In this document: positions 1-64,000 of the stretch, piece after piece
Numbering within the stretch: position 1 is the stretch's first letter
Layout of the letters: every line of letters begins with the position of its first letter
Assembly: GCF_003991155.1 (NCBI RefSeq)
Contig: NZ_CP031293.1
Reading direction: 5' to 3' (one strand)
Length of the DNA stretch: 64,000 bases
Source of the DNA: Escherichia coli
Lineage (GTDB): Bacteria; Pseudomonadota; Gammaproteobacteria; Enterobacterales; Enterobacteriaceae
Position numbers and translations under genes: made by a program
Notes under the pieces: model-generated
Seen by the model: the letters and a program-made list of their open reading frames with translations, nothing else
The model's database searches: none
Told to the model about the DNA's origin: nothing

Positions 1-1393
<1,393 letters not shown>

Positions 1394-1399
1394 TGCTGT

Positions 1400-1530
1400 G
1401 AAATGCCGGATGCGGCGTGAACGCCTTGTCCGGCCTACAAAACCGAAACGTATGTAGGCCTGGTAAGGCGCGTCAGCGTCGCATCAGGCAGTTGTTGTCG
1501 GATAAGGCGTGAAAGCCTTATCCGTCCTGG
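1400..1530. repeat. REP/BIME palindromic units in the malE-malF intergenic region
   Basis: Repeated GCCGGATGCGGCG...GCCTTATCCGGCCTAC-like imperfect palindromes between malE stop and malF start. Confidence 0.8.
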
Positions 1531-1546
1531 AATGAGGAAGAACCCC

Positions 1547-3091
1547 ATGGATGTCATTAAAAAGAAACATTGGTGGCAAAGCGACGCGCTGAAATGGTCA
1601 GTGTTAGGTCTGCTCGGCCTGCTGGTGGGTTACCTTGTTGTTTTAATGTACGCACAAGGGGAATACCTGTTCGCCATTACCACGCTGATATTGAGTTCAG
1701 CGGGGCTGTATATTTTCGCCAATCGTAAAGCCTACGCCTGGCGCTATGTTTACCCGGGAATGGCTGGAATGGGATTATTCGTCCTCTTCCCTTTGGTCTG
1801 CACCATCGCCATTGCCTTTACCAACTACAGCAGCACTAACCAGCTGACTTTTGAACGTGCGCAGGAAGTGTTGTTAGATCGCTCCTGGCAAGCAGGCAAA
1901 ACCTATAATTTTGGTCTTTACCCGGCGGGCGATGAGTGGCAACTGGCGCTCAGCGACGGCGAAACCGGCAAAAATTACCTCTCCGACGCGTTTAAATTTG
2001 GCGGCGAGCAAAAACTGCAACTGAAAGAAACGACCGCCCAGCCCGAAGGCGAACGCGCGAATCTGCGCGTGATTACCCAGAATCGTCAGGCACTGAGTGA
2101 CATTACCGCCATTCTGCCGGATGGCAACAAAGTGATGATGAGCTCCCTGCGCCAGTTTTCTGGCACGCAGCCGCTCTACACACTCGACGGTGACGGCACG
2201 CTGACCAATAATCAGAGTGGCGTAAAATATCGTCCAAACGACCAGATTGGTTTTTACCAGTCCATCACTGCTGACGGCAACTGGGGTGATGAAAAGCTAA
2301 GCCCCGGTTACACCGTGACCACCGGCTGGAAAAACTTTACCCGCGTCTTTACCGACGAAGGCATTCAGAAACCGTTCCTCGCCATTTTCGTCTGGACCGT
2401 GGTGTTCTCGCTGATCACTGTCTTTTTAACGGTGGCGGTCGGCATGGTTCTGGCGTGTCTGGTGCAGTGGGAAGCGTTGCGCGGCAAAGCGGTCTATCGC
2501 GTCCTGCTTATTCTGCCCTACGCGGTGCCATCGTTCATTTCAATCTTGATTTTCAAAGGGTTGTTTAACCAGAGCTTCGGTGAGATCAACATGATGTTGA
2601 GCGCGCTGTTTGGCGTGAAGCCCGCCTGGTTCAGCGATCCGACCACCGCCCGAACGATGCTGATTATCGTCAATACCTGGCTGGGTTATCCGTACATGAT
2701 GATCCTCTGCATGGGCTTGCTGAAAGCGATTCCGGACGATTTGTATGAAGCCTCAGCAATGGATGGCGCAGGTCCGTTCCAGAACTTCTTTAAGATTACG
2801 CTGCCGCTGCTGATTAAACCGCTGACGCCGCTGATGATCGCCAGCTTCGCCTTTAACTTTAACAACTTCGTGCTGATTCAACTGTTAACCAACGGCGGCC
2901 CGGATCGTCTTGGCACGACCACGCCAGCCGGTTATACCGACCTGCTTGTTAACTACACCTACCGCATCGCTTTTGAAGGCGGCGGGGGTCAGGACTTCGG
3001 TCTGGCAGCAGCAATTGCCACGCTGATCTTCCTGCTGGTGGGTGCGCTGGCGATAGTGAACCTGAAAGCCACGCGAATGAAGTTTGATTAA
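1547..3091 (+). CDS. malF: Maltose ABC transporter permease MalF
   Basis: ORF translation from [17 protein letters not shown]; 514 aa from the internal ATG at 1547; adjacent to malE and malG. Confidence 0.95.
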
Positions 3092-3105
3092 GGGAGATAA
3101 CAAAA

Positions 3106-3996
3106 ATGGCAATGGTCCAACCGAAATCGCAAAAAGCACGTTTGTTTATTACTCACCTGCTACTGCTACTTTTTATCGCGGCGATTATGTTCCCGCTGCT
3201 GATGGTCGTCGCCATCTCGCTGCGTCAGGGGAACTTCGCGACTGGCAGCCTGATCCCGGAGCAAATCTCCTGGGATCACTGGAAACTGGCGTTAGGTTTT
3301 AGTGTGGAACAGGCTGATGGTCGCATTACGCCACCGCCATTCCCGGTACTGCTGTGGCTGTGGAACTCGGTAAAGGTCGCCGGGATTTCCGCGATTGGCA
3401 TTGTGGCGCTCTCCACCACCTGCGCCTACGCTTTCGCCCGTATGCGCTTTCCAGGCAAAGCGACGCTGCTGAAAGGAATGCTGATTTTCCAGATGTTCCC
3501 GGCAGTACTTTCACTGGTCGCGTTGTATGCGTTGTTTGATCGTCTGGGTGAGTACATTCCATTCATTGGCCTGAATACTCACGGCGGCGTAATTTTCGCG
3601 TATCTGGGCGGGATTGCGCTGCATGTCTGGACCATCAAAGGTTATTTCGAAACCATCGACAGTTCGCTGGAAGAAGCGGCGGCGCTGGATGGTGCGACAC
3701 CGTGGCAGGCCTTCCGCCTTGTCCTGTTGCCGCTGTCAGTACCGATTCTGGCGGTGGTGTTCATCCTGTCGTTTATCGCTGCCATTACTGAAGTTCCGGT
3801 CGCGTCGCTATTACTGCGTGACGTAAACAGCTACACCCTGGCTGTGGGGATGCAGCAATACCTCAACCCGCAAAACTACCTGTGGGGTGACTTTGCCGCC
3901 GCTGCCGTGATGTCTGCATTACCGATCACCATCGTCTTCTTGCTGGCTCAACGCTGGCTGGTCAACGGCCTGACGGCAGGTGGTGTGAAAGGTTAA
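3106..3996 (+). CDS. malG: Maltose ABC transporter permease MalG
   Basis: 296-aa [24 protein letters not shown]...; operon context. Confidence 0.97.
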
Positions 3997-4063
3997 AGAT
4001 GTTGTTCTGCCAATGTTATGCCGCTGCACCCTCAACTTACGTTATCCCAACTTGTGACTGTTA

Positions 4064-4092
4064 TTCGGCGCTCCACGGAGCGCCTTTTTTTA
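4064..4092 (+). terminator. Rho-independent terminator after malG (GC hairpin GGCGCTCCACGGAGCGCC plus T-run), overlapping the psiE stop
   Basis: Perfect inverted repeat followed by TTTTTTT at 4085-4091; between convergent malG and psiE. Confidence 0.6.
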
Positions 4093-4500
4093 CTCCCGCT
4101 TCAGCCGTTTCGAATTACACAGCCACAGGGTGATCACCAGTAACAGGATCGCTGCCGAGTAGATCAACACATCCAGTGGCGATTTATGATCGACGATGAT
4201 CAAGCGCACAATGGCGGTGATCCCAATATAGACAAAGTAACGTAGCGGGAAGTGAAAACCGGACTGAAAGTACTTCACAATCAGCGCGATAAATTCGAAA
4301 TAGAGAAAGTAAACCACCAGCCCTTCTACCAGCTCATATTTGCTGGTTTGTTCTGGCGCGAACAGCACATCAGCCAGATGCACCGTTTCTTTGCCGAGGA
4401 AGACAACCAAAATAAGGCCGAGGCACAGCAGGCCAAGATTGAGTACGGTCTGCAAAATGGTGGAGATAAACTCCACGCGCGGACGAGAGAGTGACGTCAT
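4090..4500 (-). CDS. psiE: Phosphate-starvation-inducible inner membrane protein PsiE
   Basis: Translation from internal start [25 protein letters not shown]... (136 aa); the longer ORF 4090..4635 has an N-terminal extension judged spurious. Confidence 0.9.
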
Positions 4501-4714
4501 AGCAGTACCTCCTTCACAGTGGCGAGCTTCCTGTATAACGCAAAAATGTGACGGAGATCTATATTTTTTGTGTATGTTTTGTTCAGCTAGATTAAGTGGG
4601 CATCCCCCATCAACGTCGCATCTGGCAAAACACACAGCCCAAAAAAATCACCCATTCAGGTGATTCCCAGCCACCAGCAATGCGAGAAAAATCGACAATG
4701 TTCCTCTGGAACAA

Positions 4715-4993
4715 ATGAAACGTAACCTGATAAAGGTGGTAAAAATGAAGCCTTATTTTGCTGCTTTGATGTTATCAGTCTCTGTTCTTCCTGCTTATGC
4801 TGGTCCGCTCGGTACTGCTGATAAAACCGACCTACCGCAAAGCAATGTCTCCAGCCCAATGATGGCCCAGTCGCTCAGGCAACCAGACCTGCAACCAATA
4901 TCGACGGACAGGAAGACAGAATGTTTTCGCCTTTACACACCAGATCGCAAACCGGGGGTGAACTGCGTTCCTGATGGCTCGACAGGCCATTAA
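4715..4993 (+). CDS. yjbT: Small secreted protein (92 aa, N-terminal signal peptide); probably YjbT
   Basis: 92-aa ORF with signal-peptide-like MKPYFAALMLSVSVLPAYA; position between psiE and yjbH; symbol recalled from memory, not verified. Confidence 0.5.
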   Translation: MKRNLIKVVKMKPYFAALMLSVSVLPAYAGPLGTADKTDLPQSNVSSPMMAQSLRQPDLQPISTDRKTECFRLYTPDRKPGVNCVPDGSTGH

Positions 4994-5039
4994 GAATAAA
5001 GGTGCCAGTGAGTGCGAAAACTGGCACCTTTCCCATGAC

Positions 5040-7136
5040 TTAGCGGAAATTGACGCTACGGTCGCTGGTCATGTCATACAACTGGAACTTACGCCCAAGT
5101 TGCTGACCACCGTCACGCGTCAGCGGCGTCCAGCCAATTGCCGCACGACTGCGTGTTGGGCCAGACGAGAAGAGATCCAGCGGTACAGAGACATATACGC
5201 CTTTGGTGAAGTCCCCTTCGCCGTACTCCTCTTTCGAAACATTCGTGATGGTGGCATAGCCCCCCACTACCACGCCGCTATCAAAGCGTTTGGCGATCTC
5301 CAGCGTGCCGCCTTTATCCCCAGCCAGATACTGCCCGACGCTCGCTTTCACTAACACATCCTGAGCGAAAGATGGCGTCCAGTAGGCGGTCAGATGTCCG
5401 GTTTTCACACTGTAGTCGGTGAATTTCATCATATCTTTTGCACTACGCCAGTCGCGCTGTTTAACGTAGTTGGCATCCACACCAAACGCCCAGTTGCTGT
5501 CCAGCGGGCGATACAACACTTCTGCCCCCGCACCGCCAAACATGGTTTCGAGATAACCTCCGTAGACCTGGCCGTAGAAGCCGTTGCCCAGATGCTGGAA
5601 GTAGTTGGCTTGCAGGTTATTCACATAGACATCATTCTGCACATACTCGCGCACATGGGTACGCACGCGCGGTAAGTGCGAGTCCTGCGGTGGATTGGTG
5701 TAGTTAAACTTGTCGTAGTTGTTGGCAAGGTTAGCAAACAGGCTGCCGGTGGTGAGCAGATGGTCCGTCAGCCACAAATCCGCCGTTCCCATCACGCCCA
5801 GCTGATACATGTAAAAGTTTTCCGGGCCACCGACCGACTGGTTCAGCACCGGATCGATATGAAAATCAAAGCGCGATTTGTCGATATACCAGCCCTGCTC
5901 GGTGGACTTCGGAACCACTGGCTCGACGCGTTTTTGCGCCAGCTTCGTTTCGTGGCCCAACGGCTCTCCGGCGAGATGATTTTTCAGGCTGGCGACATCG
6001 GTTTCCGTCGTCACCTGCGGCATGTTAAGGCGATTTTCCGTAATGCGGATCGTTTTGATCCCATCCGGCAGATCGTTCATCACGATCCGATTAGCACGGA
6101 TGATCCCTTCGCGCGAATCACGATATTTCACCTGCTCGCCCGTGACATACAGCGTATCGCCTTTCGCCTGGATCTGCGGATCGGCCAGTCCGGCGTTGTA
6201 TTTCAGCAACGTTAACTGATTCGCCACCACCGAATGCTGCAAAATGGCATCCTGTGGCTGCGGTTGATATTGCGGGCGGGCGTTATCGTTATACGAAGGA
6301 CGCAGATCGTTAAAGTTGGTGCGCAGCGTGACGCCAAACATAAAGGTGTTGCCACGTTCATAGCTAAGGTTAACGTCGGCCCAATCGGTAACGCGATAAA
6401 TCGCCCCGACGTTAAACTTACTTTTTTGCTCCAGCTTCCCGGCAAAATCCTGCTGATAATTATTGCCTTCATACTCCAGTTTCAGGCGCAGCGGCTGCCA
6501 GGGTGTCTGGTATTCCACGCCGCCAAACAGTGAGGCAGGACCGTGGAACATCTGGCTACCGTCGATAGCTCCCGCCTGTTTGTAGCTGTTATCGCGATAG
6601 CAATATTTATCACTGGCTGAACAGAGCGGATTTTTCACATTACCGCTGGTGCCCAGATATCCCCAGCCCAGGCCGAGCGTAAAATCGAACGGCCCCCAGG
6701 CTTTGCTGGCAACAAGATATTCCGCATCAAACAGCCCCGTACCGCCGATATCCCGCGCACCAACCGCCACTTGCGGCAGCCAGTAACTCTCTTCCCACAA
6801 ACGCAGTTTGAGATCGAAGGCTTTATCTTTATACGTTTGATCGCCAGAGAACGCTTCGACGCTGCTGTACTGCCGGGTGCGCACGTCGGTGTAGCGCAGC
6901 GTTGTTTCCAGCCACGGGAAGAGTTGCACTGAAGCTGAGTAATAACGGTACTGATCGTTATCGCGATAGTTCAGGCTCAGCTCCCCTTCCCGCGCCATGC
7001 GCGCGGTGGGCGTTTGTAATAATCCTACGCCACCGAAATCCGATTGCGACGGACCAATGGGCGCAGGATATGTTTCGCCGTAGCAAGCTGTGCTAATGCC
7101 CAGCGCCAGTAAGCTAAGCAGATGTCTTTTTTTCAT
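5040..7136 (-). CDS. yjbH: YjbH, outer-membrane/lipoprotein component of the yjbEFGH exopolysaccharide-associated operon
   Basis: 698-aa [31 protein letters not shown]...; last gene of a four-gene minus-strand operon. Confidence 0.9.
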
Positions 7137-7873
7137 TATTGGGGTATCCGCTGCGTCAGAGTCTGAAGAATGTCGGAGTTAAGGGCATCAGGTATCTCAC
7201 TCCAGACGGAGTCCGCGAGGCCAACATAAATAATGCTGCCGGGCATCGGCTCTACGTGACGCTTGTTCCAGTAAGCCACCGGCGCTTTTTGCGTGCGTCC
7301 GTCCGGGTAAACCACCCACGCGTAGCTGCGATCCGCACCGCTGAGCAGGCTCTGGTCAGAGAGATAGCTCGCCACGTCGCGACCTGGAGTGAATGACTGC
7401 TTGCCAGGACGACTGATAAGCCCGAACAACGTGACCGTGGACGGCGGCGGTCCGACCCACAGCGTGTAGTTGCCCTGCAACGGCGGGTTACCGCGTTCGG
7501 CAACGCGGACGATATCAGGATCAAGATTGATTTTTTGTCTGCCCGTCACCTTCAACGCCTGAATTTGCTGGCGTAAGGCGTTAATGGCGGCGGCATCGTC
7601 GGTGCTGGAGTCTGCGGTTAGTTCTGCCAGCCGTGTCAGCAACGCCTGCTGCTGACGCAATGCTGCCGCCGTTGCCAGCTCTTCGCTGATCACCGCACCA
7701 GGCCACCAGCTGTTTGCCAGCCGCGGTTGGCCTACCAGATCGATTAAATGCTCTGCGCCCGTCAGCGTTTTGGCCTCACTGCTGCCATTGCTGAACACCT
7801 TGACGGTTCCCGCCGCGAAGACTGATGACGCCCCCGCACTCAAAAGCAACGCGACAATAGTTTGTTTAATCAT
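7136..7873 (-). CDS. yjbG: YjbG (extracellular polysaccharide production, secreted protein)
   Basis: Internal start [20 protein letters not shown] (245 aa); ATGA overlap with the yjbF stop. Confidence 0.85.
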
Positions 7874-8538
7874 TGTTTTGCCGCCTTGATGAGAGTGGTT
7901 TTCACCGGGAAATAATCCGCGCCAATATACTGTTCCGACTGGCGAATTTGCCCTTCGCTGTCGATCCAATAGCGGTTATGCCAGCGCGCCTGGTCAGTGA
8001 AGACTTCTTCGTCCAGCACGCGAACCGGGGTTTCATCGCTGCCGACTTTGACGGTATCGGTGCCATTCCATTTGAAGACTGAGCGCGCGGTGGCGTAGCG
8101 TACCTGCTGGTACTCGGTCCAGCCCATCGTGCGCGTCCAGGTTGCACCATCAATGATTTGTGCGGGTTTAATCAGCGGGTCGGTGGCAAGGTTATTCACT
8201 TCAATCAGGTTGTCGCCGCCAAGCAAAGTCTTCACCAGACGACCATGTTGTGTGACAAGGGTGGCCTGATCCTGAGTGACCCATTTTTGTTGTCCGTCTT
8301 CAGCGAAGGCCAGCACCACAAATAACTGCGGCCCGCCATTAAGCTGCATGTACTGGCTGGCGTAGGGCATATTTTGAATATCATCGTCCGTCAGCTGTAC
8401 GCCTGGCGTACCGAACAGACTGTCCCACAGTGAATTGCCCAGCTCTTTAGTCGTGGCTGAACAGGCCTGTAAAAGCAGGCAGATAAGAATGAGTGCAGGT
8501 CGCTTCACGACTCTTCTCCAGAGGGGCAGAATAACCAC
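7870..8538 (-). CDS. yjbF: YjbF lipoprotein
   Basis: ORF with lipobox-like LLLQAC; operon context; exact start uncertain. Confidence 0.8.
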   Translation of the reverse strand: MVILPLWRRVVKRPALILICLLLQACSATTKELGNSLWDSLFGTPGVQLTDDDIQNMPYASQYMQLNGGPQLFVVLAFAEDGQQKWVTQDQATLVTQHGRLVKTLLGGDNLIEVNNLATDPLIKPAQIIDGATWTRTMGWTEYQQVRYATARSVFKWNGTDTVKVGSDETPVRVLDEEVFTDQARWHNRYWIDSEGQIRQSEQYIGADYFPVKTTLIKAAKQ

Positions 8539-8621
8539 ACCGGAGTGTGGTTATGGTAAATCCCTTCATACTTCAAGCCACAGATGCGATGACTCGAATT
8601 ATTTTGGGGATACATACTTTA

Positions 8622-8864
8622 TTACTGGGTACTGGTGGTCGTGGTTGTGGTGGTCCCGGTATTAGAACCATCACCGCCACCGGTTGCCGCGAGCGCGACA
8701 CCCACCGCCGAGCTTACGGTGCTGACGCTGGTCGCGGAGGAACTCCCCGCCGAAACCGACGTTGCTGCCGACCCTGCCGCTTCGCCCACCTGTACAGGTG
8801 CAGCCCACGCAGAAGTCGCCGCAAGCGCAGATATGGCAAAAATGCCATACAGAACTTTTTTCAT
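8622..8864 (-). CDS. yjbE: YjbE, small secreted Ser/Thr/Ala/Gly-rich protein
   Basis: 80-aa [24 protein letters not shown]... with low-complexity T-rich C-terminus. Confidence 0.85.
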
Positions 8865-9171
8865 AACAATTTCCCTTCATTGAATGAATGGAGATTTACC
8901 CAAAAACATTTCGGGCGGGATCGAGTATACACAACTAAAGCATGCGAATTACGGCGCGGGTAATTAGTGATGGGGTTTTAGGATAATTGGAATGAATATC
9001 AAATATAAGCTTCATCTTATATATAAATAAGATTAAAAATCAAAAAGTTAAAATAAAATCAGAAATAATTAACCTACGTATTTTCCGAAATAAACCGTGA
9101 TTAAAAATCTATTTTAGGATTAACCTCACGGTATGATTTCCGTTAAATCACAGACAAGAGGATTTATCTGA

Positions 9172-9204
9172 TAAAAAATGCCGACATAACGTCGGCATTT
9201 TTAT
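9172..9204 (-). terminator. Bidirectional hairpin terminator downstream of pgi
   Basis: ATGCCGACataacgTCGGCAT flanked by A-run and T-run. Confidence 0.6.
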
Positions 9205-9217
9205 TAAGGTTATTTAA

Positions 9218-10867
9218 TTAACCGCGCCACGCTTTATAGCGGTTAATCAGACCATTGGTCGAGCTATCGTGGCTGCTGATTTCTTTGTCATCTTTCAGCT
9301 CTGGCAGAATACGGTTCGCCAGCTGTTTACCCAGTTCCACGCCCCACTGGTCGAAGGTGAAGATGTTCAGGATCACGCCCTGAGTAAAGATTTTGTGCTC
9401 ATACAGCGCAATCAACGCACCCAGGCTGAACGGAGTGATTTCACGCAGCAGGATGGAGTTGGTCGGGCGGTTACCTTCGAACACTTTGAACGGCACCACG
9501 TAGTCAAGCGTTGCCGGATCTTTACCCTGATCGCGATATTCCTGCTCAACCACTTCGCGGGATTTACCAAACGCCAGCGCTTCGGTCTGAGCAAAGAAGT
9601 TAGACAGCAGTTTCTGGTGATGATCAGAGAGCGGGTTATGGGTGATAGCCGGAGCGATGAAATCGCACGGTACCATTTTGGTTCCCTGGTGGATCAGCTG
9701 ATAGAACGCGTGCTGACCGTTCGTACCTGGTTCACCCCAGATAATCGGGCCAGTCTGGTAATCCACAACCTTACCGTTACGGTCAACATACTTACCGTTG
9801 GACTCCATATTGCCCTGCTGGAAGTACGCCGCGAAACGGTGCATATACTGGTCATAAGGCAGAATCGCTTCAGTTTCCGCGCCAAAGAAATTGTTGTACC
9901 AGATGCCAATCAGCGCCAGCAGTACAGGCAGGTTTTTCTCGGCAGGCGTGGTGGAGAAATGCTTGTCCATCGCGTGTGCGCCAGAAAGCAGTTCAACGAA
10001 GTTATCAAAGCCGATGGAGAGAACAATCGACAGGCCAATCGCTGACCACAAAGAGTAACGACCGCCGACCCAGTCCCAGAATTCGAACATGTTGGCAGTA
10101 TCAATACCAAACTCGCCAACGGCTTTGGCGTTGGTGGAAAGCGCCGCAAAGTGTTTCGCAACGTGTTTCTCATCACCTGCCGCTTTCAGGAACCAGTCAC
10201 GCGCGCTATGGGCGTTGGTCATGGTTTCCTGAGTGGTGAAGGTTTTAGATGCTACCAGGAACAGCGTGGTTTCCGGGTTTACTTTTTTCAGCACTTCCGC
10301 GATGTGAGTCCCATCGACGTTAGAAACAAAGTGCATGTTCAGGTGGTTTTTGTATGGACGCAGTGCTTCAGTCACCATGTACGGGCCGAGGTCAGAACCG
10401 CCGATCCCGATGTTCACTACGTCAGTGATTGCTTTGCCGGTATAGCCTTTCCACTCACCGGAAATAATCGCTTCCGAGAAGGTTTTCATCTTCTCCAGCA
10501 CCGCGTTGACTTCCGGCATTACGTCTTTGCCATCAACCAGAATCGGGGTATTGCTACGGTTACGCAGCGCTACGTGCAGCACGGCGCGGTTTTCAGTGCG
10601 GTTGATCTTCTCGCCAGAGAACATCGACTTAATCGCGCCCGCCAGATCGCACTCTTTCGCCAGATCCTGTAATTTCGCCAGCGTCTCTTCAGTGATGCGG
10701 TTTTTGGAGTAATCCACCAGCATCTGATCGTCGAAGGTTGCGGAGAACTTAGAAAAACGATCGCCGTCTTTAGCAAAAAGATCGGCGATCGTAACGTCTT
10801 TCATTTCATCGAAGTGTTTCTGTAGTGCCTGCCAGGCAGCGGTCTGCGTTGGATTGATGTTTTTCAT
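9218..10867 (-). CDS. pgi: Glucose-6-phosphate isomerase
   Basis: Translation [31 protein letters not shown]... (549 aa from the third codon of the ORF). Confidence 0.97.
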
Positions 10868-11099
10868 TAGCAATACTCTTCTGATTTTGAGAATTGTGAC
10901 TTTGGAAGATTGTAGCGCCAGTCACAGAAAAATGTGATGGTTTTAGTGCCGTTAGCGTAATGTTGAGTGTAAACCCTTAGCGCAGTGAAGCATTTATTAG
11001 CTGAACTACTGACCGCCAGGAGTGGATGAAAAATCCGCATGACCCCATCGTTGACAACCGCCCCGCTCACCCTTTATTTATAAATGTACTACCTGCGCT

Positions 11100-11385
11100 A
11101 GCGCAGGCCAGAAGAGGCGCGTTGCCCAAGTAACGGTGTTGGAGGAGCCAGTCCTGTGATAACACCTGAGGGGGTGCATCGCCGAGGTGATTGAACGGCT
11201 GGCCACGTTCATCATCGGCTACAGGGGCTGAATCCCCTGGGTTGTCACCAGAAGCGTTCGCAGTCGGGCGTTTCGCAAGTGGTGGAGCACTTCTGGGTGA
11301 AAATAGTAGCGAAGTATCGCTCTGCGCCCACCCGTCTTCCGCTCTTCCCTTGTGCCAAGGCTGAAAATGGATCCCCTGACACGAG
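11100..11385 (+). promoter_or_regulatory. lysC 5' leader containing the lysine riboswitch (L box)
   Basis: About 290-nt untranslated leader immediately upstream of lysC with conserved GAAGAGGCGCGTTGCCCAAGTAACGGTGTTGGAGGAGCCAG-type sequence; the antisense ORF here (11067..11612) is spurious. Confidence 0.75.
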
Positions 11386-11391
11386 GTAGTT

Positions 11392-12741
11392 ATGTCTGAA
11401 ATTGTTGTCTCCAAATTTGGCGGTACCAGCGTAGCTGATTTTGACGCCATGAACCGCAGCGCTGATATTGTGCTTTCTGATGCCAACGTGCGTTTAGTTG
11501 TCCTCTCGGCTTCTGCTGGTATCACTAATCTGCTGGTCGCTTTAGCTGAAGGACTGGAACCTGGCGAGCGATTCGAAAAACTCGACGCAATCCGCAATAT
11601 CCAGTTTGCCATTCTGGAACGTCTGCGTTACCCGAACGTTATCCGTGAAGAGATTGAACGTCTGCTGGAGAACATTACTGTTCTGGCAGAAGCGGCGGCG
11701 CTGGCAACGTCTCCGGCGCTGACAGATGAACTGGTCAGCCACGGCGAGCTGATGTCGACCCTGCTGTTTGTCGAAATCCTGCGCGAACGCGATGTTCAGG
11801 CACAGTGGTTTGATGTACGTAAAGTGATGCGTACCAACGACCGATTTGGTCGTGCAGAGCCAGATGTAGCCGCGCTGGCGGAACTGGCCGCGCTGCAGCT
11901 GCTCCCACGCCTCAATGAAGGCTTAGTGATCACCCAGGGATTTATCGGTAGCGAAAATAAAGGTCGGACAACGACGCTTGGCCGTGGAGGCAGCGATTAT
12001 ACGGCAGCCTTGCTGGCGGAGGCTTTACACGCATCTCGTGTTGATATCTGGACCGACGTCCCGGGCATCTACACCACCGATCCACGCGTGGTTTCCGCAG
12101 CAAAACGCATTGATGAAATCGCGTTTGCCGAAGCGGCAGAGATGGCAACTTTTGGTGCAAAAGTACTGCATCCGGCAACGTTGCTACCCGCAGTACGCAG
12201 CGATATCCCGGTCTTTGTCGGCTCCAGCAAAGACCCACGCGCAGGTGGTACGCTGGTGTGCAATAAAACTGAAAATCCGCCGCTGTTTCGCGCGCTGGCG
12301 CTTCGTCGCAATCAGACTCTGCTCACTTTGCACAGCCTGAATATGCTGCATTCTCGCGGTTTCCTCGCGGAAGTTTTCGGCATCCTCGCGCGGCATAATA
12401 TTTCGGTAGACTTAATCACCACGTCAGAAGTGAGCGTGGCATTAACCCTTGATACCACCGGTTCAACCTCCACTGGCGATACCTTGCTGACGCAATCTCT
12501 GCTGATGGAGCTGTCTGCACTATGCCGGGTAGAAGTGGAGGAAGGTCTGGCGCTGGTCGCGTTGATTGGCAATGACCTGTCAAAAGCCTGCGGCGTAGGC
12601 AAAGAGGTATTCGGCGTACTGGAACCGTTCAACATTCGCATGATTTGTTACGGCGCATCCAGCCATAACCTGTGCTTCCTGGTGCCCGGCGAAGATGCCG
12701 AGCAGGTGGTGCAGAAGCTGCATTTTAATTTGTTTGAGTAA
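11392..12741 (+). CDS. lysC: Lysine-sensitive aspartokinase III
   Basis: 449-aa ORF MSEIVVSKFGGTSVADFDAMNRSADIVLSDANVRLVVLSASAG... Confidence 0.97.
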   Translation: MSEIVVSKFGGTSVADFDAMNRSADIVLSDANVRLVVLSASAGITNLLVALAEGLEPGERFEKLDAIRNIQFAILERLRYPNVIREEIERLLENITVLAEAAALATSPALTDELVSHGELMSTLLFVEILRERDVQAQWFDVRKVMRTNDRFGRAEPDVAALAELAALQLLPRLNEGLVITQGFIGSENKGRTTTLGRGGSDYTAALLAEALHASRVDIWTDVPGIYTTDPRVVSAAKRIDEIAFAEAAEMATFGAKVLHPATLLPAVRSDIPVFVGSSKDPRAGGTLVCNKTENPPLFRALALRRNQTLLTLHSLNMLHSRGFLAEVFGILARHNISVDLITTSEVSVALTLDTTGSTSTGDTLLTQSLLMELSALCRVEVEEGLALVALIGNDLSKACGVGKEVFGVLEPFNIRMICYGASSHNLCFLVPGEDAEQVVQKLHFNLFE

Positions 12742-12753
12742 ACGATCAGTAGA

Positions 12754-12783
12754 GGTGAATAGCGACCCACGACGCTATTCACC
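12754..12783. repeat. Perfect 11-bp inverted repeat (GGTGAATAGCG ... CGCTATTCACC) at the lysC 3' end / island junction
   Basis: Seen directly; no adjacent T-run; could be lysC terminator stem or junction element. Confidence 0.5.
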
Positions 12784-12795
12784 ATGCCGGTTCAA

Positions 12796-13143
12796 TTACG
12801 AATTACTGCGGCGCTGTTGCTTTTCCGCATGTACGCGTTTCACAATCTTATAAATCCATTGCAGCGTCAGATTATATTTCTTCGCTAATTCGGCGTAGTT
12901 GCGCCCATCGCACTCGCTATAGATTTGGTAGTCACGCTCCGATGCTCGTCCGGAGATCCCCTTAGGGAAATAAATGCTTTGTCCGCCCCAGTTACGCATC
13001 ATTCGGTCGGCAATGGCAAAGCCCACATTTTCTGCCGATGAACTGTCGAGATTGATGCTTTCAATCAGAACTTGCGATGCATGAAAAGCCAGGTCGTTAA
13101 TGATCTCCGGTGTCCGGGCCATCTCTTTTGATTTTCGTATCAT
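12796..13143 (-). CDS. Mor/C-family (phage Mu middle/late) transcriptional activator
   Basis: 115-aa ORF; C-terminus GGQSIYFPKG...RDYQIYSECDGRNYAELAKKYNLTLQWIYKIVKR matches the conserved Mor/C HTH region (Mu Mor GGGQVYIPRG...RIWNDFNGRNVSELTTRYGVTFNTVYKAIRR); GGAG RBS 7 nt upstream. Confidence 0.8.
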   Translation of the reverse strand: MIRKSKEMARTPEIINDLAFHASQVLIESINLDSSSAENVGFAIADRMMRNWGGQSIYFPKGISGRASERDYQIYSECDGRNYAELAKKYNLTLQWIYKIVKRVHAEKQQRRSNS

Positions 13144-13364
13144 TTTTCATCTCCATATATCTTGCATCCTGAATAAGACCCGATGCGTGTAAAACCACGG
13201 ATATACGCTAAGCAGTTGTCATTACTGCTACTCAATACATTCAACAAACAAATAAACAATTAACAAAAATATAAATTTTTAATATTAATGAACGCCATAA
13301 ATTCATGAAATAGATATATTGTTTGCGTTATGTTTCTTGTCAACAGGTGTATCATTTTACACGA

Positions 13365-13384
13365 TACTGTATACACATACAGTA
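13365..13384. promoter_or_regulatory. LexA operator (SOS box) TACTGTATACACATACAGTA
   Basis: Matches consensus TACTGTATATATATACAGTA at 18/20 with both CTG/CAG half-sites perfect; flanked by inverted TTTTACAC / GTGTAAAA; overlaps a candidate plus-strand sigma-70 promoter (TTTACA-16-TACAGT). Confidence 0.7.
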
Positions 13385-13680
13385 TTATTTTTACTTGTAG
13401 TGTAAAAAGATCGTTTCCCTCACAGTCGCTGACTTTCTTAAACAAACTTTAAAAATCAAATAACTACTGACTATTCCTACGATTCACCATCATCTTTTCC
13501 CTGCATAATGACGCGCTTATTCGCGAGGTCACCTTTTGCTCTTTAATTGCTGAGTGGATTTATTAGCGGGCATGTTCATTTATAGAGAATCTATTTTTTA
13601 AACTTATTTATTAAAGCTTTTTTCATTCTTCACTGGCGGGTTCTGGCGACACTAAACGCTCACTTATCAGGAGATACCGT

Positions 13681-13968
13681 ATGAAAAAAGTCACTCTTCC
13701 CCGGCTTTCCGGTTGGCTGGTCGCTTCCGTCGCGCTGTTTGTCGTGATCGGCTGGACCTCTTCAGCACAAATCCCGGTCGTCATTTATAAACTAAGCCTG
13801 GTTTCGCTTTCCGCGGTGCTGGGATACTGGCTCGATCGCAGTTTGTTCCCCTGGGCACGGCCTGACTCTTTTTGCCCCTGGAAGGAACCGCGTTGCTGCG
13901 CGGCGGCAATGATTCGCCGGGCTATCATCGTTGCTGCCGTCTGCCTTTCCGTCGCGTTAGGGCTATAG
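13681..13968 (+). CDS. Putative holin-like small membrane protein (three predicted hydrophobic segments)
   Basis: 95-aa ORF with hydrophobic helices, immediately upstream of the endolysin gene; function inferred from position. Confidence 0.45.
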   Translation: MKKVTLPRLSGWLVASVALFVVIGWTSSAQIPVVIYKLSLVSLSAVLGYWLDRSLFPWARPDSFCPWKEPRCCAAAMIRRAIIVAAVCLSVALGL

Positions 13969-13970
13969 TG

Positions 13971-14576
13971 ATGTGGCTGAAATATATCGCGTCTATGATT
14001 ATTTTCGTTCTTTTCCCACTCAACGCCTCTGAACCGCCGAGAGCCTCTCTGGCATGGCGAAACGAACTAATTCGTACAGCTCGAGAAGTCTGGGGGCTGA
14101 ATGCCCCAGTGGCCGACTTTGCCGGGCAATTACACCAGGAGTCCGCCTGGCAGCCAATGGTACGTTCCCCCGTTGGCGCACAAGGTATGGCGCAATTTAT
14201 GCCTGCTACAGCGACATGGATAAGCCAGTTGTATCCACAATTGCGTGAAAACAAACCGTATAACCCAACCTGGGCGATTCGCGCGCTGGTGCAATATGAC
14301 CAGCATTTGTGGAAAAACATCTCTGCGAAAAATGATTGTCAGCGTATGGCGTTTACCCTAAGCGCCTATAACGGCGGTCAGGGGTGGGTTAACCGGGATA
14401 AAAAACTGGCTGCATCCAAAGGGTTAGATGCCACTAGCTGGTTTGGTCATGTTGAGCAAGTCAACGCCGGGCGCAGCGCCACGAACTGGCGAGAAAATCG
14501 TCGCTATCCAAAGATGATCCTCTATCAACATGCCGCCCGCTATTTACTCTGGGGACAGGCAAGCTGTCTTCATTAA
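13971..14576 (+). CDS. Endolysin, lytic transglycosylase (SLT domain) with hydrophobic N-terminus (signal or SAR-like)
   Basis: Motifs HQESAW and GAQGMAQFMPATA typical of the SLT catalytic region; start taken at the internal ATG at 13971 just after the upstream ORF stop. Confidence 0.8.
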   Translation: MWLKYIASMIIFVLFPLNASEPPRASLAWRNELIRTAREVWGLNAPVADFAGQLHQESAWQPMVRSPVGAQGMAQFMPATATWISQLYPQLRENKPYNPTWAIRALVQYDQHLWKNISAKNDCQRMAFTLSAYNGGQGWVNRDKKLAASKGLDATSWFGHVEQVNAGRSATNWRENRRYPKMILYQHAARYLLWGQASCLH

Positions 14577-14588
14577 TCAGAGGGGCCG

Positions 14589-14903
14589 ATGAAACTCAGT
14601 ATCGATTTTTGGGAAGTGATCTCCCTTATGCTTTCCTTCGTTGGATTAATGTTTGCTGCCGGAAAACTGCTGTTAGCACAAATTGAAAAACGACTTAATG
14701 AGCGTTTTGAATCTCTGGAAAACGCGCGCCGGGAATCAGAAACAAGTTGGTCGAAACTGGAAAGAGAATTTCTCGAATTTCGTGCCGAGCTTCCGCTGCA
14801 TTATGTCCGCAGAGAAGATTATCTTCGTGGGCAAGCAGTATTAGAAGCGAAGCTGGATGCCTTATATAGCAAAATCGAGCTGTTACAACGTGGCAGTTAT
14901 TGA
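14589..14903 (+). CDS. Putative spanin-like lysis accessory protein (N-terminal TM helix plus coiled coil)
   Basis: 104-aa ORF, N-terminal hydrophobic segment followed by charged coiled-coil-like sequence; position after endolysin. Confidence 0.4.
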   Translation: MKLSIDFWEVISLMLSFVGLMFAAGKLLLAQIEKRLNERFESLENARRESETSWSKLEREFLEFRAELPLHYVRREDYLRGQAVLEAKLDALYSKIELLQRGSY

Positions 14904-14904
14904 A

Positions 14905-14941
14905 AAATCCCCACCCTTATGTAAGGGTGGGGATTTTTTTA
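14905..14941 (+). terminator. Strong rho-independent terminator (ATCCCCACCCTTatgtAAGGGTGGGGAT plus T7) between lysis cassette and tail genes
   Basis: 12-bp perfect stem followed by TTTTTTT; A-run on the other side makes it bidirectional. Confidence 0.7.
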
Positions 14942-15047
14942 ACCATTCAATTTTTTCTCTAAATCACATTAAAAGATTCTTCACCTTCGCTGCTTCAGAA
15001 TACATTTCAACGATAACGAAGTGAGCGGTAATTAAGGTACAGCCTAT

Positions 15048-15503
15048 ATGGAAATTTTATCTGTAATGAATTCTGTTGTGACCAGATTACGTGAACACAA
15101 CTCCGAAATGGATATATTTATTTCATCTAAGGATGCCCAGAAATATATTCCACAGACACAACGAGTTGCAGTGATTATTAATTATAGCGGTTCTGTCTTT
15201 GCTACGCCCGAAAGCAGTAATGCCATCGTGCAACAGCAAATACTCCGCTTAACCGCCACCGTTATTGTTGGCAAAAATTGTGATGCATTAAACGCACTTG
15301 ATCACATACGCAGCGCATTGGGTGGCCTTCAGCTTCCTGATTGCGATCGTCTTCTTTGGCTTGAAAAAGAAATTAATACGGGTGAGAGCGGCGGTTTCTG
15401 CCGCTACATCCTGGAAATGGCGACCAGCTCGCTATTTATCGCTGAACAGGAAAGCACGGATCTTCCCCTGCTTACGGAAGTTAACTACGAGGAAACTGAA
15501 TGA
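15048..15503 (+). CDS. Hypothetical tail-associated protein (first gene of tail operon; possibly tail completion/terminator)
   Basis: 151-aa ORF translationally coupled (ATGA) to the next ORF; role inferred only from position upstream of sheath. Confidence 0.5.
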   Translation: MEILSVMNSVVTRLREHNSEMDIFISSKDAQKYIPQTQRVAVIINYSGSVFATPESSNAIVQQQILRLTATVIVGKNCDALNALDHIRSALGGLQLPDCDRLLWLEKEINTGESGGFCRYILEMATSSLFIAEQESTDLPLLTEVNYEETE

Positions 15504-15697
15504 AATACATCTACAACGGCCCAGCAAGCGGCGTCACCCTTGCCGATGGACAAGAAATCTTATTGTGGCCGAACAGTGAAATTGATCTGCCAGAAGACAA
15601 CGAGTGGGTCATGACCATGATTGCCCGCAATCATCTGACTCCTGTCATCACTCAGGAAGAACAAAATAACGTAGAGGAAATTGTACATGGCAGCTAA
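15500..15697 (+). CDS. Small hypothetical protein (65 aa) preceding tail sheath
   Basis: ORF overlapping neighbours at both ends; typical of small conserved proteins upstream of Mu-like sheath genes. Confidence 0.4.
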   Translation: MKYIYNGPASGVTLADGQEILLWPNSEIDLPEDNEWVMTMIARNHLTPVITQEEQNNVEEIVHGS

Positions 15698-17111
15698 TTA
15701 TCTGCACGGTGTAGAAACTATTGAAATTGAAACCGGCCCGCGTCCGGTTAAAGCGGTAAAATCCGCCGTCATCGCTTTAATCGGTACAGCCCCCTGCGGT
15801 CCGGTAAATAAACCAACATTATGCCTTTCTGAAAGCGATGCTGCGCAGTTTGGCTCGACTCAGGCTAACTTTACGATCCCACAGGCACTGAAGGCAATTT
15901 ATGACCACGGTGCCGGTACGGTGGTGGTGATTAACGTGCTGGATCCGGCAAAACATGGCTCCAACATCAGCAATGAGAGTATCACTTTTGATGCTAACAA
16001 CCAGGCGAAGCTCGCTCACCGCAATGTGCGTAACGTGGTACTAAAGCCCTCTTCATCAAATTCATCAACCTTTAACACCGCAGCATTTAGCGTAGATGAA
16101 CAAACAGGCATAATTACCCGTAAAGGAGCCGACATTCCTCCTGGTGCGAAAGTTTGTGCCTATTATTCCTGGTGCGACCCTACAAAGGTCACCGCAGCCG
16201 ATATTATCGGTACCGTAAATACCGCAGGCGACCGCACGGGGATGAAACTGCTACAGGACACCTATAACCTGTATGGTTTCTACGCCAAAATCCTGCTTGC
16301 TCCCGTGTTCTGTACGCAAAAATCAGTAACTACAGAGCTGATTGCACAAGCGGAAAAACTTGGTGCGATTACCTACATTGATGCCCCGATTGGGACGACA
16401 TTCCAGCAGGTATTGGCAGGACGCGGTTCGCAAGGGGCTATCAACTTCAACACCAGCTCTGATCGTGCGCGTTTATGTTACCCACACGTCAAAGTTTACG
16501 ATGGCATCACTAACCAGGAAGTTCTCGAACCGCTCTCTTCGCGCGCTGCCGGGCTACGTGCCAAAGTAGACCTCGAAAAAGGTTTCTGGTGGAGCAACTC
16601 AAACCAAGAAATTCAGGGTATTACCGGTATTGAACGTTCGCTTTCCGCAATGATTGATGATCCACAAAGCGAAGTGAATCAGCTAAACGAAAACGGCATT
16701 ACCACTATTTTCAATAGTTACGGCTCTGGTCTGCGCTTGTGGGGCAACCGCACTGCAGCGTGGCCTACCGTGACCCATATGCGTAACTTTGAAAACGTCC
16801 GCCGGACAGGCGATGTAATTAATGAGTCAATCCGTTATTTCAGTCAGCAGTATATTGATATGCCGATTAATCAGGCGCTGATTGATGCCCTGACCGAATC
16901 GGTAAATACCTGGGGCCGTAAGCTGATTGCCGACGGCGCACTGCTTGGCTTTGAATGCTGGTACGATCCGGCGCGAAATTCACCGACTGAACTCAGCGCT
17001 GGGCATTTATTGCTGAGCTATAAATTCACCCCACCGCCGCCGCTGGAACGTCTGACGTTTGAAACTGAAATTACTTCTGAATATTTAGTCTCTCTGGAGA
17101 GCAATAGCTAA
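15687..17111 (+). CDS. Contractile phage tail sheath protein
   Basis: About 474-aa ORF starting MAANYLHGVETIEIETGPRPV...; size and N-terminal motif typical of Mu gpL / P2 FI-type sheath proteins; RBS GAGGAAA upstream of the ATG at 15687. Confidence 0.85.
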   Translation: MAANYLHGVETIEIETGPRPVKAVKSAVIALIGTAPCGPVNKPTLCLSESDAAQFGSTQANFTIPQALKAIYDHGAGTVVVINVLDPAKHGSNISNESITFDANNQAKLAHRNVRNVVLKPSSSNSSTFNTAAFSVDEQTGIITRKGADIPPGAKVCAYYSWCDPTKVTAADIIGTVNTAGDRTGMKLLQDTYNLYGFYAKILLAPVFCTQKSVTTELIAQAEKLGAITYIDAPIGTTFQQVLAGRGSQGAINFNTSSDRARLCYPHVKVYDGITNQEVLEPLSSRAAGLRAKVDLEKGFWWSNSNQEIQGITGIERSLSAMIDDPQSEVNQLNENGITTIFNSYGSGLRLWGNRTAAWPTVTHMRNFENVRRTGDVINESIRYFSQQYIDMPINQALIDALTESVNTWGRKLIADGALLGFECWYDPARNSPTELSAGHLLLSYKFTPPPPLERLTFETEITSEYLVSLESNS

Positions 17112-17635
17112 TGGCTGGAAAAATTCAAATTAACCGTATTACCAACGCCAATATTTATCTCGATGGTAATAACCTTTTAGGTCGTGCAACCGAAATTAAA
17201 TTGCCGGATGTCAGTTTAATTATGCAGGAGCATAAAGCACTGGGCATGGTGGGTAAAATCGAACTCCCGGCGGGTTTCGATAAACTGGAGGGCGAAATTA
17301 AATGGAACTCCTTCTATCAGGACGTAATGCGTAAAACGGCAAACCCGTGGCAGGCGGTTGCATTACAGTGCCGCTCCAGTATTGATTGCTATAACTCCCA
17401 GGGGAAAGCGAATCAATTAGCGCTAGTGACACATTTAACCGTGATGTTTAAAAAGAATCCACTGGGCACATTTAAACAGAATGAAAACCCGGAATTCAGC
17501 AGCGCCTTTGGTTGCACTTATATTAAACAAGTAGTTGATGGTGAAACGCTGCTTGAACTTGATTATATGGCCAATATTTTCCGGGTTAATGGTGTGGATC
17601 AATTAAGTACCTATCGCAATAACATCGGTGGCTAA
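17111..17635 (+). CDS. Phage tail tube protein
   Basis: 174-aa ORF directly following sheath (TAATG overlap); sheath-tube order conserved in contractile tails. Confidence 0.8.
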   Translation: MAGKIQINRITNANIYLDGNNLLGRATEIKLPDVSLIMQEHKALGMVGKIELPAGFDKLEGEIKWNSFYQDVMRKTANPWQAVALQCRSSIDCYNSQGKANQLALVTHLTVMFKKNPLGTFKQNENPEFSSAFGCTYIKQVVDGETLLELDYMANIFRVNGVDQLSTYRNNIGG

Positions 17636-17685
17636 GTTATTCGGGGCTACGGCCCCGAACTTTGCAAAATAAATAAGGACACAAA

Positions 17686-18003
17686 ATGAAAGAACATTAT
17701 ATCTTACAGTTCCCGTTTACTTCAGCGGCGGGAGACGTAATTAACACTCTGCAATTACGTCGCCTGAAAGTAAAAGATATGCGCAACGCGCGCCGGATCA
17801 GCGAAAAACCTGAAGAGTGGGATGAACCGCTAATGGCGGCAATGACCGGACTGGTGCCAGAAGATTTAGCTGAAATGGATTTGCTGGATTACCAGGCATT
17901 GCAGAAACGATTTCAATCCATGCTTAGCGTGGCTACAGAATCCGCCACTGTTATGGCAAGCGATGGCGTTACTGGCGAGATGGTTTCGCTTTCCACCCAG
18001 TGA
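17686..18003 (+). CDS. Putative tail assembly chaperone (gpE-like position)
   Basis: 105-aa acidic ORF between tube and tape measure genes. Confidence 0.5.
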   Translation: MKEHYILQFPFTSAAGDVINTLQLRRLKVKDMRNARRISEKPEEWDEPLMAAMTGLVPEDLAEMDLLDYQALQKRFQSMLSVATESATVMASDGVTGEMVSLSTQ

Positions 18004-18192
18004 GATAGACGCCCTTACCGTCGATGACTTTAGCAACTGGCTGGATGAAGCCAGCGCCCAAATAAAAATCGAATATGACTCGCAGACCTGATGTCTGCGA
18101 GTTTCCCAAGCCCGTCAGGTTTATTTCTTCCCTGCCCCTTTTTTTAGAAAAATAACCAGCGGGCCATTATCAATATTTAAAGAGAAACAATT

Positions 18193-20568
18193 TTGGCCAA
18201 CGATATTATTACCCAGCTTCAGGCGCGTAATGAGACGTTGACGCAGGCAATAGCCCGTTACGGCTCACTCAACGCCAGAACATTGTTAACTCTCTCTACT
18301 CAGCAGGCGACAGTTATCAAACTAACGCAGCAGCTTGCCGATTCCGCTCTCCGCCTGGAGGAAAATAGCCGCAGCCGCGCTAATCTGATGGAGAAAACCC
18401 AAACATTTGCCGGGCAATTTAGCAAAGTATTCAATGTTGAAGCCCCCGACTGGAAGTTGCCGTATGAGTTTCAGGACAACATGGTCAATATGGCGACCAA
18501 AGGTGGGATGAATGCTACAACCCGCGAGACGCTCAGCCTTAATCTGCGCGACTGGAGCATGGATTTTAACCAGCAGCAGACCACCTTACAGAACGCAGCC
18601 CAAACGCTGATCGAAGGCAATTTGTCGTCGATACAGGATCTCAACCGTTATATGCCGGAGATCGCCAAAGCTGCCACCGCCACGCGCGAAAGTGCTGAAA
18701 CATGGGCGAATGCCGCGCTCGCAACCCATGATCGACTGAATATTGCCCCGGAAAATTTCCACGCCGCGCAAAACATGATGTACGGCATTAGCAAAAGCGG
18801 TGGGCCTGCCATTGCTGAACAAACGCAGTGGATAGAGAAATTTGCAGGTAAAACCGGCGCTCAGGGTCTGGAAGGTATGGCTGAACTGACCGCCACCATG
18901 CAGATCGCCATGAAAAACGGGGCCAGCGCCAGTGCGGCGGCGGAGAATTTCGACCACTTTCTGCAAACCACCTTTTCGAAAAAAACCGATTACTGGTTCG
19001 TCAGCCAGGGCGTTGATCTGCAAGGCTCTCTGCTTGAGCATCAGCAAAACGGTATGGGTGTTAGCGAAGCCATGACTCATATCGTGCAAATGCAGCTTGA
19101 GAAGATGAATCCGGCGATCCTCGACACCTTCAAACGCACCATGCAGATCGAAGATTTATCTGCCCGCAGCAATGCGCTGCAATCGATGGTGACGCAGTTT
19201 AATCTGGGGGAAATGTTCGGCGATGCGCAAACAGTGGAATTCCTGGCCCCTATGCTGGCGAATATGGAGGAATATCGCCAGTTAAAAGCCTCTGCCATGC
19301 AAGCCACCAGCAAGAATCTGATTGATGCCGACTTTTCTGCGCAAATGGCCTCGCCCATTGAACAGACTAAAGCGTTACAGCTGGCGTTAAATGATTTATG
19401 GCTCAGCATTGGCTTGCAATTAATGCCGCTGATTGGCGAGCTGGCACAAAGCCTTACGCCGGTTATTCGTCAGTTCAGCGCCTGGCTACGTGAGCACCCG
19501 ACACTGGTGCAAAACATCGCGAAAATCGTCGGGGCGATTTGGCTGTTTAACGGTGCGCTGAATGTTTTAAAGCTGGGCGCGAACCTCATCACCTCGCCGT
19601 TTATTCGTCTGGTCGATATCTTCCTGAAAGTCAAGGCAAGTCTGGCGCTCACAGGCGGGGCAAGTAAGATGCTATCAGCGGTTAAGTCATTGGGTGGCGG
19701 CGCAAAATGGCTAACGCAACTGCTTGGTCGTGGCCTGATTGGAACATTGAAACTGGTTGGTCGGACCGTTCTCTCACTAGGCCGGGTGCTACTGATGAAT
19801 CCCATTGGTCTGGTCATCACTGCGATTGCGGGCGCTGCTTATCTGATTTATCGCAACTGGGAGCCTATCTCCAGGTTCTTTTCGACCATCTGGCAACGTA
19901 TCACCACGGCCTTTGACGGCGGCATTGCAGGAATTTGTCGGTTGATTCTCGACTGGTCACCGCTGGAGTTGTTCTATAGCGCCTTTTCCAGTGTGATGAA
20001 TTGGTTTGGTGTCGAGATGCCTGCAAGTTTTAGCGAGTTCGGCAGCAATCTTCTGGGCAGTCTGGTTGACGGCATAATGAATGCCTTCCCCGCTCTGAAA
20101 GGCATTATTGATCAGGTAAAAAACGCCATCCCAGACTGGCTAAAAACCACGATGGGTATTAGTACAGAAGGATCGGCTACAGCTATTACAAGCACGACTA
20201 ATACCGCATCCGTCTCCCCCGCGACCGTTGTTCCAGGCGTTGCCGGTGCGATTTTAACGCCGCCGGTGGGCAAACAACTCGCGCCATCCGGCAAAACGGC
20301 TACGCCGTCATCGGCGCCAGCGGCAAAAAATACAGCCGCCAAACCCGTATCTGCCTCTTTACCTGGTAAATCCGTAACCAAAGCGGCGACGCTACCTTCC
20401 CGTTCCTCAGGAAAAGTTCAGGTGAATTTTTCGCCACAAATTACCGTGCAGGGTAACGGACAAAACACCACTAAAGAGATTCAGAACGTGTTGACGATGA
20501 GTAAACGCGAACTGGAAAGAATGATTAACGATGTAATGGCGCAGCAGCAGCGCCGGGGGTATGCCTAA
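18193..20568 (+). CDS. Tail tape measure protein
   Basis: 791-aa ORF, alpha-helical and Ala/Gln-rich with central hydrophobic segments; position after chaperone; start codon uncertain (TTG at 18193 in track). Confidence 0.8.
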   Translation: MANDIITQLQARNETLTQAIARYGSLNARTLLTLSTQQATVIKLTQQLADSALRLEENSRSRANLMEKTQTFAGQFSKVFNVEAPDWKLPYEFQDNMVNMATKGGMNATTRETLSLNLRDWSMDFNQQQTTLQNAAQTLIEGNLSSIQDLNRYMPEIAKAATATRESAETWANAALATHDRLNIAPENFHAAQNMMYGISKSGGPAIAEQTQWIEKFAGKTGAQGLEGMAELTATMQIAMKNGASASAAAENFDHFLQTTFSKKTDYWFVSQGVDLQGSLLEHQQNGMGVSEAMTHIVQMQLEKMNPAILDTFKRTMQIEDLSARSNALQSMVTQFNLGEMFGDAQTVEFLAPMLANMEEYRQLKASAMQATSKNLIDADFSAQMASPIEQTKALQLALNDLWLSIGLQLMPLIGELAQSLTPVIRQFSAWLREHPTLVQNIAKIVGAIWLFNGALNVLKLGANLITSPFIRLVDIFLKVKASLALTGGASKMLSAVKSLGGGAKWLTQLLGRGLIGTLKLVGRTVLSLGRVLLMNPIGLVITAIAGAAYLIYRNWEPISRFFSTIWQRITTAFDGGIAGICRLILDWSPLELFYSAFSSVMNWFGVEMPASFSEFGSNLLGSLVDGIMNAFPALKGIIDQVKNAIPDWLKTTMGISTEGSATAITSTTNTASVSPATVVPGVAGAILTPPVGKQLAPSGKTATPSSAPAAKNTAAKPVSASLPGKSVTKAATLPSRSSGKVQVNFSPQITVQGNGQNTTKEIQNVLTMSKRELERMINDVMAQQQRRGYA

Positions 20569-21521
20569 TGTATGCCGTTTTAGGAGAGATTGAATTTAAG
20601 GTTGTCACATTCTGGGACGGCTTTAAAAGCACAATGGGCGTGGATTACGCCACACATGCCCGTATAGAAGGCAAACCCGGCGTGCAGTTTATTGGCGATA
20701 AGCTGGATATGCTGGCGCTGGAATTTTCCCTGCACAGCCAGTTTTGCCAGCCCACAACAGAGCTGAACCGACTGCGTGAAGCCATGCTTGCTCACAAGGC
20801 GATGGCACTGGTATTTGGCAATGGCGATTATCGCGGCTGGTTTGTGATTACGGAGCTAACCGCCACCCACCAGCACACCGATCCCTGGGGCAATGTGATT
20901 GCCCAAAACGGAACGATGTCGCTCCAGGAGTACACCGGCGATCCTAAAAATCCACTTTTACCTCCGGCGATTACCACCCAGGAGCCCAACATCGAGGAAA
21001 AGGCGAGCGATTTTCCCGACAAGGTGGAGTCCTGGTTTGATCAGATATTAAACGCCATTGAAGAAGGTATGCGTAAGGCCAAAGAGATGCTGGATGAACT
21101 GACACAATCCATTGAAGATATTAAAAAAACGGTGGCAAAAGTGAAAGCAATGATTAAAGAGGCCAAAGCGTTAAAAGAAAAGTGTGAAAAGATAATTACG
21201 TCATTGAAAAAGACAATCGACGCCATCGAAACCCTGTTTAAACAGCCAATGGATCTGCAAACGCTGGCAGGCCTACCAAAAGCGTTGTCGGCGCAGATTA
21301 AAGCTTTACTGGGTAACATGCCAGGTATCCGGGACTGCGCCAATGACGCCAGTACGCTGGTTGACCATGCTCAGGCGCTTTTCGACGACATTACCAGCGA
21401 CATCGCCGAAGCGACGTTCGATAAAGCCACGTCGTTGGTTGAGCAGGCACGTACAACGGTACAACAAACCACTCCCGCAGTGAGCCAGCTTGCTGCCGTA
21501 ACCATTACCAGGAGCTGGTAA
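20568..21521 (+). CDS. Tail protein, P2 gpU-like N-terminal domain with coiled-coil C-terminal extension
   Basis: N-terminal region (ARIEGKPGVQFIG...WFVITELTATHQHT) resembles the P2 gpU / Mu N N-terminal family; overlaps TMP stop. Confidence 0.7.
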   Translation: MYAVLGEIEFKVVTFWDGFKSTMGVDYATHARIEGKPGVQFIGDKLDMLALEFSLHSQFCQPTTELNRLREAMLAHKAMALVFGNGDYRGWFVITELTATHQHTDPWGNVIAQNGTMSLQEYTGDPKNPLLPPAITTQEPNIEEKASDFPDKVESWFDQILNAIEEGMRKAKEMLDELTQSIEDIKKTVAKVKAMIKEAKALKEKCEKIITSLKKTIDAIETLFKQPMDLQTLAGLPKALSAQIKALLGNMPGIRDCANDASTLVDHAQALFDDITSDIAEATFDKATSLVEQARTTVQQTTPAVSQLAAVTITRSW

Positions 21522-21730
21522 TGCGATACCTTGAACATATCACCACCGATGGCGAACGCTGGGATAACCTGGCATGGCATTACTACGGTGATGCGCTGGC
21601 TTATGAACGCATAATCGCCGCCAATCCACATGTAGCCATTTACCCGGTACTGCCTTCCGGTATTCAGCTCATTATTCCGGTCATTTCCGTTAATAAAACC
21701 TTATCGGAGATCCCACCATGGCTGAGATGA
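21521..21730 (+). CDS. Tail protein X-like (small LysM-like tail protein)
   Basis: 69-aa ORF with AANP...LP.G pattern as in P2 gpX; located between U-like and D-like genes as in R-type pyocin clusters. Confidence 0.7.
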   Translation: MRYLEHITTDGERWDNLAWHYYGDALAYERIIAANPHVAIYPVLPSGIQLIIPVISVNKTLSEIPPWLR

Positions 21731-22758
21731 GCGTAACTGGTGGCGTCTTTGCCACACTCACGCCCATTTTTACCCTCTGGTATGGGCATAAAGATATCAC
21801 TTATGACATCACACCCTATGTCACCAGCATCAGTTACCACGACAGCATCAAAAACGAGTCGGATACCATCGCAATTACACTGGATGACACAGATGGACGC
21901 TGGATAAAAGAGTGGTATCCCGGCAAAGGCGATACGCTGGCGCTGCATATAGGTTATCAGGGGGAAAAGCTGCTCGATTGTGGCCAGTATATTATTGATA
22001 AAATTGATATTTCAGCGCCACCTTCCACGGTAAATATTGATGGCATCGCCACTTCCGTCAATCAGGCGCTGCGCACCCGTAACAGCCAGGGCTTTGAAGA
22101 AACGACGCTTTCGGCGATCGCCAGCCGTATTGCCCAAACGCACGGTCTGAAACTGGTGGGCAAAATCGAGTCGCTCACCATCGACCGGGTAACGCAGTAT
22201 GGTGAAACCGATGTCGGATTTCTCAAACGTCTGGCCAGTGAATATGGTTATGCCGTAAAAGTGACGACAAAAGAGCTGATTTTTTCACATTTACCCACGC
22301 TGCGCTGCCTGACGCCTGTGAAAAAGATCGATCGCAAAGAGGTTTCTCATTTTACCTTCAAAGACACCATTAACCGGATCTACAAGAACGCCACCGTACA
22401 GCATCAAAATAGTAAGAAAAAAGAACTGGTTATCTACACTCACAACAGCCAGCAAAAACCATCTGTCCGTGGAGTCGGCACTAGTGCCGACACGCTAAAA
22501 CTGAACAGTCGGGCGACGGACGTTGGCGCAGCACAGGCAAAGGCTAACGCTGCACTCGACAGCCACAACGAATATCAGCAAACCGGAACGCTCACAATGA
22601 TGGGCTGCCCGGAACTGACGGCGGGCAATAAAATTGAACTGACCGATTTTGGCGTGATTTCCGGTCAGTGGCTGATTGATAAATCTACTCACAGTTTTGT
22701 GCGCAGCGGCTATACCACTGAAATCGACGTGTCACGCGGGCCAGCGACCAGCCAGTAA
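21718..22758 (+). CDS. Phage late control D-like / Mu gpP-like tail (baseplate hub) protein
   Basis: 346-aa ORF in the conserved U-X-D position. Confidence 0.75.
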   Translation: MAEMSVTGGVFATLTPIFTLWYGHKDITYDITPYVTSISYHDSIKNESDTIAITLDDTDGRWIKEWYPGKGDTLALHIGYQGEKLLDCGQYIIDKIDISAPPSTVNIDGIATSVNQALRTRNSQGFEETTLSAIASRIAQTHGLKLVGKIESLTIDRVTQYGETDVGFLKRLASEYGYAVKVTTKELIFSHLPTLRCLTPVKKIDRKEVSHFTFKDTINRIYKNATVQHQNSKKKELVIYTHNSQQKPSVRGVGTSADTLKLNSRATDVGAAQAKANAALDSHNEYQQTGTLTMMGCPELTAGNKIELTDFGVISGQWLIDKSTHSFVRSGYTTEIDVSRGPATSQ

Positions 22759-22767
22759 GGAGGAAAT

Positions 22768-23469
22768 ATGAAAGGAGTAACCCGTCAAACGGGGATTATC
22801 AGCGATATTGACGAAACCAGTGTTCGGGTACGGGTCACTCTACCAGAGTGTGACAATCTGAAGAGCAACTGGCTTGCGGTACTTCAACGCAATTCCCAGG
22901 ACAATAAAGACTACTGGCTACCGGATATGGGCGAGCAAGTGGAAGTTCTGCTGGACGATAACGGTGAAGATGGCGTGGTGCTGGGTGCCGTTTATTCTAC
23001 GGTTGACACCGCGCCTGTAGCCTCGCGCGACAAACGTTACGTCCAGTTTTCTGATGGCGCAGCGTTTGAATATGACCGCAGCACGCACCAGCTGACGATT
23101 AACGGCGGTATCGAGAAAATCGTGATTGAGGTTATCGACAGCACCCGCCTGACATCGCCCAACGTTGAGATTAAAGCCCAACACGTCACCGTGACTTCCG
23201 ATACCGTCGATGTTAAAGCGACCGATGTCAGCATCGACGCCACTAAGGTCGAGGTTAAAGCAGCAGCAGTGACGGTAGATGCGCCCATGAGCACCTTTAC
23301 TGGCAACGTCACGGTAATGAAAAAACTCACCTGGCTTGGCGGGATGGCAGGAAGTGGAGGCATCGGTAACGCAGCCACGATAACCGGCAATGTCAACGTG
23401 ATCGGCAACGTTCAGGCCAGCGGCGCATTGCAGGACAGCGGTGGCAACTCCAACCACCATTCACACTGA
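22768..23469 (+). CDS. Baseplate assembly protein V-like (central spike)
   Basis: 233-aa ORF; N-terminal OB-fold-like region and C-terminal repetitive beta region (VTVTSDTVDVKATDVSIDATKVEVKAAAVTVDA) typical of gpV spikes. Confidence 0.8.
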   Translation: MKGVTRQTGIISDIDETSVRVRVTLPECDNLKSNWLAVLQRNSQDNKDYWLPDMGEQVEVLLDDNGEDGVVLGAVYSTVDTAPVASRDKRYVQFSDGAAFEYDRSTHQLTINGGIEKIVIEVIDSTRLTSPNVEIKAQHVTVTSDTVDVKATDVSIDATKVEVKAAAVTVDAPMSTFTGNVTVMKKLTWLGGMAGSGGIGNAATITGNVNVIGNVQASGALQDSGGNSNHHSH

Positions 23470-23472
23470 CTT

Positions 23473-23505
23473 TTAACCCGCCTGATGGCGGGTTTTCTCT
23501 TTTTA
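23473..23505 (+). terminator. Hairpin (AACCCGCCtgatGGCGGGTT) plus T-rich tract after the spike gene; possible partial intra-operon terminator
   Basis: Perfect 8-bp stem followed by TTCTCTTTTT. Confidence 0.5.
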
Positions 23506-23567
23506 ATCAATCAGTTTTCTAAATCGCTTTAATATCTCCACAGCCCGTTCAGGGCGAAAATACCCTC

Positions 23568-23927
23568 ATGAACACAAAAACACGCCCCTCAACGCTGCAC
23601 TGGCAACCGGCCTTGCAGCGGCCTGAAGAATACGTCTGCGGGCTGGATGATATTCACCAGGCAATACACATCATTCTGCGTACACCGCGCGGCAGTGATC
23701 CCCACAGACCGCTGTTTGGCAGCAACTTGTGGCACTACATCGATTACCCCATCGAGCGGGCTATCCCGCATGTGGTACGGGAGTCGGTGGAAGCCATCCG
23801 CCAGTGGGAACCGCGCTGTCGGTTGCTGAAGGTGACACCAGTAATCGACGGCGAACATCTGACGTTACGTGTGCAATGGCGCGCCGCTGACGGCGTTATC
23901 AACTCAACGGAGGTGTTATGGCGATAG
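23568..23927 (+). CDS. Baseplate wedge protein gpW / gp25-like
   Basis: 119-aa ORF; PRGSDPHRPLFGSNLWHYIDYP resembles the GPW_gp25 family core. Confidence 0.75.
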   Translation: MNTKTRPSTLHWQPALQRPEEYVCGLDDIHQAIHIILRTPRGSDPHRPLFGSNLWHYIDYPIERAIPHVVRESVEAIRQWEPRCRLLKVTPVIDGEHLTLRVQWRAADGVINSTEVLWR

Positions 23928-25033
23928 CCGAACCCAATTTTATTGACCGCGATCCTGCGCAAATTACCAGTGAGATGATTGCGCAATACGAAGATGCCAG
24001 TGGTAAAAAACTCTATCCGGCACAGGCTGAGCGGTTGCTCATCGACCTGTTTGCCTATCGTGAAAACCTTGTACGCATCGCCATTCAGGAAGCGGCGAAA
24101 CAAAACCTGGTCGCGTATTCCCGCGCGCCAATGCTGGATTATTTAGGGGAGTTGGTGGGAGTTCACCGTTTGCCTGCGCAGCCTGCAAAAACGACGTTGC
24201 AGTTTTCGGTCGTTAGTGCGTATCCCGGCAATATCCTGATTCCCCAGGGGACGCGGGCCAGTGCCTCTGATAGCGTGATGTTCGCCACCGATGAAGATGT
24301 TCTGCTTCCGGCCAGGAGTTTGCATATCGCCGTTCCTGCCACCAGCCTCGCAGCAGGTGAACAGGGTAACGGCTGGCAGCCTGCACAAATTAGCGCACTG
24401 GTCGACAGGATTGGTCATTATGACATCAACGTAACCAACCTGACTGCGTCAACGGGCGGCTGCGGTGAAGAGAGCGATGACGCATTGCGCCAGCGTATCC
24501 AACTGGCACCAGAAAGCTTTAGTAATGCGGGCAGCTATGGTGCCTACCGCTTTCATACGCTTTCTGTTAGCCAGTCGATTATTGACGTTGCAGTACTGGG
24601 GCCGGACGAGGGATTGCCAGAAGGCTGCGTGGAGATCTACCCGCTAACCCTGAATGGTCTACCCGGCACGGAGTTGCTGGCGCAGATTGAACAAGAAGTC
24701 AGCAAGGAGAAAAAACGACCGCTGACCGACAAAGTGAGTGCGAAATGCGCTCTTCGAGTGCCGTATGAGATCCGTGCGCAGCTAATGCTGTTTACCACCG
24801 CCGATCAGGAGACAACGCTGGCTGCGGCGCGTAAAGCGATTAGCCTCTGGACGCAACAGCGGCAGAAACATCTGGGGCAGGACATTGTGCCAAACCAGAT
24901 AATCAAAGTGTTACAGGTCGATGGCGTCTATGACGTTGCGCTGAATATGCCTACAAAACGTATTTTGCAGGCGCATGAATGGGCGGAATGCACTGCAATA
25001 GACGTCACGATTGCCGGAGTCAGCGATGGATAA
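23918..25033 (+). CDS. Baseplate protein J-like
   Basis: 371-aa ORF after gpW with GGAGG RBS; W-J-I order. Confidence 0.8.
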   Translation: MAIAEPNFIDRDPAQITSEMIAQYEDASGKKLYPAQAERLLIDLFAYRENLVRIAIQEAAKQNLVAYSRAPMLDYLGELVGVHRLPAQPAKTTLQFSVVSAYPGNILIPQGTRASASDSVMFATDEDVLLPARSLHIAVPATSLAAGEQGNGWQPAQISALVDRIGHYDINVTNLTASTGGCGEESDDALRQRIQLAPESFSNAGSYGAYRFHTLSVSQSIIDVAVLGPDEGLPEGCVEIYPLTLNGLPGTELLAQIEQEVSKEKKRPLTDKVSAKCALRVPYEIRAQLMLFTTADQETTLAAARKAISLWTQQRQKHLGQDIVPNQIIKVLQVDGVYDVALNMPTKRILQAHEWAECTAIDVTIAGVSDG

Positions 25034-25742
25034 ATTGCTGCCACCGCCGCCGCTTGCCAGCGATGAGCGTTTTTCGATTCTGGCAAACATCGCCGCCGAG
25101 CGTTTTGCCCAACTCGATCTGACGGCGTTGATGGTTTATCTGGTCGACCTGGTTGATGCTTCGGCATTACCAGCCCTTGCAGAACAATTTCACGTTCAGG
25201 GGCTGGAAGGTTGGTTATTTACCACCGATGAGCGGGAGAAACGCGAGTTAATTAAACAAGCCATTGAACTGCATAAATATAAAGGAACAATTTGGGCGGT
25301 ACGGCGAGTGCTGGAAATACTTTCCTTACCCGGAACTATTTCAGAATGGTTTGAATATGGGGGAAGGGCTTATTTTTTTAAGGTAAATATTACACTAGAG
25401 GAAAAAGGATTAAATGAAGATGAATTCAATGCACTTATCACATTAATTCATGAATATAAAAATGTTCGTTCAAAGCTGGAAAGCATTGTTATTTGGCTTA
25501 TTAATCGAAGCCCAATACCAGTTATTGGCAGCGCCATGCAAGGAGGGGAAGTCATTACAGTATTGCCTCCTGTTGCAGAAAGCCTCAGCCAGTCATCAGG
25601 AATATTTTTAGCGACGGGTTATTGTGTGGAGGAATATATCCAACTACTACCTTATCAACCCGATCGCCTTACACAATCCCAACCGATGAAGGTCGGCACA
25701 GGATACTGGAGCACCGAAATTATGTCTGTATATCCGGAGTAA
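25026..25742 (+). CDS. Tail protein I-like (baseplate)
   Basis: About 238-aa ORF from ATG 25026 overlapping J stop; position before tail fiber. Confidence 0.7.
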
Positions 25743-25744
25743 TA

Positions 25745-27325
25745 ATGGCAAGTGAATTTTTTACAATATTAACTGCTGCAGGCAAAGCCAAAATTGCCTC
25801 AGCACTGGCCGAGCAAAAACAGATCCGTCTGCAAACTATGGTAGTTGGCGACGGTAATGGTAAATATATCGAACCGACAGAAAGTCAGACCAAAGTAGTC
25901 CATGAGGTCTGGCGTGGTCAGCTCAATACATTAAAAATTGCGCCAGATAATCCGGCCTGGGTTATCGCAGAAGCGATTATTCCCGAACAAGTCGGAGGCT
26001 GGTATGTACGCGAAGTTGGGTTACTGGATACCGACGGCACGCTGGTCGCTATTGGTAAATTCCCGGAAACCTATAAGCCACGATTACCTGCGGGGGCCAG
26101 TAAGCAAATCGTTATACGCGCGGTCATGGAAGTCACCAATGCAGACGCGGTGACGCTTTTGATCGACCCTTCAGTCGTTGTGGCAACCAGGGAATATGTC
26201 GATGACGCGTTGAAAACACATCAGCAATCACGAAATCATCCTGATGCGACGCTGACACAAAAAGGTTTTACGCAGCTCAGTAATGCAACTAATAGCGATG
26301 ATGAGACTAAAGCAGCCACGCCAAAAGCGGTAAAAACGGCATATGACCTGGCAAATAGCAAAGCCGCAACCAGTCATACTCATGCCTGGAATCAGATTAC
26401 TGGTATCCCTGACGGTACACTGACGCAGAAAGGAGTCGTTAAACTTAACAACACAACAAATAGCACCAGTACAACGGAAGCTGCAACGCCAAGTGCGGTT
26501 AAAGCAGCGATGGACAAGGCTATTGCTGCGGCGCCGTCCAGCCATACCCATGCCTGGGGGCAAATAACAGGTATCCCCGACGGTACGCTGACACAAAAAG
26601 GGGTCGTGAAACTTAATAATGCGACCAACAGCACCAGTACGACGGAAGCTGCGACGCCGAACGCGGTTAAGGCAGCGATGGATAAGGCTATTGCTGCGGA
26701 AAGCTGTCCTGTTGGGATGCCTATTCCCTGGCCATCTGATTCTGTACCTTCAGGCTACGCTCTGATGACAGGTCAGACATTTAATAAAACCTCCTATCCC
26801 AAACTGGCAATTGCATATCCATCTGGTGTTATTCCTGATATGCGCGGATGGATAATTAAAGGAAAACCATCCAGTGGGCGCGCTATATTATCTACTGAAC
26901 TGGATGGAGTTAAATCACATAACCATACGGGCAGTATTTCGAGTACTGATTTAGGGACGAAAACCACACCCCTCACAGACTTGGGGACTAAAACTGCATC
27001 ATCATTTAACCATGGAAATAAAACAACAAGTTCATCTGGCTCAGGCTCGGCAACTGCAACAGTAAGAACAGGGACATCTTCACCAGAGGGCCAAGGCGAC
27101 TGGACATCATATGGCCCTGGTACCGGATCATCTTTGGCAATTAATGTTCCATCACACGTTCATAGTGTTACAATTGGTTCCCATTCGCACACTGTTGCGC
27201 TCGGCACCCATTCGCATTCAATTGCACTTGGTTCCCATAACCACTCCCTAACCATTAATAATACCGGCAGCACCGAAAACACCGTCAAAAATATCGCATT
27301 CAACTATATTGTGAGGCTAGCATGA
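25745..27325 (+). CDS. Tail fiber protein (P2 gpH-like N-terminal anchor, repeat region, His-x-His tip)
   Basis: N-terminus [23 protein letters not shown]...HEVWRGQLN...[12 protein letters not shown] resembles the conserved P2 H N-terminal domain; three tandem ~45-aa repeats; C-terminal [22 protein letters not shown]. Confidence 0.85.
26244..26700 (+). repeat. Intragenic tandem repeats (three ~135-bp units) within the tail fiber gene
   Basis: Repeated [12 protein letters not shown](A/T)[12 protein letters not shown](S/N)[12 protein letters not shown]...HTHAW(N/G)QITGIPDG seen at DNA and protein level. Confidence 0.7.
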
Positions 27326-28029
27326 ATACTTTTACCTTTTCTGATGAAGCTCAAATACTAACTGTATATAATTTTTCACAAGACTCCCAAGAATATATCG
27401 GTGAGTCTGATGCATACATTGCACCTAATACAGGCTTGCCAAATTATTGCACATTAATTTCACCTCCCGAAAAGGCTCCTGGTTTTACTCCAGTGTGGGA
27501 GAATGAAACATGGAGACTTATTGAAGATCATCGAGGCCAAACTGTTTATAACAAAGTTGATGGTAGCCAGCTTATTATTCAAGAATTGGGCCAATTACCT
27601 GAAAATGTAACAGTCATTTCCCCGACAGGTTCTTTTGAACGTTGGGATGGTGAAAAATGGCAACCATCTATAACCGATGCTAAAGAGGCGAAATACTCTG
27701 CAATCAAAAATCAACGCGATGCCATCACAACCGATTACATCATCATCAACAACCATCACTTCCACAGTGATACAAATAGCCGTATCCAACAGCTTTCACT
27801 CACAAAAATGGGAGCGGAGAAAAAAATTCCGCCAGGGTTAATGTGGAAAACTAAAAATAATGGTCTGATTGAGTTAACCAACGAAATCGCTGCCCAGTTT
27901 GAATCGGTCACCATGGATCACGATATGCGCTTGTTCGCAAACGCCCAGCGTCATATCGCGGCGGTGGAAGCACTGGACGATATTCAGGCGGTGCTCGACT
28001 ACGATTATTCAACAGGCTGGCAACCATGA
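27322..28029 (+). CDS. Tail fiber assembly (chaperone) protein
   Basis: 235-aa ORF overlapping the fiber stop (ATGA); lower GC than surrounding genes, typical of host-range modules. Confidence 0.75.
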
Positions 28030-28481
28030 GTAAAACCACTGTCTGGCTCGCTTGTTATAAGGGCCGAACAGAGCACCGTGGTATTGCCCGACTGGCTGAC
28101 TGGCTTACCCGTAAAATCACACGCGGTAGTTATTCCCACTGTGAATTAGCCGTTAAGCATGGTGAAAAGAGATACCTTTGTTACTCCGCATCACTGCGCG
28201 ATCGCGGTGTACGCGGAAAAATAATGCCATTGCCAGCGGATAAGTGGGATATGCTGCCGCTCCAGGCCAGCCTTCAGGATGTGGAAACTTTTTTCCGTAA
28301 ACATGATGGCAAAAAATATGACTGGCGCGGAGCATTAGGAATTATTATCGGTAATAAAGAACAGCGCGATCGCCTGTTTTGCAGTGAATTTTGTGCTGAA
28401 TTTCTGCAACTGAAGGAAAGCTGGCGCTATTCTCCAAACCACTTGTACGCTTTAGTCAGTAGCTGGCAATATCAGCCGTAA
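28026..28481 (+). CDS. Hypothetical protein (151 aa), Cys/His-containing, translationally coupled to tail fiber assembly gene
   Basis: Intact ORF with ATGA overlap to upstream gene; no confident family assignment. Confidence 0.5.
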   Translation: MSKTTVWLACYKGRTEHRGIARLADWLTRKITRGSYSHCELAVKHGEKRYLCYSASLRDRGVRGKIMPLPADKWDMLPLQASLQDVETFFRKHDGKKYDWRGALGIIIGNKEQRDRLFCSEFCAEFLQLKESWRYSPNHLYALVSSWQYQP

Positions 28482-28495
28482 AATAACGCCGGGCA

Positions 28496-29296
28496 TCACG
28501 CCCGGCGCATTACCGTCTGGTACAGTAAACTATCCAGTTCCTTAACGTCCCCTTCTCTGCTATCCGGTAACACTGGTGGAGTTTCCCCGCGCGCCAGCTC
28601 CGCGCGAATAAACGCATGTAACAAAGGACGACGCGGACCATATTCCGCCTCCCCCGCTCGCTGTTTACGCTCCAGCAGTTCGTCTATTTCTACGCGTAAC
28701 GGCGCATCAAGCTCGCTTCCCGCCAGTAACTCGGAAAAGCGCATTGGCGGCACGCCTTTTCCCGCTTCAACCCAGCGTACGGCCAGCAGCGGACGCAGCA
28801 CGTAAAAGTATTTTTTCAGTCGAACTTCATCGCCCTGCAAATAGCCGCGGAAGTTTTTCTGCGCCATCGAATAGTAATGCCAGCGTGCACGCAACGAAGA
28901 AAACCACATTGGGACCATTGCCTTAAGCGCCGTTATCGTTTCTTCATCTTGTTGATAGACCACCGGAGAATCCAGCCATTCTATCAGCGTCGGATTCGCG
29001 CCTTTCAATAATCCCAGCGCCTTACGCCACTCCCAACCGGAAACATCTAATTCGTCGTCGATGGGCAGCTCGATAACATCGCGCGGTGACTCTACACGCA
29101 GATACCATTCCAGCGGATGGACATACAAAAACCGTACATCGTAGTCGCTATCGGGCGAGGCAAATCCCCAGCCGCGGCTGCCTGATTCGCAGGCGTACAG
29201 CACTTTCACGCCATAGAGACGTTCTATTTCTTTTAACTGCTGCGATACCCGTTCGCGCATCGCAGCACTGACTCCATTTAATGGCATGTTACTCAC
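28496..29296 (-). CDS. Pol-beta-superfamily nucleotidyltransferase-domain protein
   Basis: 266-aa ORF with N-terminal motif ESGSRGWGFASPDSDYDVRF (GS-x9-12-D-x-D nucleotidyltransferase signature); C-terminal ~200 aa unassigned. Confidence 0.7.
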   Translation of the reverse strand: MSNMPLNGVSAAMRERVSQQLKEIERLYGVKVLYACESGSRGWGFASPDSDYDVRFLYVHPLEWYLRVESPRDVIELPIDDELDVSGWEWRKALGLLKGANPTLIEWLDSPVVYQQDEETITALKAMVPMWFSSLRARWHYYSMAQKNFRGYLQGDEVRLKKYFYVLRPLLAVRWVEAGKGVPPMRFSELLAGSELDAPLRVEIDELLERKQRAGEAEYGPRRPLLHAFIRAELARGETPPVLPDSREGDVKELDSLLYQTVMRRA

Positions 29297-30420
29297 CCTT
29301 TGATATTAACCAACCCATGCAGAACCTGATCCAGACCGCCAAATACAGAGATGTTATCGATCCGCTCAGCCACTCTCTCCAGCGTTTCCAGTTCTTTTAA
29401 GCGTAACGCCACCGGGTTGTTTTCCATGACTTTAGCGGTATTGAGTAACGAACGTGTCGCTGCCGTTTCTTCACGCCGACGAATCACATTCGCCTGCGCA
29501 GATTTCTCTGCCTCAACCAGCTGCGCGAGGATATTTTTCATATCACCAGGCAGGACGATATCTTTCACCCCTAATGAGGCAATCTCCATACCAAATGGCA
29601 ACATACGCGATTTAACCTGTTCGCTGACAACGTCATCAATGACCTGTTTATCTTCCAGCAACTCATCCAGCGTACGCGTACCTACCGCTTCACGCAGTGC
29701 AAATTGCAATTCCCGATACAAATGATCAATCGGCTTCGTTAACTGACTAAATGCCAATAACACGTCGCTGTAGCGCCAGTTGGCGGCGAGGTTAATCCGC
29801 AGATTGACCTTATCTTTCGTTAAGATTTCTTGCCCGCTGACTTCCAGTACCTGCAAGCGGGTGTCAACCACTTCAGCTTCAACCAGATGGTTAATTTTCC
29901 AGTACGCAGTCAGCCCCGGCGGTAACAGCGCCTGCGTTTCACCATCGATTTTCAGTACACCTACGTGCCAGGCCGGAACCTGCACCGTCAGTATCGCATC
30001 GCGGCCTTTAACTGCCCCTTTGCGCCGTGGCTGCAATACCGCATTCATCACCTCCGTTTGAACCTGGACTTGCTGCGTATTCATCCGCACCAGCGTCAAA
30101 TCATCCTCTACACGCCAGTACAAACGACGCGTTGATGGCGGCAGGATCTCCAGCAAAATACCGTCCATATACAACGCCCCGGCTTCAGTCTCCGACAAGT
30201 CGGCCACCACGCAATATCTTTCCACCCAATCAGGCTGAAAGCGGCGCAAATAATCCGCCAGCACGTCGGGAACTTCGCTGCCATCGAACGTAATCAGCAA
30301 GACTTCTGGCGTATTTAACCAGGGTAAAAGATGCTCGCCTGCATGCAGCACTTTGTAGTAATCGCCATTTCTGGAGAGTAATGCCAGCTGATCTTTTCTT
30401 ACGCTTATTTTCTTAATCAT
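29293..30420 (-). CDS. SPFH (band-7/stomatin-prohibitin-flotillin) domain protein with ~170-aa N-terminal extension
   Basis: 375-aa ORF; C-terminal half shows SPFH-like region followed by coiled coil (EAEKSAQANVIRRREETAATR...); 4-nt overlap with downstream NTase gene; AGGAA RBS. Confidence 0.75.
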   Translation of the reverse strand: MIKKISVRKDQLALLSRNGDYYKVLHAGEHLLPWLNTPEVLLITFDGSEVPDVLADYLRRFQPDWVERYCVVADLSETEAGALYMDGILLEILPPSTRRLYWRVEDDLTLVRMNTQQVQVQTEVMNAVLQPRRKGAVKGRDAILTVQVPAWHVGVLKIDGETQALLPPGLTAYWKINHLVEAEVVDTRLQVLEVSGQEILTKDKVNLRINLAANWRYSDVLLAFSQLTKPIDHLYRELQFALREAVGTRTLDELLEDKQVIDDVVSEQVKSRMLPFGMEIASLGVKDIVLPGDMKNILAQLVEAEKSAQANVIRRREETAATRSLLNTAKVMENNPVALRLKELETLERVAERIDNISVFGGLDQVLHGLVNIKG

Positions 30421-30948
30421 TATCTATTCCTTGCTTAACAGCCGTCGCGGAAGCAGATACGAAGCGACAGGGGAATTCCCTTTTGCCTGTTACCCGGCGT
30501 CTTTATCGGCGACGTTATCGGGGATCGCTGACTGTGCAATCCCTCATTTTTTATTTAATAAGTTACAACCAGTATTCATTTCAGGAATGAATTCGGGAAT
30601 CGAACCCATAATTGGCGTCAAAGGCTGACGGAACACGCCCGGAAAACAGCCTGGCCGTTCCTGGTGTGCCGACGGGGTTTAATCCCCTTTGAAATTCAGT
30701 ATCAACGCAAAAGTGTTATTGCGAGAAGCGTGCCAGAATTGAGAAAAACCATTAACAAAATGAAAAATAAAGAGTTAATAAATTACTGTTGTTTGTAGGG
30801 GGAAAACTTTTTGCTAAATTTTTATCTGTATTTATCGTCAATTATCAAGAAAGATAGATATTTAAGAAGGGAACAAAGGAATATTATCAGTTCTGCTCGC
30901 AAACGAATTCCCGTACACTGAACTCTCTGGCTCACTGAGGGCACCATC

Positions 30949-31221
30949 ATGGCACTCCCCCGTATTACCCAAAAAGAGATGACTGAACGCGAGCAGCGTG
31001 AACTTAAAACATTGCTGGATCGGGCGCGGATTGCGCATGGTCGCGTACTGACCAACTCCGAAACCAACAGCATTAAGAAAGAGTACATCGATAAATTAAT
31101 GGTCGAGCGTGAGGCTGAAGCGAAAAAAGCCCGCCAATTGAAGAAAAAGCAGGCTTATAAACCGGATCCTGAGGCGTCATTTAGCTGGTCAGCAAATACG
31201 TCGACGCGCGGCAGGCGCTGA
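30949..31221 (+). CDS. yjbD: YjbD (DUF3811 family small protein)
   Basis: 90-aa ORF MALPRITQKEMTEREQRELKTLLDRARIAHGRVLTNSE... Confidence 0.85.
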   Translation: MALPRITQKEMTEREQRELKTLLDRARIAHGRVLTNSETNSIKKEYIDKLMVEREAEAKKARQLKKKQAYKPDPEASFSWSANTSTRGRR

Positions 31222-32094
31222 TTAACGCCCCTTCTTTTTGCGCCCCGGCGAGGTAAAACGCTTACCGTTGGACGCCGGGCGACCGCCTTTTTCCGCCGTT
31301 TTTTCCATCTTAACGACTGGACGTTTGATGCCTACCGTTTTCGGTTTGGCCTTCGCTTTAGGTTTTGCCTCGGAAGAGGAATTTTCGATGAGCCTAAAGA
31401 GGTCGATTAACTCATCGTCGGTTAAATCGCGCCACTCCCCCAGCGGAATGCCGCTTAAGCTGACGTTCATAATGCGCGTACGTTCCAGCTTTTTCACTTC
31501 GTAACCAAAGTGCTCGCACATGCGACGGATCTGACGGTTCAGCCCCTGCACCAGGGTAATGCGGAAGACAAACGGCGCTTCTTTTTTGACTTTGCACTTT
31601 TTCGTCACCGTCCCGAGGATCGGCACTCCCGCCCCCATACCACGAATAAATTCATCGGTAATCGGTTTATCAACCGTCACCAGATACTCTTTCTCATGAT
31701 CGTTACCCGCACGGAGGATCTTATTCACCAGATCGCCGTGATTGGTGAGGAAAATCAGCCCCTGGGAGTCTTTATCCAGGCGGCCAATCGGGAACACGCG
31801 TTTGCTGTGGTTAACGAAATCGACAATGTTATCGCGCTCGCCATCTTCGGTGGTGCTGACAATACCGACGGGCTTGTTCAGGGCGATAAGTACCAAATCT
31901 TCGGCTTCCCGAGGCTCAATCAACTGACCATTTACTTTCACAACGTCGCCGGGTTTCACCTGATCGCCAATGGTGGCTCGCTTGCCATTAAGGAACACAT
32001 TGCCTTGCTCGATATAGCGATCCGCTTCGCGGCGTGAGCAAATTCCGCTTTCGCTGATGTATTTATTTAAACGGACTGATGAGTCGGGCAGCAT
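31222..32094 (-). CDS. rluF: 23S rRNA pseudouridine synthase F
   Basis: 290-aa ORF with S4 domain N-terminus ([26 protein letters not shown]) and RluA/RsuA-type catalytic core; basic C-terminal tail. Confidence 0.93.
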
Positions 32095-32441
32095 AAATTC
32101 TCCTGTAAAACGCGGAATATACCGTACCTCTTAGCGGGGAAAAACAGGGTTATGCGGCAACGTCGAAATTAAATGTGATCTGCCACGCCTTTTATCACAA
32201 AAGTGTCTCCGGAAGTACGATGCAAATTTGCCTGGCAAAATAAGGATAATCAACATATTACGAATCGCTGCACACCTGTGCTGATGACTACTACGCAGAG
32301 AAACAAATGTGCAAGAGAAAGCGCTATTTCTCCCCATGCAAAGAGTGAAAAATCGCTTTGAAAGGCCATCATGATGGGGTTATATCAGATCAAGCGGTGA
32401 GAAAGCGTATTTGCACAAATGTGCAGAACCAGGAGGCGGCA

Positions 32442-33389
32442 ATGGAAAACAGTGACGATATCCGTTTGATTGTGAAGATTGCCCAACTCTATTACGAACA
32501 GGATATGACGCAGGCGCAAATCGCGTGCGAACTGGGTATTTACCGCACCACCATCAGCCGCTTGCTTAAACGAGGCCGCGATCAGGGAATTGTCACCATC
32601 GCCATCAACTATGACTACAACGAAAATCTCTGGCTGGAGCAGCAACTGAAGCAAAAGTTTGGCCTGAAAGACGTTGTGGTGGTGTCGGGAAATGATGAGG
32701 ATGAAGAGACTCAACTGGCGATGATGGGGTTACACGGCGCGCAACTGCTGGATCGCTTGCTGGAGCCTGGCGATATTGTCGGTTTTTCCTGGGGTCGCGC
32801 GGTGAGCGCACTGGTTGAAAACTTGCCGCAGGCGGGGCAATCGCGGCAGTTAATCTGCATACCAATTATTGGCGGCCCGTCCGGTAAACTCGAAAGCCGC
32901 TATCATGTAAACACATTAACCTACAGCGCGGCAGCGAAGTTGAAAGGGGAATCGCATCTCGCGGATTTTCCGGCTCTACTGGATAACCCCTTAATTCGTA
33001 ATGGGATCATGCAGTCTCAGCACTTTAAAACCATCTCTGCCTACTGGGATAATCTGGATGTCGCCCTGGTGGGAATTGGCTCACCGGCCATTCGCGACGG
33101 CGCTAACTGGCATGCGTTTTATGGTGGTGAAGAGAGTGACGACCTGAATGCCCGCCAGGTTGCTGGCGATATTTGCTCGCGCTTTTTTGATATTCACGGC
33201 GCAATGGTTGAAACGAATATGAGCGAAAAAACACTCTCTATCGAAATGAATAAATTAAAGCAGGCACGATATTCCATTGGCATTGCCATGAGTGAAGAAA
33301 AATACAGCGGAATTGTTGGTGCACTGCGTGGAAAATATATTAATTGTCTGGTAACGAATAGCAGCACAGCTGAACTATTACTGAAATAA
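32442..33389 (+). CDS. sorC: SorC-family transcriptional regulator of the L-sorbose operon
   Basis: Translation from internal start MENSDDIRLIVKIAQLYYEQDMTQAQIACELGIYRTTISRLLKRG (HTH) followed by sugar-binding domain; first gene of sor cluster. Confidence 0.85.
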   Translation: MENSDDIRLIVKIAQLYYEQDMTQAQIACELGIYRTTISRLLKRGRDQGIVTIAINYDYNENLWLEQQLKQKFGLKDVVVVSGNDEDEETQLAMMGLHGAQLLDRLLEPGDIVGFSWGRAVSALVENLPQAGQSRQLICIPIIGGPSGKLESRYHVNTLTYSAAAKLKGESHLADFPALLDNPLIRNGIMQSQHFKTISAYWDNLDVALVGIGSPAIRDGANWHAFYGGEESDDLNARQVAGDICSRFFDIHGAMVETNMSEKTLSIEMNKLKQARYSIGIAMSEEKYSGIVGALRGKYINCLVTNSSTAELLLK

Positions 33390-33458
33390 AAATCTTCCCG
33401 ATGTTTACCGTAATAAAAATTACGGCGGGTCCCTATTATCTAAAATCAGGAGTCTGTT

Positions 33459-34265
33459 ATGCAAACGTGGTTAAATTTGCAGAATAAAATCATTATTGTC
33501 ACCGGTGGCGCATCCGGCATTGGTCTGGCGATTGTGGATGAATTATTAGCACAAGGCGCGAATGTACAGATGGTCGATATTCACGGTGGCGATGGACAAT
33601 ATGAAGGTCATAAAGGCTATCAGTTTTGGCCGACCGATATTTCCAGCGCCAAAGAGGTAAATCATACGGTAGCAGAAATTATCCAGCGTTTTGGTCGCAT
33701 CGACGGTCTGGTCAATAACGCCGGGGTCAATTTTCCGCGTCTGCTGGTCGATGAGAAAGCGCCTGCCGGGCAGTATGAACTCAACGAAGCGGCATTCGAA
33801 AAAATGGTCAATATCAACCAGAAAGGCGTTTTTCTGATGTCGCAGGCGGTGGCGCGACAGATGGTCAAACAACATGATGGCGTGATTGTGAATGTTTCCT
33901 CAGAAAGTGGGCTGGAAGGCTCAGAAGGCCAAAGCTGTTACGCCGCGACCAAAGCCGCGCTCAATAGCTTCACGCGCTCCTGGTCGAAAGAGCTGGGTAA
34001 GCACGGTATCCGTGTGGTCGGTATCGCGCCGGGGATTCTGGAAAAAACAGGACTGCGCACGCCGGAATATGAAGAAGCGCTGGCTTGGACGCGCAATATC
34101 ACCGTCGAGCAGCTGCGTGAAGGCTATACCAAAAACGCCATTCCTATTGGGCGCGCCGGAAGATTAGCAGAAGTGGCTGATTTTGTTTGTTATCTGCTGT
34201 CTGAACGCGCCAGCTATATCACCGGAGTAACCACTAACATTGCGGGCGGCAAAACGCGCGGCTAA
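33459..34265 (+). CDS. sorD: Short-chain dehydrogenase (D-glucitol-6-phosphate dehydrogenase SorD-like)
   Basis: 268-aa SDR with TGGASGIG Rossmann motif; operon position. Confidence 0.8.
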   Translation: MQTWLNLQNKIIIVTGGASGIGLAIVDELLAQGANVQMVDIHGGDGQYEGHKGYQFWPTDISSAKEVNHTVAEIIQRFGRIDGLVNNAGVNFPRLLVDEKAPAGQYELNEAAFEKMVNINQKGVFLMSQAVARQMVKQHDGVIVNVSSESGLEGSEGQSCYAATKAALNSFTRSWSKELGKHGIRVVGIAPGILEKTGLRTPEYEEALAWTRNITVEQLREGYTKNAIPIGRAGRLAEVADFVCYLLSERASYITGVTTNIAGGKTRG

Positions 34266-34274
34266 GGAGGCTTT

Positions 34275-34682
34275 ATGGTCAATGCCATTTTTTGCGCCCA
34301 CGGCAAATTAGCCTGCGCCATGCTGGAATCGGTTCAGATGGTGTACGGCGATGCCAGGGTCGAGGCAGTTGAATTTGTGCCCGGCGAGAACGCCGGAGAC
34401 ATTGTGGCAAAGCTGGAGAAGTTAGTGAGCATTCACAATCATGACGAGTGGCTAATCGCCGTGGATTTACAGTGCGGCAGCCCGTGGAATGCGGCAGCGG
34501 TGCTTGCGATGCGCAATCCTCGTCTGCGGGTAATCAGCGGCCTTTCACTGCCGCTGGCGCTCGAACTGGTTGATAACCAGGACAGCATGAATGTTGATGA
34601 ACTGTGTGAACACCTGACGCAAATCGCAAAGCAATCCTGCGTCGTCTGGAGACAGGTGGCAACGGCAGAGGAGGATTTCTGA
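34275..34682 (+). CDS. sorF: PTS sorbose-family EIIA component
   Basis: 135-aa ORF with mannose-family EIIA N-terminus (AIFCAHGKLA); operon position. Confidence 0.8.
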   Translation: MVNAIFCAHGKLACAMLESVQMVYGDARVEAVEFVPGENAGDIVAKLEKLVSIHNHDEWLIAVDLQCGSPWNAAAVLAMRNPRLRVISGLSLPLALELVDNQDSMNVDELCEHLTQIAKQSCVVWRQVATAEEDF

Positions 34683-35176
34683 TGAACATTACGCTCGCCC
34701 GCATTGATGACCGCCTGATCCACGGTCAGGTCACTACCGTCTGGTCGAAAGTGGCTAACGCCCAGCGCATTATTATCTGCAATGACGAAGTTTATAACGA
34801 TGAAGTTCGCCGGACATTATTGCGTCAGGCTGCGCCACCGGGAATGAAGGTTAACGTGGTCAATATTGAAAAAGCCGTCGCGGTTTATCACAACCCGCAA
34901 TATCAGGACGAAACCGTTTTTTATCTTTTCACTCGCCCACAGGATGCCTTAGCGATGGTTCGCCAGGGGGTAAAAATAGGTACCCTGAATATTGGCGGTA
35001 TGGCCTGGCGTCCTGGTAAAAAACAGTTAACCAAAGCAGTTTCATTAGATGACGATGATATTAACGCATTTCATGAGTTAAATAATCTTGGCGTCATACT
35101 GGATTTACGCGTCGTAGCGTCAGATCCCTCAATCAATATTATCGACAAAATAAACGAACAGTTAATCGCAAATTAA
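34682..35176 (+). CDS. sorB: PTS sorbose-family EIIB component
   Basis: 164-aa ORF MNITLARIDDRLIHGQVTTVWSK (mannose-family EIIB motif). Confidence 0.85.
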   Translation: MNITLARIDDRLIHGQVTTVWSKVANAQRIIICNDEVYNDEVRRTLLRQAAPPGMKVNVVNIEKAVAVYHNPQYQDETVFYLFTRPQDALAMVRQGVKIGTLNIGGMAWRPGKKQLTKAVSLDDDDINAFHELNNLGVILDLRVVASDPSINIIDKINEQLIAN

Positions 35177-35241
35177 ATAATAGCGCCTGTGTACATATGC
35201 TTTAACAGGCAGGGATGACGACACTTAAAAGGTGACAAATC

Positions 35242-36039
35242 ATGGAAATAAGTACCCTACAAATTATTGCTATATTTCTTTTTTCCTGTATTGCCGGAAT
35301 GGGCAGCGTGCTGGATGAATTTCAGACTCATCGTCCGTTAATTGCCTGTACGGTGATTGGTTTAATTCTCGGTGATTTAAAAACCGGAATTATGCTCGGT
35401 GGTACGCTGGAATTGATAGCTCTCGGCTGGATGAACGTCGGCGCGGCGCAATCTCCGGATTCTGCACTCGCCAGCATAATCTCCGCCATTCTGGTTATCG
35501 TTGGTCAGCAAAGCATCGCCACCGGAATCGCCATCGCGTTGCCTGTGGCTGCGGCAGGCCAGGTGCTAACGGTGTTTGCCCGTACCATCACCGTAGTGTT
35601 CCAGCACGCGGCGGATAAAGCAGCGGAAGAAGCACGGTTTCGCACTCTCGATATTCTGCATGTCTCCGCGCTTGGCGTGCAGGCACTGCGCGTTGCTATT
35701 CCGGCACTGATTGTCTCGCTGTTCGTCAGCGCCGATATGGTGAGCAATATGCTGAGCGCCATTCCCGAATTTGTGACCCGTGGACTGCAGATTGCTGGCG
35801 GTTTTATCGTGGTGGTCGGTTACGCCATGGTGCTTCGCATGATGGGCGTGAAATATTTGATGCCTTTCTTTTTCCTCGGTTTCCTCGCAGGTGGCTACCT
35901 CGATCTCAGTCTGCTGGCGTTCGGTGGCGTCGGCGTGATCATGGCCCTGCTCTACATCCAGTTAAATCCACAGTGGCGTAAAGCTGAACCACATCCCCAG
36001 ACCACCACTATCACCGCCCTTGACCAACTTGATGATTAA
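35242..36039 (+). CDS. sorA: PTS sorbose-family EIIC component
   Basis: 265-aa polytopic membrane ORF. Confidence 0.85.
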   Translation: MEISTLQIIAIFLFSCIAGMGSVLDEFQTHRPLIACTVIGLILGDLKTGIMLGGTLELIALGWMNVGAAQSPDSALASIISAILVIVGQQSIATGIAIALPVAAAGQVLTVFARTITVVFQHAADKAAEEARFRTLDILHVSALGVQALRVAIPALIVSLFVSADMVSNMLSAIPEFVTRGLQIAGGFIVVVGYAMVLRMMGVKYLMPFFFLGFLAGGYLDLSLLAFGGVGVIMALLYIQLNPQWRKAEPHPQTTTITALDQLDD

Positions 36040-36049
36040 CGGAGCCATC

Positions 36050-36874
36050 ATGGAACAGAGAAAAATTACACGCAGCGATCTGGTGAGCATGTTTCTGCGC
36101 TCCAACCTGCAACAGGCATCCTTTAACTTTGAACGTATTCACGGGCTGGGTTTTTGCTACGACATGATCCCCGCCATCAAACGACTTTACCCATTAAAAG
36201 AGGATCAGGTTGCGGCGCTCAGGCGACACCTGGTGTTCTTCAATACCACGCCAGCCGTATGTGGCCCGGTCATCGGCGTCACTGCCGCCATGGAAGAGGC
36301 GCGAGCCAACGGCGCGGAAATTGATGACGGTACCATTAACGGCATCAAAGTAGGTCTGATGGGACCATTGGCAGGAGTTGGCGATCCACTGGTCTGGGGA
36401 ACGCTGCGCCCGATTACCGCCGCGCTCGGCGCATCTCTGGCACTTTCGGGCAACATTCTCGGCCCCCTGCTGTTCTTCTTTATTTTCAATGCAGTACGTC
36501 TGGCAATGAAATGGTATGGGCTGCAACTGGGCTTTCGTAAAGGGGTGAATATCGTCAGCGATATGGGCGGTAATTTGCTGCAAAAACTGACCGAAGGCGC
36601 GTCGATTCTCGGGCTGTTTGTAATGGGCGTACTGGTGACCAAATGGACATCGATCAACGTGCCGTTAGTGGTTTCACAAACGCCTGCCGCCGATGGTGCC
36701 ACCGTCACTATGACCGTACAGAACATTCTCGACCAGCTTTGCCCTGGATTGCTGGCGCTCGGTTTGACGCTGCTGATGGTACGTCTGCTCAACAAAAAAA
36801 TTAACCCGGTATGGCTGATTTTCGCCCTGTTTGGTTTAGGGATTATCGGTAATGCGCTGGGCTTCCTGTCCTGA
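36050..36874 (+). CDS. sorM: PTS sorbose-family EIID component
   Basis: Membrane ORF from ATG 36050 (GGAG RBS), 274 aa; typical EIID. Confidence 0.85.
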   Translation: MEQRKITRSDLVSMFLRSNLQQASFNFERIHGLGFCYDMIPAIKRLYPLKEDQVAALRRHLVFFNTTPAVCGPVIGVTAAMEEARANGAEIDDGTINGIKVGLMGPLAGVGDPLVWGTLRPITAALGASLALSGNILGPLLFFFIFNAVRLAMKWYGLQLGFRKGVNIVSDMGGNLLQKLTEGASILGLFVMGVLVTKWTSINVPLVVSQTPAADGATVTMTVQNILDQLCPGLLALGLTLLMVRLLNKKINPVWLIFALFGLGIIGNALGFLS

Positions 36875-36925
36875 TTCTTCGCCCCGGCGCAACCGTCGGG
36901 GCCATCGTTCAACATGAGGTGGTTT

Positions 36926-38155
36926 ATGAAAACAACAGCTCTGCGTCTTTATGGTAAACGTGATTTACGCCTGGAAACCTTTGACCTTCCTGAAATGCAG
37001 GAGGATGAAATCCTCGCAACGGTGGTCACTGACAGCCTGTGCCTCTCTTCCTGGAAAGAGGCCAATCTGGGGGAAAACCATAAAAAAGTACCCGACGATG
37101 TGGCGACCAATCCCATCATCATCGGCCACGAATTTTGCGGCGATATTCTGGCCGTGGGTAAAAAGTGGCAGCACAAATTCCAGCCGGGTCAGCGTTATGT
37201 GATTCAGGCCAACCTGCAACTCCCCGACCGCCCGGACTGCCCCGGCTACTCCTTCCCGTGGGTAGGCGGCGAAGCGACGCATGTGGTTATTCCCAACGAG
37301 GTCATGGAACAAGATTGCCTGCTGGCATACGACGGCGAAACCTATTTTGAAGGCTCGCTGGTTGAACCGCTTTCCTGCGTGATTGGCGCGTTCAACGCCA
37401 ACTATCATCTTCAGGAAGGTAGTTATAACCACACGATGGGGATTCGCCCGCAAGGGCGCACGCTGATCCTCGGCGGCACCGGACCAATGGGACTGTTGGC
37501 GATTGATTATGCGCTACATGGACCCGTTAACCCTTCGCTGCTCGTCATTACCGATACCGACAACGACAAATTGAGTTATGCGCGCAAGCACTATCCATCA
37601 GAACCGCAAACACTGATTCATTATCTCAATGCCACCGATGCAGCATTTGATACGTTAATGGCGCTGAGTGGCGGTCACGGCTTCGATGATATTTTCGTCT
37701 TTGTGCCTAATGAAGGACTGGTGACTCTCGCCTCTTCCTTGCTGGCGACAGATGGTTGCCTGAATTTCTTCGCCGGACCGCAGGATAAGCACTTCAGCGC
37801 GCCAATTAATTTCTACGATGTGCATTATGCATTTACCCACTACGTAGGCACGTCAGGCGGCAATACCGACGACATGCGCGCAGCGGTCAAATTGATTGAA
37901 GAGAAAAAAGTGCAGGCCGCAAAAGTGGTAACACATATTCTTGGGCTGAATGCCGCGGGCGAAACCACGCTTGAATTGCCTGCCGTCGGCGGCGGGAAAA
38001 AACTGGTGTATACCGGGAAATATCTGCCGCTGACATCACTCACGCAGATTCAGGATGAAGAACTGGCGGCGATTCTGGCGCGTCATCAGGGAGTCTGGTC
38101 CGGCGAGGCGGAGCAGTACCTGCTCGCCCATGCAGAGGCGATTTCCCATGATTAA
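36926..38155 (+). CDS. sorE: Zinc-type alcohol dehydrogenase family, L-sorbose-1-phosphate reductase-like
   Basis: 409-aa ORF from MKTTALRLYGKRDLRLETFDLPE...; MDR/ADH family features; operon position. Confidence 0.8.
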   Translation: MKTTALRLYGKRDLRLETFDLPEMQEDEILATVVTDSLCLSSWKEANLGENHKKVPDDVATNPIIIGHEFCGDILAVGKKWQHKFQPGQRYVIQANLQLPDRPDCPGYSFPWVGGEATHVVIPNEVMEQDCLLAYDGETYFEGSLVEPLSCVIGAFNANYHLQEGSYNHTMGIRPQGRTLILGGTGPMGLLAIDYALHGPVNPSLLVITDTDNDKLSYARKHYPSEPQTLIHYLNATDAAFDTLMALSGGHGFDDIFVFVPNEGLVTLASSLLATDGCLNFFAGPQDKHFSAPINFYDVHYAFTHYVGTSGGNTDDMRAAVKLIEEKKVQAAKVVTHILGLNAAGETTLELPAVGGGKKLVYTGKYLPLTSLTQIQDEELAAILARHQGVWSGEAEQYLLAHAEAISHD

Positions 38156-38960
38156 TCGCGATACTCAACTCTGCATGTCGCTGGCCGGCTGCCCCGGTAA
38201 CTTCGGCACGCGTTTTCACAATTATCTTTATGAAAAGCTGGGGCTGAATTTCATCTATAAAGCGTTCACCACCCAGGATATTGCAGCGGCGGTGAAAGGG
38301 GTTCGCGCGTTGGGTATTCGCGGTTGCGCTGTGTCGATGCCGTTTAAAGAAAGCTGCATGCCTTTTCTCGACGCGATCGATCCGTCGGCGAAGGTCATTG
38401 ATTCCGTGAATACCATCGTGAATGACGACGGCAGGCTGACCGGGTTTAACACCGACTATATCGCGGTGAAAAGCCTGATTACCCACCACCAGCTCAATAC
38501 CACCACGCGAGTGATGATTCGCGGCAGTGGCGGCATGGGCAAAGCGGTGATTGCCGCCTTTCGCGACGCGGGGTTTACGGATGTTATCATTGCCGCCCGC
38601 AACCGCGAGAGCGGCCCGGCGCTGGCGAAGCAGTATGGGTTTCAGTGGCAACCGCAGCCGGAAGGCATCGCCTGCGACATTCTGGTCAACGTGACGCCCG
38701 TTGGCATGAGCGGCGGTAAAGAGAGCCATGAGCTGGCCTTCAGCGAAGCGATGGTCTCAACGGCAAGCGTCGTTTTTGATGTCGTGGCCTTGCCGCCGGA
38801 AACGCCGCTCATTCGCCTGGCGCAACGGCTTGATAAGCAGACGATTAGCGGTGCGGAGGTGATTGCTTTACAGGCCGTCGAGCAGTTCGCAATGTATACC
38901 GGCGTACGGCCTGATGCGCAACTGATTGCTGAGGCGGCACAATTTGCACGAGAAGGATAA
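38148..38960 (+). CDS. Shikimate 5-dehydrogenase-like protein (AroE/YdiB family paralog)
   Basis: About 270-aa ORF from MINRDTQLCMSLAG...; motifs VSMPFKES and NTDY match the AroE family (VTVPFKEE, NTDG); start overlaps sorE stop by 8 nt. Confidence 0.75.
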   Translation: MINRDTQLCMSLAGCPGNFGTRFHNYLYEKLGLNFIYKAFTTQDIAAAVKGVRALGIRGCAVSMPFKESCMPFLDAIDPSAKVIDSVNTIVNDDGRLTGFNTDYIAVKSLITHHQLNTTTRVMIRGSGGMGKAVIAAFRDAGFTDVIIAARNRESGPALAKQYGFQWQPQPEGIACDILVNVTPVGMSGGKESHELAFSEAMVSTASVVFDVVALPPETPLIRLAQRLDKQTISGAEVIALQAVEQFAMYTGVRPDAQLIAEAAQFAREG

Positions 38961-39082
38961 GAAACATCAGCGCCTTGTTTGCCACGCCAGAAGCAATGCG
39001 CAACATCGTGAGCCATGTCAGTAAGCGGTTAAAATCACAGTGGTAGCATGGCTCCCGTGATTTCTTACTAACCGGAGAAGTA

Positions 39083-39772
39083 ATGGAACTGCTTTTATTG
39101 AGTAACTCGACGCTGCCGGGTAAAGCCTGGCTGGAACACGCGCTGCCGCTGATTGCTGAACAGTTGCAGGGTCGCCGTTCAGCGGTATTTATTCCTTTCG
39201 CTGGCGTAACGCAGACCTGGGATGATTACACAGCGAAAACGGCTGCGGTTCTCGCTCCGCTGGGTGTTTCTGTCACCGGTATTCATAGCGTTGTCGATCC
39301 CGTTGCCGCGATTGAAAATGCTGAGATCGTGATTGTCGGCGGCGGGAATACTTTCCAGTTGCTGAAACAGTGCCGCGAGCGCGGGCTGCTGGCACCAATT
39401 ACTGACGTGGTGAAACGTGGCGCGCTGTATATTGGCTGGAGCGCAGGCGCTAACCTTGCTTGCCCAACCATTCGTACCACCAACGATATGCCGATTGTCG
39501 ATCCGCAAGGTTTCGATGCGCTGAATCTGTTCCCGTTGCAAATCAACCCGCACTTCACCAACGCGCTGCCGGAAGGCCATAAAGGTGAAACGCGTGAGCA
39601 GCGTATTCGCGAACTGCTGGTCGTCGCGCCAGAACTCACAATTATTGGTCTACCGGAAGGTAACTGGATCACGGTGAGTAAAGGTCACGCTACGCTGGGT
39701 GGCCCGAACACCACTTATGTGTTTAAGGCTGGTGAAGAAGCGGTGCCGCTGGAAGCGGGTCACCGTTTTTAA
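39083..39772 (+). CDS. pepE: Peptidase E (alpha-aspartyl dipeptidase)
   Basis: 229-aa [33 protein letters not shown]... Confidence 0.95.
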
Positions 39773-39779
39773 GTGAATT

Positions 39780-39860
39780 GCCGGATGCATAATCCGGCAT
39801 CTTGTTCATCGTGCCTGATGCGACGCTTTACGCGTCTTATCAGGCCTACAGGGTCACGGT
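39780..39860. repeat. REP-like palindromic elements between convergent pepE and yjbB
   Basis: GCCGGATGCATAATCCGGC and CTGATGCGACGC...GCGTCTTATCAGGCCTAC motifs. Confidence 0.6.
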
Positions 39861-39861
39861 A

Positions 39862-41493
39862 TTAATACTCGTCCCGTCCTTCGTCTTCATCCGGCTGTTC
39901 CAGCACACTGTAAGCCACCGAACAAAACAGCGAGTTCAGACGCTGCATATCTCCCAGTAAGCCTAAATGTAGCGAACTGGTTTCAATGCTTTGCACGTTT
40001 TGCTGATGCAGGCGATCGACGTGAGCATGGGAATAACGGCGATTAAGAATGCGAAAGCGATGCTTGCTGCGGCGCAAACGACGGGCGCTGGTAACATCGC
40101 CAGAGAAGAAAACCGACATTGCCAGTTTTAAATTACTGAGCAATTGCTCATAGAGCGCATCCAGTTCCTTCAAGCCATCAAGCGAAAATGCCCGCCGTGC
40201 TGCCAGCGATTTATCGGCAATTTCGCTCCCCATGCGCTCGACGATATCGGAGGCCTGTTCAAGGTTGAGCGACATTTCGATGATCTCCGCCCAGCGGCGC
40301 GACTCTTCCTCCGCCAGCTCTTCTTTTGGCATCCGCGCCAGATACAGCTTAATGGCGGTATAGAGAACGTTGATATCATCTGCCAGCTTACGCAGCTCTT
40401 TCTCCTGCCGTGGCTCGCCGTGCATCACTTTATTCAGCCCTTCCATCATCTGTTCCATGGCGTCGCCAATGCGCAGGGTTTCGCGCGCGGCGTTCGCCAG
40501 AGCAAGCGTGGGCGTATCCAGCGCGCTGACATCCAGATGTTTGGGTCGTAGCTGGGTATCCAGTTCCGGTTCATCGCGAATAATCGTTTTGCAAAACCGT
40601 GCCATCGGGTCAACAAATGGCAGCATGACCAGGCAGCGTACAAGGTTGTAGAAGACGTGGAAATAGATCACCAGTTCCGCTTTTGGCAGTGGCAACTTCC
40701 CCATTGTCTCTGCCAGCAAATGGACAAACGGCAGGATAATCAGGCTACCCACCAGCTTAAACAGCAGGCTACCCAGCGCGACACGGCGGGCTGCGGCATT
40801 GGCGGCACTGTTGTTGAGCATCGCCAGCAGACCGGAACCGAGGTTAGCACCAATCACCAGACAGAGCGCCACGGGGAAGGAGATAATGCCTGCGGCGGTC
40901 AGAGTCGCGGTCAGCAGTACAGCAGCAAGGCTGGAGTAGCTGATAATGGCGAACATCGCGCCAATCAGCGCATCCAGCAGAATATCGCCGGTCAGCGAGG
41001 CAAAGATCACCTGAACGCCGTTTGCCTGGGTGATCGGCGTTACGGCCTGCACAATCAACTCCAGCGCCAGCAAAATCAGCCCAAGACCAATACCGACGCG
41101 GCCCAGTTGCCCGGCGCGTGACTGTTTGCGTCCGAGGAAAAAAATCACGCCGATAAAAATAAGTAACGGTGACAGCCAGGATAAGTCGAAGGTGAGAATA
41201 CGCGCCATTAGCGCCGTCCCGACATCTGCACCCAGCACAATCACCAGAGCCGGTGCGAGGGCTACCAGATCCTGAGCGACAAACGAGGTCACCAGCATGG
41301 TGGTGGCATTACTGCTCTGCACCAGTGCGGTAACGCCTATCCCCGCGCAAAAGGCGAGCGGCTTCTTTTCGACGCTTCGGCTAAGAACAGTACGCAGACG
41401 CGCGCCGAAGACGCGCATTACGCCGGTTCGAACAATATGAGTCCCCCAGACCAGCAGGGCGACGGCAGAAAGCAGGTGAAGCAAAGTTAGCAC
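39862..41493 (-). CDS. yjbB: Na+/phosphate symporter family protein YjbB
   Basis: 543-aa polytopic ORF MLTLLHLLSAVALLVWGTHIVRTGVMRVFG... with C-terminal PhoU-like region. Confidence 0.93.
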   Translation of the reverse strand: MLTLLHLLSAVALLVWGTHIVRTGVMRVFGARLRTVLSRSVEKKPLAFCAGIGVTALVQSSNATTMLVTSFVAQDLVALAPALVIVLGADVGTALMARILTFDLSWLSPLLIFIGVIFFLGRKQSRAGQLGRVGIGLGLILLALELIVQAVTPITQANGVQVIFASLTGDILLDALIGAMFAIISYSSLAAVLLTATLTAAGIISFPVALCLVIGANLGSGLLAMLNNSAANAAARRVALGSLLFKLVGSLIILPFVHLLAETMGKLPLPKAELVIYFHVFYNLVRCLVMLPFVDPMARFCKTIIRDEPELDTQLRPKHLDVSALDTPTLALANAARETLRIGDAMEQMMEGLNKVMHGEPRQEKELRKLADDINVLYTAIKLYLARMPKEELAEEESRRWAEIIEMSLNLEQASDIVERMGSEIADKSLAARRAFSLDGLKELDALYEQLLSNLKLAMSVFFSGDVTSARRLRRSKHRFRILNRRYSHAHVDRLHQQNVQSIETSSLHLGLLGDMQRLNSLFCSVAYSVLEQPDEDEGRDEY

Positions 41494-41663
41494 GGAATCA
41501 GGTTCTCCTTTTTGTTATGCATTTTCCTGTTAAGATTTTTCTAATCACGTTATTTTTATCCAGGCATTTCTCTTGTATGTACTTTCAGTATAAGAGATTT
41601 ATACAAGAAAGCATTTAAAAAGGCATTTATATAAAAATCCACCTGTATCTGTTGCTATTTCTG

Positions 41664-42113
41664 TCACACTTTCCCCTGTCGTTTACACCAGATAATCGTT
41701 GTCACTTTTGTGACCTCTGAGAAGATAAACAACGAAATATTTAAGACCAGATCCTGTGAATGAAAATAATTAAGTAACAACGGTATTACGGAGATTGAAC
41801 AGCTTACGGTAGCAAAACGCATAAACTCCTGAATCGCCAAAAAAGAGAAACTAAATAATTCTTGTCTTAAAAAACATTGCGCAGAAAAGAATAAAGAGAA
41901 CAATAATACTATTTGTAGCGTAACAGTGGCGACTGCATAAGCGTAAAAACCGCCTTCAACACCGATATCCTTAAGTAAAGAAAGTGAATGAACGATATCG
42001 GAATAAAAAGGGATACGACCATTACCAAGCGAGTAGAACAAATATGTGGCTATCGCGATAACATCCATGACACCCCAAAAAAGAAGAATGTATTTTTTAT
42101 ATTGACGTTGCAT
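41664..42113 (-). CDS. Hypothetical small membrane protein (about 4 predicted TM helices), AT-rich
   Basis: 149-aa ORF in a ~30% GC islet; hydrophobic segments; no family recognised. Confidence 0.5.
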   Translation of the reverse strand: MQRQYKKYILLFWGVMDVIAIATYLFYSLGNGRIPFYSDIVHSLSLLKDIGVEGGFYAYAVATVTLQIVLLFSLFFSAQCFLRQELFSFSFLAIQEFMRFATVSCSISVIPLLLNYFHSQDLVLNISLFIFSEVTKVTTIIWCKRQGKV

Positions 42114-42155
42114 AAAGTAAATCCTTTTTACGAAAACAAATATTACCAGGAATTA

Positions 42156-42482
42156 TTATAATTGCGGGCGTTTTTGGATTAACACTCCACCCGTATTTTT
42201 AAAAATCCTGTCAGCCATACCTTCACTAAACAAGACATCGATACGCCCTTTACTTTTATCGTGATACAGAATACTGCATGAGATACACCTTATACCCTCT
42301 TTGGATTTACGAAAATCTAACCAAAAACGACCATCATAAAAGACCCACTCCACACCTGTTTTTATATTAATTATCCAATCATTATAACCTGTTGGTTTTT
42401 TTCCTAATAGTTCAGTAACTTCGGACTCTGAACATCCTTCGAAAGCAAAAAAATCTATTTCATCGATTTTTATCATGTTCAA
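42156..42482 (-). CDS. Hypothetical small soluble protein (108 aa), AT-rich
   Basis: 108-aa ORF immediately upstream (same strand) of the membrane ORF; atypical codon usage. Confidence 0.5.
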   Translation of the reverse strand: MNMIKIDEIDFFAFEGCSESEVTELLGKKPTGYNDWIINIKTGVEWVFYDGRFWLDFRKSKEGIRCISCSILYHDKSKGRIDVLFSEGMADRIFKNTGGVLIQKRPQL

Positions 42483-42535
42483 TAATCCATTATTTATGAC
42501 ATTAAAAACCGGGGCAAATACCCCGGTGTTATCAC

Positions 42536-46219
<3,684 letters not shown>

Positions 46220-46418
46220 ACTTGCTCCCGACACGCTCAACCCAGATTTAATAAAAATTCAACAAACCATACTGGCATAAACGCATCTGTGGTAAAAGCA
46301 ACCACTACCCAACATGAGATTTGTTCAACATTAACTCATCGGATCAGTTCAGCAACTATTGCATTAGCTAACAATAAAAATGAAAATGATTTCCACGATA
46401 CAGAAAAAGGAGACTGTC

Positions 46419-47243
46419 ATGGTCGCACCCATTCCCGCGAAACGCGGCAGAAAACCCGCCGTTGCCACCGCACCAGCGACTGGGCAGGTTCAGTCTTTAA
46501 CGCGTGGCCTGAAATTACTGGAGTGGATTGCCGAATCCAATGGCAGTGTGGCACTCACGGAGCTGGCGCAACAAGCTGGGTTACCCAATTCCACGACCCA
46601 CCGCCTGCTAACCACGATGCAACAGCAGGGTTTCGTGCGTCAGGTTGGCGAACTGGGACACTGGGCAATCGGCGCACATGCCTTTATGGTCGGCAGCAGC
46701 TTTCTCCAGAGCCGTAATTTGTTAGCAATTGTTCACCCTATCCTGCGCAATCTAATGGAAGAGTCTGGCGAAACGGTCAATATGGCGGTGCTTGATCAAA
46801 GCGATCATGAAGCGATTATTATCGACCAGGTACAGTGTACCCACCTGATGCGAATGTCCGCGCCTATCGGCGGTAAATTACCTATGCACGCTTCCGGTGC
46901 GGGTAAAGCCTTTTTAGCCCAACTGAGCGAAGAACAGGTGACGAAGCTGCTGCACCGCAAAGGGTTACATGCCTATACCCACGCAACGCTGGTGTCTCCT
47001 GTGCATTTAAAAGAAGATCTCGCCCAAACGCGCAAACGGGGTTATTCATTTGACGATGAGGAACATGCGCTGGGGCTACGTTGCCTTGCAGCGTGTATTT
47101 TCGATGAGCACCGTGAACCGTTTGCCGCAATTTCTATTTCCGGACCGATTTCACGTATTACCGATGACCGCGTGACCGAGTTTGGCGCGATGGTGATTAA
47201 AGCGGCGAAGGAAGTGACGCTGGCGTACGGTGGAATGCGCTGA
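46419..47243 (+). CDS. iclR: Glyoxylate shunt repressor IclR
   Basis: Translation from MVAPIPAKRGRKPAVATAPATGQVQSLTRGLKLLEWIAES (274 aa). Confidence 0.95.
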   Translation: MVAPIPAKRGRKPAVATAPATGQVQSLTRGLKLLEWIAESNGSVALTELAQQAGLPNSTTHRLLTTMQQQGFVRQVGELGHWAIGAHAFMVGSSFLQSRNLLAIVHPILRNLMEESGETVNMAVLDQSDHEAIIIDQVQCTHLMRMSAPIGGKLPMHASGAGKAFLAQLSEEQVTKLLHRKGLHAYTHATLVSPVHLKEDLAQTRKRGYSFDDEEHALGLRCLAACIFDEHREPFAAISISGPISRITDDRVTEFGAMVIKAAKEVTLAYGGMR

Positions 47244-47259
47244 CTTTTTCGCCTCTGAT

Positions 47260-48984
<1,725 letters not shown>

Positions 48985-48989
48985 TTAGC

Positions 48990-49165
48990 GCCCTCATCAG
49001 GAGCAGAGAATTGCCGGATGCGGCGTAAACGCCTTATCCAGCCTACGTTCGGCAACGGTTGTAGGCATGATAAGACGCGCAAGCGTCGCATCAGGCATCG
49101 TGCACCGATTGCCGGATGCGGCGTAAATGCCTTATCCGGCCTACAGTCAGCAACGTTTGTAGGTT
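48990..49165. repeat. REP/BIME cluster between aceK and aceA
   Basis: Two copies of TTGCCGGATGCGGCGTAAA(C/T)GCCTTATCC(A/G)GCCTAC-like units. Confidence 0.75.
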
Positions 49166-49167
49166 GC

Positions 49168-50472
49168 TTAGAACTGCGATTCTTCAGTGGAGCCAGTCAG
49201 TGCGGTAACCGACGACGTGCCGCCCTGAATAATGGTCGTCACTTTATCGAAGTAACCTGTACCCACTTCCTGCTGGTGAGATACGAAGGTATAGCCATCT
49301 TTCGCGGCGGCAAATTCCGGCTGCTGCACTTTCTCAACATAGTGCTTCATACCCTCGCCCTGGGCATAGGCGTTTGCCAGGTCAAACATGTTGAACCACA
49401 TGCTGTGGATACCTGCCAGGGTGATGAACTGGAACTTGTAGCCCATATCCGACAGCTGCTGCTGGAAGCTGGCAATAGTTTTGTCGTCGAGGTTTTTCTG
49501 CCAGTTGAACGACGGCGAGCAGTTATAAGCCAGCAGTTTGCCCGGATATTTCGCGTGGATGGCTTGTGCAAAGCGACGTGCCAGTTCCAGATCCGGCGTG
49601 GAGGTTTCACACCATACCAGGTCAGCATATGGCGCATACGCCAGGCCACGGCTGATTGCTTGTTCAATACCTGCATGAGTACGGAAGAAGCCTTCGCTGG
49701 TACGCTCGCCGGTAATAAATTCGCTGTCATATGGGTCGCAATCGGAGGTAATCAGATCCGCCGCATCGGCATCGGTACGAGCAACCAGCAGGGTTGGAAC
49801 GCCCGTCACGTCAGCTGCCAGACGCGCCGCGACCAGTTTCTGAATAGCTTCCTGAGTTGGCACTAAAACTTTGCCGCCCATGTGACCGCATTTCTTCACT
49901 GATGCCAGCTGATCTTCGAAGTGAACTGCCGCTGCACCGGCTTCAATCATCGCTTTCATCAGTTCAAAGGCATTCAGGACACCGCCAAAACCGGCTTCCG
50001 CATCGGCAACGATCGGCAGGAAGTAATCGACATAGCGCGGATCGCCCGGCTCAATGCCTGCGGACCATTGGATCTGATCCGCACGGCGGAAGGTGTTGTT
50101 GATCCGCTCCACCACAGCTGGCACCGAGTTTGCCGGATAGAGCGACTGATCCGGATACATGCTGGCCGCCAGGTTAGCGTCCGCCGCTACCTGCCATCCC
50201 GACAGATAGACTGCTTCAATACCCGCTTTCGCCTGTTGCAGCGCCTGACCGCCAGTCAGTGCACCGAGGCTGTTGATGTAGCCTTTTTTCGACTCGCCGT
50301 GCAGCAGACGCCACATTTTCGCCGCACCCAGTTGCGCCAGCGTGCATTCAGGATTGACTGAACCGCGTAATTTCACCACATCTTCCGCGTTGTACGGGCG
50401 AGTAATGCCTTCCCAACGCGGTTGAGTCCACTCTTTCTGTAATTCTTCAATTTGTTGTGTACGGGTTTTCAT
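49168..50472 (-). CDS. aceA: Isocitrate lyase
   Basis: Translation from [27 protein letters not shown] (434 aa). Confidence 0.97.
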
Positions 50473-50501
50473 GTGCAGATGCTCCATAGTTATGTGGTGG
50501 T

Positions 50502-52103
50502 TTACGCTAACAGGCGGTAGCCTGGCAGGGTCAGGAAATCAATTAACTCATCGGAAGTGGTGATCTGTTCCATCAAACGTGCGGCATCGTCAAAACGCCC
50601 CTGGGAGAAACGTTCTTCGCCCAGTTCGCTGGCAATGACTTTCATCTCTTCGCCCAGCATCTGGCGGAACAAGGCTTTGGTCACCGGTTTGCCATTGCTC
50701 AACGTTTTTTGATGATGGATCCACTGCCAGATTGAGGTACGGGAAATTTCAGCCGTCGCCGCATCTTCCATCAGGCCATAAATCGGCACACAGCCGTTGC
50801 CAGAGATCCACGCTTCGATGTACTGCACAGCCACGCGAATGTTGGCGCGCATACCTTCTTCGGTGCGTTCACCATCACAAGGTGCCAGCAGCTGATCGGC
50901 AGTAATCGGCGCGTCTTGTTCGCGCATCACTTCAAGCTGATTTTTACGGGAGCCGAGAATGTCGTTGAATACCGCCATTGCCGTATCCGCAAGGCCTGGG
51001 TGGGCAATCCATGTGCCATCGTGACCGTTATTAGCTTCCAGCGATTTATCCGCTTTTACTTTGTTGAGCACCTGGTTATTGCGCTCTTCATCTTTGCTCG
51101 GAATAAATGCCGCCATACCGCCCATCGCAAAAGCACCGCGTTTATGGCAGGTTTTAATCAACAGGCGTGAGTAAGCATTCAGGAAGGGTTTATCCATCTT
51201 CACTGCCTGTCTATCTGGCAGGACGCGATCGGGATAGTTTTTCAACGTTTTGATATAACTGAAGATGTAATCCCAACGACCGCAGTTCAGACCAACAATA
51301 TGGTCACGCAGCGCGTGAAGGATTTCGTCCATCTGGAACACGGCGGGCAGCGTTTCAATCAGCAACGTCGCCTTGATGGTGCCGCGCGGCAGATTAAAGC
51401 GATCTTCTGCATAGCTGAAGACTTCGCTCCACCAGGCCGCTTCCTGCCAGGACTGGGTTTTCGGCAGATAGAAATAGGGACCGCTGCCCTTTGCCAACAG
51501 TGCCTGATAGTTGTGGAAGAAATAGAGCGCAAAATCAAACAGGCTACCGGGGATTGCCTCACCACGCCAGGTGACATGTTTTTCCGGCAAGTGCAGACCA
51601 CGTACCCGACAAATCAACACCGCTGGATTGGGCTTGAGCTGATAAATTTTGCCTGCTTCATTGGTATAGCTGATGGTGCCGTTAACCGCATCGCGCAGGT
51701 TAATTTGCCCGTCGATCACTTTGTTCCAGTCCGGGGCCAGTGAATCTTCGAAATCGGCCATAAAGACTTTCACATTGGCGTTGAGCGCGTTGATCACCAT
51801 CTTGCGCTCAACCGGGCCAGTTATCTCGACTCGACGATCTTGTAAGTCCGCGGGAATACCACGAATTTTCCAGTCAGCATCACGAATGGAAGCTGTTTCC
51901 GAAATAAAATCAGGCAACGTTCCGTTATCGATATCCTGCTGCTGCTGAATGCGCGCTGCCAGAAGTTTATTGCGTTGTGGCGTAAAATGCGTCACCAGCT
52001 CAGTCAGAAATTCTACCGCTTCGGCAGTAAGAATTTGCTTCTCCTGCTCGCCATACGGCCTTATGAAAGCCAGTTCATCGGTTGTTGTTGCCTGTTCAGT
52101 CAT
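50502..52103 (-). CDS. aceB: Malate synthase A
   Basis: Translation from [13 protein letters not shown]... (533 aa). Confidence 0.97.
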
Positions 52104-52199
52104 CGTGCAGCTCCTCGTCATGGATCCGAAAACTTCCCCACTGTGAACGAAGGATCGTTGTGCGCTTTTCGTTCAGCACAACTAAGACTACTCATTTAA

Positions 52200-52235
52200 A
52201 ATGCAAAATCAAAAACAATTTCCATTTTAATTAAA
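52200..52235 (-). promoter_or_regulatory. aceBAK promoter region with IclR-operator-like TGGAAAT half-site
   Basis: AAAATGGAAATTGTTTTTGATTTTGCATTT on the minus strand upstream of aceB; recalled as the IclR-bound region; not scored. Confidence 0.45.
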
Positions 52236-52301
52236 AATACTTGATAACTTATTGATAACAATATGAATAAATTTTATTCACCTACTGAGGTGCGTTTCGG
52301 A

Positions 52302-52328
52302 AATAAAAAAGGCACCCGAAGGTGCCTG
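52302..52328 (-). terminator. Rho-independent terminator downstream of metA
   Basis: On minus strand GGCACCttcGGGTGCC followed by TTTTTTATTT. Confidence 0.6.
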
Positions 52329-52371
52329 AGGTAAGGTGCTGAATCGCTTAACGATCGACTATCACAGAAGA

Positions 52372-53301
52372 TTAATCCAGCGTTGGATTCATGTGCCGTA
52401 GATCGTATGGCGTGATCTGGTAGACGTAATAGTTGAGCCAGTTGGTAAACAGCAAATTACCGTGACTACGCCAGCTCGCTCGCGGTTTGTTTTGCGGATC
52501 ATTGTGCGGGAAATAGTTATACGGTACTTCCGGGTCTAGTCCGGCTTCCACATCGCGGAAATATTCCTGCGCCAGCGTTTGCGCATCATATTCGGGATGG
52601 CCCGTCACAAAGGCAATGCGCTTATCTTTGCTGGCAAACAGATATGCATCCCCTTCTTCCGTCTCTGCCAGAATTTCCAGATCGGTGTAATCACGAATCA
52701 ACGCTGCCGGAAAGTCAGCATAGCGCGAATGCGGTGCCAGGAATGAATCATCAAAGCCACGCGTCAGAAGCGCATGAGGATGGAGAATATGATGCTCGTA
52801 AACGCCAGAGAGTTTGTCGGTGCGAGTTTGCTTAGGAATGCCGTAGAGGATATTTAGCGCGGCCTGTACCGCCCAGCAGACAAACAGCGTCGAGGTGACG
52901 TGATCTTTCGACCACTCCAGCACCTGTTTGATCTGCGGCCAGTAAGCGACATCATTAAACTCCACCAGGCCCAGCGGCGCGCCGGTAACTATCAGACCGT
53001 CAAAGTTTTGTTCCTGAATATCTTCAAAGTTACAGTAGAAGTTATTCAGATGCTCTGCGGGCGTGTTGCGCGATTCACGGGAATCAATGCGCAACAGCTG
53101 AATATCGACCTGCAAAGGTGAGTTTGAAAGCAGGCGCAGAAACTGATTTTCAGTTTCGATCTTCTTCGGCATCAGGTTAAGGATAAGTACCTTTAGCGGA
53201 CGAATTTCCTGACCAGACGCACGAGAAGTTGTCATCACAAAGACGTTTTCTTCACGCAAGAAATTGACGGCGGGTAGCTCGTCCGGCACACGAATCGGCA
53301 T
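52372..53301 (-). CDS. metA: Homoserine O-succinyltransferase
   Basis: 309-aa [48 protein letters not shown]... Confidence 0.97.
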
Positions 53302-53457
53302 AACCTGATTACCTCACTACATACGCTTATACGTTTAGACATCCAGATAGCTGAAGATAACCAGAAAATTTGCCAATGTCGAGTCTGCATGTTGAAGGTG
53401 AGAAAGTTTCAAGGAAAAGGCTACGTTAGAATATAAGAATGACGAAAAGGAGAGAAA

Positions 53458-53901
53458 ATGGTTATTAGTATTCGCCGCTCACGGCATGAGGAAGGGGAGG
53501 AACTCGTTGCGATTTGGTGTCGTTCTGTCGATGCCACTCACGATTTTTTATCAGCAGAGTATCGGGCCGAGCTGGAGGAGCTAGTTCGTTCCTTCTTGCC
53601 GGAAGCGCCGTTGTGGGTCGCGGTTAATGAGCGGGATCGGCTGGTTGGGTTTATGTTGTTAAGTGGGCAGCATATGGATGCGCTTTTTGTCGATCCTGAT
53701 GCGCGCGGTTGTGGCGTGGGCCGGATGCTGGTGGAACATGCGCTCTCGATGGCACCGGAACTGACAACCAATGTTAATGAGCAAAATAAGCAGGCTGTTG
53801 GGTTCTATAAGAAGATGGGTTTTAAGGTTACGGGACGCTCTGAGGTGGACGATTTGGGGAAACCGTATCCATTGCTGAATCTGGCATATGTGGGGGAATA
53901 A
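53458..53901 (+). CDS. yjaB: GNAT-family N-acetyltransferase YjaB
   Basis: 147-aa ORF with GNAT motif (RGCGVGRMLVEHAL...GFYKKMGF). Confidence 0.9.
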   Translation: MVISIRRSRHEEGEELVAIWCRSVDATHDFLSAEYRAELEELVRSFLPEAPLWVAVNERDRLVGFMLLSGQHMDALFVDPDARGCGVGRMLVEHALSMAPELTTNVNEQNKQAVGFYKKMGFKVTGRSEVDDLGKPYPLLNLAYVGE

Positions 53902-53981
53902 GCTGCCCCCTATCGTGCTATCGTGCCTGCGTAAGCTGGAGCAGACGCGCCAGCGTCGCAGCCGGCCGTTTTCTGCACCAG

Positions 53982-54012
53982 CGCAAAAAGGCCATCCTGA
54001 CGGATGGCCTTC
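53982..54012 (-). terminator. rrnE operon terminator hairpin
   Basis: On minus strand AGGCCATCCGTCAGGATGGCC followed by TTTTTGCGC, immediately 3' of 5S rRNA. Confidence 0.6.
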
Positions 54013-54023
54013 TGCTAAATTTG

Positions 54024-54143
54024 ATGCCTGGCAGTTCCCTACTCTCGCATGGGGAGACCCCACACTACCATCGGCGCTACGGCGTTTCACTTCTGAGTTC
54101 GGCATGGGGTCAGGTGGGACCACCGCGCTAAGGCCGCCAGGCA
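54024..54143 (-). rRNA. rrfE: 5S ribosomal RNA
   Basis: Reverse complement matches E. coli 5S rRNA (TGCCTGGCGGC...AACTGCCAGGCAT), 120 nt. Confidence 0.97.
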
Positions 54144-54235
54144 AATTCTGTTTATCAGACCGCTTCTGCGTTCTGATTTAATCTGTATCAGGCTGAAAAT
54201 CTTCTCTCAATCCGCCAAAACACCTTCGGCGTTGT

Positions 54236-57141
<2,906 letters not shown>

Positions 57142-57325
57142 TCACAACCCGAAGATGTTTCACTTCAGAGTTGCGAAAATTTGAGAGACTCACGAACAAC
57201 TTTCGTTGTTCAGTGTTTCAATTTTCAGCTTGATCCAGATTTTTAAAGAGCAAATATCTCAAACATCACCCGAAGATGAGTTTTGAGATATTAAGGCAGG
57301 TGACTTTCACTCACAAACCAGCAAG

Positions 57326-57401
57326 TGGCGTCCCCTAGGGGATTCGAACCCCTGTTACCGCCGTGAAAGGGCGGTGTCCTGGGCCTCTAGACGAAGGGGA
57401 C
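57326..57401 (-). tRNA. gltV: tRNA-Glu in the 16S-23S spacer
   Basis: Reverse complement GTCCCCTTCGTCTAGAGGCCCAGGACACCGCCCTTTCACGGCGGTAACAGGGGTTCGAATCCCCTAGGGGACGCCA (76 nt). Confidence 0.97.
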
Positions 57402-57486
57402 GTATCAGTCTGCTTCGCAAGACGCCTTGCTTTTCACTTTCTATCAGACAATCTGTGTGAGCACTGCAAAGTACGCTTCTTTAAGG

Positions 57487-59028
<1,542 letters not shown>

Positions 59029-59199
59029 AAAAGTTTGATGCTCAAAGAATTAAACTTCGTAATGAATTACGTGTTCACTCTTGAGACTTGGTATTCATTT
59101 TTCGTCTTGCGACGTTAAGAATCCGTATCTTCGAGTGCCCACACAGATTGTCTGATAAATTGTTAAAGAGCAGTTGCGACGCGGCTTTCAGCTCACTGT

Positions 59200-59420
59200 C
59201 GCGAGGTGGCGTATATTACGCTTTCCTCTTTCAGAGTCAACCCTGAATTTCAGGATTTTTCTCTTCAACCGAACCGGCTGTTTGTGTGAAGTGATTCACA
59301 TCCGCCGTGTCGATGGAGGCGCATTATAGGGAGTTCTCCGCAGGCCGCAATAGAAAAATTGCAGAAAAATGACTGACTGCTGCATTCCCCAGCAAAACCC
59401 CGCTTTATACCTTTTTACGC
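59200..59420 (-). promoter_or_regulatory. rrn operon tandem promoters P2 (TTGACT-16-TAATAT, 59213-59240) and P1 (TTGCGG-16-TATAAT, 59323-59350) with upstream AT-rich UP/FIS region
   Basis: Hexamers read on the minus strand; spacing 16 bp; GC-rich discriminator after the P1 -10. Confidence 0.7.
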
Positions 59421-59521
59421 ACAGAGTTATCCACAATCATCAATGTAATTTCTGTATTTTTCCCACGGTAAACACTGTCAAAATTGTGATCACCATTGAA
59501 AGAGAAAAATTCGCGAGCGTT

Positions 59522-59537
59522 GCGCAAACGTTTTCGT
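59522..59537. promoter_or_regulatory. PurR operator (PUR box) upstream of purHD
   Basis: GCGCAAACGTTTTCGT matches the PurR consensus aCGCAAACGTTTtCgT; about 110 bp upstream of the purH ATG. Confidence 0.7.
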
Positions 59538-59644
59538 TACAATGCGGGCGAAAAATAAGGATGCCCCGTTAGGGGCGTTAGCTGAGTTTTTCGCGAAAAA
59601 TTCAGCTAACGCTCTCTGTAATAGTCAAATCCAGGGGATTTACC

Positions 59645-61234
59645 ATGCAACAACGTCGTCCAGTCCGCCGCGCTCTGCTCAGTGTTTCTGACAAAGCCGG
59701 TATCGTCGAATTCGCCCAGGCACTTTCCGCACGCGGTGTGGAGCTGCTGTCTACAGGGGGCACAGCCCGTCTGTTAGCAGAAAAAGGTCTGCCGGTAACC
59801 GAAGTTTCCGATTACACCGGTTTCCCGGAGATGATGGATGGACGCGTGAAGACCCTGCATCCGAAAGTACATGGTGGCATTCTGGGCCGTCGCGGCCAGG
59901 ACGATGCCATTATGGAAGAACATCAGATCCAGCCTATCGATATGGTGGTTGTTAATCTGTATCCGTTCGCCCAGACCGTTGCTCGTGAAGGCTGCTCGCT
60001 GGAAGATGCGGTTGAGAACATCGATATCGGCGGCCCGACGATGGTGCGCTCTGCCGCCAAGAACCATAAAGATGTCGCCATCGTGGTGAAGAGCAGCGAC
60101 TACGACGCCATTATTAAAGAGATAGATGCCAATGAAGGCTCCCTGACTCTGGAAACTCGCTTTGACCTTGCCATCAAAGCCTTCGAACACACCGCCGCCT
60201 ACGACAGCATGATTGCCAACTACTTCGGCAGCATGGTTCCGGCTTACCACGGTGAAAGCAAAGAAGCCGCCGGTCGCTTCCCACGCACGCTGAACCTGAA
60301 CTTCATTAAGAGGCAGGATATGCGTTACGGCGAGAACAGCCACCAGCAGGCTGCCTTCTATATAGAAGAGAATGTCAAAGAAGCCTCCGTTGCTACCGCA
60401 ACCCAGGTTCAGGGTAAAGCCCTCTCTTATAACAACATCGCCGATACCGATGCGGCGCTGGAGTGCGTGAAAGAGTTCGCCGAGCCGGCATGTGTGATTG
60501 TGAAGCACGCCAACCCTTGCGGCGTGGCTATCGGCAATTCCATTCTTGATGCTTACGATCGCGCGTACAAAACCGACCCGACCTCCGCATTCGGCGGCAT
60601 TATCGCCTTTAACCGCGAGCTGGATGCGGAAACCGCGCAGGCCATCATTTCTCGTCAGTTTGTTGAAGTGATTATTGCGCCGTCCGCCAGCGAAGAAGCC
60701 CTGAAAATCACCGCCGCCAAACAGAACGTACGCGTCCTGACCTGCGGTCAGTGGGGCGAGCGTGTTCCGGGTCTTGATTTCAAACGCGTGAACGGCGGTC
60801 TGCTGGTTCAGGATCGCGATCTGGGAATGGTCGGTGCGGAAGAACTGCGCGTCGTCACCAAACGCCAGCCGAGCGAACAGGAACTGCGTGATGCGCTGTT
60901 CTGCTGGAAGGTGGCGAAGTTCGTGAAATCCAACGCCATCGTCTATGCCAAAAACAATATGACCATCGGCATTGGCGCGGGCCAGATGAGCCGCGTGTAC
61001 TCCGCGAAAATCGCCGGTATTAAAGCGGCCGATGAAGGTCTGGAAGTGAAAGGTTCCTCGATGGCTTCTGACGCGTTCTTCCCGTTCCGCGACGGTATTG
61101 ATGCCGCCGCCGCTGCGGGCGTGACCTGCGTAATCCAGCCTGGCGGTTCTATCCGTGATGACGAAGTGATTGCCGCCGCCGACGAGCACGGTATTGCAAT
61201 GCTCTTCACCGACATGCGCCACTTCCGCCATTAA
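59645..61234 (+). CDS. purH: Bifunctional AICAR transformylase / IMP cyclohydrolase
   Basis: 529-aa [44 protein letters not shown]... Confidence 0.97.
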
Positions 61235-61245
61235 TGGAGCAATAG

Positions 61246-62535
61246 ATGAAAGTATTAGTGATCGGTAATGGCGGGCGCGAGCACGCGCTGGCCTGGAAAG
61301 CGGCGCAGTCGCCGCTGGTTGAAACTGTTTTTGTTGCTCCGGGTAACGCAGGCACTGCGCTGGAACCTGCACTGCAAAACGTCGATATCGGCGTAACCGA
61401 TATCCCGGCGCTGCTGGATTTCGCACAAAACGAAAAGGTAGATCTAACCATCGTCGGCCCGGAAGCGCCGCTGGTGAAAGGCGTGGTTGACACCTTCCGC
61501 GCCGCCGGGCTGAAAATCTTCGGCCCAACCGCAGGTGCGGCCCAACTGGAAGGCTCAAAAGCGTTTACCAAAGATTTCCTGGCCCGCCATAAGATCCCTA
61601 CGGCGGAATACCAGAACTTCACCGAGGTAGAACCTGCGCTGGCGTATCTGCGTGAGAAAGGCGCGCCAATCGTCATTAAAGCTGACGGTCTGGCTGCCGG
61701 GAAAGGCGTTATCGTGGCGATGACGCAGGAAGAAGCGGAAGCGGCTGTTCACGATATGCTGGCGGGCAACGCTTTTGGCGACGCGGGGCATCGCATCGTT
61801 ATCGAAGAGTTCCTCGACGGCGAAGAAGCGAGCTTTATCGTGATGGTGGACGGTGAGCATGTGCTGCCGATGGCCACCAGCCAGGATCACAAACGCGTAG
61901 GCGATAAAGATACCGGGCCGAACACCGGCGGGATGGGCGCTTACTCCCCTGCGCCAGTAGTGACCGATGAGGTTCATCAGCGCACGATGGAACGAATCAT
62001 CTGGCCAACCGTGAAAGGCATGGCGGCAGAAGGCAACACCTACACTGGTTTTCTCTACGCGGGCCTGATGATCGACAAACAGGGCAATCCGAAGGTTATT
62101 GAATTTAACTGCCGCTTTGGCGATCCAGAAACCCAACCGATTATGCTGCGCATGAAGTCCGATCTGGTTGAACTCTGCCTGGCAGCCTGTGAAGGCAAGC
62201 TGGACGAGAAAACGTCCGAGTGGGATGAACGCGCTTCTCTCGGCGTGGTGATGGCTGCGGGTGGATATCCGGGCGATTACCGCACCGGCGATGTGATCCA
62301 CGGCCTGCCGCTGGAAGAAGTGTCTGACGGCAAAGTGTTCCACGCGGGCACGAAACTGGCGGATGACGAGCAGGTAGTGACCAGCGGCGGGCGCGTACTG
62401 TGCGTCACCGCGCTGGGTCATACCGTGGCAGAAGCGCAGAAACGCGCTTATGCCTTAATGACCGATATCCATTGGGACGACTGCTTCTGCCGGAAAGATA
62501 TCGGCTGGCGCGCTATCGAACGCGAGCAGAACTAA
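61246..62535 (+). CDS. purD: Phosphoribosylamine-glycine ligase
   Basis: 429-aa ORF MKVLVIGNGGREHALAWKAAQSPLVETVFVAPGNAGTA... Confidence 0.97.
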   Translation: MKVLVIGNGGREHALAWKAAQSPLVETVFVAPGNAGTALEPALQNVDIGVTDIPALLDFAQNEKVDLTIVGPEAPLVKGVVDTFRAAGLKIFGPTAGAAQLEGSKAFTKDFLARHKIPTAEYQNFTEVEPALAYLREKGAPIVIKADGLAAGKGVIVAMTQEEAEAAVHDMLAGNAFGDAGHRIVIEEFLDGEEASFIVMVDGEHVLPMATSQDHKRVGDKDTGPNTGGMGAYSPAPVVTDEVHQRTMERIIWPTVKGMAAEGNTYTGFLYAGLMIDKQGNPKVIEFNCRFGDPETQPIMLRMKSDLVELCLAACEGKLDEKTSEWDERASLGVVMAAGGYPGDYRTGDVIHGLPLEEVSDGKVFHAGTKLADDEQVVTSGGRVLCVTALGHTVAEAQKRAYALMTDIHWDDCFCRKDIGWRAIEREQN

Positions 62536-63857
62536 CGCGACAGTTTTGCCAAGAGCGTTTTGCGCGTGATCCCTAACTGACGGGCGGCTTCGGTTTTGTT
62601 GCCGCCCGTTTTCTCCAGTGCCGCAAGAATCACCTCTTTTTCGACTTCCACCAGCGGCTGAATATCCTGACTTTGTACCAGCGGGATCGGCGTACTCGCA
62701 ATCGCCAGCGGCAGCTCGCGTTCGGAAATATATTCCCCGGTCAGCAGCACCACCGCCCGTTCCACCGCGTTTTCCAGTTCACGAATATTTCCCGGCCAGT
62801 CGTAGTGAATCAGCAGATCCATCGCCTGGGGCGTAAAACCTTTTACCGCCTTGCGATTACGCTCGGCAAAGCGCTGAAGAAAATGGTTTGCCAGCAGAGG
62901 AATATCTTCCCGCCGCTGACGCAGCGACGGAACTTCAATCGCCACCACGTTCAGGCGATAGTAGAGATCCTGGCGAAAACGCCCGGCATTCACCTCTGCG
63001 GCAAGATCGCGATGAGTCGCCGCAATCAGCCGGACATCAACCGAGATGGTCTGGTTGCTGCCGACACGCTGAACTTCGCGCTCCTGAATCGCACGCAGCA
63101 GACGAACCTGCATCATCGGCGAGATATCGCCAATTTCATCGAGAAACAGCGTGCCGCCGTCCGCCTCAACAAAGCGCCCTTCCCGCCGTTTGTCGGCTCC
63201 GGTAAACGCCCCTTTTTCGTGACCGAACAATTCAGATTCCAGCAAGGATTCGTTGAGTGCCGCACAGTTGAGCGTTACCAGTGGTTTTTCACTCCGTGCG
63301 CTACTGGCGTGAATCGCCCTGGCGACCAGCTCTTTACCGGTGCCGGAATCGCCGTGGATCAGCACTGTGGCTTCCGATGGCGCGACGAGGGCGATTTCAC
63401 TGAGCAGGTGTTGCATCGCCGGGCTTTTACCGACCATACCGAACTGGCTGGCAGACACCGCAGGCGTTTCAGCGTCAATACTGTGCGTATGCGCGAGCGC
63501 CTTTTCCAGCGTCGCCTGCAGGTTATCGAAATCCAGCGGCTTGATGAGATAATCCAGCGCCCCGGTTTTCAACGCCTCTACCGCCGTCTCGACGCTGGAG
63601 TACGCGGTCATAATCAGTACCGGAATTGCCGGATTTAACGCTTTGATCTCTTTGAGCGTGGCGATGCCGTCCATCTCTGCCATTCGCACATCGCAAAGCA
63701 CAAGATCAAAAACCTGTTCCCGCACCTGCTCCAGCGCCTGTCGCCCGCTGTTCGCCAGCGCGACGTTATAGCCCCAGCCGCGCAGCAAAGCCTGCAAAAT
63801 AGTGCAGTGGCTAATGTCATCATCCACCACCAGAATATCGATATTATCGTGCGTCAT
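62532..63857 (-). CDS. zraR: Sigma-54-dependent two-component response regulator ZraR (HydG)
   Basis: 441-aa ORF with receiver domain (DILVVDDD...), AAA+ sigma-54 activator core ([14 protein letters not shown]) and C-terminal HTH. Confidence 0.93.
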
Positions 63858-64000
63858 CCTTGTGGGTCCTTACGCGTAATATTGACCGGAAGCCAGAGGG
63901 TGAACGTTGCGCCTTTTCCCTCCTGGCTTGCGACCTGAATTGTACCACCGTGTTGTTCAACAATATTATGCACGACCGCCAGCCCCAGTCCGGTGCCTTC
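63854..64000 (-). CDS. zraS: Sensor histidine kinase ZraS (HydH), 3' end only (partial, runs off window)
   Basis: Open frame on minus strand ending in a TGA that overlaps the zraR ATG (ATGA); assignment from conserved zraSR synteny. Confidence 0.7.

Follow-up and report, generated by a model that had tools for sequence, protein, structure and literature searches.

An L-sorbose operon of Escherichia coli that ends in an accessory SdhL-class dehydrogenase gene and is probably ancestral at the rluF/pepE site

The L-sorbose operon sorCDFBAME of Klebsiella pneumoniae and E. coli was reportedly described by Wehmeier and Lengeler in the 1990s. The E. coli sor genes map near metH. According to the Klebsiella and E. 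coli literature, SorFBAM takes up and phosphorylates L-sorbose to give L-sorbose-1-phosphate, SorE reduces this to D-glucitol-6-phosphate, SorD oxidises the product to fructose-6-phosphate, and SorC regulates the operon (PMC13410766). Induction by L-sorbose, and growth on it, have been demonstrated in ST131 and ST648 strains of E. coli that carry this operon (PMC12817954). The ST648 locus carries the same sdhL gene beside sor, annotated as HI_0607-like and induced by L-sorbose (Swiatek et al. 2025, PMC12817954).

The locus compared with the described sor operon

The window, a stretch of 64,000 nucleotides of E. coli contig NZ_CP031293.1, contains eight co-oriented open reading frames at 32442-38960: sorC-sorD-sorF-sorB-sorA-sorM-sorE and a gene of the AroE family, here sdhL (Table 1). 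An earlier note on this DNA had recognised a Klebsiella-type sorCDFBAME L-sorbose PTS operon between rluF and pepE, and the open reading frames lie exactly there. Alignment with the K. pneumoniae Sor proteins, which that note had proposed, established orthology (tblastn against a K. pneumoniae-complex locus, L088): identity is 87% for SorC, 88% for SorD, 71% for SorF, 87% for SorB, 93% for SorA, 96% for SorM and 86% for SorE, a range of 71-96%. Gene order is identical in the two loci, with the regulator, SDR dehydrogenase, EIIA, EIIB, EIIC, EIID and Zn-ADH-type reductase on one strand. E. coli 2016C-3878 is 100% identical to the window, and its RefSeq annotation gives the same arrangement. The block is thus the known chromosomal operon for PTS-dependent L-sorbose catabolism in Enterobacteriaceae, sharing with the textbook system its seven genes in the same order, a four-subunit EII of the mannose family, the SorE and SorD dehydrogenases, the SorC regulator and a neighbourhood in which yjbB and metH adjoin pepE. 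The textbook operon, however, ends at sorE, whereas the window and Klebsiella genomes add sdhL as an eighth cistron.

Table 1. Features of the sor-sdhL locus and its flanks (window positions)
Feature	Position	Strand	Basis
rluF, conserved left flank	31222..32094	-	NF007784 RluF 605 bits; RefSeq-annotated rluF
rluF-sorC intergenic region	32095..32441	+	99% conservation across sor+ E. coli
sorC, SorC/DeoR-type sugar-binding transcriptional regulator	32442..33389	+	PF04198 Sugar-bind 270 bits; N-terminal HTH; RefSeq CDS boundaries
sorD, SDR-type D-glucitol-6-phosphate dehydrogenase	33459..34265	+	NF004817 'sorbitol-6-phosphate dehydrogenase subunit' 500 bits, cut-off 304
sorF, PTS EIIA (mannose family)	34275..34682	+	TIGR00824 145 bits
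sorB, PTS EIIB (sorbose subfamily)	34682..35176	+	TIGR00854 223 bits; PF03830
sorA, PTS EIIC	35242..36039	+	TIGR00822 EII-Sor 422 bits
sorM, PTS EIID	36050..36874	+	TIGR00828 473 bits
sorE, L-sorbose-1-phosphate reductase (Zn-ADH fold)	36926..38155	+	PF08240 and PF00107; RefSeq name 'L-sorbose 1-phosphate reductase'
sdhL, eighth cistron, SdhL-class (HI0607-like) NADP(H)-type dehydrogenase (predicted), shikimate dehydrogenase family	38148..38960	+	NF009202 464 bits, curated cut-off 306
sorE/sdhL 8-nt overlap, ATGATTAA	38148..38155	+	Read directly from sequence
Part of sdhL deleted in most sor+ E. coli	38206..38921 (approximate limits)	+	Five-strain comparison
sdhL-pepE spacer, last 96 bp common to all E. 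coli	38961..39082	+	
pepE, conserved right flank	39083..39772	+	NF003642 PepE 357 bits
Strain-variable segment; in K-12-like E. coli, ~80 bp of unrelated sequence takes its place	32130..38985	.	Local alignment

The sor promoter and a SorC operator would be expected in the rluF-sorC intergenic region, a placement that position alone suggests; a consensus promoter scan found nothing above chance.

The sorE-sdhL junction and the class of the eighth protein

At the distal end of the operon, sorE finishes with CAT GAT TAA at 38155 and sdhL begins with ATG ATT AAT at 38148, an 8-nt overlap that the earlier note had also read; because the genes overlap, no spacer separates them. Of the 38 enterobacterial species representatives, 23 show the same overlap, as does the K. 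pneumoniae-complex locus in addition to these; in eight Citrobacter, a 1-nt spacer (TAACATG) parts the two genes. No promoter-like match separates sdhL from sorE, as the three found in the block fall elsewhere and are fewer than expected by chance, and the terminator-like matches within the two genes, all weak, are no commoner than in shuffled sequence. Translation of sdhL is probably coupled to that of sorE through the overlap.

Judged by its sequence, the eighth protein belongs to the SdhL class, and its score on the family model exceeds the curated cut-off. It is about 75% identical to Haemophilus influenzae HI0607 (PDB 1NPY) over its full length (E = 2.5e-111, 374 bits, collinear over residues 1-268), the next PDB match reaching 116 bits, and the two proteins have equal length and share a Lys67/Asp103 pair and the GSGGM...ARN nucleotide-binding motifs. 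AroE and YdiB, the shikimate and quinate/shikimate dehydrogenases, have the same two-domain fold family (PF08501 and PF01488), but the E. coli structures of both reach only 55-95 bits to SdhL. A true AroE identity was considered and rejected, with 164.1 bits to TIGR00507 against an aroE equivalog cut-off of 200.2 and with the Ser/Ser/Tyr ligands replaced.

Across 15 SdhL sequences, the window protein included, K67, D103, N88, Q242 and R151 are invariant, as is G126-S-G-G-M130, a nucleotide-binding motif of the NADP-type Rossmann fold; SdhL is probably an NADP(H)-dependent dehydrogenase. The positions of E. coli AroE Ser14, Ser16 and Tyr215, which we take to be the ligands of the shikimate carboxylate, are occupied throughout the class by Asn18, Gly20 and Ala214, and Arg22 is invariant in the substrate loop. 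In the alignment with M. jannaschii AroE (1NVT), HSFSP is matched by GNFGT and IYNP by VALP. Retention of the Lys67/Asp103 catalytic pair together with replacement of the three carboxylate-holding residues suggests that the reaction of SdhL is an oxidation or reduction at a secondary alcohol or ketone, and that its substrate is not shikimate.

Distribution and likely role of SdhL

Between rluF and pepE, sdhL directly follows sorE in about 30 species representatives of about ten genera, among them Klebsiella (K. pneumoniae complex included), Citrobacter, Raoultella, Pseudocitrobacter and other Escherichia species. Its reading frame is intact in 37 of the 38 species representatives, and the exact SdhL sequence of the K. 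pneumoniae complex is found on at least 1000 contigs. With dN/dS of 0.05-0.09, against 0.03-0.06 for sorE, sdhL is under purifying selection comparable to that on sorE. The description of the eighth gene as an extra is therefore apt relative to textbooks and most E. coli, but not across genera, where it is co-conserved with sorE, the K. pneumoniae complex included. The refuting condition named in the earlier note, absence of the paralog from most sor loci, accordingly has a divided outcome: about 94% of E. coli sor loci lack the gene, but essentially every sor locus sampled in other genera of Enterobacteriaceae has it.

Elsewhere, sdhL occurs apart from the sorbose genes. Kluyvera retains only sorC and sdhL, a module maintained under purifying selection, and orthologues in Pasteurellaceae, Pseudomonas and Lautropia (65-68% identical; 75% for HI0607) keep the same invariant pocket residues in the absence of sor genes and of sugar-gene neighbours. 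The Pasteurellaceae gene follows secB-gpsA-cysE, whereas in the window the gene closes a sorbose-inducible PTS operon. The Kluyvera module and the Pasteurellaceae genes without sor indicate that the function of SdhL is not sorbose-specific. In ST648 given L-sorbose, sdhL rises by a log2 fold change of +6.01 in RNA (about 64-fold) and +6.77 in protein, matching sorA, sorF, sorB and sorE (Swiatek 2025, mSystems, PMC12817954). ST131 grows on L-sorbose minimal medium without the gene (PMC12817954), and because it does, sdhL is a dispensable accessory cistron and not a step of sorbose catabolism. The suggestion in the earlier note that the enzyme acts on a sorbose-pathway intermediate does not fit these observations: the pathway is complete without sdhL, strains lacking it grow, and close orthologues occur in taxa without sor.

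We therefore regard it as very likely that the locus is an ancestral eight-gene L-sorbose operon, sorC-D-F-B-A-M-E-sdhL, long resident at rluF/pepE, with sdhL encoding an accessory dehydrogenase of the SdhL class. Under this reading, sdhL would be the last cistron read from the same sorbose-inducible transcript as sor, with its translation coupled to sorE through the overlap, and its product would be an accessory enzyme carrying out redox chemistry on a secondary alcohol or ketone of a non-shikimate substrate. The whole block would have been lost by K-12-like E. coli and sdhL alone by most other E. coli in one ancient internal deletion, the lineage of the window retaining the intact ancestral allele of a cluster that is old at this site.

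SdhL might instead widen the range of substrates, interconverting a sorbose-related keto-sugar or polyol and so feeding additional compounds into the SorE/SorD route, for example by NADPH-dependent reduction of 5-keto-D-fructose to L-sorbose or D-fructose, or by acting on a phosphorylated hexulose. Such a role would accord with co-induction by L-sorbose, with linkage to sorE or the SorC regulator across genera, Kluyvera included, and with the altered carboxylate site and Arg22. The fold itself offers a precedent: enzymes of the shikimate dehydrogenase family from Tatumella and Gluconobacter (PDB 7COK) are specific NADPH-dependent 5-ketofructose reductases, and reduction of 5-ketofructose, a keto-hexose chemically linked to L-sorbose, can yield that sugar (PMC7954740). 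However, the characterised reductases of this family make D-fructose and not L-sorbose, and one tested homologue was inactive on 5-ketofructose (PMC7954740). The sequence likeness of SdhL to 7COK is moreover remote (63 bits, E = 2e-16), no closer than that to AroE; orthologues with the same pocket residues adjoin no sor or sugar genes; and most E. coli have lost sdhL while keeping sor. We consider this role unlikely.

We think it more doubtful still that SdhL is a low-activity AroE paralogue that, while sor is expressed, aids the synthesis of aromatic amino acids or the use of shikimate. The family assignment and the RefSeq product name, 'shikimate 5-dehydrogenase', point that way, and HI0607, which Singh et al. 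are said to have characterised in 2005, reportedly oxidises shikimate with NADP+ slowly, at a very low rate, with no quinate activity, the sole biochemistry for the class. L-sorbose also raises aroL and the trp genes, but it does so in ST131 too, which has no sdhL (Swiatek et al., PMC12817954). Against such a role stand also the TIGR00507 score below the equivalog cut-off, the invariant replacement of the three carboxylate ligands, and the presence of aroE and ydiB in E. coli already.

Loss and retention within E. coli

The strain variability proposed in the earlier note is borne out: 2865 of 5426 complete E. coli genomes carry sor and only 176 of the 5426 carry sdhL, all 176 copies being at least 99% identical. 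Five sor+ strains without the gene (CFT073, O157:H7, DA33135, LR-64-1 and SB0258h1) keep nucleotides 1-58 of sdhL and roughly its last 39, and all share a CAA to TAA change at codon 7 and, after the remnant, about 180 bp of inserted REP-like sequence. An identical two-ended scar in five diverse strains indicates that most sor+ E. coli lost sdhL through one old internal deletion, a conclusion drawn from these five genomes inspected in detail and from a 91% coverage pattern that is uniform among the sor+ E. coli matches listed. The alleles of sor and sdhL in the window are 96-99% identical to those of other E. coli up to the junction, versus 90-95% to those of other Escherichia species.

The adjacency of rluF and pepE in K-12, stated in the earlier note, agrees with a K-12-like genome in which 211 bp and no sor genes lie between them. 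In local alignment with that spacer, homology stops 35 bp past the rluF start codon and restarts 96 bp before pepE; the filler of the K-12-like empty site matches nothing in the sor block, leaving no sor remnant to prove deletion. No integrase, transposase or other mobility gene is annotated in the block, no boundary repeats were found, and its GC content (0.43-0.60) is centred on host values. The sor genes are missing mainly from phylogroups A and B1 (PMC12817954). Ancestral presence at rluF/pepE, which synteny supports, is probable. We consider loss in K-12-like lineages more likely than gain, because the cluster occupies the same site in many enterobacterial genera, lacks island hallmarks and is absent mainly from A and B1; 'inserted', the word used in the earlier note, probably has the direction wrong.

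A recent lineage-specific horizontal insertion of the block, or of sdhL by itself, as the earlier note and the 2025 paper describe it, is very improbable: K-12-like genomes without the block and the few, nearly identical sdhL copies would fit it, but the same locus and gene order recur across many genera, GC is host-like, the alleles of the window are typical of E. coli, and for sdhL the insertion is largely refuted because strains without the gene keep both its ends and the downstream sequence. The ST648 study calls sdhL an ST648-specific insertion 'immediately upstream' (Swiatek et al., PMC12817954), whereas the sequence places it downstream of sorE in the same orientation, and comparative data point to an ancestral gene with a deletion scar common elsewhere in E. 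coli.

The sor operon itself was already known. What is modestly new is a correction to its evolutionary history, in which sdhL would be an ancestral cistron that most E. coli have lost, together with a clue to the orphan SdhL class.

The sor locus and its surroundings

Eight closely packed open reading frames in a single orientation lie between rluF and pepE, and their profile assignments, together with the RefSeq annotation, bear out the L-sorbose PTS block that the earlier note had correctly recognized and bounded there. The window and E. coli 2016C-3878 share 100% identity, and in that strain RefSeq annotates the same eight genes, using the names sorE and 'shikimate 5-dehydrogenase'. The 8-nt overlap claimed for the last two genes is exact when read from the sequence, as sorE finishes with CAT GAT TAA at 38155 and the eighth gene, sdhL, starts with ATG ATT AAT at 38148. 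An Rfam scan of 31000-40000 returned no match.

Features of the sor locus and neighbouring variable segments, in window coordinates
Feature	Coordinates	Strand	Evidence or remark
Myovirus-type prophage	~14000-30420		At the lysC-yjbD junction seen in CFT073 and K-12; NZ_CP029747.1 4919775-4936000
'slipin family protein' gene	29293-30420	minus	Prophage end by yjbD
rluF	31222-32094	minus	Left flank
Eight-ORF block	32095-39082	plus	
Variable segment	32130-38985		~80 bp of unrelated sequence instead in K-12
sor operon (sorC-sorD-sorF-sorB-sorA-sorM-sorE)	32442-38155	plus	
SorC-type regulator			HTH and PF04198, profile search
SDR (sorD)			Sorbitol-6-phosphate dehydrogenase model NF004817, 500 bits
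EIIA, EIIB, EIIC, EIID			Four separate mannose/sorbose-family PTS subunits, each above curated cut-off
Zn-ADH-fold protein (sorE)			Profile search
Shikimate dehydrogenase-family protein (sdhL)	38148-38960	plus	Profile search
pepE	39083-39772		Right flank
Two small hypothetical ORFs	41664-42480		GC ~0.34 (very low); between yjbB and metH

Comparison with K. pneumoniae sor proteins, the check proposed at the outset, found the sor genes in identical order on a K. pneumoniae-complex contig, with protein identities from 71% (SorF) up to 96% (SorM). On that contig pepE is absent and sdhL abuts yjbB. One Yersinia sor-like cluster lacks both sorD and sdhL. In the established pathway, L-sorbose is taken up by the PTS as L-sorbose-1-P, which SorE reduces to D-glucitol-6-P and SorD then oxidises to fructose-6-P (PMC13410766); this accounts for all seven sor genes without a missing step. 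In E. coli LR-64-1 (L086:4117-4914), sorA, the EIIC gene, has an internal stop and is annotated as pseudogenic, and the rest of the operon is complete.

The locus varies among strains, as the earlier note held: sor is present in 2,865 of 5,426 complete E. coli genomes, and a K-12-like genome without it has just 211 bp between rluF and pepE, in line with the adjacency that the note gave for K-12. The same note took this for a catabolic insertion. The ~80-bp K-12 filler contains no detectable sor remnant, so that site cannot itself prove deletion over a cluster never gained. However, no mobility genes are annotated inside the block, a search for boundary repeats found short chance matches only, base composition does not deviate, the same site is occupied in many genera, and, A and B1 apart, each phylogroup has sor in >86% of its genomes (Swiatek et al., PMC12817954). 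We therefore favour an old resident cluster, lost in K-12-like lineages, over a strain-specific insertion.

Two other segments of the window stand out. The prophage has genes for sheath, tube, baseplate and tail fibres, together with a tape-measure gene annotated as pseudogenic; beside the slipin gene lies a second cargo gene, for a nucleotidyltransferase-domain protein, and the two may form a defence or moron pair carried by the phage. The small ORFs between yjbB and metH form a separate small strain-variable insertion.

The SdhL class

Profile scores place the eighth gene in the SdhL class rather than among generic AroE paralogues. Its product gets 464 bits on NF009202, where the cut-off is 306, and 164 bits on the aroE equivalog, under the cut-off of 200. 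Among structures its best match is H. influenzae HI0607 (PDB 1NPY), with 374 bits over the full length, followed by one at 116 bits. The catalytic residues Lys67 and Asp103 do not vary among 15 aligned SdhL sequences, nor do the nucleotide-binding motifs; the enzyme is probably NADP(H)-dependent. Equally invariant are Arg22 and, at the positions corresponding to the AroE shikimate-carboxylate site, Asn18, Gly20 and Ala214; the E. coli AroE ligands replaced there are Ser14, Ser16 and Tyr215. This replacement points to a substrate other than shikimate and agrees with the shikimate activity of HI0607, which Singh et al. in 2005 reportedly found to be very poor. SdhL is an orphan class with a structure dating from 2003-2005, and a literature search on SdhL beside AroE and YdiB found nothing. 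The exact window SdhL sequence occurs on 522 contigs, the only line used from a cluster look-up that otherwise returned SorE (409 aa) as representative and members, probably an indexing artefact of the overlapping genes that makes it unreliable.

Distribution of sdhL and its remnant in E. coli

Mapping the window proteins onto 80 sdhL loci, drawn from a scan in which a single genome represented each species, uncovered full sorCDFBAME-sdhL arrays in Pseudocitrobacter, Citrobacter, Klebsiella, Raoultella and Enterobacter spp., a Serratia strain, Entomohabitans and, within Escherichia, E. whittamii, E. albertii, another Escherichia sp. and a divergent E. coli-like genome. These arrays are flanked by rluF and pepE in nearly every case. 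Of 38 enterobacterial loci, 37 have an undamaged sdhL ORF, and the sorE/sdhL junction is either the window-type ATGATTAA overlap or, in Citrobacter, TAACATG. Against the window allele, dN/dS is 0.05-0.09 for sdhL and a similar 0.03-0.06 for sorE; sdhL is thus under purifying selection. Co-conservation with sor therefore holds across many genera, but not throughout E. coli, where only 176 complete genomes carry sdhL. The earlier note did not count the eighth gene as part of the textbook operon, but the exact K. pneumoniae-complex SdhL sequence is found on at least 1,000 contigs, so the 'textbook' organism carries the gene too.

Some arrays depart from this layout. The sorE frame seems broken in E. 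albertii NBRC 107761 (253 aa before a stop) and in Escherichia sp. MOD1-EC7003 (12 aa), each with an intact downstream sdhL of 270 aa that, barring sequencing error, would have outlived sorE. The sdhL-pepE distance ranges from ~1 kb to ~9 kb (Citrobacter spp. L010-L017, K. spallanzanii L020), which implies extra genes between the two in several species.

Gene neighbourhoods show that sdhL is independent of sor. In six species of Kluyvera the PTS and dehydrogenase genes are all missing, and the locus consists of rluF, an intact, collinear SorC orthologue (70% identical), sdhL and pepE; the SorC gene and sdhL are both under purifying selection within the genus (dN/dS 0.05-0.08 and 0.10-0.13). 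Pluralibacter keeps sdhL alone. In Pasteurellaceae the gene sits in a housekeeping context (secB-gpsA-cysE-sdhL), and in Pseudomonas, Lautropia, Pantoea, Ewingella, Enterobacillus and others it stands alone among unrelated and variable neighbours; a search of these taxa outside Enterobacteriaceae for a conserved operon partner yielded no functional clue. In Serratia silvae, at a non-sor locus by exbD, a truncated SorC-like ORF (L078:9051-9788; sugar-binding domain without HTH, 55% identical) lies ~200 bp upstream of sdhL and may represent a decayed sorC-sdhL module.

Most sor-positive E. coli have lost sdhL in a shared way. Comparison of sorE-pepE spacers from CFT073, O157:H7, DA33135, LR-64-1 and SB0258h1 revealed an identical scar in all five: nucleotides 1-58 of sdhL, with codon 7 changed from CAA to TAA, joined to approximately its last 39 nt and the sequence 3' of its stop, plus a REP-like insertion of ~180 bp. 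ST131, CFT073, O157 and others share one sdhL pseudogene scar, and the seven-gene E. coli operon is derived, through one old internal deletion. The window keeps the ancestral eight-gene allele, and sdhL in ST648 is the original state rather than a lineage-specific gain. The sor genes of the window, the 3' half of sorE among them, share 96-99% identity with those of other E. coli and 90-95% with those of other Escherichia species; sdhL follows the same pattern (~91% to the latter), and identity among its 176 copies is 99% or higher. Per-gene identities show no drop at the sorE 3' end, and recent import of sdhL from other Escherichia or Pseudocitrobacter was rejected on that ground. The REP/BIME-like element (GCCGGATGCGG...CCTTATTCGGCCTAC...GGTAGGCC...GCGCATCAGGC) lies just past the sdhL remnant, at L001:8610-8790 in CFT073 with equivalents in L084-L087, and does not occur in the window.

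Expression and possible roles of SdhL

Swiatek et al. (mSystems 2025, PMC12817954) had already noted sdhL beside sor in ST648. According to their supplementary table, L-sorbose raises it there by log2 fold changes of +6.01 at the RNA and +6.77 at the protein level, equal to the induction of sorA, sorF, sorB and sorE. They place the gene 'immediately upstream' and call it an ST-specific insertion, whereas in the window it lies 3' of sorE and the scar implies the opposite polarity of change. Position and overlap put sdhL in the sor operon: the overlap leaves no spacer, and a promoter and terminator consensus scan of the block, with hits at or below shuffled expectation, found nothing dividing the two genes. 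Translational coupling to sorE is probable. The gene is nonetheless dispensable for growth on sorbose, as ST131, which lacks it, grows on L-sorbose minimal medium (PMC12817954).

SdhL is best read as an accessory oxidoreductase whose gene is the final cistron of the sor transcript. Of the alternatives, the most interesting is that it may be a keto-sugar reductase. Shikimate dehydrogenase-family 5-ketofructose reductases provide a precedent, and L-sorbose can be obtained by 5-ketofructose reduction (PMC7954740), but close SdhL orthologues in taxa without sor weaken this role. Broader, and in our estimation improbable, is the idea that the link to SorC and sor in Enterobacteriaceae is the first physiological clue to the whole class, whose members would be NADPH-dependent keto-sugar or cyclitol reductases under sugar-sensing SorC control, outside the shikimate pathway, with 5-keto-D-fructose or some related 2,5-diketo/hexulose compound as a possible substrate. 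It draws on the sorbose-induced eighth cistron that many genera share and on the selected sorC-sdhL module of Kluyvera.

The operon is textbook, its eighth gene is in RefSeq and its induction by sorbose is published. What we add is the SdhL class assignment, its co-conservation across genera, the deletion scar common to most E. coli and the Kluyvera module as a lead on SdhL; the rest is ordinary, well-annotated catabolic biology. Recently sor has been put forward as marking fitness and virulence in high-risk lineages of E. coli (PMC12817954, PMC13410766), and to interpret those lineage comparisons it matters which genes the ancestral operon really contained. Experimentally, the locus gives inexpensive access to a structurally solved orphan class, through natural near-isogenic contrasts between intact and deleted sdhL behind the same sorbose-inducible promoter and through the sorC-sdhL-only module of Kluyvera.

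What the first reader, a model, noticed from the sequence alone, without database searches (positions are those of the whole stretch)
41494..42535. AT-rich ~1 kb islet with two small ORFs (soluble 108 aa plus 4-TM 149 aa) inserted between yjbB and metH
The yjbB-metH gap is far more AT-rich (roughly 30% GC by eye) than flanking core genes and holds two co-directional ORFs with atypical codon usage and no recognisable family. As I recall K-12, yjbB and metH are separated by only a short spacer, so this looks like a horizontally acquired micro-island. Small membrane plus small soluble protein pairs of this kind are often orphan immunity genes or toxin/immunity-like modules; that reading is speculative.
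Basis: partly seen in the sequence, partly recalled or inferred. Interest (0 to 1): 0.55.

Follow-up and report, generated by a model that had tools for sequence, protein, structure and literature searches.

The report
Old AT-rich two-gene cassette, T6SS-linked
The AT-rich kilobase between metH and yjbB is real and holds two genuine genes, but it is an old resident of this spot that most E. coli have lost; its membrane protein belongs to an undescribed family that elsewhere sits next to lipase toxins fired by bacterial type VI secretion systems.

Summary
Window 41494-42535 is 30-37% GC against 55-60% in the flanks. It holds two co-directional minus-strand genes: A (106 aa, soluble) and B (149 aa, 4 TM). 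Neither matches Pfam, NCBIfam, PADLOC, PHROGs or PDB.

The "recently acquired micro-island" reading is largely not supported.
- The cassette is single-copy at this one locus in 1131 of 5426 complete E. coli genomes. These include phylogroup B2 and F reference strains.
- It is also at this locus in E. fergusonii (A+B), E. whittamii (B only), Citrobacter amalonaticus (B only) and two unidentified enterobacteria (A+B; A only).
- The K-12-type 219-bp spacer is homologous to the spacer that follows gene B in Citrobacter. It therefore looks like a cassette-less allele, not an empty insertion site.
- There are no mobility genes, flanking repeats, or plasmid or phage copies.

B belongs to a widespread uncharacterised family. 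In Pseudomonas, Rahnella, Burkholderia and other loci, B lies downstream of vgrG. Wherever the next gene is in view, it is a class-3-lipase (Tle2-type) T6SS effector, followed by lipoprotein immunity genes. One locus keeps B and the immunity gene beside a truncated lipase.

My best reading (about 0.4) is that B is an orphan, immunity-like membrane factor against such lipases. A's role is unknown. No function has been tested.

The parts
42508..42527 (-). Intrinsic terminator of metH (8-bp G+C-rich stem followed by a T run), immediately after the metH stop codon
   Evidence: Terminator scan; sequence read
42489..42517 (-). Sigma-70-like promoter match (TTGCCC-17-AATAAT) overlapping the metH terminator, just upstream of gene A; a consensus match only
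   Evidence: Five such matches were found in the region against 3.5 expected, so this is weak evidence
42156..42476 (-). Gene A: 106-aa soluble, cytoplasmic-type protein with no signal peptide. Motifs are FEGCSE and RCIxC. An alternative TTG start lies at 42482.
   Evidence: ORF list and RefSeq CDS. Homologs at 41-46% identity lie in the same metH-yjbB slot. dN/dS is 0.25 against E. fergusonii. The AF2 model has pLDDT 71: two helices plus an antiparallel sheet, with no informative fold match.
41664..42113 (-). Gene B: 149-aa inner-membrane protein with 4 TM helices, N-in/C-in. The conserved GRIPFYSD loop is predicted to face the periplasm. Polar residues S132, E133 and K136 are invariant in TM4. 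An AGGA Shine-Dalgarno lies 8 nt upstream of the ATG, and the gene starts 42 bp after the stop codon of A.
   Evidence: It scores 172 bits against the family HMM. dN/dS is 0.13-0.14 against E. whittamii.
41494..41663 (-). AT-rich B-yjbB spacer, which contains the yjbB 5' region. It holds a short element (41582-41612, ...CTTATACTGAAAG) that is also present upstream of yjbB in K-12-type E. coli and in Citrobacter. It lacks the hairpin found in those alleles.
   Evidence: Local alignments with shuffle controls. It is 96% identical to the E. fergusonii spacer.

Best explanation
The segment is an old chromosomal two-gene cassette, not a recent insertion. It occupied the metH-yjbB slot before E. coli diversified. 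It is kept in phylogroups that include B2 and F reference strains, and in E. fergusonii and E. whittamii. The other E. coli carry an allele that has only the post-cassette spacer.

Gene B encodes a member of a widespread, undescribed family of 4-TM inner-membrane proteins. In T6SS loci this gene lies downstream of vgrG. Wherever the next gene is in view, it is a class-3-lipase (Tle2-type) effector gene.

Inferred mechanism (not shown): B sits in the inner membrane with its conserved loop facing the periplasm, where such lipases act. There it blunts damage from the lipase, either by binding it or by acting on membrane lipid through its conserved intramembrane Ser/Glu/Lys/Arg residues. On this reading the Escherichia copy is an orphan protective gene against lipases fired by competitors.

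Gene A is a separate, taxonomically narrow cytoplasmic protein of unknown role. It travels with B in this slot but has no T6SS linkage.
For: Shown:
- Single copy at one locus in 1131 of 5426 genomes, at 96.8-100% identity. Carriers include CFT073, EC958 and E2348/69 (B2) and IAI39 and CE10 (F). The window itself lacks arpA and yjaA.
- Same slot in E. fergusonii with A+B, E. whittamii with B, C. amalonaticus with B, L011 with A+B and L007 with A.
- dS of A and B is of the same order as that of the flanking genes, and dN/dS is below 0.35.
- The K-12-type spacer aligns with the spacer after gene B in Citrobacter and L011 (scores 83 and 64, against about 17 for shuffles).
- B-family contexts: vgrG-B-Lipase_3-lipoprotein(s)-PAAR in P. 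frederiksbergensis, P. huanghezhanensis, L020 and Rahnella (followed by tssM except at the vgrG island L013), and B-Lipase_3 four genes downstream of vgrG in P. mohnii; vgrG-B at a contig end in Burkholderia.
- L022 keeps an intact B and an intact lipoprotein on either side of a lipase remnant that retains only residues 496-647.
- The downstream lipoproteins form one family with lipoboxes.
- This lipase type was found in only 7 of 5426 E. coli genomes, so the resident B has no detectable partner lipase.
- Topology and invariant residues.

Inferred: the protective role itself.
Against: - No experiment bears on function.
- B lies upstream of the effector, which is the usual place for adaptors or chaperones. 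A canonical lipoprotein immunity gene is already present in every locus where the region downstream of the lipase is in view.
- Related lipase loci in E. coli C5 and 33F4 lack B altogether, so B is not required for self-immunity there.
- Stand-alone B genes in Klebsiella (pgm-kdpE) and Citrobacter have host-like GC and look like ordinary core genes.
- Only about ten independent contexts were sampled.
- The 35% GC of the Escherichia cassette and its unrelated B-yjbB spacer leave room for an old xenologous replacement rather than strict vertical descent.
Confidence: 0.4

Rival explanations
1. B is a general small inner-membrane protein, for example in lipid or envelope homeostasis, whose primary role is unrelated to T6SS. 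T6SS lipase loci recruited copies secondarily. On this reading the Escherichia cassette is simply a dispensable accessory membrane gene.
For: - Stand-alone copies sit in conserved core slots at host-like GC in K. pneumoniae (pgm-kdpE) and Citrobacter.
- Invariant intramembrane polar residues (S, E, K, R, Q) look more like an active or binding site than a passive plug.
- Some lipase loci lack B.
Against: Seven of about ten sampled independent contexts are T6SS loci, and in six of them B directly precedes a Lipase_3 gene or its remnant. The gene is dispensable in about 79% of E. coli.
Confidence: 0.25
2. B is an accessory or adaptor factor that loads or activates the lipase effector on VgrG. The Escherichia, Citrobacter and Klebsiella copies would then be relics left after loss of the T6SS island.
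For: The position between vgrG and the effector matches that of DUF4123, DUF1795 and DUF2169 adaptors. In P. aeruginosa PAK, DUF4123 lies immediately downstream of vgrG7 in the Tle2 island (PMC9846239). The vgrG stop and B start overlap in L019.
Against: - B is an integral 4-TM protein.
- Orphan copies are under purifying selection (dN/dS 0.13-0.35) in genomes with no detectable lipase.
- In L022, B stays intact while the lipase is truncated.
- No vgrG or T6SS remnant lies near metH-yjbB.
Confidence: 0.15
3. One reading: a recently acquired horizontal micro-island carrying an orphan immunity or toxin/antitoxin-like pair, inserted into a K-12-like spacer.
For: 35% GC and GC3 of 0.28-0.36. Absent from about 79% of E. 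coli. One homolog of A lies at the end of a prophage in another enterobacterium.
Against: - Same slot across Escherichia species and Citrobacter.
- No repeats, integrase, tRNA, plasmid or phage copies.
- The K-12-type spacer corresponds to the post-cassette spacer.
- No TA or defence family hit.
Confidence: 0.1
4. A and B together form a novel two-gene phage-defence or abortive-infection module, with a soluble sensor and a membrane effector.
For: The gene pair is conserved in order and spacing in Escherichia and L011. It is AT-rich and variably present. A small soluble protein plus a TM protein is an architecture seen in some defence systems.
Against: No PADLOC hit. A and B occur separately in several lineages. 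B's other contexts are T6SS loci, not defence islands. A is absent from all T6SS loci examined.
Confidence: 0.05

Closest known systems
Orphan T6SS immunity genes (immunity genes kept without their effector, sometimes beside 3' effector remnants)
   Same: B stands alone in genomes that lack the associated lipase. In L022, B and the lipoprotein immunity gene flank a 3' remnant of the lipase. B diverges quickly between genera (about 40% identity, where the flanking DNA is 82-88% identical) but is under purifying selection within lineages.
   Different: Immunity activity is untested. B lies upstream of the effector rather than downstream. A separate lipoprotein immunity gene exists in every locus where the region downstream of the lipase is in view. 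The Escherichia copy is not in an immunity array or near any T6SS gene.
Tli2-type lipoprotein immunity proteins of Tle2 (class-3 lipase) effectors (P. aeruginosa PAK Tli2a/b, PMC9846239)
   Same: Encoded in the same type of locus and presumed to act at the periplasmic face.
   Different: Tli2-like proteins are 236-298-aa lipoproteins with a lipobox (PMC9846239). B is a 140-160-aa polytopic membrane protein with no signal peptide and no sequence similarity to them.
T6SS adaptors and chaperones encoded between vgrG and the effector gene (DUF4123 Tap/Tec, DUF1795 Eag, DUF2169; PMC11582642, PMC13373197)
   Same: B occupies the same gene position, downstream of vgrG and directly upstream of the effector gene.
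   Different: Those adaptors are soluble cytoplasmic proteins. B matches no Pfam family, has four TM helices, and persists without a vgrG or effector gene.
Four-TM immunity proteins of pore-forming colicins and pyocins (colicin A-type, Cai)
   Same: Small four-helix inner-membrane proteins that protect against a membrane-acting toxin.
   Different: No sequence or profile similarity. The linked toxin here is a lipase, not a pore-former.
PA0261, immunity to the VgrG2b C-terminal toxin domain (PMC6899460)
   Same: A small gene directly after vgrG and before a Tle gene.
   Different: Analogy by position only, with no homology tested or found. In P. mohnii, B is separated from vgrG by four genes but still abuts the lipase gene.

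Membership tests
Horizontally acquired genomic islet | Composition deviating from the host genome | tested here: met
   GC 0.30-0.375 against 0.55-0.60; GC3 0.28-0.36 against 0.63-0.66
Horizontally acquired genomic islet | Mobility signatures: integrase or transposase, flanking direct repeats, tRNA or att site, or copies on plasmids or phages | tested here: not met
   Only chance-level short repeats. No Rfam hit. No true plasmid hit; the single hit in the plasmid collection is a 4.9-Mb chromosome-sized record. No match in the phage or viral-contig collections.
Horizontally acquired genomic islet | Sporadic distribution with an intact empty site in relatives | tested here: not met
   Present at the same locus in every carrier genome, including B2 and F reference strains, and in E. 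fergusonii, E. whittamii and Citrobacter. The 'empty' allele is homologous to the post-cassette spacer of Citrobacter.
B family (uncharacterised 4-TM proteins of Tle2-type T6SS loci; defined here) | Full-length match to the family profile with the invariant residues (FWG, D39, S73, Q95, R99, S106, S132-E133, K136) | tested here: met
   172 bits, E = 1e-51, against the HMM built from alignment A4. The window protein is itself one of the 25 sequences in A4.
B family (uncharacterised 4-TM proteins of Tle2-type T6SS loci; defined here) | Located downstream of vgrG and directly upstream of a Lipase_3 effector gene | tested here: not met
   The window copy lies between metH and yjbB with no T6SS gene nearby. 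It is a stand-alone member, like the Citrobacter and Klebsiella copies.
T6SS immunity protein | Neutralises a cognate effector (protection in competition or co-expression assays) | not testable with these tools
   Only genomic association is available
T6SS immunity protein | Encoded immediately downstream of its effector | tested here: not met
   B is upstream of the lipase gene in all five intact loci. The downstream position is taken by lipoproteins.
T6SS adaptor (DUF4123 / DUF1795 / DUF2169) | Match to the corresponding Pfam domain; a soluble protein | tested here: not met
   No Pfam match even at E <= 10. Four TM helices.
Toxin-antitoxin or known anti-phage defence system | Match to a known TA or defence protein family | tested here: not met
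   No hits in PADLOC, NCBIfam or Pfam, and none below E = 0.08 in PHROGs

The most novel reading that the evidence does not exclude
B defines a new class of T6SS-associated inner-membrane protein that acts as a second, membrane-embedded line of protection against Tle2-type phospholipase effectors, alongside the classical lipoprotein immunity. Stand-alone copies fixed in E. coli lineages that include B2 and F strains, in E. fergusonii, Citrobacter and K. pneumoniae would then give these gut bacteria standing resistance to lipase attack by competitors.
Probability: 0.3. Interest if true: 0.65.

Novelty: new variant of a known kind. Interest (0 to 1): 0.45.

Why it matters
The cassette is one of the small differences that separate the E. 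coli lineages containing the B2 and F reference strains (many of them extraintestinal pathogens) from K-12-like strains. Both genes are annotated only as hypothetical. Linking the membrane protein to T6SS lipase loci gives the first testable idea of its role: resistance to contact-dependent lipase attack in the gut. It also flags an uncharacterised gene that sits in the vgrG-effector gap of many Pseudomonas, Rahnella and Burkholderia T6SS clusters, and which some records mislabel 'arginine:ornithine antiporter'. Finally, the locus is a cautionary case. Low GC plus presence/absence polymorphism suggested a recent insertion, but comparative data point to an old resident that was lost in most strains.

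Tried and rejected
- **Family and structure searches.** Both proteins gave nothing usable in NCBIfam, PADLOC, PHROGs, Pfam or PDB sequences.
- **Fold search for B.** Foldseek returned only uncharacterised relatives, plus loosely named DoxX/DUF2127/DUF2569 four-helix proteins.
- **Spurious hits for A.** The exhaustive protein search returned two repeat-protein hits (P0040, P0041) that I treat as spurious.
- **Genome scan with alignment A1.** A3/A5-style alignments were used instead.
- **Metagenome scan for A.** It added only E. coli contigs and one contig at 1x coverage, probably chimeric (L026).
- **Literature.** A search with guessed locus tags returned irrelevant papers. Searches for a small membrane protein at Tle loci found no description of B.
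- **PA0261-like idea.** I considered B as immunity to a VgrG C-terminal toxin. I set this aside because B stays next to the lipase, not vgrG, in P. mohnii.
- **Non-coding ORFs.** Rejected on cross-genus conservation and dN/dS.
- **RNA elements.** No Rfam match.

Full report
**What is there.** The gap between yjbB (minus strand, 39862-41493) and metH (minus strand, 42536-46240) is 1042 bp. Its GC content is 0.30-0.375 in 200-bp windows, against 0.55-0.60 on either side. It holds two minus-strand ORFs that run in the same direction as both neighbours.
- A is at 42156-42476: 106 aa from the ATG that RefSeq uses, or 108 aa from a TTG at 42482.
- B is at 41664-42113: 149 aa.
- The window is 100% identical here to E. 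coli 2016C-3878, where both are annotated as hypothetical proteins.
- GC3 is 0.28 for A and 0.36 for B, against 0.66 and 0.63 for metH and yjbB.
- The metH terminator hairpin lies at 42508-42527. A weak promoter-like match overlaps it.
- B has a good AGGA ribosome-binding site and starts 42 bp after the stop codon of A.
- There are no flanking repeats and no Rfam match.

**Are the ORFs genes?** Yes.
- A has homologs at 41-46% identity and B at 40% identity in other enterobacteria, in the same order.
- Against E. whittamii, B has dN/dS of 0.13-0.14 at dS of about 0.6.
- Against E. fergusonii, A and B have dN/dS of 0.25 and 0.35.
- In every E. coli row displayed (more than 100 genomes), both genes are annotated as intact.

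**Distribution and origin.** The islet occurs once, always at this locus, in 1131 of 5426 complete E. coli genomes, at 96.8-100% identity.
- Carriers at 98.0-98.6% identity include CFT073, EC958, E2348/69 and F11. I know these to be phylogroup B2.
- The group at 99% identity or more includes IAI39 and CE10, which I know to be phylogroup F.
- The window itself lacks arpA (aceK abuts iclR) and yjaA, which fits phylogroup F.
- Nothing similar exists on true plasmids or phages or in viral contigs.

The same metH-yjbB slot is occupied in other taxa:

| Taxon or contig | Occupant |
|---|---|
| E. fergusonii | A+B, 93.5-95% DNA identity |
| E. whittamii | B only; a REP-like element where A would be |
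| Citrobacter amalonaticus | B only; 50% GC |
| L011 (unidentified, Citrobacter-like) | A+B; 49-53% GC |
| L007 (unidentified enterobacterium) | A only |

The remaining E. coli carry a 219-bp spacer in place of the islet, not a simple empty site. That spacer is clearly homologous to the spacer lying immediately downstream of gene B in Citrobacter and in L011, including a terminator-like hairpin. Alignment scores are 83 and 64, against about 17 for shuffled sequence. The K-12-type allele therefore looks like a Citrobacter-like arrangement with the cassette removed.

The islet allele keeps the cassette but has a different, AT-rich B-yjbB spacer. It shares only a short CTTATACTG-type element with the others.

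The most economical reading is that the cassette is ancestral to this slot and was lost, or swapped out by recombination, on the way to most E. coli lineages. The low GC of the Escherichia version and its unrelated spacer leave room for an old xenologous replacement. Nothing points to a recent insertion.

**Gene B.** The protein has four TM helices with positive residues at both ends (N-in, C-in). This places the most conserved motif, GRIPFYSD, in the first periplasmic loop.

A profile search found 62 proteins that extend the family into Citrobacter, Pseudomonas, Burkholderia and metagenomes. Foldseek added uncharacterised relatives in Yersinia, Enterobacter, Klebsiella, Kosakonia and Pasteurella. 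Across 25 diverse members, the invariant residues are F12, W13, G14, D39, S73, Q95, R99, S106, S132, E133 and K136. Several of these are polar residues inside TM helices.

The genomic contexts are the key result.
- In P. frederiksbergensis, P. huanghezhanensis, an unnamed assembly (L020/L021) and Rahnella aquatilis megaplasmids, the order is vgrG, B, a 654-696-aa protein with a class-3 lipase domain (PF01764, E = 3e-17), one to three paralogous lipoproteins of 236-282 aa, and PAAR, followed by tssM where the locus is part of a T6SS cluster. The P. frederiksbergensis locus (L013) is a vgrG island with no tssM in view.
- In P. mohnii, four other genes separate vgrG from B, but B still directly precedes the lipase gene, which is followed by four lipoprotein paralogs.
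- In a Burkholderia T6SS cluster, B follows vgrG at a contig end.
- The literature assigns class-3-lipase T6SS effectors to Tle2, with lipoprotein Tli2 immunity and, in P. aeruginosa PAK and V. cholerae, a DUF4123 adaptor (PMC9846239).
- In L022, an intact B and an intact lipoprotein (61% identical to the L020 lipoprotein) flank a remnant of the lipase gene. The remnant retains only residues 496-647. This is the pattern of an orphan protective module.
- Related lipase loci in E. coli C5 and 33F4 have vgrG-lipase-lipoprotein-PAAR with no B in any reading frame.
- K. pneumoniae carries a stand-alone B-family gene between pgm and kdpE at host-like GC. RefSeq names it 'arginine:ornithine antiporter'.
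- This lipase type was detected in only 7 of 5426 E. coli genomes. The B gene of the islet-carrying strains therefore has no detectable resident partner, within the limits of a DNA-level search.

**Gene A.** A is a cytoplasmic-type protein with conserved FEGCSE and RCIxC motifs. The AF2 model has pLDDT 71 (two helices packed on an antiparallel sheet) and no informative structural neighbour.

The family is very narrow: Escherichia, the two unidentified enterobacteria in the same slot, and one copy about 800 bp beyond the baseplate genes of a prophage next to dapA in another enterobacterium. An HMM of A finds nothing in any of the T6SS loci fetched. A and B occur apart in several lineages, so an obligate two-component system is unlikely.

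**Mechanism.**

Shown:
- B is an inner-membrane protein under purifying selection.
- It belongs to a family preferentially encoded beside Tle2-type lipase effector and immunity genes.
- It persists in genomes without such a lipase.

Inferred: B protects the membrane against incoming class-3 lipase effectors. It could do so by binding them through its periplasmic loop, or by acting on membrane lipid through its conserved intramembrane polar residues.

Arguments against this inference:
- B occupies the adaptor-like upstream position.
- A lipoprotein immunity gene is present in every locus where the region downstream of the lipase is in view.
- Some lipase loci lack B.
- The Klebsiella and Citrobacter copies look like housekeeping genes.

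I put the immunity-like reading at about 0.4.

**Comparison with known systems.** No paper found in the library describes this family.
- It resembles orphan T6SS immunity genes in distribution and in the L022 remnant structure.
- It resembles adaptors in gene position.
- It resembles colicin A-type immunity proteins in size and topology.
- It fails the sequence-based membership test for each family that could be tested.

It is best described as an uncharacterised family associated with a known kind of system.

**Verdict.** The 'recent horizontal micro-island' interpretation is not supported. The speculative 'orphan immunity-like' idea gains indirect support for the membrane protein only. Interest is moderate: a lineage-marking E. 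coli cassette gets a testable hypothesis, and a recurrent unannotated gene in T6SS lipase loci is flagged. Function remains inferred from gene context alone.

Noticed in passing
window 46380-48984 and about 53300-59600 (see L030): The window strain lacks arpA (aceK directly abuts iclR) and lacks yjaA (the 5S rRNA gene is followed directly by yjaB). Its islet allele is at least 99.6% identical to those of IAI39 and CE10. All of this points to phylogroup F.
   Followed up: partly
window 42536-42685 (3' end of metH): The last 150 nt of metH differ by 9-10% between the window, CFT073 and a K-12-type strain, against mostly 0-6% in the next 1.3 kb. This suggests a recombination breakpoint or an old polymorphism at the cassette junction.
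   Followed up: partly
L002 1195-1413 (K-12-type spacer) against L014 8454-8742 and L011 1046-1246: The short K-12-type metH-yjbB spacer, hairpin included, is homologous to the spacer that follows gene B in Citrobacter-like genomes. The 'empty' allele is therefore a cassette-less derivative.
   Followed up: yes
L032 7001-7438 (K. pneumoniae, between pgm and kdpE): This is a full-length B-family member (118 bits) at host-like GC. RefSeq annotates it as 'arginine:ornithine antiporter' (WP_004152228.1), which is almost certainly a misnomer for a 145-aa four-TM protein.
   Followed up: partly
L022 7001-8700: An orphan module lies downstream of a Tle1/DUF2931 locus: an intact B, then a 3' remnant of the class-3 lipase gene (residues 496-647 only), then an intact Tli2-like lipoprotein.
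   Followed up: yes
L012 5712-5970 (E. whittamii): Gene A is missing. A REP-like palindromic element (GCCGGATGCGCTACGCTTATCAAGCCTA) occupies its place, while B is intact.
   Followed up: partly
L010 5583-8327: A 42%-identical homolog of A stands alone about 800 bp past the last baseplate gene of a prophage, next to dapA, in another enterobacterium. This is a typical cargo position at a prophage end.
   Followed up: partly
E. coli strains E07 (NZ_CM143880.1) and S8 (NZ_CP107126.1), metH-yjbB region: An IS1A copy is inserted within the islet in these strains. Both small genes are still annotated.
   Followed up: no
L017 10571-13660 (P. mohnii) and L019 9649-11986: Three to four tandem paralogs of the putative Tli2 lipoprotein follow the lipase gene. 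This is an immunity-gene expansion.
   Followed up: no
L026 1-640: In a human-gut contig at 1x coverage, AT-rich DNA with two small ORFs, unrelated to metH, lies upstream of the cassette. This is probably an assembly chimera.
   Followed up: no

Follow-up and report, generated by a model that had tools for sequence, protein, structure and literature searches.

In Escherichia coli K-12 MG1655 the genes aceB, aceA, aceK, arpA, iclR and metH follow one another in that order, with arpA (2187 bp) lying on the opposite strand between aceK and iclR (b4016–b4018) and overlapping aceK tail to tail by 32 bp. The K-12 ArpA protein is 728 amino acids long and, by Pfam, consists of an N-terminal ShET2 domain followed by ankyrin repeats; PGAP names the product EspL4 or a type III effector of the ShET2/EspL2 family. 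The absence of arpA is a marker of the Clermont quadruplex, as an earlier sequence-only reading of the locus described here had noted, and the scheme and its primers are given in PMC4322292 (sequences in Table 1) and PMC10145502. A strain that lacks arpA and yjaA and carries chuA is assigned to phylogroup F, and a positive TspE4.C2 reaction would make it B2 (PMC10145502). Phylogroups F and G share the same quadruplex pattern and are separated by an allele-specific PCR on ybgD (EzClermont primer table, PMC7656184). In BL21 and B strains arpA is disrupted and is not expressed (PMC5435950).

The DNA analysed here, referred to as the window, is a stretch of 64,000 nucleotides from E. coli contig NZ_CP031293.1 (assembly GCF_003991155.1). 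Within it iclR and aceK are convergent; metH is the neighbour of iclR, and aceA, aceB, metA and yjaB lie beyond aceK. The iclR coding sequence (46419..47243, plus strand) specifies 274 amino acids from the annotated start, with HTH_IclR and IclR_C domains by Pfam; mechanically the open reading frame extends over 46380..47243 from an in-frame ATG further upstream, and the start at 46419 is the one annotated in a near-identical genome. The gene ends in ...GGAATGCGC TGA, its last codons being GGA ATG CGC TGA, with the stop codon at 47241-47243. The aceK coding sequence (47260..48984, minus strand), defined by the list of open reading frames, annotation and Pfam, specifies 574 amino acids and ends in RFSVRFV*; the TTA at 47260-47262 is its TAA stop codon on the minus strand. 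Both domains of an isocitrate dehydrogenase kinase/phosphatase are present at approximately full profile length, PF20423 (AceK_regulatory) at residues 10-306 and PF06315 (AceK_kinase) at residues 310-564. Direct readout of the sequence confirmed that the two stop codons are 16 bp apart, exactly at the positions first given; the spacer between them (47244..47259) is the 16-nt sequence CTTTTTCGCCTCTGAT.

A consensus scan found one weak terminator-like element, a hairpin followed by a T-run, inside the end of iclR (47221..47252, plus strand), and this was the only sign in the scan of a bidirectional terminator or other structure at the 16-bp junction. The hairpin and the T-run up to 47250 are common to K-12, whose homology with the window starts again there, where the T-run ends. 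Predicted folding of the junction was no better than that of shuffled sequence on either strand (z = -0.04 and -0.82). A structured bidirectional terminator at the junction was dropped as a candidate, given folding that matches the shuffles and the weakness of the hairpin.

When the window was aligned with the corresponding K-12 locus (L001) by blastn, two blocks of homology were recovered, one on the aceK side (K-12 5686-12311, window 53896-47270) and one on the iclR side (K-12 14798-19508, window 47250-42540), and the flanking genes were 96.8-96.9% identical on both sides of the junction. Between the blocks, the blastn breakpoints and anchored alignments leave 19 bp that only the arpA-less allele has (47251..47269), whose counterpart in K-12 is a segment of 2486 bp (12312-14797). 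In the anchored alignments homology stops after ...TTTAGCGT on the aceK side, where the breakpoint is fixed only to about plus or minus 12 nt, and restarts at GAAAAAGTCAGCG on the iclR side. The K-12 segment comprises arpA, the region upstream of arpA and the final codons of aceK, and has a GC content of 36.9% as against 53-54% for aceK and iclR. The stop codon of the K-12 arpA reading frame falls within sequence that is common to the arpA-less allele, and the last arpA codons are antisense to the part of aceK that encodes ...SVR. The IclR C-terminus (...TLAYGGMR*) is identical in the two genomes, and the aceK products part company at their extreme C-termini: K-12 AceK has 578 residues and ends in RFSVRYGEMLF, and the proteins differ from residue 572 on (572-574 in the window). 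This comparison of the MG1655 locus bears out what the sequence-only reading had stated, that K-12 has arpA between iclR and aceK and that the gene is missing here. The alignment of the aceK 3′ ends that it had proposed as a check likewise found an AceK C-terminus unlike that of K-12, and the prospect that K-12 might share the short junction did not materialize, since K-12 carries arpA there and has a different junction.

Nothing resembling arpA was found elsewhere in the window. A tblastn search of the 64 kb with K-12 ArpA gave a best E value of 1.7, a blastn search with the 2486-bp segment gave a best E value of 0.47; in place of an open reading frame with ShET2 and ankyrin-repeat domains, the locus holds only the 16 nt between aceK and iclR. 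Among 5426 complete E. coli genomes, 1316 have a contiguous iclR-aceK junction and 4109 have arpA. The two counts add up to 5425, which is the number of genomes with any match at all, and we therefore infer, on the basis of counts, that the two states partition E. coli and that arpA has not been relocated in genomes with the junction. An intact arpA elsewhere, which would have undone the earlier claim, was thus encountered neither in the window nor, as judged from these matching counts, in the junction-type genomes among the 5426. Among the arpA-positive genomes the gene is full length in about half (at least 80% query coverage in 2004 of 4109), and the others, which include BL21 (NZ_CP170101.1), match over 72% of the query in two pieces, a pattern that indicates an internal deletion. 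Shortened arpA in about half of the arpA-positive genomes is consistent with the disruption reported for BL21 (PMC5435950).

The junction of the window is a single shared allele rather than a private deletion. The 16-nt spacer is identical in UTI89, SMS-3-5, strain 2/0 and Ecol_881; strain SC418 has a 15-nt spacer and the same AceK tail as the window, and RFSVRFV* is common to UTI89 (B2), SMS-3-5 (F), strain 2/0, Ecol_881 and SC418. In the two arpA-negative reference strains UTI89 and SMS-3-5 the spacer, the AceK length of 574 residues and the tail match those of the window, as does the convergent order metH / iclR / aceK / aceA. The flanking genes differ by point differences only, at 98.5% identity over 6 kb for SMS-3-5 and 95.4% over a 1.1-kb junction query for UTI89. 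The 16-bp gap is the ordinary, native arpA-less form of the locus, carried by roughly a quarter of sequenced E. coli, and as a typing marker the junction is already textbook knowledge, with nothing new at the locus.

To place the two forms of the locus relative to each other, aceK neighbourhoods were surveyed in 80 species-representative genomes, 76 of which contain both aceK and iclR at the locus. The two genes are convergent neighbours in all 76, and none of these enterobacterial loci has ArpA-like sequence between them. Within Escherichia this sample offers one true outgroup, E. albertii, and does not extend to E. fergusonii or the cryptic clades. E. albertii NBRC 107761 (L007) has no arpA and, like the window, encodes an AceK of 574 residues ending in RFSVRFV*; its spacer of 15-16 bp, ATCAGTGGCGAAAAG, is homologous to that of the window, with a 1-nt indel in the A-run. 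The two sequences are collinear across the junction over 1201 bp, with 88.9% nucleotide identity and one gap; this is an ordinary level of divergence between species, and so the junction was not recently imported. SC418 was also considered as a cryptic-clade outgroup and rejected: its junction region is 92.4% identical to that of the window, but its metH is 98.9% identical, so that the strain is an ordinary E. coli in which a patch of iclR-aceK has diverged.

Variation at the end of aceK is not peculiar to E. coli. In the 76 species surveyed, AceK lengths fall between 573 and 598 residues, the variation being confined to the tail that follows ...RQRF..R[FY], and the commonest enterobacterial form is a 580-residue protein with the tail R[FY]GELKQAG, whose gene overlaps the iclR stop codon by 4 nt. 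Because the tail lies outside the catalytic domain model, which ends at residue 564, and is hypervariable among enterobacteria, it is probably unconstrained, and the exchange of RFV for RYGEMLF would be without functional consequence. The AceK tails of Salmonella, Citrobacter and Kluyvera look as if they were translated REP-like palindromic elements.

The interval between aceK and iclR is an insertion hotspot across the Enterobacteriaceae, several genera having 0.3-1.7 kb of unrelated cargo there. A conserved open reading frame of about 137 codons fills the interval in Klebsiella, Raoultella, Kosakonia and Phytobacter; Superficieibacter and Pseudocitrobacter have small paired reading frames that are putatively toxin-antitoxin-like; and gaps of 1.1-1.7 kb with membrane-protein reading frames are found in Kosakonia cowanii and Enterobacter sp. 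BIGb0383.

The relatives of ArpA offer few clues to the source of the gene. Plasmid-borne members of the ShET2/EspL2 family, such as Shigella OspD3, are about 27% identical to it and align only to about residue 712 of 728, short of the codons that overlap YGEMLF in K-12, so that these alignments do not show those codons to be native arpA sequence. Among 5.8 billion proteins, relatives at E<=1e-20 fell into 18 clusters; all of those with a named source are from E. coli, and no donor outside this species was found at that threshold. The most divergent full-length ArpA has 734 residues, is 88% identical to the K-12 protein (92.8% at the nucleotide level) and is encoded at the same junction, within flanks that are about 98% identical to those of K-12. 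The presence of a divergent allele at the same junction suggests that arpA was inserted once, and some time ago. As a separate observation, arpA evolves faster than its neighbours, the divergent allele lying inside ordinary E. coli flanks. Inspection by eye of the ends of the K-12 insert found neither target-site duplications nor terminal inverted repeats.

We consider it likely that arpA was gained and that the arpA-less junction is ancestral, because E. albertii has the same arrangement, the 76 species surveyed lack arpA, and arpA is an AT-rich gene of an effector family. A gain of arpA fits rooted phylogenies of E. coli, where the arpA-positive groups diverge later than B2, F and G. With good but not complete confidence, the RFSVRFV* state can be taken as the older one, from which a single insertion of arpA made the K-12-type allele, at a site of recurrent insertion in the Enterobacteriaceae. 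By this scheme a 2.49-kb AT-rich segment with arpA would have entered the locus of K-12-type strains precisely where aceK ends, replacing about 19 bp that held the last three aceK codons, the stop codon and most of the spacer. AceK would thereby have gained a new six-residue tail, YGEMLF, in place of FV, and this tail would overlap the 3′ end of arpA. The window would then carry the older allele, and the AceK tail of K-12 would be the derived one. The description of the AceK end in the window as a variant is accordingly to be revised: it does fit a different junction, as first proposed, but rather than being a deletion scar it is an ending shared with E. albertii, and probably the older of the two. 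The literature covered, which comprised typing papers and a BL21 paper but not the original Clermont 2013 paper, does not say explicitly if arpA was a gain or a loss.

The most serious alternative reverses the direction of change, with arpA present in the ancestor of E. coli and deleted once in the common ancestor of B2, F and G, so that the short junction and the shorter AceK would be the scar of the deletion. Some features of the locus are in its favour. The RYGEM of the K-12 tail is similar to R[FY]GELKQAG, the tail found across the family, and at the nucleotide level the K-12 sequence (L001 12308-12333) matches a Buttiauxella locus (L072) at 12 of 15 positions; unless this likeness is accidental, the allele with arpA preserves a feature that predates the RFV* tail. 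Moreover, arpA is not a very recent arrival, as its divergent alleles are 92.8% identical in nucleotide sequence within flanks of about 98%. A deletion within E. coli would not, however, recreate the sequence of E. albertii, with which the window shares the AceK protein, its tail, a homologous spacer and collinearity across the junction. The lack of arpA at this position in the other enterobacterial species surveyed, together with its AT-rich composition and membership of an effector family, also speaks against a loss, which we regard as unlikely. If arpA was instead gained, as we prefer, the typing marker most likely reflects the acquisition of a foreign gene in the arpA-positive lineages, not a deletion in those that lack it.

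In silico typing with the Clermont primers, which the sequence-only reading had suggested, gave negative results for arpA and yjaA in the window and a positive result for chuA in a proxy genome. The primers performed as expected on K-12, where AceK.f and ArpA1.r delimit exactly 400 bp and the yjaA primers 211 bp. The window has an AceK.f site (47639..47658, minus strand) with 2 mismatches and no ArpA1.r site within 3 mismatches, because that primer spans the breakpoint, and the 400-bp amplicon is therefore impossible. The yjaA gene, which in K-12 lies four genes from aceK, gave no tblastn match and no primer sites in the window, and hence no 211-bp amplicon; the interval from the rrnE 5S rRNA gene to yjaB (53897..54017) is 121 bp long as compared with 519 bp in K-12, and the K-12 sequence with yjaA (L001 5167-5685) has no counterpart in the window by blastn, in agreement with the annotation of the near-identical genome. 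The yjaA-less arrangement is itself common, O157 and many other genomes matching it contiguously. For chuA, which lies outside the window, the nearest genome was used as a proxy: E. coli 2016C-3878 (NZ_CP029747.1) differs from the window at 5 of 64,000 positions, its annotation places chuA between dctR/chuS and chuT, and exact sites for the two primers define a product of 288 bp. No TspE4.C2 primer sites were found in the window or in two fetched stretches of 50 kb, which represent part of the genome.

Over the 6 kb around the junction the window is 100% identical to at least 33 genomes among the matches listed, including MRY15-117, MRY15-131 and CREC-544, which are ST457 (PMC5430464, PMC9860340). 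A strain of ST457 was typed as phylogroup F in 2022 (PMC9860340), and SMS-3-5 is F both by phylogeny and according to both in silico typers (PMC7656184). The missing arpA and yjaA, the chuA of the close relative and the match to ST457 point to F rather than B2, and the strain is most likely of phylogroup F and ST457-like, judging from sequence identity and the published typing of ST457. Placement in an arpA-negative lineage, as originally suggested, thus agrees with the missing gene and with a junction type shared with B2 and F strains; of the two phylogroups that had been named, F fits, and B2 is disfavoured by the absence of yjaA and the 100% match to ST457 genomes. ST457 has been described as an emerging, drug-resistant, extraintestinal-pathogenic lineage of wildlife and food animals (PMC9860340). 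Taken as a whole, a native arpA-less allele in the window, an arpA insertion in K-12 and a phylogroup F background together form an explanation that we hold to be highly likely, and the best one overall.

Assignment to phylogroup G is quite improbable, even though G has the same pattern as F (arpA and TspE4.C2 negative, chuA positive, yjaA negative) and the quadruplex needs the allele-specific PCR on ybgD to tell them apart. ST117 is the main lineage of G. The window is 100% identical over 6 kb to published genomes of ST457, from which a strain was typed as F (PMC9860340), and the ST117 strain in PMC5430464 represents another sequence type. Phylogroup B2 would account equally for the missing arpA and for the junction, which is identical in the B2 strain UTI89, and a chuA-positive, yjaA-negative, TspE4.C2-positive pattern is also scored as B2 (PMC10145502), but it is very improbable here: over the junction region, identity reaches only 94.4-95.4% with UTI89 and with strain 2/0, which is similar to it, as against 98.5% (6 kb) with SMS-3-5 and 100% with ST457 genomes, the type assigned to F in PMC9860340, and yjaA is absent from the window. 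An artefact of assembly and a deletion private to this isolate have next to no probability as explanations of the junction, both being already refuted by its recurrence in E. albertii and in 1316 complete genomes that were assembled independently.

Several other features of the window were recorded. Within aceK itself, nucleotides ~1125-1500 (window ~47485-47860) carry 20-24 differences per 150 nt relative to both SMS-3-5 and K-12, and the first ~900 nt of the gene are almost identical to SMS-3-5; the divergent patch looks like a short recombination tract that may have been imported into the ST457-type allele. Between metH and yjbB the interval is 1010 bp in the window and 189 bp in K-12, and two hypothetical genes of 106 and 149 codons are found there on the minus strand (41664-42476). 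Between pepE and rluF, which we take to be adjacent in K-12, positions 32442-38960 hold a sorbose-type PTS operon (sorE, IIA-IID, an SDR oxidoreductase and a regulator) and a shikimate dehydrogenase gene. The genes yjbD and lysC, presumably also adjacent in K-12, are separated in the window by about 18 kb (12796-30420) that include a slipin-family gene, a nucleotidyltransferase gene and a phage tail module. The module is annotated with sheath, tube, tape measure (with an internal stop), baseplate, tail fibre, holin, transglycosylase and Mor activator genes and with no head or integrase genes, and on this gene annotation it is either what remains of a prophage, with the tail genes only, or a tailocin-like cluster.
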